Shown here one piece after another: positions 1-38,074 of a DNA stretch of 38,074 bases. A model generated the notes under the pieces. The model was not told the origin of the DNA and did not search any database. It saw only the letters and a program-made list of their open reading frames with translations. Position 1 is the stretch's first letter. Every line of letters begins with the position of its first letter. A program made the position numbers and the translations under genes. Origin of the DNA: Spirochaetae bacterium HGW-Spirochaetae-7 (lineage in GTDB: Bacteria > Spirochaetota > Spirochaetia > Treponematales > UBA12059); the NCBI GenBank assembly GCA_002839245.1, contig PGXR01000001.1, positions 4,284-42,357 of the forward strand, written 5' to 3'.

Positions 1-659
1 AGCCCGAGGTCGAGCGCGCCTTCGAGTCGGCCAAGGACGGGCTCCGAGCTCTCGGGCACCGCCTCATCGAAGTCGAGCTGCCGAGCCTCAAGTACGGGGT
101 GCCGGCCTACTACACGATAGCGACCGCGGAAGCGAGCGCCAACCTCGCGCGCTTCGACGGCATCCGCTACGGAAACTGCCCCGACTGGTCGGAGAACCAT
201 GAGGAGCTCATCGACAAAACCCGGGGCTCGGGTTTCGGGGTCGAAGTCAAGTTGCGCATCCTGCTTGGCACCTTCGTGCTGCGCTCGGGCTTCCAGGACC
301 GCTATTACCTGCGCGCCCAGCGCATACGCGCCGTCATACGGGCGGATTTCGACCGGGCTCTGTCGGCGTGCGATGCCATCCTGATGCCTGTATTCCCGAC
401 AAGGGCGTTCGGCCGCGGCGAGCGGGGTCTGTCCCCATTCGCCCAGAAGGCCGCGGACCTCTTCACCTGCTGCGCCAACCTCGCCGGGTTGCCTGCGCTG
501 GCCTTTCCCACAGGCGTCGAAGGCGGGCTGCCTGTCGGCGTCCAGCTGGTCGGCAGGGCCTTCGGGGAGGGCCTCCTCCTCGACGTTGCGGAAGGCTTCG
601 AGGCCGCCAACCCGGCGGCGCGGCCCGCGGGCTACCGGGAATTCTGGGGGCGATCATGA
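1..659 (+). CDS. gatA: Glu-tRNA(Gln)/Asp-tRNA(Asn) amidotransferase subunit A, C-terminal part (5' end lies outside the window)
   Basis: Frame 3 is open from the window edge to TGA 657-659. The translation (...PAYYTIATAEASANLARFDGIRYG..., ...CCANLAGLPALAFP...) matches conserved GatA C-terminal blocks. The stop overlaps the gatB start as ATGA at 656-659. Confidence 0.9.
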   Translation, partial: PEVERAFESAKDGLRALGHRLIEVELPSLKYGVPAYYTIATAEASANLARFDGIRYGNCPDWSENHEELIDKTRGSGFGVEVKLRILLGTFVLRSGFQDRYYLRAQRIRAVIRADFDRALSACDAILMPVFPTRAFGRGERGLSPFAQKAADLFTCCANLAGLPALAFPTGVEGGLPVGVQLVGRAFGEGLLLDVAEGFEAANPAARPAGYREFWGRS

Positions 660-2209
660 AATACCAGTCGTTCATCGGCCTCGAGGTGCACATACACCTT
701 CTTACCAGGACCAAGGCGTTCTGCGGATGCAGGGCGGCCTTCGGCGACGAGCCGAACTCAAACGTCTGCCCGGTGTGCATGGGCTACCCCGGCGTCCTGC
801 CCGCGCTCAACGCCGAGGCGGTGAGGATGGGAGCCCTCGTGGCGACCGCCCTCCATTGCTCGCTGACGCGCCGGACCTGGTTCGAGCGGAAGCAGTACTT
901 CTATCCTGACATGCCCAAGAACTACCAGATTTCCCAGTTCGCCTCGCCCGTCGGTACCGACGGCTGGGTCGAGATCCCCGGCGCCGCCGGCGACGCCGCC
1001 GGTCCGGCCGGCGAGTCGAAACGCGTGCGCATCAAGGAATGCCACCTCGAGGAGGACGCGGGCAAGATGATACATGCCGGCAACGTATCCCTTGTCGACT
1101 ACAACCGCGCCGGGATGTCGCTCCTCGAGATAGTCACCGAGCCGGACTTCGAGACGGGCGCGCAGGCCGAGGCGTACCTGCACCAGCTCAGGCGGACGGT
1201 CCGCTGGCTGGGAGTCTGCGACGGCAACATGGAGGAAGGCTCGATGCGCTGCGACGCCAATGTGTCGGTCAACCTGGCCGGCGCGGGCCTGGGCAGCAAG
1301 GTGGAGATAAAGAACCTCAACTCGTCGCGCTTCGTCCGCCTCGGCCTGGACTACGAGATCCATCGCCAGACGGAACTACTCGAGAAGGGCGGCTCCGTCA
1401 GGCAGGAGACGCGGCTGTGGAACGAGAACCGCGACCAGACCGAGGTGATGCGTTCCAAGGAAAGCTCCCACGACTACCGTTTCTTCCCCGAACCCGACCT
1501 GCCCGTTTTCGTGGTCGACGACGCCTTCATTGCCTCCGTCGAAGCCGGTCTCGTCGAGCTGCCGCATGACCGGGAAGGCCGCCTGCGTTCGGAGTACCGC
1601 CTGTCTGCCGACCACGCGGCGCTGGTCTGCGACGAGCTTGCCTGCGCCGACTGGTTCGAGGACGCGGTGTCGGAGGCCGTCCGCCTGGGCGTGGACAAGG
1701 CGGCAGCAGCGGAGAAGGTCGCCGTCTGGATGGCCACCGAGATACGCCGCGTGATGAACCGCGACGGCCTGGGAATGGCCGACATCGGCATGCTCGGGGT
1801 GACCGGCGCAAGGCTGGCGGCGATAATAGCGCTGGTAGCCTCTGGCAGCGTGTCCAGCAAGGTGGCCAGGCAGGTATTCGACGCGGTACTCTCCGGGGAG
1901 GGCGAGCCGGCGGCCATCGTAGCCGCCCATGGCTGGGAACTGGTCGTCGATCCGGCGGCCATAGCCCTGGCGGTCGAGTCCGCGTTCGCCGCCGAGTCCT
2001 CGACAGTCGCTGACACATTGGCCGCCATCACTCGCGGCGATGCCGGGAAAATCCGGTCGCTGTCGGCGTTCCTCGCGGGCAAGGCGATAGCCGCGTCGGG
2101 TGGAAAAGCCGAGCCGGGAATGGTCAGGGCCGCCGTCGATGCCCGCTTCCTGGCGAGCGCGGAATTGCAGGCGTCCACCGGCCTATCGAACCAAGGAGAA
2201 AAGTCATGA
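656..2209 (+). CDS. gatB: Glu-tRNA(Gln)/Asp-tRNA(Asn) amidotransferase subunit B
   Basis: ATG at 656 gives MKYQSFIGLEVHIHL..., followed by the GatB Cys cluster (FCGC...VCPVCMGYPGVLPALN). The 368-655 extension of the track ORF is only the gatA 3' end read in another frame. The stop TGA 2207-2209 overlaps the aspS ATG. Confidence 0.92.
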   Translation: MKYQSFIGLEVHIHLLTRTKAFCGCRAAFGDEPNSNVCPVCMGYPGVLPALNAEAVRMGALVATALHCSLTRRTWFERKQYFYPDMPKNYQISQFASPVGTDGWVEIPGAAGDAAGPAGESKRVRIKECHLEEDAGKMIHAGNVSLVDYNRAGMSLLEIVTEPDFETGAQAEAYLHQLRRTVRWLGVCDGNMEEGSMRCDANVSVNLAGAGLGSKVEIKNLNSSRFVRLGLDYEIHRQTELLEKGGSVRQETRLWNENRDQTEVMRSKESSHDYRFFPEPDLPVFVVDDAFIASVEAGLVELPHDREGRLRSEYRLSADHAALVCDELACADWFEDAVSEAVRLGVDKAAAAEKVAVWMATEIRRVMNRDGLGMADIGMLGVTGARLAAIIALVASGSVSSKVARQVFDAVLSGEGEPAAIVAAHGWELVVDPAAIALAVESAFAAESSTVADTLAAITRGDAGKIRSLSAFLAGKAIAASGGKAEPGMVRAAVDARFLASAELQASTGLSNQGEKS

Positions 2210-3525
2210 GGATACTGGCCAAGGAATTGCAGGCGCTGAAGGCGGGCCCGGGAGGCACCCTGGAATCGGCCACAGAGGTCGAACTCAAGGGCTGGGTCCA
2301 CCGCGTCCGCGAGCTAGGCGGAGTCTCGTTCGTGATGGTCCGCGATCGTTCAGGGCTGGCCCAGGCCGTCGTCCAGGGCAAGGCCGACCTCAGCCTCGAG
2401 TCGGTGGTAGCCATCACCGGGACGCCAGCGGCCAATGAAAAAGCCCCGGGCGGCGTCGAACTCCGGGCATCGCGCATCGACATGATAGCCAGAGCGGAGC
2501 CGGACCTCCCGTACCCGGTCAACGGCGACCCGGGCAAGATCGGCCTCGACATCATCCTGGACCAGAGGCCGCTTTCGCTGCGCAACCCAAAGATACGGTC
2601 GATCTTCTCGGTGCAGGCCACCATCATCGAAGCCTTCTCGTCGTACCTCCGCGCTCATGGCTTCACCGAGATGAAGACGAGCAAGCTCATCGGTTCGGGC
2701 ACCGAGGGCGGCACCGGGCTGTTCGAAGTGGACTACTTCGACACCAAGGTCTATCTCGCCCAGTCGCCGCAGTTCTACAAGCAGATGATGGTCGCCAGCG
2801 GCATGGAGCGCGTCTTCGAGGTGGCTCCCGCCTACCGCGCGGAGAAGCACGACACGCCGCGGCACCTGAACGAATACGTTTCGATGGACGTGGAGATGGC
2901 CTTCATCGACTCGGAGCGAGACCTCATCGCCCTCGAGAAGGAACTGCTGTCATCGATCTTCGAGGCGGTCGCGAGCCGCAACGGCGATGACCTGGTCGTC
3001 TGGGGCGCGGTCGTGCCCGGCCCCGAGGCTGTCGCCCGATCGCCGATTGTCGCCCACGACGACGCCATCGCGATAGCCGCTGCCGAGCTGGAACGGTCGG
3101 GCGCATCCGCGAAGAAGGCGTACGAGATAAGCCCGGAGGTCGAGCGCCTCGTCTGCGCCTGGTCGGAGCGCGAGCACGGCAGCGACATCGTGTTCATAAA
3201 CGAGTTCCCGCGCAGGCACCGCCCCTTTTACACCTTCCCCCTCGACGCCAGCCGCACGATGAGCTTCGACGCCATCTTCCGCGGCCTCGAGATCACGACC
3301 GGCGGCCGCCGCCACAACGACTACCGGGCCATCCTCGACGTGCTCCCTAAGTTCGGCCTCAAGGCGGAGGATCTGGCGGACTACCTGTCGGTGTTCAAGT
3401 ACGGCTGCCCGCCGCACGGCGGCTTTGCCATTGGCTGCGAGCGCCTAACCCAGAAAATCCTGGGCCTGGCCAACGTCAAGGAAGCCAGCCTGTTTCCAAG
3501 GGACAGAAAGCGGGTCAGGCCATAG
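2206..3525 (+). CDS. aspS: Aspartyl-tRNA synthetase, archaeal/eukaryal type (AspRS2), probably non-discriminating
   Basis: 439 aa with an OB-fold N-terminus (GWVHRVRELGGVSFVMVRD). It carries the block QSPQFYKQMMVASGMERVFEVAPAYRAEKHDTPRHLNEYVSMDVEMAF and a motif-3-like GCPPHGGFAIGCERL. The short length and absence of the bacterial insertion domain fit the archaeal type. An SD (AAGGAGAA, 2193-2200) lies inside the gatB 3' end. Confidence 0.88.
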   Translation: MRILAKELQALKAGPGGTLESATEVELKGWVHRVRELGGVSFVMVRDRSGLAQAVVQGKADLSLESVVAITGTPAANEKAPGGVELRASRIDMIARAEPDLPYPVNGDPGKIGLDIILDQRPLSLRNPKIRSIFSVQATIIEAFSSYLRAHGFTEMKTSKLIGSGTEGGTGLFEVDYFDTKVYLAQSPQFYKQMMVASGMERVFEVAPAYRAEKHDTPRHLNEYVSMDVEMAFIDSERDLIALEKELLSSIFEAVASRNGDDLVVWGAVVPGPEAVARSPIVAHDDAIAIAAAELERSGASAKKAYEISPEVERLVCAWSEREHGSDIVFINEFPRRHRPFYTFPLDASRTMSFDAIFRGLEITTGGRRHNDYRAILDVLPKFGLKAEDLADYLSVFKYGCPPHGGFAIGCERLTQKILGLANVKEASLFPRDRKRVRP

Positions 3526-3552
3526 GAACGCCCCAGGCTTGCGGTCGCAGCT

Positions 3553-4728
3553 CTACCAGCCGAAGCCGAGAAGCCACATGGGGATCATGCCCACGGCCGA
3601 GAAATCGGCACCGTCGCGGACGACGTGTCGTGCGCTCTTGCGTTTCTTGTGAAGGCCGCCGACTTCAACAGTGATGTCATTGTCAACGATGAAGTCGGCC
3701 GCGGTCTCGTCCCTTGAGGCATGGACCGAATGTCCGGCGTACTCCAATGCCGCTGCCACGAAGGCTTCCCTCATGTTTCCTTCCTTGCCCGACAGTGCTG
3801 GATACAGTGACGGATCCGCGAAGAAGATTTTTGCGCCTACAGACATGGCCGAGTGGTTCGTTGCGTACCTGATGATCCTGAGCAGCCCAGTCTGCTCCAT
3901 GGCGTGGAGCAGGGAATAGAGCTTCTCCTTTCCCAGATTCCATTCCCTGCACAGCGAGTTTACCTGGATGACCGGAATGTTTGACTGCGAGAGGTAGCCC
4001 AGGACGGCATTCATCAACCTGAAATGGTTCTGGGTGATATTCGGCACCAGAAACGGGATATCCGCTTCCATCGTTTTCTGGACCACCTGCAGGAGCTTCT
4101 GCGGATAGCTTTCCGTTCCCTCTGTGAAGAGCGGCTTGAAGCCGTATTCGAGGTATTCCTCGAACAATGACAGCACCGGGCATGTCCGTAGAATAGTTGC
4201 GACGATGGTTACATCATGATGCAATGGATCCTGAAGTCCGAAATCTCCTCGACCGCGAAGAACCAAATACTCCCTGAAAGACAGCGGAGGCATTGAAATC
4301 GAGACGAAGCGACGCGACAAGTCTGCTATTCCCTGTGACAGGAGCAGCGAGCTCGATCCGCTTGCCCATATCGTGCATGCCGGCCAGGCATCGTACAGGG
4401 CCTTGAGATCCCTGCTCCAATCGCGGGCCGCGTGGATCTCGTCCAGATAGACAACGGTGACTCCGCGCTGGAAAAGACGTTCGACCCACACATACAATGA
4501 CTGCACGGACAGGGCTGGATGATCCATGCTCAGGTATCTGGCTCCAGACCTTTCAGCGCTTCTCAGCAGGAAGGACGTCTTGCCGATACCACGGGGACCG
4601 TTGATGATGACTCCGCGATCGGCTATCGTCCGCTCGACTGCCCAGGGTCTGACCGGCGATTTCAGCGCATTGAAAAGCCGGGCTTGGACGAGAGCTGCTG
4701 AGTCGAGGATTCCATACTCATCGATCAT
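3553..4728 (-). CDS. AAA+ ATPase of the COG1373 type (AAA_14 N-terminal domain plus DUF4143-like C-terminal domain)
   Basis: 391 aa with Walker A GPRGIGKTS and Walker B-like VVYLDEIH. The C-terminal ...ADFIVDNDITVEVGG... resembles the D...E-x-K-like tail seen in this family. Family names are recalled, not searched. The gene is visibly less GC-rich than its neighbours. Confidence 0.75.
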   Translation of the reverse strand: MIDEYGILDSAALVQARLFNALKSPVRPWAVERTIADRGVIINGPRGIGKTSFLLRSAERSGARYLSMDHPALSVQSLYVWVERLFQRGVTVVYLDEIHAARDWSRDLKALYDAWPACTIWASGSSSLLLSQGIADLSRRFVSISMPPLSFREYLVLRGRGDFGLQDPLHHDVTIVATILRTCPVLSLFEEYLEYGFKPLFTEGTESYPQKLLQVVQKTMEADIPFLVPNITQNHFRLMNAVLGYLSQSNIPVIQVNSLCREWNLGKEKLYSLLHAMEQTGLLRIIRYATNHSAMSVGAKIFFADPSLYPALSGKEGNMREAFVAAALEYAGHSVHASRDETAADFIVDNDITVEVGGLHKKRKSARHVVRDGADFSAVGMIPMWLLGFGW

Positions 4729-4734
4729 GTATCG

Positions 4735-4763
4735 ATAGTATCACAGAACCGTAATGGCAACAA
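4735..4763 (-). promoter_or_regulatory. Putative sigma70-type promoter of the AAA ATPase gene with leaderless geometry
   Basis: On the minus strand: TTGTTG (4763-4758), 17 nt, TACTAT (4740-4735), 6 nt (cgatac), ATG (4728). No SD is present. Confidence 0.45.
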
Positions 4764-4777
4764 TCGGTTCTGTGATA
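4739..4777. repeat. Perfect 13-bp inverted repeat (TATCACAGAACCG-N13-CGGTTCTGTGATA), a candidate operator
   Basis: The arms at 4739-4751 and 4765-4777 pair at all 13 positions, checked base by base. They bracket the putative -35 hexamer and overlap the -10 of the AAA ATPase promoter. Confidence 0.8.
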
Positions 4778-4888
4778 GAACCGCTAGCGATATCCTGACC
4801 TTTGGATACAAGTAACCGTATCAGGGACTCGGCCATATCGCCTGGCCGCCGTCGAGCATGACGCCCAGCTCCCATTGTCTGTCCTGAA

Positions 4889-4924
4889 TTGACAATTTCT
4901 TCTTCCGTATGTACTGTAATTACA
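4889..4924 (+). promoter_or_regulatory. Putative mazEF promoter plus a 10-bp palindromic operator candidate
   Basis: TTGACA (4889-4894), 17 nt, TACTGT (4912-4917), 6 nt, ATG (4924). The palindrome TGTAATTACA (4915-4924) spans the -10 and the start codon. Confidence 0.5.
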
Positions 4925-5181
4925 TGAAAGCCCAGCTGGTCAAGATTGGAAACTCACGAGGTATCAGGCTTCCCCAGAAGTTGCTGACGTTGTACAGGAT
5001 CAATGAAGGGGATGAATTGGAACTCGAAGAGCGACGGGATGGTATTCTCCTCCGTCCCGGCCGGGCGGATTCCATGAAGCTGTCCTTCGAAGCCAGCTAT
5101 CGCGAGATGATCGCCGAACCGGCTGAACACGATGAATGGTCCGATTGGGATTCCGTTTCGGGAGACGGCTTGCATGCTTGA
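4924..5181 (+). CDS. mazE: MazE/AbrB-SpoVT-family antitoxin
   Basis: MKAQLVKIGNSRGIRLPQKLL... is the typical swapped-hairpin antitoxin N-terminus, followed by an acidic C-terminal tail. I prefer ATG 4924 over the track start 4909, which lies inside the promoter. The gene overlaps mazF by 8 nt (ATGCTTGA). Confidence 0.8.
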   Translation: MKAQLVKIGNSRGIRLPQKLLTLYRINEGDELELEERRDGILLRPGRADSMKLSFEASYREMIAEPAEHDEWSDWDSVSGDGLHA

Positions 5182-5509
5182 CCGCTATGGAGTGTACTGG
5201 GTCAACCTCGATTTTGTGGTCGGTACGGAAATCGCGAAAACACGACCGGCGGTGATCATCAGTGATGACGCCATGAATCGTGTTCTTGGAACCGTAGTCG
5301 TTTGTCCCGTCACCTCGCGAGTCCATCAGCGCTGGTCCAGCAGGGTGCAGACGAGCGTTGGCGGGCAGGTTTCCGAGATAGCCGTGGATCAAATCCGCAC
5401 GGTCGACAAATCCCGTATCGGCGCCAAGCTGGACCAGCTTGACGATATTGCCGCCGCTGCGATACGCCATATCGTAACCATGATGTACGGGATCCTGTCG
5501 GTGGAGTGA
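5174..5509 (+). CDS. mazF: MazF/PemK-family endoribonuclease toxin
   Basis: MLDRYGVYWVNLDFVVGTEIAKTRPAVIISDD...VVVCPVTS...AVDQIRTVDKSRIG is the PemK/MazF pattern. ATG at 5174 overlaps the mazE stop. Confidence 0.85.
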   Translation: MLDRYGVYWVNLDFVVGTEIAKTRPAVIISDDAMNRVLGTVVVCPVTSRVHQRWSSRVQTSVGGQVSEIAVDQIRTVDKSRIGAKLDQLDDIAAAAIRHIVTMMYGILSVE

Positions 5510-5658
5510 CGGGCCTTGCGTTGCCGCGAATCTCCCACGCTCCATGATGACGTTCAAGTTCGGAAAACTGCGGTCGGCTTCTTCCAAATTCCCTTTTCTC
5601 CTATATACTTGGCTTGACGTCTCGATGTTCTATGTTCATGCGCTCGGAGGGATTCCTG

Positions 5659-7977
5659 ATGTCCGAAAAAAGCCTCTTGCAGAAAGCCGCTCGATTCGCC
5701 AAGGCCGCCGGATCCGAGCTGTCCTCGGGTACCGACTTCGTCTTCGACAAGGATTCAGGCATTTCCAAGGAAGACCAGAAGGATATCCTCCTCCATATCG
5801 ATACGGTAGCCAAATCAAGCCGTATCGTCGCCGGCCCGGAAACATGGAAAGTGCGTCCGAAGAAGCGGGGCATCGCCCTGCCTCTCGTCGTCAATCTCGC
5901 AGGCGCGCTCGTCCTGGCAGGCGGCCTGTACGGACTCGGACTTGTTTTCGCGCCTTCCGAAGAAAGTTTCGAATCGAGTTCCGCCCAGCTGGCTTCGGCG
6001 GAAGGCCGCTTGCTCCAGGAAATAAAACGGGAAACCGAAGGCCGCATCCAGGAAAAGGACAAGGAAATAGCCGCCATCCAGCAAAGGATGGCTTCGCTCG
6101 ACAGCGAGCGCGATGAGCTGCTCTCGAGCGTCGACGCCAGGATCAAGGCCAAGGAAACAGAACTCAAGGACCAGCTCAAGCTCGAACTCGACAGGGAACG
6201 CCAGCGCCTCATCGACGAGGGGCTGTCCCAGACGGACGTCCAGGAGCGCATGCGCGAATTCGAAAAGCGCAAGACTGAAGAATTCAAGTCCCAGCTGGAT
6301 GGCTTCGCGAAGAAGGCCGAGGAGGAGAAGGCAGCGCTCCAGTCCAGGCTCGACAAGGCGCGCGACGAATACCGGACCAGCCTCTCCGCCGCCACCACGG
6401 AGCGCCAGCGCATCCAGGACGAGTCGCGGCAACGGGAGCAGGACCTTCGAGCCCAGCTCGACGACAAGAACAAGGCGCTTGAAGCCGAGCGGGCCCGCAC
6501 GGCGGACAGCCTGAAGGGCGCACAGGCCGAGCTGACGCGTTTCAACCAGGACGCGGCCAGGGTCAAGGCGGTCGAGGACAGGCTCGTGGGGCTGTACGCT
6601 TCCGCCAGGCAGTCGTTGCGGGACGGCAGGCTCGACGATGCCGCCGCGACGCTCGATTCCCTGCGCGCGTACCTGGCCGATCCCCAGGTTGCCGGGGTCC
6701 CCACCCTGCAGGCGAGGCGTGAGCTTGATCTGTTCGCGGTCGAGCTCATCGAGCGTTCCATCAATTCCGAACGGTCCAAGACATCCGCCGACACTTCCCG
6801 CGTCACGGCGGCCCTCGATGCCCTGGCCGTGGTTCGCAACGAGGTCGAGCGGGCCCGGGCCGCCATCGCCGCGGGGGATCCGGCCGCGGCGATGACGGCC
6901 TATCGCAGGGCGCTCTCGGCGACCAGCGAGCTCAAGGAAGCCGGCGCCTTCATCGAAGGAAACGGCAAAGCCATGCTCGACGCGAAGGTCGCCGAACTCG
7001 AGGCGGCGACGCTTGCCGCCCAGACGGCCGCCGTGGAGGCGAAGGTCGCGCTGGGCGCCGTGGAAGCCGCTGCGCGGGACGAAAAGGCACTCGAAGCGGC
7101 CTTCGTCCGCCTGTTGTCGAGCCTGCCGCTCGGCCCCGGAGACGCTTCCCGGGTCTATTCGTTCATCAAGACCGCCGGCGCGAGGGAGGCCGTCGCCGCC
7201 GGCAAGGCTTCCGATACAGCTTCCGCCGGCGTGCCGTTCAGGGCGGCGGCGGCGGACCTGTCGGCAGGCCGCTACTTCGAGGCGATACAGGGCTTCGCGA
7301 CCGTGCTTGCCAGGTACCCGGCCGCAGGCCAGGTACCCCGGGCGGTCGAGGGATTGCGCGATGCCGGCGGCGGACTCGTCGTCGCCCTCCAGGAAGCCAG
7401 GGACAAGGCCGCCGAGCGCATAGCCGAGCTGGAGTCGCGTCTCGCGGCAGCCCGCAACGAGGTCCCAGAGCCGATCCCCGGCACAGCCTCCGCGGCGGCC
7501 GGCGCCACCGCGACGACCGCTCCGGGCGCCGCCGGAAGCACCATCCCGACTGCCGAGCTTGTCGCCCTCCAGCAGGAGAAGTCCAGACTCGAGTCCGAGC
7601 TCGAGACTGCCAGGATGCGCTACGAGGCCGTCGCTTCCGCATACCGCGCCTATGGTGCCGACGAGGAAGCCATCCTTGCCCGGGGCGGCGACCTGGCACT
7701 GGTGGAAGCCAAGGCCAAGCTGGACGCGTTCCTGTCCAGCCCCGCCGTCTCATCCGCGATGCCGGGCATGCGGGACCGCATAGCCCGCTACCTTGCCGCC
7801 TTCCAGACAGCCGGCCAGAAGGAAGTGCTGTTCAACGCAGCCGACATAGTCGACGGGGCCGCCCGCATCCGTGACGCAGCGACCAGGGGCCGCTATTTCA
7901 GCGACCTGGAGAAGCGCAACGCCGGCAACCAGTCGATGCTCGAGTTCATTGATTCGGTGCGGCAGACCTTCAGGTAG
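5659..7977 (+). CDS. Bitopic membrane protein with a long coiled-coil and Ala-rich/TPR-like extracytoplasmic region, function unknown
   Basis: GGAGG (5646-5650) lies 8 nt before ATG 5659. There is one TM segment (IALPLVVNLAGALVLAGGLYGLGLVF), then about 250 aa of E/K/R/Q/L heptad-like sequence. Next come Ala-rich helices with a YbgF/CpoB-like motif (GRYFEAIQGFATVLARYPAAGQVPRAVEGL), a Pro/Ala/Thr linker and a second coiled coil. Confidence 0.7.
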   Translation: MSEKSLLQKAARFAKAAGSELSSGTDFVFDKDSGISKEDQKDILLHIDTVAKSSRIVAGPETWKVRPKKRGIALPLVVNLAGALVLAGGLYGLGLVFAPSEESFESSSAQLASAEGRLLQEIKRETEGRIQEKDKEIAAIQQRMASLDSERDELLSSVDARIKAKETELKDQLKLELDRERQRLIDEGLSQTDVQERMREFEKRKTEEFKSQLDGFAKKAEEEKAALQSRLDKARDEYRTSLSAATTERQRIQDESRQREQDLRAQLDDKNKALEAERARTADSLKGAQAELTRFNQDAARVKAVEDRLVGLYASARQSLRDGRLDDAAATLDSLRAYLADPQVAGVPTLQARRELDLFAVELIERSINSERSKTSADTSRVTAALDALAVVRNEVERARAAIAAGDPAAAMTAYRRALSATSELKEAGAFIEGNGKAMLDAKVAELEAATLAAQTAAVEAKVALGAVEAAARDEKALEAAFVRLLSSLPLGPGDASRVYSFIKTAGAREAVAAGKASDTASAGVPFRAAAADLSAGRYFEAIQGFATVLARYPAAGQVPRAVEGLRDAGGGLVVALQEARDKAAERIAELESRLAAARNEVPEPIPGTASAAAGATATTAPGAAGSTIPTAELVALQQEKSRLESELETARMRYEAVASAYRAYGADEEAILARGGDLALVEAKAKLDAFLSSPAVSSAMPGMRDRIARYLAAFQTAGQKEVLFNAADIVDGAARIRDAATRGRYFSDLEKRNAGNQSMLEFIDSVRQTFR

Positions 7978-7985
7978 GGACGCAA

Positions 7986-8015
7986 CCGGGCTGGACGGTC
8001 AGTCGTCCAGCCTGG
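7986..8015. terminator. GC-rich hairpin between convergent genes (no U-tract)
   Basis: Stem GGCTGGACG (7989-7997) pairs with CGTCCAGCC (8004-8012) across a 6-nt loop. The stem extends by G.U, C-G and C-G to 7986/8015. It overlaps the last codons and stop of the minus-strand lipoprotein gene. Confidence 0.4.
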
Positions 8016-9099
8016 CCAGATCCGCGGTTGGTATCTCGTAGACCTCTACCTGGAGGCTACCCTTGTCGTAATCGTTGTTGTTCCTGACGAAGAGGGTCCT
8101 CGTGAAGACTACCTTCATCTCAATGCCGTTCCATCGTTCGTGGACGAAACGCAATCTTCCCGCGGGGAACTTGAAAAGCCTGTTCAGCCCGGCGTCCAGC
8201 ACGCTGACGATGCCGTTGTCTTCTGCAAGCAGCCGTCCGTCGGACAGGGCGCCGATGAGCGGACCGAAGCTTTCCGGGTAGCGGGTTGGCTGGGCTGCCG
8301 TAAAAGGTGTATCCCATCTAAAAATGGCGTTTGATCCGTCAGACAAGCCGCACGAAAGGTAGAGATTGTTGGTTGACCCTGTGGTGTCGAGCAATTTGCC
8401 CGGAGTCGCAATTTGAGTGACATCCGAAAAAAGCAGAGTTGGTCCAGGTCCTATCACGAAGACTGGATCTCCTCCGGGCCATGGGTGTTTTTGCTGGTAA
8501 TTGGGGACCATTGCCTGGTAGGTTATACATGTCAACGTCGCGTTCAGGGATCCATTCACAGCAACGGCCCCGATCCCGAAATACCACATTGCATCGGTAT
8601 CAGGGAGAACGGTTGCAGAACTGGTGTTCGGGGCCGTCATTGGAAGGATTCGCCCTTCCGATGTACCTAACGTGACGAAGGCGTCGGAACTGCCGTCTGG
8701 ATCGGCATAAATCAGATAGGCGTCACCCATCGTATTTTCAATTTCAAAACCTGTCATAGTGTCAATCCACCCGGTATGATTCAGCGAATCGATCGACAAA
8801 ACCGGCTTGAACCCTATGCGCTCGTCCATGTCCTGGACAAGCAACCCGTTGGCGGGCAAGTCCACCATCGGCGGCAGGAACCACGCGTCGTCCATGCCGT
8901 GCTGCTGGACATCCTCGACGGAAAAGTACAGCGTCGGATCGCCAAGCTTTCTCACGGTGACTTCTGATGCCGAAATCATCGGGTCGAAGGTCGGGTGCCA
9001 GCACGACGATGCGAGCATCGCTATCAGGATAGCGCCCGAGGCAGCGACGCCAAGCATTTTGCCTGTGGCGCCGGGACGCCGGTTCCGGTTTGGTTTCAT
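7999..9099 (-). CDS. Lipoprotein, unknown family (module 2 lipoprotein, 'L2')
   Basis: I prefer the start at ATG 9099 (MKPNRNRRPGATGKMLGVAASGAILIAMLASSC...). It has a basic n-region, a hydrophobic core and a Cys lipobox, and it overlaps the upstream stop as ATGA (9096-9099). The 9100-9549 extension in the track overlaps the upstream gene. The protein is Asn/Thr/Ser/Asp/aromatic-rich and its gene is visibly less GC-rich. Confidence 0.7.
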   Translation of the reverse strand: MKPNRNRRPGATGKMLGVAASGAILIAMLASSCWHPTFDPMISASEVTVRKLGDPTLYFSVEDVQQHGMDDAWFLPPMVDLPANGLLVQDMDERIGFKPVLSIDSLNHTGWIDTMTGFEIENTMGDAYLIYADPDGSSDAFVTLGTSEGRILPMTAPNTSSATVLPDTDAMWYFGIGAVAVNGSLNATLTCITYQAMVPNYQQKHPWPGGDPVFVIGPGPTLLFSDVTQIATPGKLLDTTGSTNNLYLSCGLSDGSNAIFRWDTPFTAAQPTRYPESFGPLIGALSDGRLLAEDNGIVSVLDAGLNRLFKFPAGRLRFVHERWNGIEMKVVFTRTLFVRNNNDYDKGSLQVEVYEIPTADLARLDD

Positions 9100-10322
9100 A
9101 GCGAGAACCTCGCGCCGAGGCGCATCACGGGAAGCTCGAGGAACCACGTGTCGGCGCGAAGCGTCCACATGGGTCCACTGTCGCTGCTGCCACGGCTCGC
9201 GGCCATGAGGAAGCCATCGCAGAATGGGTAAAAAGCCGGGCCGAACTCGAAAAACACCGCTGCCCGCCCGCTGATGGCCCATTCGCCTCCCAGTGCAGCC
9301 ATAGTCCCCATCGGGGCCACCGGGTCGAACCTCGGGCTCAGGTCCTTGATGAACAGGAGCCGAGCGAAGGCGCCAAGGTTCCAGTACGGTCTGACATACG
9401 CGTCCCTGGGCAGGAGGTAGCCCCCGAAGCCAAGGCCCGGCTGGACGAGGGGCAGGGACAGCAGCACTGATGGAGTTTCGGTGCCGTATTCCTCGTCGAC
9501 CAGGTAGATGCCGGCAAGGAACTGTGTCAGGCCAATACGCAAGAACCACCGGTCATCTCCCAGGGAGCGTATTGCCCAGAAATCGGGGAACTGTCCCATG
9601 TACAGCCCCGCTTCCAGCGACCATGGCCGGATCGGTCGCCTGGGAATTGCCAGCGAGACGCCCTGCTCGAGCGCTCCGAAATAGCCGCGCTCCGGGTAGG
9701 CGCCTTTCGAGGTAGCCCGCCATGGATAGGTGCCAGGTACGCGGAGTGGTATCTCAAGGAAACCCGAATCGGGTATGACCAGTCCCCCCTCGGCAAGTCC
9801 GCCCCGGTCCTTGCCAGTCTGGCCGGTGATGACCGTTCCCGGGTGGCCTTCGATTCGCACGAGGGTCTTCCTCACTTTTGGAAGCGCTGCCTCGGCGGCG
9901 TCGGCCACCGCTATCCACCAGAACTCCGCAAGGTCGCGCGCTGTTGGCTCCCGGCCTTCGACGACGCCCTCGGCAAGTACCTCGCCGGTCAGCGGGTCGA
10001 GGATCCGCCATGCCGAGCGGGCGTCACCGCCAGGCAGAACCTCGCTCGTCACGTCGACTGCGAGCGCGCATGACGCCTTAGAGGCCGCTTCGACGATGTC
10101 CGCCCCGGCGGGCGCGATCAGGATGGCGTCGAGCTTCGAGGACCTGGCCAGCGCCGCGGCGAAAGCGACCTGGTCGGCCGCCCGTCCCGTACCGCTTGCG
10201 CGCGCCATCACCCGGATGCCCTCGTCGTCGGCGAAGGCCGCTTGCAGCGCGATCGCCGTCAGCAGGACGATGATGAAAAAGGCTTTGGGCAACGCCTGGC
10301 CGCGGGTTTTTAGCCGCATCAT
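9096..10322 (-). CDS. Secreted protein with a PEGA-like domain and a putative C-terminal outer-membrane beta-barrel (module 2, 'A2')
   Basis: Signal peptide MMRLKTRGQALPKAFFIIVLLTAIALQAAFADD. The start is ambiguous among 10319, 10322 and 10331; 10322 gives the ATGA overlap. A PEGA-like stretch (RIEGHPGTVITG...GGLAEGGLVI...ATSKGAYPERGYF) is followed by a C-terminal Gly/aromatic-rich region of alternating hydrophobicity that ends ...RLGARFSL. Confidence 0.65.
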   Translation of the reverse strand: MMRLKTRGQALPKAFFIIVLLTAIALQAAFADDEGIRVMARASGTGRAADQVAFAAALARSSKLDAILIAPAGADIVEAASKASCALAVDVTSEVLPGGDARSAWRILDPLTGEVLAEGVVEGREPTARDLAEFWWIAVADAAEAALPKVRKTLVRIEGHPGTVITGQTGKDRGGLAEGGLVIPDSGFLEIPLRVPGTYPWRATSKGAYPERGYFGALEQGVSLAIPRRPIRPWSLEAGLYMGQFPDFWAIRSLGDDRWFLRIGLTQFLAGIYLVDEEYGTETPSVLLSLPLVQPGLGFGGYLLPRDAYVRPYWNLGAFARLLFIKDLSPRFDPVAPMGTMAALGGEWAISGRAAVFFEFGPAFYPFCDGFLMAASRGSSDSGPMWTLRADTWFLELPVMRLGARFSL

Positions 10323-11338
10323 TTCCACCATGTCCTGAGCTTGTACAGCCGGCCGTCGACGCGGTCGTATATGAACCACCAGGTGCCGCTCGGGTCGAAC
10401 GAAAGGATTCTGACATCTTCCTCGTCGAAGGCCAGTGAGTCGATCTCCTGGGCGGGAGCGCCTGTCGTGAAATCCCCGGTACCCCATTTGTATCTCACGA
10501 GCCGGTTGACGCCCTTGTCGCCTCGGGAGTAAGCCACGGGGCCGCCATCGGTCAGCCATGCCAGGTCGTCCGCGACCGGGAAAGGGCCGGTCTTGATCGC
10601 AGCTGCAGAATCGAATACGGTACCGCCTGCCCAAAACAAAGCGGCCGATGCAAAAGTCGCCGTATAGCCCTGTCCGTTGCTGTGACGTCGCGAAAGCACG
10701 CTGTACCCATTAGCGAAGTCGGAGTCGAGGAGCGTAAAATTTCCGACCAGGGAATCAAAATCCCGAGTGACTGAAACGGTTGCGGCGCCCCATGCCGAGG
10801 GGTACTCTGCAAAAATTCCCTGCAATGATGAATTTGGGTCAACTACATAGTTCAATCCCGTCACAGGGTTCCCCACCCTGAACACGCGGACTGATGTGGC
10901 GTTTGTCCATATGGGTGATGCTGATGTGTTGCCTGGATTCAGAGGATCCACGATTTGTGTTCCGCAGAGGAACCCGTTCGATACCGAAGCGAGGGCGCGG
11001 GTAAAGCCTGCGCCGGTCGGTGTGAACTTGTACTCCATCGACTCCGGGCTGAGGAGTATTAATCGATTTGTGCTGTTCCCCGTCGCGTACACCAGTACCT
11101 TGGAGTAGTCCGTCCCCCCCGTGACGTACGGCGCGAACTCCAGGTTCTCGATTGTGGCGTCGCTTCCAAGTCCCTGCGCCACGGTGATGGCGCGGAAGTC
11201 GACGCTGGCTTCGACGTAGGACAGCCAGCGCGGGAAGACATCGGAGGTCAGGAAATCGCAAGTAGAGAACGTGGCGATGATGAAAAGAGCGGAGCTGGCG
11301 ACTGCTGCTCGCGCGAGCGGGTTTGTCATCCTTTTCAT
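10319..11338 (-). CDS. Lipoprotein, unknown family (module 1 lipoprotein, 'L1'), paralogue of 7999-9099
   Basis: ATG 11338 (MKRMTNPLARAAVASSALFIIATFSTC...) gives a relaxed lipobox and an ATGA overlap with the upstream stop (11335-11338). The tail ...GVNRLVRYKWGTGDF...SGTWWFIYDRVDGRLYKLRTWWK resembles GLNRLFKFPAG... in L2. The gene is less GC-rich than its flanking genes. Confidence 0.7.
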   Translation of the reverse strand: MKRMTNPLARAAVASSALFIIATFSTCDFLTSDVFPRWLSYVEASVDFRAITVAQGLGSDATIENLEFAPYVTGGTDYSKVLVYATGNSTNRLILLSPESMEYKFTPTGAGFTRALASVSNGFLCGTQIVDPLNPGNTSASPIWTNATSVRVFRVGNPVTGLNYVVDPNSSLQGIFAEYPSAWGAATVSVTRDFDSLVGNFTLLDSDFANGYSVLSRRHSNGQGYTATFASAALFWAGGTVFDSAAAIKTGPFPVADDLAWLTDGGPVAYSRGDKGVNRLVRYKWGTGDFTTGAPAQEIDSLAFDEEDVRILSFDPSGTWWFIYDRVDGRLYKLRTWWK

Positions 11339-12603
11339 GGCCATTTGAACATCACCCCTGCGCTCAGGCCCAAGGGCCCGTTTTCCGACTTCCACCACCC
11401 GCGGCGGAGGAGCCCCGAATCGGAGCCGAACGAATATGAGACGCGCTGTTCCAGGAACACGGCCCAGGCGGGCGTATGCCACTCGAACGAAAGCCACAGT
11501 GCGTCGAGCGACAGATCGAAATACAGGTTGGGTGTCGCATCTGCCGGCAGGATCCATGTCGCTATGCCCGACAGGCCGGAGCCGGCAGAGAAGCGGAAGC
11601 GGGAATAATGGGGAGTAAAGAGGTAGGCGCCGACGCCGAGCCGCAGTTCATCGTGGATGACCGGGACCGAGCCGGCGGTAAAGGCGTATTGCAGCCACAA
11701 CAAGTCGCGCGCACGGAGAAAAATCGAATCGGGCGCCAGATAATAGCGGTAATCCGCCGAAACGCCGGCGAGCCTCGCCGTTTCAACGCCGAACGATAGC
11801 GCTTGCCTCGTCATCGGCATCAGCGCCGGCAGCTTTATCGGCTCGTCGGCGCCTGTCGGGCTGAACACGGCGGTCCGCGGCCAATACCCGTCCTTCGACA
11901 TCGAGACGACGACCGGGTCGCCCTCCCTGAATGCGACGAAGGGGGCGACGAGGCTGCCGCCCTCGATCAGCCCGGCTTGCCGCGCGTCGTCCCCGGTACC
12001 GAAAGCCACCTGAGCCCCTTCGTCTCGCGAGCTGAAGCGAAGCCGGTACTCGATGGGCTTGCCCGGCTTCTTCCGTTCGCGGAGGGCGAGCGCGGCCGCA
12101 ACCGTTTCGGCCGCGCTCGCGTCAATCAGCGGCAGGGCGGTAAGGCCGGCGAAGGCCGCCTGCGACGACGCGGCCACCATGGACCCGTCGAGGAAATCGA
12201 AGACGATCGCGCTCCATACCAGGCGTCGCTGCTCGATGGTGCAACGGGCTATCGCGACCCACCGCGTACCGCTCGCCTTGCGGATTCCCCTGGCTACCTT
12301 GATATCCGTTGACGAGTCTTCCGTGGCCCCGTCGAAAAGTTCTACCGACCGGAAGCCCGCCGACTCAAAGTTCCTGACCAGGGCGGAAGCCAGGGCCTGG
12401 GCGAAAGTCGCCGCCTCGCTGTTGGATGCAATCATCGCGACCGAGACCGAGTCGCGCAACGCCGTCTGGGGCTCAGCTTCCGCTTCGACCCCGGCATCCT
12501 GCGCGGAGGCAGGAAAAGCCACGATCGTCGCCAGCAGGGCTAGCGCTACGACCCGCGCGGCGGAGAGTATTGGCTGGGCACGGAAAATCCGTTTCAGCTT
12601 CAT
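11335..12603 (-). CDS. Secreted protein with a PEGA-like domain and a putative C-terminal outer-membrane beta-barrel (module 1, 'A1'), paralogue of 9096-10322
   Basis: Signal peptide MKLKRIFRAQPILSAARVVALALLATIVAFPASAQD. PEGA-like stretch SSRDEGAQVAFG...AGLIEGGSLV...VVVSMSKDGYWPRTAVF. The C-terminal roughly 190 aa has alternating hydrophobic/aromatic strands and ends ...SAGVMFKWP. The ATG overlaps the cyclase stop as ATGA (12600-12603). Confidence 0.65.
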   Translation of the reverse strand: MKLKRIFRAQPILSAARVVALALLATIVAFPASAQDAGVEAEAEPQTALRDSVSVAMIASNSEAATFAQALASALVRNFESAGFRSVELFDGATEDSSTDIKVARGIRKASGTRWVAIARCTIEQRRLVWSAIVFDFLDGSMVAASSQAAFAGLTALPLIDASAAETVAAALALRERKKPGKPIEYRLRFSSRDEGAQVAFGTGDDARQAGLIEGGSLVAPFVAFREGDPVVVSMSKDGYWPRTAVFSPTGADEPIKLPALMPMTRQALSFGVETARLAGVSADYRYYLAPDSIFLRARDLLWLQYAFTAGSVPVIHDELRLGVGAYLFTPHYSRFRFSAGSGLSGIATWILPADATPNLYFDLSLDALWLSFEWHTPAWAVFLEQRVSYSFGSDSGLLRRGWWKSENGPLGLSAGVMFKWP

Positions 12604-14276
12604 TTCTCGTGCATGACCTCGACGCCGTCCCAGTCGTCGGGCGGAGGGTCGATAGCGTAGCGGTCGCAGCGCGCGGACATCGACGTGGACGCGTAGTCGT
12701 CCCGGCCGAGCGTCGCCGTCACGGACCGGAACAGGTCGCGCGCCTCGTGGAAGCGCTTGGCTCCGTACTTCGCCATTGCCTCTTCGTGCATGGCCCAGGC
12801 GGCCGACTGCTCAGGGGGCAGCGTACGCCGTGCCGTATAGATGCGCACGCCCTTGGTCTTGCCCTTGACCGCGACCGTGTCCAGGAGGCGGCACGGGAAG
12901 CTGCCTTCGACGAGGTCGTGGATGGATTCCGAGAATATCAGGGGCTGGCGGTACAGTTTGGTCAGCCCTTCGAGCCTCGAGGCCAGGTTCACGGTGTCGC
13001 CGATGACGGTGTAGTCCATCTTCTTGTCGCAACCGATGTTGCCTACGGTCACCTTTCCGTAGTTTATGCCGATGCCGATCCTGAAGTCGGGCTTGCCGAG
13101 TTCTCGCTGCCTCTCGTTGAAGCGGTCCAGAGCCTCGGTCATCTCCATCGCCGCCAGCACCGAAGAGGCCGCGTCGTCGTCGTGCTTCACCGGAGCGCCG
13201 AAGAAGGCCATGATGGCGTCGCCTATGTACTTGTCGATTATGCCGTGGCGATTCATGATGATGTCGACCATCGATCCGAAGTAGCGGTTGAGCGAGTTGA
13301 CCAGGTCGTCGGGCTCCATCGACTCCGATATGGTGGTGAACGAGCGTATGTCGGAGAAGAGCACCGCCAGTTCGCGGTTCTCGCCGACCAGCATCGCCTC
13401 CGGGTTCTGGAAGAACTGGTCTATCAGTTCCTGCGGCACGAATTTCTGGAAGATGTGCCTGATCTTCTCTTCCTTCTTCTGCGCCAGGACTGTCTCGAAG
13501 GCGTATTTTTTTATCTGCTCGTATGCCTTCTGCAATTCGCCCAGCATGATGTTGAAGGTGTGCGACATCGTGCCTATCTCGTCGGGGAACTGCACCTCGA
13601 CCCGCTCCGACATGTCACCGGAGTCGATGATGCGGCGCATCGCCGTCACCATCGAAGACAGCGGACCGGTCATGTACCTGACGAAGAGCAGCACGAGGAT
13701 AGTCGCGATTATGATTGAGCCGATAAGGATGCCGAAGGTGCTCCTGGTAAGCGCTTCTACGTCGCCGAAGAAGGTGCCCCGCTCCTCGGTGACCAGGACA
13801 TACCAGCCGAACGGCCCGAAGGGGAAGCCGGACGCGACCCGCTCGACGCCGCCCAGGACGAGCGGCTGGAAACCCCTGGCGCCGGCCGCGAACAGCGCCG
13901 CGAGAGCGGCCGTCTCGTCGGGTCGTACCTCTATCGCGGAGGTCCGGGAGGTGATGGCTCCGTCCTTCCCGACGGCCAGTATCAGCTCGGTGTCGCTCCT
14001 GATGATCGACCTGGCGAACGACTCCACGCCGGCCTGCGCCGCGGCGACCATGTCGGGCCGGTCGGCCACCTCGTTCTCCACGAGGAGGTTCCACTGGCTC
14101 TCGGCGTACTTCTCCAGCTCGGAGACCTTGAAGTCGAGGAATTCGGTCGCTATCCGCGTTACGGCCCGCGTCGCGACTATCTGGCTTGTCATTCCGGCCA
14201 GGATTATGGCGACGACGAGTATCGGCAGGATGACCAAGACTATCTTCCAACGTATGCTCACATGTGAACTATACAC
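12600..14276 (-). CDS. Membrane sensor adenylate cyclase (TM, periplasmic domain, TM, HAMP, class III cyclase domain)
   Basis: Cyclase blocks ELAVLFSDIRSFTTISE, DKYIGDAIMAFFGAP and DYTVIGDTVNLASRLEG. The Lys (KYIGD) and Thr (YTVIG) at the base-specifying positions fit bacterial adenylate cyclases. Two TM segments flank about 150 periplasmic residues, and a HAMP-like linker precedes the catalytic domain. The track start is GTG 14276; GTG 14261 is an alternative (see the promoter feature). Confidence 0.85.
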   Translation of the reverse strand: MYSSHVSIRWKIVLVILPILVVAIILAGMTSQIVATRAVTRIATEFLDFKVSELEKYAESQWNLLVENEVADRPDMVAAAQAGVESFARSIIRSDTELILAVGKDGAITSRTSAIEVRPDETAALAALFAAGARGFQPLVLGGVERVASGFPFGPFGWYVLVTEERGTFFGDVEALTRSTFGILIGSIIIATILVLLFVRYMTGPLSSMVTAMRRIIDSGDMSERVEVQFPDEIGTMSHTFNIMLGELQKAYEQIKKYAFETVLAQKKEEKIRHIFQKFVPQELIDQFFQNPEAMLVGENRELAVLFSDIRSFTTISESMEPDDLVNSLNRYFGSMVDIIMNRHGIIDKYIGDAIMAFFGAPVKHDDDAASSVLAAMEMTEALDRFNERQRELGKPDFRIGIGINYGKVTVGNIGCDKKMDYTVIGDTVNLASRLEGLTKLYRQPLIFSESIHDLVEGSFPCRLLDTVAVKGKTKGVRIYTARRTLPPEQSAAWAMHEEAMAKYGAKRFHEARDLFRSVTATLGRDDYASTSMSARCDRYAIDPPPDDWDGVEVMHEK

Positions 14277-14295
14277 GATCGTCGGCCCAGATCAA
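14268..14295 (-). promoter_or_regulatory. Putative promoter of the cyclase/envelope operon
   Basis: On the minus strand: TTGATC (14295-14290), 16 nt, TATAGT (14273-14268), 6 nt (tcacat), GTG (14261). No SD precedes either candidate GTG. Confidence 0.45.
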
Positions 14296-14319
14296 GGGGC
14301 AGGAGCGATTTCGTCCTTC

Positions 14320-14348
14320 TTGACATGCCGCCAGGGCCGCTATACTTA
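14320..14348 (+). promoter_or_regulatory. Putative promoter of the LolA-like/ABC operon
   Basis: TTGACA (14320-14325) is followed by TATACT (14341-14346, 15-nt spacer) or TACTTA (14343-14348, 17-nt spacer). A purine-rich SD (GGAGAGAGAGG) lies just before ATG 14408. Confidence 0.5.
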
Positions 14349-14407
14349 AGATCCGCCTGTGCCCACCTTGAGCGCCTGGTCGATGGCGGGAAAAGGAGAG
14401 AGAGGAA

Positions 14408-15178
14408 ATGAGCATTCGCATAGTCGCAGCGTTCTGCGGATCGGCCGCTTTCGCGCTTCTCGCGGTACCGGCTGCGCATGCTGAAGGTCCGGACGCCCGC
14501 GAGATGATGCGCCTGGCCGATGAGGCGATGTATCCGCCCAGCTTCAGCATGACCGCGACCATCACCACCGAGCGCCCGGGCCGCGCCGACTCGACCATGA
14601 CGATCGAGATTTTCCACAAGGCGGATGTCGGCACGTTCATGGAAGTATCCGCTCCCGCCAGGATGAAGGGGACGAGGTTCCTCCAGACCGACGATGCGCT
14701 GTACATGTACAGCCCCAGGGCCGGCTCGCGCAGTTCGCTGCGCCTGTCCCCGAGGGAATCCTTCCAGGGGAGCGTATTCTCGAACAACGACGTCGGAGAT
14801 TCGACGTGGGCCAACGACTACGAGCCGGCTATCGAGGGCTCGAAAACGATCGATCACCCGGAATTCGGGCGTGTCGAGGTCTGGCTCGTTTCCGGAACCG
14901 CGCTCCGCCGTGACGTGCCGTACGGCTCGATACGCATCTACCTCTCGAAAGACAGGGTCCTGCCGCTCCGGATGGAGTATTTCGCGAAGAGCGGACTTCT
15001 CCTCAAGACTATGGAGCTGTCAGGCTACGCAAACTCGTCGGGACGGCTCCGGCCGACGCGCCTGGCGATGACGGACGAGAACGGCACGGGAGAGCGGAGC
15101 GTCGTCGTCATCGGCGACCTTCGCGTGCGCACCGACCTGCCCGACGCCATGTTCAACCAGGCCTGGCTGACGCGATGA
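14408..15178 (+). CDS. Outer-membrane lipoprotein-sorting (LolA-like) family protein, secreted
   Basis: Signal peptide MSIRIVAAFCGSAAFALLAVPAAHAEG. The body (...FSMTATITTERPGRADSTMTIEIFHK...MKGTRFLQTDDALYMYSPRAGS...FQGSVFSNNDVGD...) matches my memory of the LolA_like family that accompanies FtsX-type ABC systems. Confidence 0.75.
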   Translation: MSIRIVAAFCGSAAFALLAVPAAHAEGPDAREMMRLADEAMYPPSFSMTATITTERPGRADSTMTIEIFHKADVGTFMEVSAPARMKGTRFLQTDDALYMYSPRAGSRSSLRLSPRESFQGSVFSNNDVGDSTWANDYEPAIEGSKTIDHPEFGRVEVWLVSGTALRRDVPYGSIRIYLSKDRVLPLRMEYFAKSGLLLKTMELSGYANSSGRLRPTRLAMTDENGTGERSVVVIGDLRVRTDLPDAMFNQAWLTR

Positions 15179-16353
15179 AGCCAGCCGGTCTCCTGAGGAT
15201 CTGCTGCTTCCTCACCGTTGGCGCCGCCGGTACCATGGTCCCGGCAGGCGCACAATCCGGCGGCGCGCTCTCGCTGGACGCGTCGGGCAGCGTCTCGACG
15301 GTCGTCGAGCTGGCCTATCCCCGGTCGGCGGACGGAAGCTTCGGAGATCCGGCGGTCGGCGCGGCGTTCGAGTCGGAGCTCTTCCTCTCGGGCACCGGAC
15401 CGTTGGCCCTGTTCCGCATTCGGGCGCTGGCATCCGCCTCGGCGGACGATCCTTCCGGATACGAACCCGCAAATCTCGCGAACGCTGTCCGCCTCGAACT
15501 CCGGGAGGCGGAGATAACGCTCCTGCCCCTGCCCGGGCTGTCCGTCCGCGCGGGTATGCTGCTCCGCAGCCTCGGCTTCGGTTCGTACGGCTCTCCGGCG
15601 GACCCCTTGGCGCGCCTCCCCGACCAGGGCGGCTTCTGGGGAGCATCCGTGGAATGGGCCCCGGTCCAGGGATTCTCGGCCGTCGCGCTGGCGTCGGCGG
15701 ACAGGGCGGCGAGAGACGCCTCTTTCGCCGGAGTCGATGACCTCGACGCGGGGGCTGTCGTCCGGTTCTCGGCAGGAGCACTGGATGCGGGGCTCGGTAC
15801 TTACTATTCGGGGTATGGAAGCGGGGAGGCTAGACCGGTCGCCTATGTCTCCTGTCCGGCATTCGGATTCCTGGGCTCGCTGGAGGCCGCGCTGTCCATT
15901 CCGCTGGGCGGCGCCGACGCGGAGCCGTCCGGGTCGTTGAGGATGGAACTGCGCCGCGGGCTTGCCGTCGGCGACCTGTCGTTCGAATTGGCCGCCGCGT
16001 ACCGCGGCGTGTTCCCCGGGAGAAGCCAGGCCGAACTCGATTCGATGATCGCGGCCCTGGGCGGCGGCCTGCCCGGTGACCCGTTCGCGCCGTATTACGG
16101 GCGGCATTACGCGGAATTCTCCGCCTATGTCGAAAGCGCGGACCTGTTCTTGTTTTCTGCCAACCTCGCGCTCTCCCTGCTGGATGGTAGCATGATGCTC
16201 GAAACGAAGGCAGAGCTCTACAGCGGCGACGCGGGCCTCTTCGTCAGGGCCGCCCTCGTGCCGGGGAAAGAGGACGGAGAATTCCGGGCCATAGCGCGGG
16301 CAGCCGGTTCAAGCGAGCTGGTCATAGGCGCGGGCCTGAGCTTTTCGTTCTGA
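15175..16353 (+). CDS. Putative outer-membrane beta-barrel protein, unknown family
   Basis: ATGA overlap with the preceding gene (15175-15178). Signal peptide MKPAGLLRICCFLTVGAAGTMVPAGAQS. The composition is Gly/Ala/Ser/aromatic-rich, and the C-terminal ...VIGAGLSFSF ends in Phe, as BAM substrates typically do. Confidence 0.6.
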   Translation: MKPAGLLRICCFLTVGAAGTMVPAGAQSGGALSLDASGSVSTVVELAYPRSADGSFGDPAVGAAFESELFLSGTGPLALFRIRALASASADDPSGYEPANLANAVRLELREAEITLLPLPGLSVRAGMLLRSLGFGSYGSPADPLARLPDQGGFWGASVEWAPVQGFSAVALASADRAARDASFAGVDDLDAGAVVRFSAGALDAGLGTYYSGYGSGEARPVAYVSCPAFGFLGSLEAALSIPLGGADAEPSGSLRMELRRGLAVGDLSFELAAAYRGVFPGRSQAELDSMIAALGGGLPGDPFAPYYGRHYAEFSAYVESADLFLFSANLALSLLDGSMMLETKAELYSGDAGLFVRAALVPGKEDGEFRAIARAAGSSELVIGAGLSFSF

Positions 16354-16405
16354 GCGCAGGCCCGGGCCGGCCGGCGGCCTTATAATTCGCAAGAAGGAGC
16401 TACCT

Positions 16406-17089
16406 ATGGCTTTGATCGATATGCGCGACATCGAAAAAGATTATTCGCTCGGCCGGACCACGATTCGGGCGCTCAGGAACGTCAGCCTTTCGGTCGAAGC
16501 CGGCGAGTTCACGGCCATCGTCGGCCCTTCCGGCTGCGGCAAGACGACGATGCTCAACCTCCTGGGGTGCATCGACAGGCCCACGTCGGGAAGCATCAGC
16601 TTTGACGGCGTTCCGACCACGGGCCTCGGGGACGACGCCGAGGCGGACCTCCGGCTCGCGAAGATAGGCTTCATATTCCAGAGCTTCAACCTCGTGCCGG
16701 TCCTGACGATCGCGGAGAACATCGAGGTTCCCCTCATGCTCGCCGGGCGTCCGAAGCGTGAACGGCGTGTCCGCGTCGAGGAGCTCATGGAGCTCGTGGG
16801 GCTCGCGAGCTACGCCCGCCACAAACCGGACGAACTGTCCGGGGGGCAGCGACAGCGGGTGGCCATTGCGCGCGCCCTGGCCAACGAGCCGAGGCTCGTG
16901 ATCGCCGACGAGCCGACGGCCAACCTCGACGGCGCTACCGGAGAGAGCGTGCTCGAGGCGATGAAGGAGCTGAACGAGAAGAACGGCATTACCTTCCTTT
17001 TCTCGACGCACGATCCCCGCGTCATGCGCTACGCCCGCCGCATCGTCAGGCTGCGCGACGGAGAAATCGAGGGCGAGGAGGCCTCCTGA
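16406..17089 (+). CDS. ABC transporter ATP-binding protein, LolD/MacB-type
   Basis: Walker A GPSGCGKTT, signature LSGGQRQRVAIARAL, Walker B LVIADEPT. AAGGAG (16392-16397) precedes the ATG. Confidence 0.92.
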   Translation: MALIDMRDIEKDYSLGRTTIRALRNVSLSVEAGEFTAIVGPSGCGKTTMLNLLGCIDRPTSGSISFDGVPTTGLGDDAEADLRLAKIGFIFQSFNLVPVLTIAENIEVPLMLAGRPKRERRVRVEELMELVGLASYARHKPDELSGGQRQRVAIARALANEPRLVIADEPTANLDGATGESVLEAMKELNEKNGITFLFSTHDPRVMRYARRIVRLRDGEIEGEEAS

Positions 17090-18294
17090 TGCTGCTCAAG
17101 ATGGCCATCCTGTCGATGCTCAAGCGCCCAAAGCGTACCATCCTGATAGTGCTGGCCGTCGCGCTCTCGGTGTTCGTCATGGAATTCGTGTCGGGCTGGA
17201 TAGAGGGCATGCGGGACAGGATGAACAGGCAGATCGTCGAGGAGAGCGCTCACATCCTCGTAGAACGAACGGAGCGCGTCGAATCCCTCGATCCGCTGGA
17301 GACGAAGGACTATATCGCCGATCCGGGCTCCGTCGCCGAGCGGCTCTCGGCCGACGCCCGCGTTCGCCGCGTCGAGCGCGTCACGCCCTTCGGCGCACTC
17401 GTGCTCGCCGGCAGCAAGAGCCTGCCGATGAGGATGGTCGGCGTGGAGCGGGATACCGGTTTCTTCGCCCAGGTTCCCCGGGGCCGGCTCGAAGGCTCGT
17501 TCCCGCCATCGGGACCCGGCATCGCGATATCGCGGAAAGCGCTCGACCTGCTTGGCGCTTCTTACTCCGCCAGGCTGATCGTGCTCGTCGAGGACGCGTA
17601 CGGGATGCCGTCGTACCGGGAATTGCCGGTGACCTGCGTCTTTGCGACCGATTCCACCGACTTCGACACGTCGACGGCCTTCATCGACGCCGGGACCGCG
17701 TCTGAAATCCTCGGTACCGGGTACAGCGCCGAGCTGTGGCTCCGCCTCGGAAATCCCGAGGATGCGGAAGCCGTCCGCGATTCCGCGCTCGCGTTCCTGG
17801 CCGGCCGCGACTGCGTCGCCAGGACCTGGAAGGACCTCCAGGGCGGATTGCTGGTGATGATACGCTACATGGACCTCTTCATGCTCGTCATCAACGTCTT
17901 CGTCCTGATAGTGGCCGCGACCGTCATCACCAACGCGATACTGATGAACGTATTCGAGAAGCAGAAGGAATACGGAACGCTACGGGCGATAGGCATGAAA
18001 CGACGCGATCAGGCATTCCTCGTGCTCGCCGAAGGAGCGGCGCAAGGCCTCGCGGGAGCGGCGCTCGGCGCCGTGCTGGCCTTGCCCGTCGTACTTTTCC
18101 TCAAGGCGAACGGCCTTCCCATCGGCGAGGCGAGCCGGATGCTCGGCGGTGGCGACGTCATGTATTTCGGAACGAATCCTTTTTCGACGCTGCAGAACAT
18201 CGGTTTCGGGACGCTCATCGCCGTCGCGGGGAGCCTCTATGCCGCCGTCTTCGGGACACGGGCCACGGTCGTCGACGCGCTCAAGAACGTCTAG
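17089..18294 (+). CDS. ABC transporter permease, FtsX/MacB/LolC-E family
   Basis: N-terminal TM, a large periplasmic domain, and a C-terminal FtsX-like three-TM bundle (...EKQKEYGTLRAIGMKRRD...). The start overlaps the ATPase stop by 1 nt (TGATG). Confidence 0.85.
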   Translation: MLLKMAILSMLKRPKRTILIVLAVALSVFVMEFVSGWIEGMRDRMNRQIVEESAHILVERTERVESLDPLETKDYIADPGSVAERLSADARVRRVERVTPFGALVLAGSKSLPMRMVGVERDTGFFAQVPRGRLEGSFPPSGPGIAISRKALDLLGASYSARLIVLVEDAYGMPSYRELPVTCVFATDSTDFDTSTAFIDAGTASEILGTGYSAELWLRLGNPEDAEAVRDSALAFLAGRDCVARTWKDLQGGLLVMIRYMDLFMLVINVFVLIVAATVITNAILMNVFEKQKEYGTLRAIGMKRRDQAFLVLAEGAAQGLAGAALGAVLALPVVLFLKANGLPIGEASRMLGGGDVMYFGTNPFSTLQNIGFGTLIAVAGSLYAAVFGTRATVVDALKNV

Positions 18295-18300
18295 GAGGAC

Positions 18301-19539
18301 ATGATGACAATGACGGGATTGGCTGCACGGAACGTTTTCAGGAATCGGCGACGCAGCATCCTCAACATGATCGCCATATCGATAGGCGTCGCGCTGATGT
18401 TCGTCTGCCTCGGGTGGGTCCAGGGCTATGAAACCTATATATACAGCACGGTCATCCGCTTCCAGACGGGTTCGGCGCAACTGCTCCACGAAGGCTACGA
18501 GGAGGAGGCCGCGAGGCTACCCCTCGACCTGGTACTCCCGGAATACCCTCAGGTACGCTCCCGCCTGCTCGCCACGCCGGGCATCTCGGGAGCGAGCGGC
18601 CGGATCGATTTCCTCGCACGCCTGATCACCCCCGCGGGTTCGGTGAGGCTGCTCGGCCAGGGCATCGATGCCGAGGCCGAACGTGACGTCACCATCCTGT
18701 CCAGGAAGATAGTCCGGGGCTCGTACCTCGACGGCCAGCCGGGACTGCTCCTGGGATCGGGCATCGCCGGGAAACTCGGCGTCGAACCCGGATCGGTCGT
18801 GTTCGTCTCCGCGACCGACAAGTACGGCGTGGAGAACAGGACCGCGCTCCCGGTCCGCGGAATATTCTCGTTCGGTTACGGGGCGATGGATGACGGAATA
18901 GTCTATCTCGACCTGCCCTCGGCGCAGTACCTGCTCGACCTCGATGACGAGGTTACCCGCATCGTGCTCGCCGGCCCCGGCGGTGACAGGGTGCGGGCGG
19001 CGGCCTCCGGTTTTGTTGACGGACTCGGGGAAGGCTATCCGCCGACGAAGGCCTACGGCTGGCAGGAGTTCGCCAAGGCGACGGTTTCCGGGGTCCGCAC
19101 CGATACCTACAGTTTCTATGTCGTCGCCGTCATCCTGTTCGGACTCATCATCGTGGGAATCCTCAACTCGATGTCGATGTCGGTGCACGAGCGGACCCGT
19201 GAGCTGTCGACCCTGCGGGCGATCGGCTTCAGGAGGCGTGACGCGAAACGGCTGATACTGCTCGAAAGCCTGATTTTGGCGGCCATCGGTACGGCGACAG
19301 GGCTGCTGGTGGCCGCTCCCGTGGCGGTCTGGCTCGGGATCTATGGAGTAGATATCGCCGGATCCATACCAAAGGATTTTCCCGTGCCCTTCGGCGAGAT
19401 GTACCATGCCGACTACCGACCCTGGCACGCGCTCGTCAGCATTGCCCTCGGGATAGGAGCCTGCCTGGCGGGCTCCATCATCCCGGCGCGGCGGGTGGCG
19501 CGCCTCCCGATAGCCGAGACCATCGGGGGCGGGATGTAG
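18301..19539 (+). CDS. ABC transporter permease, FtsX/MacB/LolC-E family (second copy)
   Basis: Same architecture (...HERTRELSTLRAIGFRRRD...). GGAGG at 18294-18298 makes ATG 18304 a slightly better-spaced start than 18301. Confidence 0.85.
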   Translation: MMTMTGLAARNVFRNRRRSILNMIAISIGVALMFVCLGWVQGYETYIYSTVIRFQTGSAQLLHEGYEEEAARLPLDLVLPEYPQVRSRLLATPGISGASGRIDFLARLITPAGSVRLLGQGIDAEAERDVTILSRKIVRGSYLDGQPGLLLGSGIAGKLGVEPGSVVFVSATDKYGVENRTALPVRGIFSFGYGAMDDGIVYLDLPSAQYLLDLDDEVTRIVLAGPGGDRVRAAASGFVDGLGEGYPPTKAYGWQEFAKATVSGVRTDTYSFYVVAVILFGLIIVGILNSMSMSVHERTRELSTLRAIGFRRRDAKRLILLESLILAAIGTATGLLVAAPVAVWLGIYGVDIAGSIPKDFPVPFGEMYHADYRPWHALVSIALGIGACLAGSIIPARRVARLPIAETIGGGM

Positions 19540-19566
19540 CTCGCCGGGTCGGCAGGCCTGCCGTAT

Positions 19567-21459
19567 CTACCTCAGCGCCCTCGTCGAGTTGAGCACGGCG
19601 AGCAGGGCGACGCCGACGTCGGCCAGCACCGCCTCCCACATCGCGGCCAGGCCGAAAGCGCCAAGCCCCATGACGGCCAGCTTGATGCCCAGGGCGAACA
19701 CGATGTTCTGCGTGACGATCGCCCTGGTCCTCCTGGCGCGGAAAATCGCCTCCGCGACGCGTGACGGCTCGCCGCTCATCAGCACCACGTCGGCGCTCTC
19801 TATCGCGGCGTCGGAGCCGGCTCCCATCGCGATGCCGGCGTCGGCGCGGGCTATCACCGGCGCGTCGTTGATGCCGTCCCCGACGAAGATGACCGAGCCC
19901 CGGCCGCGTTCCTGGCCAAGGATGGCCTCGAGCCGCTCCAGCTTGCCTTCCGGCAGGAGTCCGTGGTGCACCTCGGTGATGCCCGCCTCGAGGGCGACCC
20001 GGTCGGCGGAAGCGCCAGAATCGCCGGTCAGCATCGCGATGCGGCGGATGCCCAGGCCGCGCAGGCTCGAGAGGGCGGCCTTGCCGTCGGCCTTGAGCCC
20101 GTCACCGACCCCTATGCGCCCGGCATACCTGCCAGCTATCGCGACGTGGATCTCGGTGCCCGAGGCAGGCCTGCACTCGTGCTCTATGCCCTTTAGGTGG
20201 AGGAGCCGGTCGCCGCCGGCGAGGACCTCGCGCCCGCCGACCATGGCTACCGTACCGTGCCCCGGGATCTCGCTGAAGCCCGAGTCGTCGCAGGCCGGGA
20301 CTGGCCTGCCTCCGCTCGCCCATGCCTCCCGTATGGCGACCGCCAGAGGGTGGTTCGAGTGGGTCCCGGCCGCCGCCGCGCCGCCCAGAAGGGCTTCCTC
20401 GTCGAAGCCGTCGGCAGGCTCGAGCTCGCGCACGCTGAAGCTGCCGTCCGTCAGCGTGCCGGTCTTGTCGAAGACCACCGTTTTCGCGTCGGCCAGCGCG
20501 TCGAGAATCGACGCGCCTTTGATCAGGATGCCGCGCCTGGCAGCGCCGCCAAGGCCGCCGAAATAACCCAGCGGGACGCTTATGACCAAGGCGCATGGAC
20601 AGGAGATGACGAGCATGATCAAGGCGCGATACGCCCAGTCGGCGAAACGCTGCCCCGGTACCAGCAGCGGCGGGAGGATGGCGACGAGAAGGGCCGCGAT
20701 GACGACCGAAGGGGTGTACCACCGGGCGAAGCGGGTGATGAACAGCTCCGTCCTCGCCTTGGATTTGGACGCGTTTTCGACCAGTTCGACGATGCGGGCC
20801 GCCGAAGACTCTGACGCCGGCCGTTCAGCGCGTATCGTCAGCGCCGCGTCGAGCGCTATGAAACCCGACAGCGCTTCGGTGCCGGCCGCGGCGGGCCGGG
20901 GCGCGCTCTCGCCGGTCATCGACGATGTGTCGAACGAACCGTCGCCGTCGACGACCGTGCCGTCCACCGGCACCCGCTCGCCTGGTCGCACCAGCACGAG
21001 GTCGCCGGGCGCCAGGTCTTCCGGCCGGCAGTCGACCCATTCTTCGCCACGGCGGACGCGCGCCGTGTCGGGCCGAAGCGCCAGCAGCGAGCGTATGGAC
21101 CTGCGGCTCTTGTTCGCTGCAGCTTCCTGCAGCATCTCGCCGATTTTATAGAAGACCATGACTCCTATGGCTTCCTCCATCGCGCCAATCGCAAAGGCGC
21201 CCAGCGAGGCTACCGCCATCAGGAACAGCTCGTCGAATACGTGGCCGCGCGCGATGTTCCTTGCCGCCGACAGGAGCACGTCGCGCCCGGCCAGCAGGTA
21301 GGCCAGCGCGAAGACGAGCGTAGCGGATTTCGGCAGCCAGGCGGCGGCACCGGGCCGCGCTCCGGCCGCCTGCACGAAGAACCCGCCAACGGCCAGAGCC
21401 GCAGCCGCCGCCAGCAATGCCAGCTCGCGCCTGGCCGAGGCGGAAAGTTTCGAGGCCAT
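19567..21459 (-). CDS. P1B-2-type heavy-metal (Zn/Cd/Pb) translocating P-type ATPase lacking an N-terminal HMA domain
   Basis: CPC in SCPCALVISVP, phosphorylation site FDKTGTLT and hinge GDGINDAP. N-x7-K (QNIVFALGIK) and D-x-G (LADVGV) lie in the last two TM helices, which is the P1B-2 signature. The protein begins directly with TM segments. Confidence 0.88.
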   Translation of the reverse strand: MASKLSASARRELALLAAAAALAVGGFFVQAAGARPGAAAWLPKSATLVFALAYLLAGRDVLLSAARNIARGHVFDELFLMAVASLGAFAIGAMEEAIGVMVFYKIGEMLQEAAANKSRRSIRSLLALRPDTARVRRGEEWVDCRPEDLAPGDLVLVRPGERVPVDGTVVDGDGSFDTSSMTGESAPRPAAAGTEALSGFIALDAALTIRAERPASESSAARIVELVENASKSKARTELFITRFARWYTPSVVIAALLVAILPPLLVPGQRFADWAYRALIMLVISCPCALVISVPLGYFGGLGGAARRGILIKGASILDALADAKTVVFDKTGTLTDGSFSVRELEPADGFDEEALLGGAAAAGTHSNHPLAVAIREAWASGGRPVPACDDSGFSEIPGHGTVAMVGGREVLAGGDRLLHLKGIEHECRPASGTEIHVAIAGRYAGRIGVGDGLKADGKAALSSLRGLGIRRIAMLTGDSGASADRVALEAGITEVHHGLLPEGKLERLEAILGQERGRGSVIFVGDGINDAPVIARADAGIAMGAGSDAAIESADVVLMSGEPSRVAEAIFRARRTRAIVTQNIVFALGIKLAVMGLGAFGLAAMWEAVLADVGVALLAVLNSTRALR

Positions 21460-21828
21460 CTAGAAGTCCTTCCTCTCCGCCAGGTGCGTGGAGGCGAGTC
21501 CGACTATCCCGCTGACATGTTCGTCGTCGAGCGTGTAGAACATGGCCTTGCCTTCCCGCCTCGCCCGCACGAGCCTGGCGACGCGCAGGGTGGACAGCTG
21601 GTGGCTGACTGCCGATTGGCTCATGTCCAGTGCCGTCGCCAGGTCGCAGACGCAGAGCTCGGCCACGCCGAGTGCCGTCAGAATCCTCAGCCTCGAAGGA
21701 TCGCCGAGTACCTTGAACAGCTCCGCGAGTCCAAGCAGCCTGGCTACTGGTGTCTCTGCCGCCCTGGCTGCAGCCACCGGCTCGTCGTGCACGATGGTGC
21801 AGAGGCATCGGTCGTCATCGCCATGCAT
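21460..21828 (-). CDS. ArsR/SmtB-family metalloregulator, CadC-like
   Basis: GGAGG lies 8 nt before ATG 21828 (MHGDDDRCLC...). Winged-HTH block LFKVLGDPSRLRILTAL...ELCVCDLA...SQSAVSHQLSTLR. An N-terminal CLC plus CVC fits a thiolate alpha3N site, and DEH-x10-HLAE fits the alpha5 D-x-H-x10-H-x2-E site. The stop abuts the ATPase ATG (TAGATG). Confidence 0.85.
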   Translation of the reverse strand: MHGDDDRCLCTIVHDEPVAAARAAETPVARLLGLAELFKVLGDPSRLRILTALGVAELCVCDLATALDMSQSAVSHQLSTLRVARLVRARREGKAMFYTLDDEHVSGIVGLASTHLAERKDF

Positions 21829-21845
21829 GGGTGCTGCCTCCGTTA

Positions 21846-21865
21846 TCATATGAGTGAATATATGA
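21846..21865. promoter_or_regulatory. Candidate ArsR/CadC operator in an AT-rich promoter region
   Basis: Inverted repeat TCATAT-N8-ATATGA (21846-21851 / 21860-21865). It sits between a possible -10 (TATGCT, minus strand, 21870-21865; possible -35 TTGTAT 21892-21887, 16-nt spacer) and the SD. ATATG(A/T) recurs at 21848, 21860 and 21876. Confidence 0.4.
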
Positions 21866-21924
21866 GCATACGAACATATGTAAGATATACAAGCTGCTCG
21901 TCGATAAATCAAGGGGTCGGCGGT

Positions 21925-23178
21925 TCAGTTTTCCAGGATGGTTATCTCGACCCGCCGGTTGCGCGCCATGCCCGCTTCCGTGCCGTTGTCGGCAACGGGC
22001 TTTTCGGCTCCGAAGCCTATCACGGTAATGGCCTCCGCCGGCCTCGCGCCGAGCCGTATCAGCTCCTCCGCCACGGCGCGCGCGCGGTCAACCGACAGTT
22101 GCTGCCTTGCGGCGGCCGTGCCGGCCAGCGCCGTATGCCCCGAGACCTGGATGTCCCGGCCCTGTACCCCGGCGAGTATCGCGGCGATCTTCCCGATCTT
22201 GGCCAGCTCCGAGGGGAGCAGCCGCGCCGAGTCGGCGGTGAACTGGATGTTCTCGATGCTTATCGTCACGCCGCGCTCGTCGCTCGTCACGCTGACGTCC
22301 TTGAGGCCGGAGACGGCGGCCCGCATCTCGCTTTCGAGCCCGGCGCGGTCCATCAGCAGCGCCTCGATGATTTCCGAGCCGGCCTGGCCTCGGTACTCGA
22401 CCGTGCGGCCGTCCGACAGTTCGAAAACGAACTTGAATCGTTCCTCGTAGCCGGCAAGTCCTCCCCGCTCCTGGTCCCAATACAGGAGCTGGTCGGAGTA
22501 GCCGGCGATCTGCGTCGGGTACGCGATGGTCCAGGCCCGTGGCCTCGGCGGCTGGATGAATACGGTATAGGCGGCGCGTACGAGCCTGACGGGTTTTCCG
22601 GAGAGGGTTCCCGGGCCTTCGTAGCTGTAGCGGACGTCTATCGGGATGACGTACGGGTCGGCGATGCCGAAATCGTCCCGGAAATCCTGCCTCTCCTCGC
22701 CGGGCGCGTTCCAGGTGTCGCCCGGCTTGAGATCCCTGTCAGGAAAGGTCGGCACGCTGCGGACGGTCGGCATGAAGTAGTTCGGTGCTATCTCGAAGCG
22801 TCCGTCGGGCAGTTGCCAGTACTCGGAGCGGTAGATCTTGTCGGTGACGAAGGAGACTCCGCCCGCGTACTGGACGCTGGTGGAGAAGTCGCCGCGGAGC
22901 AGGGAGGCTCCGTCGGCCCTGGTATCCGCGACCTCGAAGGCTATCCTGTTGACGATGCGCGCGGAGTGGGACCATTGGCGGTTTATGTAGACGTCCTCGT
23001 CGACGGTCGAGGCGACGCGGAACTTGTCGCCCTTGGCGTACGCGAACTTGAATTCGTCGGCGAAGGCAGGCCTCGCGACAGAGAGCGCAAGGAGCGTGGT
23101 GGCCAGGATGACTCGTGTACGGCGCGACGTCGTACCGCGGCTAGTCCCTGGTGTCACGAAGCTTGTTGATGGACTCAT
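21925..23178 (-). CDS. OmpA-family protein (unknown N-terminal domain plus C-terminal OmpA-like peptidoglycan-binding domain)
   Basis: Signal-like N-terminus ...RVILATTLLALSVARPAFADE. The C-terminus (FTADSARLLP...IQVSGHTALAGT...LSVDRARAVAEELI...GFGAEKPVADNGTEAGMARNRRVEITI) is the OmpA_C pattern. Confidence 0.85.
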   Translation of the reverse strand: MSPSTSFVTPGTSRGTTSRRTRVILATTLLALSVARPAFADEFKFAYAKGDKFRVASTVDEDVYINRQWSHSARIVNRIAFEVADTRADGASLLRGDFSTSVQYAGGVSFVTDKIYRSEYWQLPDGRFEIAPNYFMPTVRSVPTFPDRDLKPGDTWNAPGEERQDFRDDFGIADPYVIPIDVRYSYEGPGTLSGKPVRLVRAAYTVFIQPPRPRAWTIAYPTQIAGYSDQLLYWDQERGGLAGYEERFKFVFELSDGRTVEYRGQAGSEIIEALLMDRAGLESEMRAAVSGLKDVSVTSDERGVTISIENIQFTADSARLLPSELAKIGKIAAILAGVQGRDIQVSGHTALAGTAAARQQLSVDRARAVAEELIRLGARPAEAITVIGFGAEKPVADNGTEAGMARNRRVEITILEN

Positions 23179-23288
23179 TCGCGCCTGCCTTTCCGGTCCT
23201 TCGCGTCGATCGGTCGATGGATACCCTTTCCAGTATCGGTCAGGAATCGGCCTTTCCCGAGTCTTGACGACCCGGTCGAGGCTCCTCG

Positions 23289-24704
23289 TCAGTCGGGATG
23301 TCCGAGGCAGGAGGCCGCGGTGTTTATCTCCAGGAAGTTGGTCGTCTCGCTCTGGCCGGGCGAACCGCCGATGATGGCGACCAGGTCCTCGGTCTCTATT
23401 GCGCCGCGCGCCACGAGCCGTTCGAGCGAGTGCGACACGAGCTGGTCTGTCGTGTGAGCCGCGTCAGACTGCTCGGAGAATACGCCGAAGGTCAGGCTCA
23501 ACGAGCGGACCGTCGACATCTGCGGGCTGAACGCGTATATCGGCACGTGGCTCCGATAGCTCGAGATGAGGCGCGCAATACGACCTGATTCGGTGTCCGC
23601 GATGATGGCCTTGATGGGCAGCCTGAGGGCGGAGAGGGCGACGCTGCGGGCAAGGTAATCGCGCACCCGGTTCGGCGTGGCCTCGCTTATCATGGACTCG
23701 CCCCTGGGCTTCTGGCTCTCCGCCTGCATCGCGATGCGCGCCATCGTCCGTACGGACTCGAGGGGGTACTTCCCGAACGCCGTCTCGCCGGACAGCATCA
23801 GCGCGTCGGTTCCGTCGAACACGGCATTGGCGACGTCCGATACCTCGGCGCGCGTCGGACGCGGATTCTCGATCATCGTATGGAGCATCTGCGTCGCCGT
23901 TATCACCGGCTTGCCCTTGCGGACGCAGGCCTCGATGATGGTCTTCTGTATGCCTGGCAGTCGTTCGAAGGGAATCTCCACGCCGAGGTCGCCGCGCGCC
24001 ACCATCGCGCCGTCGGCGAAATCGAGGATCTCGGGCAGGTTGGTAACGCCCTGGATGTTTTCGATCTTCGCGATGATCCGCGCCTTGCTCCCGTAACCGT
24101 CCAGGATCCGCCGCACCTCGAGCACGTCTTCCTTGTTGCGCACGAAGGAGTGTGCAACGAAATCGATTCCGTTGTCGGCTACGAACTTGAGGTATGCCCT
24201 GTCCTTCTCGGAAAGCGCCGGGATCCTGAGCGGCACGCCGGGTACGTTGACGCTTTTTCGATCCTTGAGCGTCCCGTCGTTCAGCACCTCGCAGAGCAGC
24301 ATGCCGTTGGCCACGTGCTTGACCACCAGCTCTATCGTGCCGTCGTCCATCAGTATCCTCGAACCGAGCGGAACCTCGTCCACGAACCCCTCGTACGACA
24401 CCGAGAAACCCTTGCGGACTTCGTCGACCTTCGGGATCGTCACGGTTTCGCCCGTCTTGAGCACGAGCGGCTCTTCCAGGCCGCGTACCCTGACCTCGGG
24501 CCCCTTGGTGTCGACCAGTATGCCTATCGTTTCCGATACGGCCCGGATGTTGGCTACGACCCTGGCCGACGCTTCCGGCGTCTGGTGGGCGGTGTTCAGC
24601 CTGACGACGTTCATGCCCGCCTCGTACAGCGAGCGAAGGAACGCGGGGTCGCAGTTGGTATCCGATATGGTCGCGACTATCTTCGTGAGTTTCTGGGAGT
24701 TCAT
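23289..24704 (-). CDS. pyk: Pyruvate kinase
   Basis: 471 aa. MNSQKLTKIVATIS...GMNVVRLNTAHQ..., ...IIAKIENIQGV..., ...MVARGDLGVEIP... and ...ATQMLHTMIENPRPTRAEVSDVANAV are canonical PK blocks. Confidence 0.95.
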   Translation of the reverse strand: MNSQKLTKIVATISDTNCDPAFLRSLYEAGMNVVRLNTAHQTPEASARVVANIRAVSETIGILVDTKGPEVRVRGLEEPLVLKTGETVTIPKVDEVRKGFSVSYEGFVDEVPLGSRILMDDGTIELVVKHVANGMLLCEVLNDGTLKDRKSVNVPGVPLRIPALSEKDRAYLKFVADNGIDFVAHSFVRNKEDVLEVRRILDGYGSKARIIAKIENIQGVTNLPEILDFADGAMVARGDLGVEIPFERLPGIQKTIIEACVRKGKPVITATQMLHTMIENPRPTRAEVSDVANAVFDGTDALMLSGETAFGKYPLESVRTMARIAMQAESQKPRGESMISEATPNRVRDYLARSVALSALRLPIKAIIADTESGRIARLISSYRSHVPIYAFSPQMSTVRSLSLTFGVFSEQSDAAHTTDQLVSHSLERLVARGAIETEDLVAIIGGSPGQSETTNFLEINTAASCLGHPD

Positions 24705-24960
24705 GAGGATAGTATGGCGAAGCGCGGCCTGAAATGGAATACTCAGCCCACGGTCTCGTTCGATGCTGGGTATTCGTCATCGCACTCAGGCTCCAGGAAT
24801 CCTTGACCTGTCGATTCATTCATTTCGAGGTCGTGAGTGGAACGCCTGGTAGCCTGAGCGTCATTGCCGGTTCCATAAAGATCCATATCCTGTATGCGGA
24901 GATTATGGGTTGACATGGCAAGTTCCTAATGGAAACCTCCCGTCGTTATCGACTTTAGCC

Positions 24961-24989
24961 TTGACGGCTGTATATGATAGCCATATACT
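24961..24989 (+). promoter_or_regulatory. Putative brnTA promoter with an embedded palindromic operator candidate
   Basis: TTGACG (24961-24966), 17 nt, TATACT (24984-24989), 6 nt, ATG (24996). The 7-bp-arm inverted repeat GTATATG-N5-CATATAC (24970-24988) fills the spacer and overlaps the -10. Confidence 0.55.
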
Positions 24990-24995
24990 TCATGT

Positions 24996-25310
24996 ATGGA
25001 TCCTGTGCCTTTTTTGGACGTCATCGGGTTTGAATGGGACGAGTATAACACCCATAAAAATAGAAACAAGCACGCGGTTGAGCCCGGCGAGTGCGAGGAG
25101 TTGTTTTTCAACATGCCTCTCGTCGTATCACCTGACACAAACCATTCATCGCTTGAACCCCGATACCATGCCCTCGGTTCGAGCGATACAGGTCGACTAC
25201 TTCTGATCGTGTTCACGGTGCGCAATAAACGTATACGGGTCATTTTAGCCCGGGATCAAAGCAGAAAGGAGCGGCATGTCTATGAAAGCCACCAAGAAAC
25301 CAGTACCTGA
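24996..25310 (+). CDS. brnT: BrnT-family (DUF497) ribonuclease toxin
   Basis: ...GFEWDEYNTHKNRNKHAV...EELFFN...LLLIVFTVRNKRIRVILARDQSRKERHVYE matches the BrnT/DUF497 pattern. Confidence 0.85.
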   Translation: MDPVPFLDVIGFEWDEYNTHKNRNKHAVEPGECEELFFNMPLVVSPDTNHSSLEPRYHALGSSDTGRLLLIVFTVRNKRIRVILARDQSRKERHVYESHQETST

Positions 25311-25548
25311 TTTTGCCTCGGAAGCGAAAGAAGCCTTGTTTTGGCAGGATCATGATTCAACCGAATATATTGATTGGACTACAGCCTCGCGCGGTGTTTT
25401 CCCCGAGCTCAAGCCAAGCCTGAAGAGCATTTCCATCCGACTCCCTCAGCCCATGATTGACCGTCTGCGAGCGATGGCCAACGAACGGGATGTACCCTAC
25501 CAGTCACTCATCAAGATGATCCTGGCTGAACGGCTCGCGCAAGGCTGA
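25276..25548 (+). CDS. brnA: BrnA-family (CopG/RHH-like) antitoxin
   Basis: ...FASEAKEALFWQDHDSTEYIDW...LKSISIRLPQPMIDRLRAMANERDVPYQSLIKMILAERL. AGGAG (25267-25271) precedes the ATG. The gene overlaps the brnT 3' end by 35 nt, and the toxin-first order is typical for BrnTA. Confidence 0.85.
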   Translation: MSMKATKKPVPDFASEAKEALFWQDHDSTEYIDWTTASRGVFPELKPSLKSISIRLPQPMIDRLRAMANERDVPYQSLIKMILAERLAQG

Positions 25549-25756
25549 TCATCCTGCATCATTCCTACCCGCTGCTCCGCGAGTATTCGTACTGGAAGAC
25601 TGTGACGAGCGCCATCGTGTACGCCGACGCAGCCGAGACGCTCATGGTAGATGGGTTGTCGCTATCAGATGCATTCTTCGAATAGACCATGTCGAATTAT
25701 CTGCTTCCCGTCGATCCCCTTTGCGCCTTCCGCCATTTCCCGCTATCCTGTGCTGC

Positions 25757-26353
25757 ATGAACGCACTCATGGTCTATGCCCATCCCAACCCCGCCTCGTT
25801 CAACGCAGCCATGCGCGACGCAGCCGTGGACGAGCTGGGCCGGGCAGGCCATTTGATAGAGCTGTCCGACCTCTACGCCATGGATTTCGATCCTGCCCTG
25901 CGCGGCCCGGAATTGCTGGGCGACCTTGGCGCCATCCAGGGCGAGCTCGACAAGGTCAGACGGGCGGACCTCCTTTTGTTCCAGTTTCCGGACTGGTGGT
26001 ACGGGATGCCCGCCATCATGAAAGGCTGGGTGGACCGGGTCTTCGCCTTCGGCTTCGCCTATGACGACGAGCACTTCCTCGAGCGAGGCCTTCTGTCGGG
26101 CAAGAAGGCGATGCTCAGCATGACGGTGGGCGCGCGCGAGGAATACTACAGGCAGGCTCCGCAACGCGGCCTGTCGCGGGTGCTGGAGCCGCTTCACTAT
26201 GGAATATTCAATTATTGCGGGATGGAGGTGCTGCCTCCGTTCTTCGTCTACGGTCCCGGACTCATGGATGCCGGGGAGCGTGCGGCCGCGCTGGAGGCGT
26301 ACCGCGAACGCCTGCGGAACGTGCCAAGGATGGAAGCGCTGCGGTTTTCCTGA
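25757..26353 (+). CDS. Flavodoxin-like fold NAD(P)H dehydrogenase (quinone), Flavodoxin_2 / NQO1-KefF-like
   Basis: MNALMVYAHPNPASFNAAM...ADLLLFQFPDWWYGMPAIMKGWVDRVF is the family pattern. The start at ATG 25757 is preferred over the longer track ORF. Confidence 0.8.
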   Translation: MNALMVYAHPNPASFNAAMRDAAVDELGRAGHLIELSDLYAMDFDPALRGPELLGDLGAIQGELDKVRRADLLLFQFPDWWYGMPAIMKGWVDRVFAFGFAYDDEHFLERGLLSGKKAMLSMTVGAREEYYRQAPQRGLSRVLEPLHYGIFNYCGMEVLPPFFVYGPGLMDAGERAAALEAYRERLRNVPRMEALRFS

Positions 26354-26425
26354 AACATCGACCGCCTCGTTCAGCCCTGCCTCGGGCGGCCGTGCCATCG
26401 GTCTATTGTCGAAATTGCATCGCTC

Positions 26426-26455
26426 TTGACGGTCCCGGGGGAACAGTTCTATAGT
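26426..26455 (+). promoter_or_regulatory. Putative TRAP operon promoter
   Basis: TTGACG (26426-26431), 18 nt, TATAGT (26450-26455). SD AAGGAGG (26471-26477) precedes ATG 26483. Confidence 0.5.
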
Positions 26456-26482
26456 TTCTCCAGATTCTCCAAGGAGGCAACA

Positions 26483-27523
26483 ATGATTCGCAGGAATTCA
26501 ATAGTAGCCATCGCGGTGCTCGCGATGCTCCCGTCGATGGTTTTCGCGCAGACGTACACGATGAAGCTGGCTCATCTCAATGCCCAGACCCCGTTCGAGG
26601 TGGCGTCAGGCGCCATGGCTGCTGTTTTCAAGAGCGAAGTCGAGGCAAACTCCAACGGCCGCATCAAGGTCGAACTGTTTCCCAACGGCGTCCTGGGCAA
26701 CGAGGCCAACACCCTCATCCAGGTGAAGACCGGCGTCGTCGAATCGTACATTTCATCGTCGGGCGGCATGGCCTCGTTCTATCCGCTCATCGACGTTACC
26801 AACCTGCCGTTCGCTTTCTCGAGCTACAACGTCGGCTACAAGGTCTATGACGGCCAGTTCGGCAAGGAATTCGCCGCCGACATCGAAGCCAAGGCCGGCT
26901 TCAAGGTACTCGGCTTCGGCGAGTCCGGCGGCTTTTTCGCCATCACCAACTCCAAGAAGGCCATCAAGTCACCGGCTGACCTGAAGGGCATCAAACTCCG
27001 CGCGATGTCGCCCATCCACCAGGCCATCGCCAAGTCGCTCGGAGCCTCCGCGATCACCATCGCCTGGGCCGAAGTCTACACCTCGCTGCAGACCGGCGTC
27101 GTCGACGGACAGATGAACCCCATCTCCATCATCACGATGGCCAAGTTCCAGGAAGTCCAGAAGTACATCACGCTGACCAACCACCTCTACGCCCCCTACG
27201 TCTGGGTGGTCAATCCCAAGTTCTACAATTCGCTTCCCGCCGACCTCCAGGCGGTCGTCTCCGACGCCGCCCGCACGGCCATCGTCGCCGGGCGCGGCCT
27301 GTCCCGCATCATCGACGCCACCGAGAAGGGCCTTCCCACCCTCGCCGCGACGATGCAGGTCTATGTCCCCACCGCCGCCGAGATGAAGCAGTTCCGCGAC
27401 CTCTCAGTACCCGCAGCCCGTGATTTCATCATTGAAAAGAACAAGGCCGACGGCGAAGCGTGGATCAACAAGTTCTTCGCCGCCATCACCCAGGCCGAGA
27501 AAGAGCTCGCCGCGGCCAAGTAA
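26483..27523 (+). CDS. dctP: TRAP transporter substrate-binding protein, DctP family
   Basis: Signal peptide MIRRNSIVAIAVLAMLPSMVFAQT. The body begins YTMKLAHLNAQTP...GRIKVELFPNGVLGNE, which is typical of DctP-type SBPs. The substrate is unknown. Confidence 0.88.
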   Translation: MIRRNSIVAIAVLAMLPSMVFAQTYTMKLAHLNAQTPFEVASGAMAAVFKSEVEANSNGRIKVELFPNGVLGNEANTLIQVKTGVVESYISSSGGMASFYPLIDVTNLPFAFSSYNVGYKVYDGQFGKEFAADIEAKAGFKVLGFGESGGFFAITNSKKAIKSPADLKGIKLRAMSPIHQAIAKSLGASAITIAWAEVYTSLQTGVVDGQMNPISIITMAKFQEVQKYITLTNHLYAPYVWVVNPKFYNSLPADLQAVVSDAARTAIVAGRGLSRIIDATEKGLPTLAATMQVYVPTAAEMKQFRDLSVPAARDFIIEKNKADGEAWINKFFAAITQAEKELAAAK

Positions 27524-27551
27524 TCGCCTAGTCGCAACAGTGCTGGATTCG

Positions 27552-27582
27552 AGGACGGCGTCCGCCTGTCGGAGGCCGTCCT
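27552..27582 (+). promoter_or_regulatory. Intercistronic hairpin between dctP and dctQ
   Basis: AGGACGGCgTCCG-cctgt-CGGAgGCCGTCCT forms 12 bp with one G/G mismatch and a 5-nt loop. It is followed by a weakly U-rich tract (tgcttcgttc). Confidence 0.55.
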
Positions 27583-27637
27583 TGCTTCGTTCTGGCGATG
27601 ACGGCCCCGGCCGTTGTCGCCGGTGAAAGGAATTGCG

Positions 27638-28174
27638 ATGAGTGAAGCGAAAAGCGCTACGGTGTCCGCGCTCGAAAAGGCATCTTCCATCGTCGACGGG
27701 ATTGGGAGCGTCCTGTGCGCCGGCCTGTTCGGTGCCATGACCGTCGTGGTCATCATTGGCGTATTCTTCCGCTATGTGATCAACGCCCCCCTGAGCTGGC
27801 CCGAGGAAATCAGCCGCTACCTGATGATATGGGGCGCCTCGGTGGGCATCAGCCTGGGCGTTCGGGCGGAAGAGCATGTCGGCCTGACCGTCGTCCTGGA
27901 CTCGATCAAGTCGAGACAGGTCAGGATGGTATTCCATACGGTGATATTCCTTTTGGTGCTGGGATTCGTGGGCGTCATGCTCTATTATTCGCTGGCAATG
28001 ACAAGGGACGGCAAGTTCATGCAGATGCAGTCCCTGGACATGACGATGCTGATAGCGTTTGCGGCGGTACCCGTGGCGATGCTTCTGACCGCCATCCAGC
28101 TCGTCCTCATGTACATGCTTAAAGTAGCCCGCGGCGACGACAAGCCCCGCGCCATGACAATCATCGACATCTGA
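27638..28174 (+). CDS. dctQ: TRAP transporter small permease, DctQ family
   Basis: About 178 aa with four hydrophobic segments, positioned between dctP and dctM. ATG 27638 is preferred over the TTG at 27614. Confidence 0.8.
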   Translation: MSEAKSATVSALEKASSIVDGIGSVLCAGLFGAMTVVVIIGVFFRYVINAPLSWPEEISRYLMIWGASVGISLGVRAEEHVGLTVVLDSIKSRQVRMVFHTVIFLLVLGFVGVMLYYSLAMTRDGKFMQMQSLDMTMLIAFAAVPVAMLLTAIQLVLMYMLKVARGDDKPRAMTIIDI

Positions 28175-28188
28175 CAGAGGAGGGTTCC

Positions 28189-29472
28189 GTGTTCGTATCC
28201 GTTGCCATTATATTCTTCGCCCTCCTCGTGCTCGGCGTTCCGATAGGATTTACGCTGGGCCTCGCCGGGCTTTCCGGGCTGTACCTCATGGGCTCGGGCG
28301 TCAGCCTCTTTTCCATGGCGCCGCTGCAGTATTTCTCCGGCCTCAACATGTTCACGCTGATGGCCATGCCGTTCTTCATCCTGGCCGGCGAATTGATGAA
28401 CAAGGGCGGCATCACCGTAAGGCTCGTCCACTTCGCCAAGATACTGGCGGGGAACGTCCGGGGCGGCCTGGCTCACGCCAACATAATAGCAAGCATATTC
28501 TTCGCCGGAATGACCGGCGCCGCCGTCTCCGATACGGCCGCCATCGGCACGATGCTGATACCGGCCATGGTCGACGACGGCTATGACGCCGACTTCTCCG
28601 CCGCGGTCACCGCCGCCTCGTCGATCATCGGGCCGACCATTCCGCCGTCGAACATGATGGTCATCTATGGTTCGCTTATGAACGTATCGATAGCCGGGCT
28701 GTTCGCCGCGGGATTCCTGCCTGGCCTGGTGCTGGCCGGACTGCTGATGCTGATAACCACCGCCATCTCGATCAAGCGGGGTTACCCCAAAGGCCTCAAG
28801 ACCACTTTCAAGGAAAAGCTTGTCGGGTTCAGGAACGCGATCATTCCGCTCCTGATGCCAGTGATCATCCTGGGCGGCATACTGTCCGGTATCTTTACGC
28901 CGACCGAGGCCGCGGCCATCGCGGTGCTGTACGCCCTGGTCATCGGCTTCTTCGTACTCAAGACGCTGAGCGTCAAGGACCTGGCGCCGATGCTCGTCAA
29001 GACCGCCAGGATCACCGGCGTCGTGTTCCTGATCATAGGCGCGGCGGGCATCCTGAGCTGGGTGCTGGCGATCAACCAGGTGCCCCAGGCCATCGCGGCC
29101 TTCCTGCTGGCTACGACGGGCAACCCCAAGCTGATCCTCCTCCTGATCATCCTCCTGATGCTCGTCGTCGGCATGTTCATGGACATCGCCGCCGCGCTTA
29201 TAATCCTGGGCCCGATACTCCACCCGATTGCCGTCGGCATAGGCATGGACCCGATACACTTCGGCATCGTGATGGTGCTTTCCCTGAACATCGCCCTGAT
29301 GACGCCGCCGGTCGGCGCCTGCCTCTTTGTCGCCTGCTCGATATCCAAGATAACCCTGGCCCAGTTGTCCAAGGCGATCTGGCCATACATCATCATGGAA
29401 GTCGCCGCCCTGTTCCTCGTCGCCTATATCCCGGAGATTTCCCTGTTCCTGCCGAGGCTTCTCGGGTTCTGA
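28189..29472 (+). CDS. dctM: TRAP transporter large permease, DctM family
   Basis: 427 aa and polytopic, with a typical DctM N-terminus (VFVSVAIIFFALLVLGVPIGFTLGLAG). GTG start preceded by GAGGAGG. Confidence 0.9.
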   Translation: MFVSVAIIFFALLVLGVPIGFTLGLAGLSGLYLMGSGVSLFSMAPLQYFSGLNMFTLMAMPFFILAGELMNKGGITVRLVHFAKILAGNVRGGLAHANIIASIFFAGMTGAAVSDTAAIGTMLIPAMVDDGYDADFSAAVTAASSIIGPTIPPSNMMVIYGSLMNVSIAGLFAAGFLPGLVLAGLLMLITTAISIKRGYPKGLKTTFKEKLVGFRNAIIPLLMPVIILGGILSGIFTPTEAAAIAVLYALVIGFFVLKTLSVKDLAPMLVKTARITGVVFLIIGAAGILSWVLAINQVPQAIAAFLLATTGNPKLILLLIILLMLVVGMFMDIAAALIILGPILHPIAVGIGMDPIHFGIVMVLSLNIALMTPPVGACLFVACSISKITLAQLSKAIWPYIIMEVAALFLVAYIPEISLFLPRLLGF

Positions 29473-29499
29473 GCCCGCATGCTCCAGGATTTGGAGGAA

Positions 29500-29530
29500 G
29501 GGGGGCCGCGACGCGCGGCCCTCCATTTTT
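29500..29530 (+). terminator. Rho-independent terminator after dctM
   Basis: The stem 29500-29510 pairs with 29514-29524 (11 bp including one G.U) around the loop ACG. It is followed by A then TTTTT (29526-29530). Confidence 0.8.
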
Positions 29531-29574
29531 CAGAATTCGATCTGCGCGGCAAGCTTGGCCCGACCTGTTGTCAG

Positions 29575-29645
29575 TTGAATTAATATATAACATATATAAA
29601 TAATATATTGAAAATATTAAAGTATATTTCATCAATAAAGAAAAA
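29575..29645. promoter_or_regulatory. Extremely AT-rich block upstream of the liv promoter (UP-element or architectural-protein site candidate)
   Basis: In 29581-29645 I count only 6 G/C in 65 nt, within an otherwise GC-rich window. Short inverted AATATAT/ATATATT elements are present. Confidence 0.6.
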
Positions 29646-29647
29646 GC

Positions 29648-29676
29648 TTGACGCCGCATCAGTGCTAACCTAAACT
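29648..29676 (+). promoter_or_regulatory. Putative sigma70 promoter of the liv operon
   Basis: TTGACG (29648-29653), 17 nt, TAAACT (29671-29676). This implies a roughly 200-nt leader before ATG 29887. Confidence 0.55.
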
Positions 29677-29886
29677 CAGCTTGCTGATCTCCTTGAAATT
29701 TCCTCTGGATCGCATTATTGGATCGTTTGGTTGTTATCGATATACAAATCTTGGCTGCTTGTGCCGAGGAGGTTCCCGGAGACCGAGAGACCATCCATCT
29801 CAGATGCTCGTATGAATACCATGGAAATGCGCGCGTAGCGTGCAGCAAAGCTTCTACACCCTTTTTTGTTTTCGGGAGGCATGTGT

Positions 29887-31077
29887 ATGAGGAATCGGTA
29901 TTTTCTAGTCGTATCGGCGCTGTTGCTGATAGGCTTGCTGTTCGTTGGCTGCGGAGCTCCGGACGCCAAGGTGATCAAGATCGCCACCCAGAGTCCTCTT
30001 TCCGGCGGCATGTCAGCCGTTGGAACGGACATCAAGAACAGCGTGCAACTGGCCCTCGAGCAGCTGTCCGGACCTCTCGTCGCCATGGGCTTCAAGGTCG
30101 AACTCGCCGCATTCGATGACCAGGGCAACCCTGACACCGGCGTCGCGAATGCCAAGAGCATCGTCTCCGATCCGGCCATCCTCGTGATCGTCGGCCACTA
30201 CAACTCCGGCGTGCAGATTCCGTCATCGGAAGAATACCACGCCGCCGGCCTGGCCAACGTATCGCCCGCCAATACAAACCCCAAGGTCACCGAGCGCGGT
30301 TACCTCGAAGTCAGCCGCATCTGCGGTCGTGACGACGTGCAGGGCGCAGTCGGCGCCCAGTTCGCCATGAGCAAGGGCATCAAGAGCGCCTACGTGCTGC
30401 ACGACAAGACAGCGTACGGCCAGGGCATCGCCGAGTACTTCAAACGCGAATCGGAGAAGCTCGGCATCAAGGTGCTGGGATTCGCCGGTACCGAAGAAAA
30501 GGCCAACTTCGATTCGATACTGTCCCCGATACTCGCGTCCAAGCCGGAAGCTATATACTTCGGCGGCATGTTCGACCAGGCAGCCGTCCTGTTCAAGCAG
30601 GCCCGCCAGAAGGGCTACATGGGAATGTTCCTGTCGGACGACGGATTCGATTCGTCGGACGCCGCCAAGATCGGCGGAGCGGCCCTCCTCGAAGGCGCTG
30701 GAACGTATTTCTCGACGGTAGCCGGACCGGCTGCCGCATATCCAGGCACCGCCAAGTTCCAGGCCGACTTCAAGGCCAAGTTCGGTGGCGAGCCCCAGCC
30801 CTTCGCCGCCCAGTCCTATGACAGCGCCGCGATCGCCCTCAAGGCCATCGAGAACGCCGCCATCGCCGCGGGCAAGAAGGTTCCCGCTCGCGCCGACGTA
30901 GCCAAGGCTGTCCGCGCCCTCAAGGATTTCCCGGGCATAACCGGAACCTTTACCTTCAATGCCAAGGGCGACCTGGCCAAGGCAAAATACTTCATCATCC
31001 AGGTGACGTCCCCCGATGCGGCCCAGTGGTCGCAGAACAAGATTGACAAGATCCTGGACATAGCCCCGCCGCAGTAA
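29887..31077 (+). CDS. livK: Branched-chain amino acid ABC transporter substrate-binding lipoprotein (LivK/LivJ family)
   Basis: GGAGG (29875-29879) lies 7 nt before ATG 29887. MRNRYFLVVSALLLIGLLFVGCGAPD is a lipoprotein signal. The body (...IKIATQSPLSGG...VGHYNSG...) is a Peripla_BP_6-type binding protein. Confidence 0.85.
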   Translation: MRNRYFLVVSALLLIGLLFVGCGAPDAKVIKIATQSPLSGGMSAVGTDIKNSVQLALEQLSGPLVAMGFKVELAAFDDQGNPDTGVANAKSIVSDPAILVIVGHYNSGVQIPSSEEYHAAGLANVSPANTNPKVTERGYLEVSRICGRDDVQGAVGAQFAMSKGIKSAYVLHDKTAYGQGIAEYFKRESEKLGIKVLGFAGTEEKANFDSILSPILASKPEAIYFGGMFDQAAVLFKQARQKGYMGMFLSDDGFDSSDAAKIGGAALLEGAGTYFSTVAGPAAAYPGTAKFQADFKAKFGGEPQPFAAQSYDSAAIALKAIENAAIAAGKKVPARADVAKAVRALKDFPGITGTFTFNAKGDLAKAKYFIIQVTSPDAAQWSQNKIDKILDIAPPQ

Positions 31078-31099
31078 TCCAACGGATTATTCTACACTT

Positions 31100-31126
31100 C
31101 CTCGCCCCCGGACAACGGGGGCGAGG
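31100..31126 (+). promoter_or_regulatory. Intercistronic hairpin between livK and livH
   Basis: A perfect 11-bp stem, CCTCGCCCCCG (31100-31110) with CGGGGGCGAGG (31116-31126), and loop GACAA. Only two T follow it. Confidence 0.6.
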
Positions 31127-31143
31127 TTCATCATGGAGGTACT

Positions 31144-32319
31144 ATGCGGCGATTGATAAAATCGGCTGGCTTGCGCGAGATCCTTCTTCCGCTAGGCAGG
31201 ATGGCCGTGTTCGTCCTGGGCGCGGGTGCGCTGATGTCAGTGGTCATGGTTGTTCTGGCTTTGCTGTGCCGGGGTTCCGGCGCAGACAAGCTTCTGCTAT
31301 CGACCCAGAACGTCAATATCGTGTTCTACACGATGGCCAACCTTCCCCAGGTTCTGATCGACGGTGTTACGATCGGTTTCGTATACGCGGCCATCGCCCT
31401 GGGTTACACCATGGTGTACGGCGTTCTAGAATTCATCAATTTCGCCCACAGCGAAATATTCGCCATCGGCGCCTTCGCCGGCGTCGAATTCCTCATCATC
31501 ATGGACAAGATAGGCGTGCTCGCCACGTCCGGGACCTATGGGCCATATCTCTACCTGACGCTAGCGCTGGCAATCGGCATGCTGGCAGCCGGCGGCATAG
31601 CGGTACTGATAGAGCGTACCGCCTACCGTCCGTTGCGTGGCGCCCCGAGGCTCGTCCCCCTGATCTCGGCCATCGGCGTGTCTTTCGCGCTGCAGGATAT
31701 CATCCGGCTCGTCGAGAGCCTGACCACGGGGCAATTCTACCGCGTCATCCCCACGTTCGGCAATTTTGACGACAAGATACTCCTGTTCACCATCCAGACG
31801 GCCTCGGCGCCGATCAAGGTCGACATCCAGGTAAAGTCAGTCATCGTCATAGCCGCTGCCGTGATGATGCTCGTCGGGCTCAATTACATCGTCAACGCCA
31901 CCAGGATAGGCAAGGCCATCCGCTCGGTGGCCCAGGACCGCGATACCGCGGCTATCATGGGCATCGGCGTCAACGGGGTGATCGCCTTCACCTTCCTCAT
32001 TGGAGGCGCGCTTGGCGGAGCGGCCGGCGTGCTGTACGCCCTCAAGTTCACGCGCATCGACCCGTTTGTCGGTTTCATGCCCGGCATGAAGGCCTTTACC
32101 GCAGCGGTAGTGGGCGGCATAGGAAACCTGACAGGCGCCCTCCTCGGCGGCATTATCCTCGGCATGCTCGAGAGCTTCGCCGGAGCGTACCTGGGAACAT
32201 TCACCATGGGAAATTTCGGATCGGAATACAAGGATATCATAGCGTTCCTGATCCTTATCATCGTGATCGTTTTCCGTCCGTCAGGACTGCTCGGCGAGCA
32301 GATCTCGCAGAAAGCCTAG
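31144..32319 (+). CDS. livH: Branched-chain amino acid ABC transporter permease (LivH family) with an N-terminal extension
   Basis: Core block DGVTIGFVYAAIALGYTMVYGVLEFINFAHSE. GGAGG lies 4 nt before ATG 31144. About 60 extra N-terminal residues include one hydrophobic segment. An alternative internal start, ATG 31333, has no SD. Confidence 0.85.
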   Translation: MRRLIKSAGLREILLPLGRMAVFVLGAGALMSVVMVVLALLCRGSGADKLLLSTQNVNIVFYTMANLPQVLIDGVTIGFVYAAIALGYTMVYGVLEFINFAHSEIFAIGAFAGVEFLIIMDKIGVLATSGTYGPYLYLTLALAIGMLAAGGIAVLIERTAYRPLRGAPRLVPLISAIGVSFALQDIIRLVESLTTGQFYRVIPTFGNFDDKILLFTIQTASAPIKVDIQVKSVIVIAAAVMMLVGLNYIVNATRIGKAIRSVAQDRDTAAIMGIGVNGVIAFTFLIGGALGGAAGVLYALKFTRIDPFVGFMPGMKAFTAAVVGGIGNLTGALLGGIILGMLESFAGAYLGTFTMGNFGSEYKDIIAFLILIIVIVFRPSGLLGEQISQKA

Positions 32320-32328
32320 GAGGTCGCG

Positions 32329-33771
32329 ATGAAAATCAAGATACGTGAAACCCTCCGGACTGTGGCGGAGTACCTGAACCGCGGAAAGGCCCCCTACTTC
32401 CTGTCGATCGGCCTGACCATACTCGGTTTCGTGCTCGTCTACCTGAGCCCGCGTTCCATACCCGCCTTCCTCGTGTTCGCGGCGGCGGCCGGATTGCCTT
32501 ATTTCCTGTCGATAAAGAAGTCGATCAAGCTCGCCCTCGCGGTGCTGGTGGCCATCGTCCTGGTGCCGGTACTCGGGGCGCGCAACATATTCTACCTGGA
32601 GGTGATATTCCAGATAGCTGTCTTCTCTGCGCTGGCGCTCGGGCTGAACATAGTAGTCGGGTTCTCCGGCCTGCTCAACTTCGGGTACATGGCGTTCTAC
32701 GCGGTAGGCGCCTACCTGTGGGCCTTCTTCGGCTCCCAGCAGCCCTTCCTGCTCCACGCCATCCCCGGTACCGCGCCGATCGGCACCCAGTTTTTCATGG
32801 CGGCAGACTGGTTCTATCTTTTCATTTTCCTCGGCGTCATCGTAGCGGCGATCGTCGGGCTGATACTCGGTCTTCCCGTGCTCAGGGTCCGGGGCGACTA
32901 CCTGGCAATAATCACGCTGGGCTTCGGCGAGATTGTCCGCCAGCTCGCCAACAACCTTGACAAGCCCCTCAACCTGACCAACGGGCCGCAGGGCATCACG
33001 CCGATCCAGCGGCCGACTTTGCCTGACGGGGTGATACGGTTCTTCAACGGCATTTTCGAACCGCTGGTCGGCCGTCCGGTTACCGTCAACCAGTTCTACA
33101 ACATCCTCTTCTATCTGATAGCGCTGGTCGTGGTGATTGTCGCTATCGTGATAACCTACCGGCTCGATGACTCGAAAGTCGGGCGCGCGTGGACGGCCAT
33201 CCGCGAGGACGAGCTGGCCGCGACGGCCATGGGCATTCCCGCCAACAAGCTCAAGCTCGGCGCTTTTGCCGTAGGCGCTTCCTTCGCGGGCGCGATGGGC
33301 GTGCTCTTCGCGGCCAGCCGCACCTTCGTCAGCCCGGAGTCGTTCACTTTCCTGCAGTCGGTCGGGGTGCTGACCATGGTCATCCTGGGCGGCATCGGCA
33401 GCATACCAGGCGTCATCATCGGCGCGTCGGTAGTCATAATCCTCAACCTGCAGGTGCTCCAGAGTTTCTCGCTGTTCCTGTCGAGGTTGCGGCAGAGCGA
33501 CGCCTACATCCCGATCATCAACTTCTACTGGCGTGACCTGTCCAACCAGCTCGATCCGTCGAAGTACCAGCGCCTCGTTTTCGGGATCATCCTCATCCTT
33601 ATGATGATATACCGCCCGGCGGGCATTCTTCCCGCGGCCAGGCGAAAGCGCGAACTCCGTGTGGCAAAGCTCGAGGCGGACTCCGCAAGCGTCGACAACG
33701 GGAATGGCGGAAACGGGCTACCGGACGTCGACAAGCCGGCGGCGTCCCCAAAGGAGGACAACCATGCCTGA
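32329..33771 (+). CDS. livM: Branched-chain amino acid ABC transporter permease (LivM family)
   Basis: Polytopic, with the block LNIVVGFSGLLNFGYMAFYAVGAY. It has a hydrophilic Asn/Gly/Asp-rich C-terminal tail. Confidence 0.85.
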   Translation: MKIKIRETLRTVAEYLNRGKAPYFLSIGLTILGFVLVYLSPRSIPAFLVFAAAAGLPYFLSIKKSIKLALAVLVAIVLVPVLGARNIFYLEVIFQIAVFSALALGLNIVVGFSGLLNFGYMAFYAVGAYLWAFFGSQQPFLLHAIPGTAPIGTQFFMAADWFYLFIFLGVIVAAIVGLILGLPVLRVRGDYLAIITLGFGEIVRQLANNLDKPLNLTNGPQGITPIQRPTLPDGVIRFFNGIFEPLVGRPVTVNQFYNILFYLIALVVVIVAIVITYRLDDSKVGRAWTAIREDELAATAMGIPANKLKLGAFAVGASFAGAMGVLFAASRTFVSPESFTFLQSVGVLTMVILGGIGSIPGVIIGASVVIILNLQVLQSFSLFLSRLRQSDAYIPIINFYWRDLSNQLDPSKYQRLVFGIILILMMIYRPAGILPAARRKRELRVAKLEADSASVDNGNGGNGLPDVDKPAASPKEDNHA

Positions 33772-34558
33772 TCCAGTCGACATACTGGCGACGACAAACG
33801 TCGTCAAGCGCTTCGGCGGCCTGACGGCGGTCAACAAGATGAGCTTTACCATCAGGCAGGGCTGCATCTACAGCATCATAGGCCCGAACGGGGCAGGCAA
33901 GACGACATTCTTCAACACCATTTCCGGGCTGTACAAGCCGGAGGAGGGCTCGATACTCTTCGACGGTCACCGCATCGAGGGCCAGCCGCCGGAGAAGATC
34001 ACCGCCCTGCACATGGCCAGGACTTTCCAGAACATACGGCTGTTTGGTGGCATGACCGTCGTGGAAAACATTTTGGTCGGCGCGTATACGCGCTTGAAGC
34101 AGAGTTCGATCCAGGCGGTTTTTCGCACCCGCGCTTTCCTCGATGAAGAAAAGAAGGCGGAATCCAGGGCCGAGGAGCTGATGGAATACGTGGGGCTCTA
34201 TGGCGTCGGCAACGAGCTTGCCGCGAGCCTCCCGTACGGCGCCCAGCGCCGCGTCGAGATCGCCAGGGCCCTTGCCTCGGAACCCAAGCTCCTCCTGCTG
34301 GACGAGCCGACGGCCGGCATGAACCCGTCGGAGAGCGCCGACGCGCTGCAACTCTTCAGGCGGCTGCGCGACGACCTTGGCATCACGATATTGCTCATCG
34401 AGCACGATATGAAGGTCGTGATGAACGTATCCGAGAGGATCACGGTCATGGACTACGGCGAGAAGATCGCCGAGGGAACGCCCAAGGAAATCGCCGCAAA
34501 TCCGCGCGTCATTGAAGCTTACCTGGGGCGTGGCGCCGCCGCTGCCATGACGGCCTGA
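33764..34558 (+). CDS. livG: Branched-chain amino acid ABC transporter ATP-binding protein (LivG family)
   Basis: AAGGAGG precedes ATG 33764, and the gene overlaps livM by 8 nt. Walker A GPNGAGKTT, signature-like LPYGAQRRVEIARAL, Walker B LLLLDEPTAG. Confidence 0.9.
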   Translation: MPDPVDILATTNVVKRFGGLTAVNKMSFTIRQGCIYSIIGPNGAGKTTFFNTISGLYKPEEGSILFDGHRIEGQPPEKITALHMARTFQNIRLFGGMTVVENILVGAYTRLKQSSIQAVFRTRAFLDEEKKAESRAEELMEYVGLYGVGNELAASLPYGAQRRVEIARALASEPKLLLLDEPTAGMNPSESADALQLFRRLRDDLGITILLIEHDMKVVMNVSERITVMDYGEKIAEGTPKEIAANPRVIEAYLGRGAAAAMTA

Positions 34559-34569
34559 AGGAGTATGCG

Positions 34570-35280
34570 ATGAGCCTCTTGGAACTGGAAGACATACACA
34601 GCTATTACGGCAACATCCATGCGCTCAAGGGCGTCTCCCTGAAGGTCGAGGAGGGCGAGATAGTCAGCCTCATCGGCGCAAACGGCGCCGGCAAGACGAC
34701 GACGCTGCGATCGATATCGGGCCTCCTGCATCCGCGCAAGGGAAAGGTGATATTCCGTGGAAAGGACGTCACCAAGCTGGCTCCGAACCTCATCCACAAG
34801 GAAGGCCTTGGCTTGGTGCCGGAAGGCCGCGGTATTTTCCCGCGACTGACGGTGCTGGAGAACCTGGAGATGGGCGCCTTCCTGGTCAAGGACAAGGCCG
34901 AGATAGCCCGGGGCATAGAGCAGGCGTTCACGCTTTTTCCGCGGCTCAGGGAGAGGGCGGAGCAGAAGGGCGGCACGCTTTCGGGCGGGGAGCAGCAGAT
35001 GCTCGCTACCGCCCGCGGCCTGATGTCCACCCCGTCCATCCTGCTGATGGATGAACCGTCGATGGGCCTGGCCCCCGTTCTCGTCGACCAGATATTCGAC
35101 GTGATCAAGGAACTCAACGCCAAGGGCACGACGATACTTCTAGTCGAGCAGAACGCGTTGATGGCGCTGTCGATAGCGCACCGCGCCTACGTCCTGCAGA
35201 CAGGTACCATAGTGCTGTCGGGCGCGGCGTCCAACGTAGCCAAGGACGAGAACGTCCGCAAGGCATACCTGGGCATCTAG
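34570..35280 (+). CDS. livF: Branched-chain amino acid ABC transporter ATP-binding protein (LivF family)
   Basis: Walker A GANGAGKTT, signature LSGGEQQMLATARGL, Walker B ILLMDEPS. Confidence 0.9.
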   Translation: MSLLELEDIHSYYGNIHALKGVSLKVEEGEIVSLIGANGAGKTTTLRSISGLLHPRKGKVIFRGKDVTKLAPNLIHKEGLGLVPEGRGIFPRLTVLENLEMGAFLVKDKAEIARGIEQAFTLFPRLRERAEQKGGTLSGGEQQMLATARGLMSTPSILLMDEPSMGLAPVLVDQIFDVIKELNAKGTTILLVEQNALMALSIAHRAYVLQTGTIVLSGAASNVAKDENVRKAYLGI

Positions 35281-35302
35281 AACTGGCATACTGGACATGC
35301 GT

Positions 35303-35334
35303 CAGGCCGCCGGCACTCACCGGCGGCCTGTTTT
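35303..35334 (+). terminator. Rho-independent terminator after livF
   Basis: A perfect 11-bp stem, CAGGCCGCCGG (35303-35313) with CCGGCGGCCTG (35320-35330), a 6-nt loop, then TTTT (35331-35334). It abuts the stop of the convergent minus-strand gene. Confidence 0.8.
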
Positions 35335-35862
35335 CTAAGATTTACGCTTTGTGAAGCCCATGATGAGCCCGAGCGCGACCGACCACAAGGCGGCCAGGCC
35401 TATCTGGTATTCCAGCGGCAACGCGAAGGTCACCGTATGCGCTGGCAGCCAGAACCACGCGAGCGTGGCCAGGCTCTTTTCCAGGCCGCCATAGCCCTTT
35501 GTCCCGGCGATGATGTTGTCGCTGGTCCGGTGCAGCACCATGAGCAACGGACCGAACATCGAGTTGGTCAGGATGGACAGCGACAGCGCGCGGAGTATCG
35601 TTATCTCCTCGCAGACGCGCGGCAGGAATTCCCTGTCGACCAGGGCAGCCAGGAATCCCTTGAAGCCGGTGAACGAATACTTGACCAGTATGCCGAGGGC
35701 TCCCCAGACGAGGGCCTTGGCCAGCCATACGATGGCCCTGCCCGATGGACGATGCTTCGCCGCCACGATGCCGAGAGCCTCGCCGACGCTGCCGAGCAGG
35801 GCGAACTGGATGAAAGCCGACAACAGCACGTTGTCCGAGACCCATGAAACATACCAAGCCAT
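35335..35862 (-). CDS. Small integral membrane protein, function unknown
   Basis: 175 aa with about 4-5 hydrophobic segments. The C-terminal ...FWLPAHTVTFALPLEYQIGLAALWSVALGLIMG faintly resembles the Mpv17/PMP22 motif. This resemblance is unverified. Confidence 0.55.
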   Translation of the reverse strand: MAWYVSWVSDNVLLSAFIQFALLGSVGEALGIVAAKHRPSGRAIVWLAKALVWGALGILVKYSFTGFKGFLAALVDREFLPRVCEEITILRALSLSILTNSMFGPLLMVLHRTSDNIIAGTKGYGGLEKSLATLAWFWLPAHTVTFALPLEYQIGLAALWSVALGLIMGFTKRKS

Positions 35863-35906
35863 AATTTCTCCTTCGAGCGGCCGAGTATATACGACGCGAT
35901 GCCTGT

Positions 35907-37073
35907 TCAGCGAGGCTTGAATAGCAGAAGGATGGAGGCTCCTGGGCCTGGCTCGCGTATCATGCGGCCGCCTACCTGGTCGACCAGGCTTCTTACTATG
36001 TCCATCCCGACGCCGGGCCTCCTGTCGGTCGCGGGAGAGGCCGGGAATCCGGGACCGTCGTCGGCTATCCGGATAAAGGCTTCGCCGCCCAGCATTCCCG
36101 TTTCCACGGTCAGCGTACCTTCCTTGCGGGAAGAGAAGGCGTACTTGATCGAGTTGGTGACAAGCTCCGAGACTATGAGGCCGCAGGGTATGGCGACGCC
36201 GAGGTCGAGCCTAAGGCTCTCCAGTCTATATTGCATCGTTATCCTGAGGTTGGCGGCGGCTATCATCTGGTCGGCCACACGCGGAAGGTAGTCGGCCATG
36301 TCGATGCCCGAGAAATCGCCAGTCCTGTAAATCTCCTCGTGGACCTGTGCCATGGCGAAAATGCTGTCCTGGCTTTCCTGCAGGATGCTTCTGGCCTCTT
36401 TGCTGGACGTCGAAGAAGACTTGAGGTAGAGGAGGCTGAGGACTATCTGCAGGTTGTTCTTGACCCGGTGGTGTACCTCCTTGAGCAGCGCCTCGAGTTC
36501 CAGCTTGCGCCGTTCGAGCAAGGCTGTCCGCTCGGCCACCTCGTCCTCGAGGTGGCCGTAGAGGTCAGCGTTGCGCAGCACGAGCGCCAGGATCGATGAA
36601 AGCCGTTTCAGGGTATCCATGGCCTTCTGCAGGGTTTCGTCATCCAACAGGTCCAGAAGGAAGATGCCGCCCACGCGCTTGGTCCCGTAGGCAAGTGGAA
36701 GTATCAGGGCCGAGGCCGCGCCGAGGCCGCCGAGCAGCCCGGCGTCCGGGCCCTGGTCGGTCGCGGCAAGCAAGGCTGCTCCCGTGACGATACACGACCG
36801 CTCGATCAGGGCATGGAAAGCCGGGCTTTCCGCCAGGTCCTTTCGCCGTTCGGGATAGACCGACCGTATCAAGTGCCTGGAGCCCCCCGCCGTTTCGACA
36901 TGCGAGACGACGACGACAGTCCTGGCGCCGACCAGGCTGCGGAGTTCCTCGGCGATGAAGTCGCAGGCTTGCCGGGGGTTGTCCGAAAGCTCCAGGAGCC
37001 GTTGTACGAGGTCGGAAAGGAGCATCCCGAAGGCCTGGCCGTCGCGATTCCCGTCCGGGTTGCTAGTTGCCAT
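35907..37073 (-). CDS. Cytoplasmic sensor histidine kinase (GAF-like N-terminal domain, HisKA_2/HWE-type H-box, HATPase_c)
   Basis: H-box EVHHRVKNNLQIVLSLL, N-box ELVTNSIKYAF, G1 DDGPGFP and G2 GVGMDIV. There are no TM segments. The start overlaps the upstream gene by 11 nt. Confidence 0.85.
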   Translation of the reverse strand: MATSNPDGNRDGQAFGMLLSDLVQRLLELSDNPRQACDFIAEELRSLVGARTVVVVSHVETAGGSRHLIRSVYPERRKDLAESPAFHALIERSCIVTGAALLAATDQGPDAGLLGGLGAASALILPLAYGTKRVGGIFLLDLLDDETLQKAMDTLKRLSSILALVLRNADLYGHLEDEVAERTALLERRKLELEALLKEVHHRVKNNLQIVLSLLYLKSSSTSSKEARSILQESQDSIFAMAQVHEEIYRTGDFSGIDMADYLPRVADQMIAAANLRITMQYRLESLRLDLGVAIPCGLIVSELVTNSIKYAFSSRKEGTLTVETGMLGGEAFIRIADDGPGFPASPATDRRPGVGMDIVRSLVDQVGGRMIREPGPGASILLLFKPR

Positions 37074-37647
37074 CGAGGGCCTCGAGCAAGGCGGCGCGGA
37101 GGGCGGCCTCGAGCCCCGTTGTACCTACCTTTTCGATGCGCAGCTCGAGGCCGATATAGTCGGAAGCGGCCTCGAAAACCTCCGCACCGGGCCGTGGAGC
37201 GCCGGTATCCAGGTACACGAGTTCCCGCATGTTTTCGCGCATGAACTCCCGCGCGAGTTCCCTATCCTCGAGGCCGAGCGACTGCTTGAATACTGTTTCC
37301 CACCGCGCCATCCATTCGGGCATGAAGAAAAATGACCCGGCTTTACGGAGTTCGCGGTAGCGGGCGGCTCCGAGGCATATCTCGCAGCAGTTCACCCCGC
37401 GGGCGCGCCCGCAGGCCGGCTTCTGTCCGAATTCTAGCATGTGCGGCGAGCAGTCACCGTACAGGATGACGACTGGCGTACCTTCGGGAGGCAGCGCTTC
37501 GGCGACGCGCCCGTCGAGCGCGGCGGGGTCCATGTGCAGCATGGAGTCGAAGAACGTCGGCTTGAACTTCTCTTGCAGTTCCGGGTCGAGCGACTTGAAT
37601 TCCCTGGCGAATATCCCGCAGGCTAAAAGAAGTACGCGTTCAGGCAT
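37063..37647 (-). CDS. DUF1638-family protein
   Basis: MPERVLLLACGIFAREF...VVILYGDCSPHM...GVNCCEICLG...FFFMPEWMARW matches my recollection of DUF1638, which usually neighbours corrinoid/URO-D-type methyltransferase genes. ATG 37647 overlaps the upstream stop by 8 nt. Confidence 0.6.
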   Translation of the reverse strand: MPERVLLLACGIFAREFKSLDPELQEKFKPTFFDSMLHMDPAALDGRVAEALPPEGTPVVILYGDCSPHMLEFGQKPACGRARGVNCCEICLGAARYRELRKAGSFFFMPEWMARWETVFKQSLGLEDRELAREFMRENMRELVYLDTGAPRPGAEVFEAASDYIGLELRIEKVGTTGLEAALRAALLEALDGN

Positions 37648-38074
37648 GCGGCCTGCCCATCGCGATGGCAGCGTCCATGATCGCGGCGATGGTCGGCTCG
37701 TCGGTATCCCAGGGTATGTCGGCGGCGGTCGTGGCAACCATGAGGCGCGGGTCAGTGGCCATGTTGGCCAGCAGTTGCTGCACGGAGGCTAGAACGTTGG
37801 CCGCCGGCCTCCGGCTCATCCTGGGGCCCGCTGGACCCGTGACGAGGAGGCGCTCGGGGCCGAGCATTGCGCGCGCCAGCTTGGGATCGTCGCGCTCGTC
37901 GAGGATGAAGCCCTCCACGTTGGGGAGGGCTGCGTAATGGTTCAGGTTCGCGGCGAGAGGATTCGCGCCGTGGTGGAAGAAGACGGGCCCGGGAATCCGT
38001 CCGAAGGCGCTGGCGAGCGTCGGGAGCAACGGCTTTCGGATGAGGCTGTCCATCATGATGGCCGGATTGGCGAA
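37640..38074 (-). CDS. Uroporphyrinogen decarboxylase (URO-D)/MtaA-like methyltransferase family protein, C-terminal part (5' end outside the window)
   Basis: The frame stays open to the window edge (FANPAIMMDSLIRKPLLP...FFHHGANP...). The general pattern and the DUF1638 neighbour suggest the URO-D family. Only about 145 aa are visible. Confidence 0.5.
   Translation of the reverse strand, partial: FANPAIMMDSLIRKPLLPTLASAFGRIPGPVFFHHGANPLAANLNHYAALPNVEGFILDERDDPKLARAMLGPERLLVTGPAGPRMSRRPAANVLASVQQLLANMATDPRLMVATTAADIPWDTDEPTIAAIMDAAIAMGRPHA

Follow-up and report, generated by a model that had tools for sequence, protein, structure and literature searches.

We describe a set of six adjacent genes, five on the minus strand (positions 14276 to 7999) and one convergent to them, in a 38,074-nucleotide stretch of DNA from Spirochaetae bacterium HGW-Spirochaetae-7 (contig PGXR01000001.1; hereafter the window), which, judging from its sequence relatives, is a conserved, spirochaete-specific cassette that joins a membrane-bound adenylate cyclase to five other envelope proteins. 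Our favored interpretation, to which we give about an even chance, is that the six products form a trans-envelope complex, the state of which gates cAMP synthesis.

Organization and conservation of the locus

According to the list of open reading frames in the window, the five minus-strand genes follow one another with zero intergenic bases, and the coding-strand ATGA at which stop and start codons overlap was verified at all four junctions (12600-12603, 11335-11338, 10319-10322 and 9096-9099), as had been claimed in an earlier note on this DNA. The caveat of that note was equally correct: since ATGA overlaps are frequent in the window (also at 656, 2206 and 15175), the coupling style by itself is not unusual. 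The part exceeding chance was the conservation of these overlaps; in about 25 orthologous loci examined, nearly all junctions overlapped by 4, 7 or 10 nt, and they were kept even at 30-50% protein identity. The intergenic region between the cyclase gene and a divergent LolA-like gene (14277..14407) is likely the promoter region of the operon. Promoter-like hexamers, TTGATC-16-TATAGT, were present on the minus strand at 14295-14268 as a consensus match only; the scanned region gave 6 promoter-consensus sites against 1.5 expected, and a terminator scan showed no enrichment (9 found, 7.4 expected).

The earlier note had depicted a cyclase heading a four-gene module, but the set comprises six genes. 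The convergent gene cc787 (5614..7977, plus strand), with 21 bp between its stop codon and that of gene 5, is a sixth partner of the cassette that was missed in the first reading. Wherever a locus extended far enough (L024 and L048 among them), a homologue of cc787 came after gene 5; in L049 it came after the gene 4 homologue. The cc787 protein consists of a short conserved N-terminal segment, a single transmembrane (TM) segment at aa 87-105, and about 680 aa of charged coiled-coil/Ala-rich helical sequence, and it had no match in Pfam, NCBIfam or the PDB other than generic coiled-coil noise. From the positive-inside rule only, we infer that this bitopic protein is anchored in the inner membrane with its coiled coil in the periplasm.

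More than 20 distinct spirochaete loci, all from one phylum, were found to carry the cassette, among them one in the complete genome of the cultured Salinispira pacifica (CP006939); in the metagenome scan a narrower alignment was used, the divergent alignments having no conserved stretch. In 12 loci of sufficient length, the complete arrangement cyclase-gene 2-gene 3-gene 4-gene 5 with convergent cc787 was present. The cyclase gene lay directly upstream of gene 2 in 18 distinct loci with at least four different outer flanks, and the stop/start overlap between the two was kept in 16 of these. The flanks varied while the block persisted, being asparaginase, a Band_7 pair, PadR/LolA-ABC or, in Salinispira, GT/TPR genes. 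Some flanking genes, such as a P-type ATPase and an OmpA-family gene, were loosely syntenic too.

A cyclase was linked in every locus that had all four module genes and enough sequence to show it. In L024, which belongs to a distant subfamily, a full-length orthologous cyclase (HMM E 1.7e-210) was located upstream of cc787 on the other strand, and this move next to cc787 indicates that the linkage survives rearrangement. The minimal, Treponema-like locus L049 contained only gene 2-like, gene 4-like and cc787-like genes, with no adjacent cyclase or lipoprotein genes. The recurrent linkage of a cyclase to the module was thus borne out in the neighborhoods of the homologues, whereas a cyclase that always comes first and is translationally coupled was contradicted by L024 and L049. 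In terms of identity across loci, the lipoproteins were the fastest-evolving components (26-75%) and the cyclase was the slowest (60-92%), the pattern that would be expected for a variable input and a conserved output. The cassette encodes no cAMP receptor.

With respect to the five non-cyclase proteins, searches of Pfam and NCBIfam with the window, Salinispira, L024 and L049 versions identified no family, in agreement with the earlier claim that genes 2-5 fit no characterized one, and PDB sequence searches likewise returned no match. Searches of the literature yielded no account of this cassette.

Sensor adenylate cyclase

Gene 1 (12600..14276, minus strand) encodes a protein of 558 aa, or of 553 aa when read from GTG 14261; the latter may be the start rather than 14276, because this is where sequence conservation sets in and where the gene calls of most orthologues start. 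Its two hydrophobic TM segments (TM1, aa 12-30; TM2, aa 181-199) flank an extracytoplasmic domain predicted to be periplasmic (aa 31-180), and are followed by a HAMP domain (aa 197-249), a class III catalytic domain (aa 301-475) and a conserved extension (aa 476-558). The HAMP domain (E 1.6e-11; 44.7 bits against a Pfam gathering score of 25) comes directly after TM2, and the Guanylate_cyc domain (PF00211) was detected with E 3.8e-26 (92.3 bits against a gathering score of 21.9). The proposed order of TM, periplasmic domain, TM, HAMP and class III cyclase was therefore recovered, and with two TM segments, an extracytoplasmic domain and HAMP the protein falls among the HAMP-linked transmembrane receptors.

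The best PDB sequence matches of gene 1 were all adenylate cyclases, that is, Slr1991 (2w01), CyaB (3r5g), photoactivated cyclases and CyaC (1wc0). Residues D309, K349, D353, T423, N430 and R434 were present, in motifs conserved across 18 orthologues; on the basis of an alignment to 2w01, we take D309 and D353 to be metal-binding, K349 and T423 (IIIb) to be adenine-selecting, and N430 and R434 to stabilize the transition state. By these sequence features gene 1 is assigned as a class III adenylate cyclase (IIIb-like), and the conservation of the catalytic motifs suggests that the enzyme is probably active.

The periplasmic sensor domain of the cyclase (13737..14186, minus strand) was without a family match. 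No Pfam match was obtained at E<=10 either for the single sequence or for the 11 sequences of the alignment used (A8), each searched in turn, and a PDB-sequence search with the profile of the domain found none. A Cache-like fold had been suspected by eye and was dropped, as no match supported it; neither Cache/PAS-like nor other described periplasmic sensor families in Pfam or the PDB gave a profile match. The identity to orthologues was similar in the periplasmic (42-82%) and catalytic (56-86%) domains, and such conservation of a sensor domain would fit a conserved protein partner.

Predicted outer-membrane barrel proteins

Each of the products of genes 2-5 contains an N-terminal hydrophobic signal segment as its sole hydrophobic segment; in genes 2 and 4 these are signal-peptidase-I-type signals without a lipobox Cys. 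Gene 2 (11335..12603, minus strand; 422 aa) encodes a secreted protein whose AlphaFold2 model (pLDDT 81.2) comprised, after the signal peptide (cleavage ASA/Q35), an alpha/beta domain (aa 50-173), a beta-sandwich (aa ~183-262) and an 8-stranded barrel (aa 267-421), with a conserved Trp as the last residue. The family of gene 2 amounts to 264 clusters at 50% identity and conserves the ...KW C-terminus. Foldseek matched the C-terminal domain to the OmpA TM domain, OprF-N, NspA, OmpX and Ail, with superposition on 1qjp (TMt 0.79), 4rlc (0.69) and 1bxw (0.63). With its eight strands and C-terminal aromatic residue, the modeled barrel belongs to the OmpA-like 8-stranded fold class; OmpA_membrane and OmpA_C gave no Pfam match for genes 2 and 4 or their homologues, so that the barrel appears OmpA-like in fold and not a member of the OmpA family by sequence. 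In T. pallidum, the four 8-stranded barrels each consist of one domain (PMC8407342) and thus do not have the three-part architecture of gene 2.

The N-domain of gene 2 matched TolB-N, PelC, LpoB and FlgT in Foldseek with E of 1e-4 to 7e-4, the latter value being that for the LpoB fold (4q6l). The N-domain (plus the sandwich) superposed on PelC with TMt 0.48-0.55, and also on FlgT (3w1e; 8z5n, LPHT ring). An identification of gene 2 as TolB was rejected, as only the N-domain superposed (full-length TM ~0.23); no Pfam match to TolB_N or PD40 was found in the cassette proteins, and tolQR and pal genes were also absent from the cassette. Membership of genes 2 and 4 in the PelC, LpoB, FlgT or FlgO families was rejected as well, because the likeness is one of fold only and the lipobox is absent; FlgO Pfam matches occurred in 2 of 40 gene 2 family members and were sub-threshold (E 0.0046). 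The three-part architecture suggested by the earlier note, an alpha/beta N-domain followed by a beta-sandwich and an outer-membrane barrel, was thus reproduced by AlphaFold2 and Foldseek. As for its description of the sandwich as PEGA-like, the model contains a small beta-sandwich; PEGA (PF08308) matches were sub-threshold and confined to 4 of the 40 family members (best E 0.0085), and the window gene 2 protein had no Pfam match to PEGA at E<=1.

Gene 4 (9096..10322, minus strand; 408 aa) encodes another predicted secreted outer-membrane protein, and a comparison of deep profiles with hhalign related it to gene 2 with a probability of 98.7% and E 4e-16 over 269 colinear columns (gene 2 residues 100-389 against gene 4 residues 72-363; controls, E 0.03-0.8). 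BLASTP between the two gave nothing, hhalign with shallow profiles was marginal (E ~0.015), and a PDB profile search with gene 4 found no match. The L049 homologue matched both the gene 4 HMM (3.6e-58) and the gene 2 HMM (2.4e-18). These profile comparisons identify gene 4 as a remote paralogue of gene 2, presumably of the same architecture. The insertion of both proteins into the outer membrane is a prediction.

Lipoproteins

Gene 3 (10319..11338, minus strand; 339 aa) has the lipobox FSTC27, whose Cys27 was at least 90% conserved in 39 sequences, and a conserved C-terminal motif RTWWK; its 44 homologues were all unnamed. The AF2 model (pLDDT 90.9, pTM 0.85) showed 23 strands in a beta-propeller of about six blades, for which Foldseek matched generic propellers only, e.g. 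Pizza6, neuraminidase and WD40. A BamB-type propeller was considered and discarded, there being no Pfam match (PQQ_2/BamB) and about six blades instead of eight; BamB was not among the best 50 Foldseek matches.

Gene 5 (7999..9099, minus strand; 366 aa) carries an invariant SC33WHPTFDP motif, and its lipobox ASSC33, which did not vary among 7 sequences, was also present in the distant subfamily; the gene 5 proteins of both subfamilies are orthologous (hhalign 98.4%, E 6e-15). No Pfam or PDB match was found for gene 5. The conservation of the lipobox Cys in orthologues supported the claim that genes 3 and 5 encode lipoproteins, to which class we assign them from sequence; their surface or periplasmic location rests on prediction. 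Subfamily-specific profiles of the two gave no significant similarity in hhalign (E 0.003-0.015) and BLASTP gave nothing, so that gene 5 appears to form a family distinct from gene 3, a relationship between them not being supported. The alternation of two protein types along genes 2-5 accordingly holds for the paralogous barrels and fails for the lipoproteins, which are separate families.

Discussion

In the proposed mechanism, the two paralogous barrel-anchored proteins (genes 2 and 4) would hang a PelC/LpoB/TolB-N-like domain and a beta-sandwich from the outer membrane into the periplasm, and the lipoproteins of genes 3 and 5, each encoded right after one barrel gene, would be the probable partner of that barrel. 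cc787 would be anchored in the inner membrane and extend a very long coiled coil into the periplasm, and the cyclase would be a dimeric HAMP/class III enzyme with its own conserved periplasmic domain. This domain would contact the outer/inner-membrane assembly and not a free small ligand, and changes in the assembly would be relayed by TM2 and HAMP to the catalytic domain, where they would affect the production of cAMP. Candidate changes include occupancy of the fast-evolving lipoproteins, the spacing of the two membranes and envelope damage, and the overlapping stop/start codons would keep the components co-expressed. Since all the evidence for coupling is genomic, the physical contacts, the direction of signalling and the stimulus are inferred only.

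Control of an inner-membrane enzyme by outer-membrane-anchored proteins across the periplasm has precedents in LpoB-PBP1B and in RcsF, which works as a lipoprotein/outer-membrane-barrel pair. The cassette shares with them the logic of outer-membrane-anchored proteins that extend, or signal, to enzymes or sensors of the inner membrane, but genes 2 and 4 have a barrel and no lipid as anchor, a cyclase takes the place of a PBP or a phosphorelay, and sequence homology is absent. In Pil-Chp/CyaB surface sensing of Pseudomonas aeruginosa, the state of an envelope-spanning apparatus is likewise read out as cAMP, and the solved structures most closely related to the catalytic domain include that of CyaB (3r5g). 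The membrane domain of CyaB is of the MASE2 type and the enzyme is driven by a chemotaxis-like pathway, whereas the present cyclase has a periplasmic domain and operon-encoded outer-membrane partners. Another parallel is YfiB/YfiR/YfiN, an envelope-stress sensor in which an outer-membrane-anchored protein controls an inner-membrane enzyme across the periplasm (PMC3375315). YfiBNR (TpbB; Pseudomonas, E. coli) also combines an outer-membrane-anchored protein with an inner-membrane HAMP nucleotide cyclase in one operon. YfiN, however, makes c-di-GMP by a GGDEF domain, whereas the cassette would make cAMP by Guanylate_cyc; the cassette lacks a YfiR-like soluble repressor and a Pal/OmpA_C lipoprotein, has instead two barrels, two unrelated lipoproteins and a coiled-coil protein, and shares only the generic HAMP by sequence. 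Membership in YfiBNR was rejected on these grounds, and the cassette seems to resemble YfiBNR, Rcs and Lpo in logic while being homologous to none.

The strongest alternative, possible but in our view unlikely, is that the module is an envelope scaffold or a tether between the outer membrane and the inner membrane or peptidoglycan, a spirochaete counterpart in function to Tol-Pal or OmpA/Lpp, and that the cyclase is a passenger sensing a periplasmic small molecule unrelated to the module, the linkage arising only from regulation of the structure by cAMP or from co-regulation of the two. L049 agrees with this, as it keeps the barrel and coiled-coil genes without the cyclase or lipoproteins, and so does the parallel with Tol-Pal: cc787 would correspond to TolA (inner-membrane anchor and long helix), TolB-N was among the top Foldseek matches of the N-domain, the gene 3 propeller has about the six blades of TolB, and a predicted outer-membrane anchor is a further shared part. 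Differences are nevertheless evident, as the TolB-N-like domain is fused to an outer-membrane barrel and the propeller stands apart as a lipoprotein, the TolQ/TolR motor and Pal are missing, and no TolB, TolA or Pal Pfam matches were obtained. PelC and FlgT, to which the N-domain is related in fold, and FlgO, which like FlgT is a flagellar H-ring protein of Vibrio, form outer-membrane-associated periplasmic rings, which would suit a structural role; the cassette differs from them in having no linked Pel or flagellar genes, no lipobox, and a fused 8-stranded barrel, which is not known from those families. Against a passenger cyclase, the same orthologue, together with its periplasmic domain, stays with the module after rearrangement and accompanies every sufficiently long locus with all four module genes, the overlap with gene 2 is retained in nearly all cyclase-first loci, and the periplasmic domain is unlike known ligand-binding folds at the sequence level and unusually conserved. 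The barrel/coiled-coil core of L049 nevertheless suggests that the structure may have a function in its own right, signalling being an addition to it.

A more specific form of the trans-envelope complex, which we regard as rather improbable, is a mechanosensor, hitherto unrecognized and specific to spirochaetes, in which the cyclase periplasmic domain would be clamped between the two PelC/LpoB-like barrel proteins with their lipoproteins, on the outer-membrane side, and the long coiled coil of cc787, a "ruler" set in the inner membrane, so that intermembrane distance, movement of the periplasmic flagellum or load on the outer membrane would be converted directly to cAMP; none of the structural parts has a characterized homologue. 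More doubtful still is a surface receptor, an uptake or secretion device or a set of adhesins, with the cyclase reporting substrate availability. The fast divergence of the lipoproteins, as in surface-exposed proteins, the frequent use of beta-propellers as ligand binders and the role of PelC-like domains in polysaccharide export would accord with it, but the barrels match 8-stranded anchors of the OmpA, OmpX, NspA and Ail type, which are not known to have a substrate channel, and no conserved ATPase, glycosyltransferase, TonB/ExbBD or secretin was found in the cassette among the loci examined. The absence of any functional coupling, the gene order being inherited synteny among close relatives, is disfavored and hardly tenable, for although all loci come from one phylum and the P-type ATPase and OmpA-family flanks are loosely syntenic, the block persists as flanks change and protein identity falls to ~30%, and all six genes stay adjacent, with junction overlaps kept, in a rearranged order.

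The spirochaete envelope is unusual in that it lacks an Lpp tether, houses the flagella in the periplasm and has a fragile outer membrane, and almost nothing is known of how spirochaetes monitor it. The cassette defines five unannotated protein families. One of them, with no fewer than 264 sequence clusters, combines a PelC/LpoB-like domain with a beta-sandwich and an 8-stranded barrel, a domain fusion not described before. The input is known for few bacterial class III adenylate cyclases, and the cassette is a candidate input apparatus for a membrane cyclase; one report describes cAMP as controlling motility in another spirochaete (PMC9043183). Salinispira pacifica, cultured and with a complete genome, makes experimental work feasible. 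If our favored interpretation is true, the coupling of the outer membrane to a cyclase would extend the principle of YfiBNR, Rcs and Lpo to cAMP signalling.

Genetic organization and distribution of the cassette

The five minus-strand ORFs at 14276-7999 of the window, namely genes 1 (12600-14276, 558 aa), 2 (11335-12603, 422 aa), 3 (10319-11338, 339 aa), 4 (9096-10322, 408 aa), and 5 (7999-9099, 366 aa), were found to have no intergenic bases, and the ATGA overlap claimed for every junction in the earlier note was seen on the coding strand at all four. The further ATGA overlaps of which it had cautioned are indeed present at 656, 2206, and 15175, and this style of overlap is therefore normal for this genome. 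The telling feature of the junctions is their conservation across loci: overlaps of 4, 7, or 10 nt occurred almost throughout approximately 25 orthologous loci, and were retained though protein identity was down to 30-50%. The GC content of the gene 5 region was 0.55, as compared with 0.61-0.66 in the adjoining regions.

The gene 2 family comprised only 27 close members, none with a name, and 264 clusters were retrieved when 1.84 billion cluster representatives were searched by profile; all the taxa named in the records were spirochaetes, including the cultured Salinispira pacifica. The neighborhood survey proposed in the earlier note revealed that the cyclase is recurrently linked, with an orthologue immediately upstream of gene 2 in 18 distinct loci. 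In all 12 loci of sufficient length, the order cyclase-gene 2-gene 3-gene 4-gene 5 was followed by a convergent gene for a 711-891 aa homologue of the coiled-coil protein cc787, which is encoded in the window at 5614-7977 (plus strand, 787 aa), beyond the five genes considered originally. This homologue accompanied the module in every locus long enough, and cc787 is most likely a sixth cassette component. The outer flanks varied among the cyclase-first loci (asparaginase; a Band_7 gene pair; PadR plus a LolA-like ABC operon; a PAS response regulator), and those in Salinispira, where the cassette maps near L21SP2_0436 (CP006939, 476-484 kb), were glycosyltransferase and TPR genes.

A distant subfamily, obtained via locus L019 and a metagenome scan, keeps the order of genes 2-5 and the convergent cc787 gene. 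In one of its loci, L024, a full-length cyclase orthologue (HMM E 1.7e-210) lies upstream of the cc787 gene on the opposite strand, and thus the linkage survives rearrangement. Two cyclase genes stand there in tandem (7755-10000, minus strand), the second running off the contig end. A minimal Treponema-like contig, L049, carried only gene 2-like, gene 4-like, and cc787-like genes, with no cyclase found within 10 kb, which suggests that the two barrels and the coiled-coil protein form the core, to which the lipoproteins and the cyclase would be additions.

At least 13 distant-subfamily loci (including L019, L024, L025, L033, L035, L036, and L040) encode, divergently from the gene 2-like gene, a 636-643-aa protein, MHPQDLLPLLRAFALKT..., without a Pfam match (in L025, 7994-9904, minus strand); neither the window nor its close relatives have it. 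A more distant gene 2-like protein (L038, 8136-11239, plus strand), with no other cassette genes nearby, is encoded directly 3' of a BamB-like (PQQ_2) beta-propeller gene, another adjacency of barrel and propeller.

Among the neighboring genes, an AAA_14 ATPase gene (3553-4728, minus strand) and a 195-aa ORF without a Pfam match (5000-5587, minus strand) lie between asnS and the cc787 gene and coincide with a GC dip of 0.53-0.57; because asnS immediately follows the coiled-coil gene in L003, the stretch 3553-5587 looks like an insertion. The divergent operon at 14408-19539 (plus strand) encodes a LolA_like (TP_0789-like) protein, a 392-aa secreted protein without a Pfam match, whose gene overlaps the former by the ATGA at 15175, and an ABC transporter of the MacB type, made up of one ATPase and two FtsX permeases; it also adjoins the cassette in L003 but in none of the other loci. 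The genes for a P-type ATPase (19567-21459, minus strand) and an OmpA_C-domain protein (21925-23178, minus strand) are met again close to the cassette in L001, L005, L021, and L023, an association that is loose extended synteny. An ArsR-type regulator accompanies the pair in those loci, as does, in many cases, a PAS response regulator.

Predicted properties of the cassette proteins

The architecture that had been read for gene 1 (TM/periplasmic domain/TM/HAMP/class III cyclase) was borne out, with TM segments spanning aa 12-30 and 181-199 and both the HAMP and the catalytic domains above the Pfam cut-offs. Its nearest solved relatives by sequence, Slr1991, P. aeruginosa CyaB, photoactivated cyclases, and Spirulina CyaC, are bacterial adenylate cyclases. 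The metal-binding pair D309/D353 as well as Lys349, Thr423 (Thr at this position is the class IIIb signature), Asn430, and Arg434 fall within motifs that are conserved across 18 orthologues. The 150-aa periplasmic domain gave no Pfam match, and its profile no PDB-sequence match; it is conserved to the same degree as the catalytic domain (42-82% versus 56-86% identity among orthologues). Translation may start at GTG 14261 (553 aa, MSIRWK...) rather than at GTG 14276 (558 aa), as the shorter form agrees with most orthologue gene calls and with the onset of conservation. A promoter-like TTGATC-16-TATAGT (minus strand, 14239-14295 region) overlaps 14276 and would leave the 14261 start nearly leaderless.

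Genes 2-5 had no Pfam or NCBIfam match. In the AlphaFold2 model of gene 2 (22-sequence alignment, pLDDT 81), the signal peptide is followed by an alpha/beta domain spanning aa 50-173, then by a small beta-sandwich, and finally by eight long strands (aa 267-421). In Foldseek searches with this predicted structure, the N-domain resembled the TolB N-domain, PelC, LpoB, and FlgT, and the C-terminal part the OmpA, OprF, NspA, OmpX, and Ail barrels (TMt up to 0.79), reproducing the layout previously proposed from the sequence. Sub-threshold matches to PEGA (4/40 family members) and FlgO (2/40) were consistent with this reading, and the terminal Trp was conserved throughout the family. BLASTP and shallow profiles showed no link between genes 2 and 4; deep-profile hhalign aligned them over 269 colinear columns (probability 98.7%, E 4e-16; negative controls, E 0.03-0.8), and the L049 homologue matched both HMMs. 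On these grounds, genes 2 and 4 are ancient paralogues. Among close orthologues, one Cys of the alpha/beta N-domain is invariant in each, Cys121 (12238-12243) and Cys85 (10068-10070), in strands that correspond as judged by eye. An intermolecular disulfide is conceivable; Cys121 is not kept across the broader gene 2 family.

According to its model (pLDDT 90.9), gene 3 is a lipoprotein with a beta-propeller fold of about six blades, for which the fold search returned generic propellers and no specific family. Gene 5, with an invariant lipobox, is orthologous between both subfamilies and showed no significant similarity to gene 3 in profile comparison. Among the cassette genes, those for the two lipoproteins evolve fastest (26-75% identity) and that for the cyclase slowest (60-92%), a pattern consistent with inputs that vary and an output that is conserved. 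The gene 3 orthologue of the closest relative, which is an uncultured Treponemataceae MAG, is split over two frames (L009, 2146-3160), owing to a frameshift, to pseudogenization, or to a fault in the assembly.

In cc787, a short conserved N-terminal segment precedes a single TM (aa 87-105) with KVRPKKRG just before it, followed by approximately 680 aa of helical sequence, charged and then Ala-rich; neither a family nor a PDB-sequence match was found. The positive-inside rule would place this long stretch in the periplasm.

Proposed function of the cassette

The cassette products would span both membranes and the periplasm, and the only obvious input of the cyclase is its conserved periplasmic domain, which has no assigned family. 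The best-supported reading, to which we give about an even chance, is that the proteins form a complex across the envelope and that the state of this complex controls cAMP synthesis via HAMP; the localization, contacts, stimulus, and signaling direction of the proteins are what we infer. The main rival, which we consider rather unlikely, is that the cassette builds an envelope scaffold of structural function, with parts like those of Tol-Pal, and that the cyclase is attached to it only regulatorily. It is spoken for by the cyclase-free L049; the retention of the cyclase through rearrangement and its conserved sensor domain speak against it. A transport or adhesin role is still less probable, because the barrels belong to the anchor type and the conserved cassette lacks energy or export components. 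That the gene order is merely synteny is effectively excluded.

Such a trans-envelope complex would parallel in its logic LpoB-PBP1B, a precedent for an outer-membrane partner acting on an inner-membrane enzyme, and RcsF-OMP sensing, a precedent for trans-envelope control. The YfiB/YfiR/YfiN system offers a further parallel (PMC3375315). The cassette would belong to a known kind of arrangement, in which outer-membrane partners are coupled to an inner-membrane nucleotide cyclase; past fold resemblance or generic HAMP similarity, none of the defining features of TolB, PelC/LpoB/FlgT, the OmpA sequence family, BamB, or YfiBNR was found. The treponemal OMP repertoire described so far does not include the domain fusion of genes 2 and 4, since each of the four 8-stranded barrel proteins in T. 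pallidum consists of a single domain (PMC8407342). As for the output, motility is known to be under cAMP control in another spirochaete (PMC9043183). No account of the cassette emerged from literature searches; it is built from five protein families without annotation.
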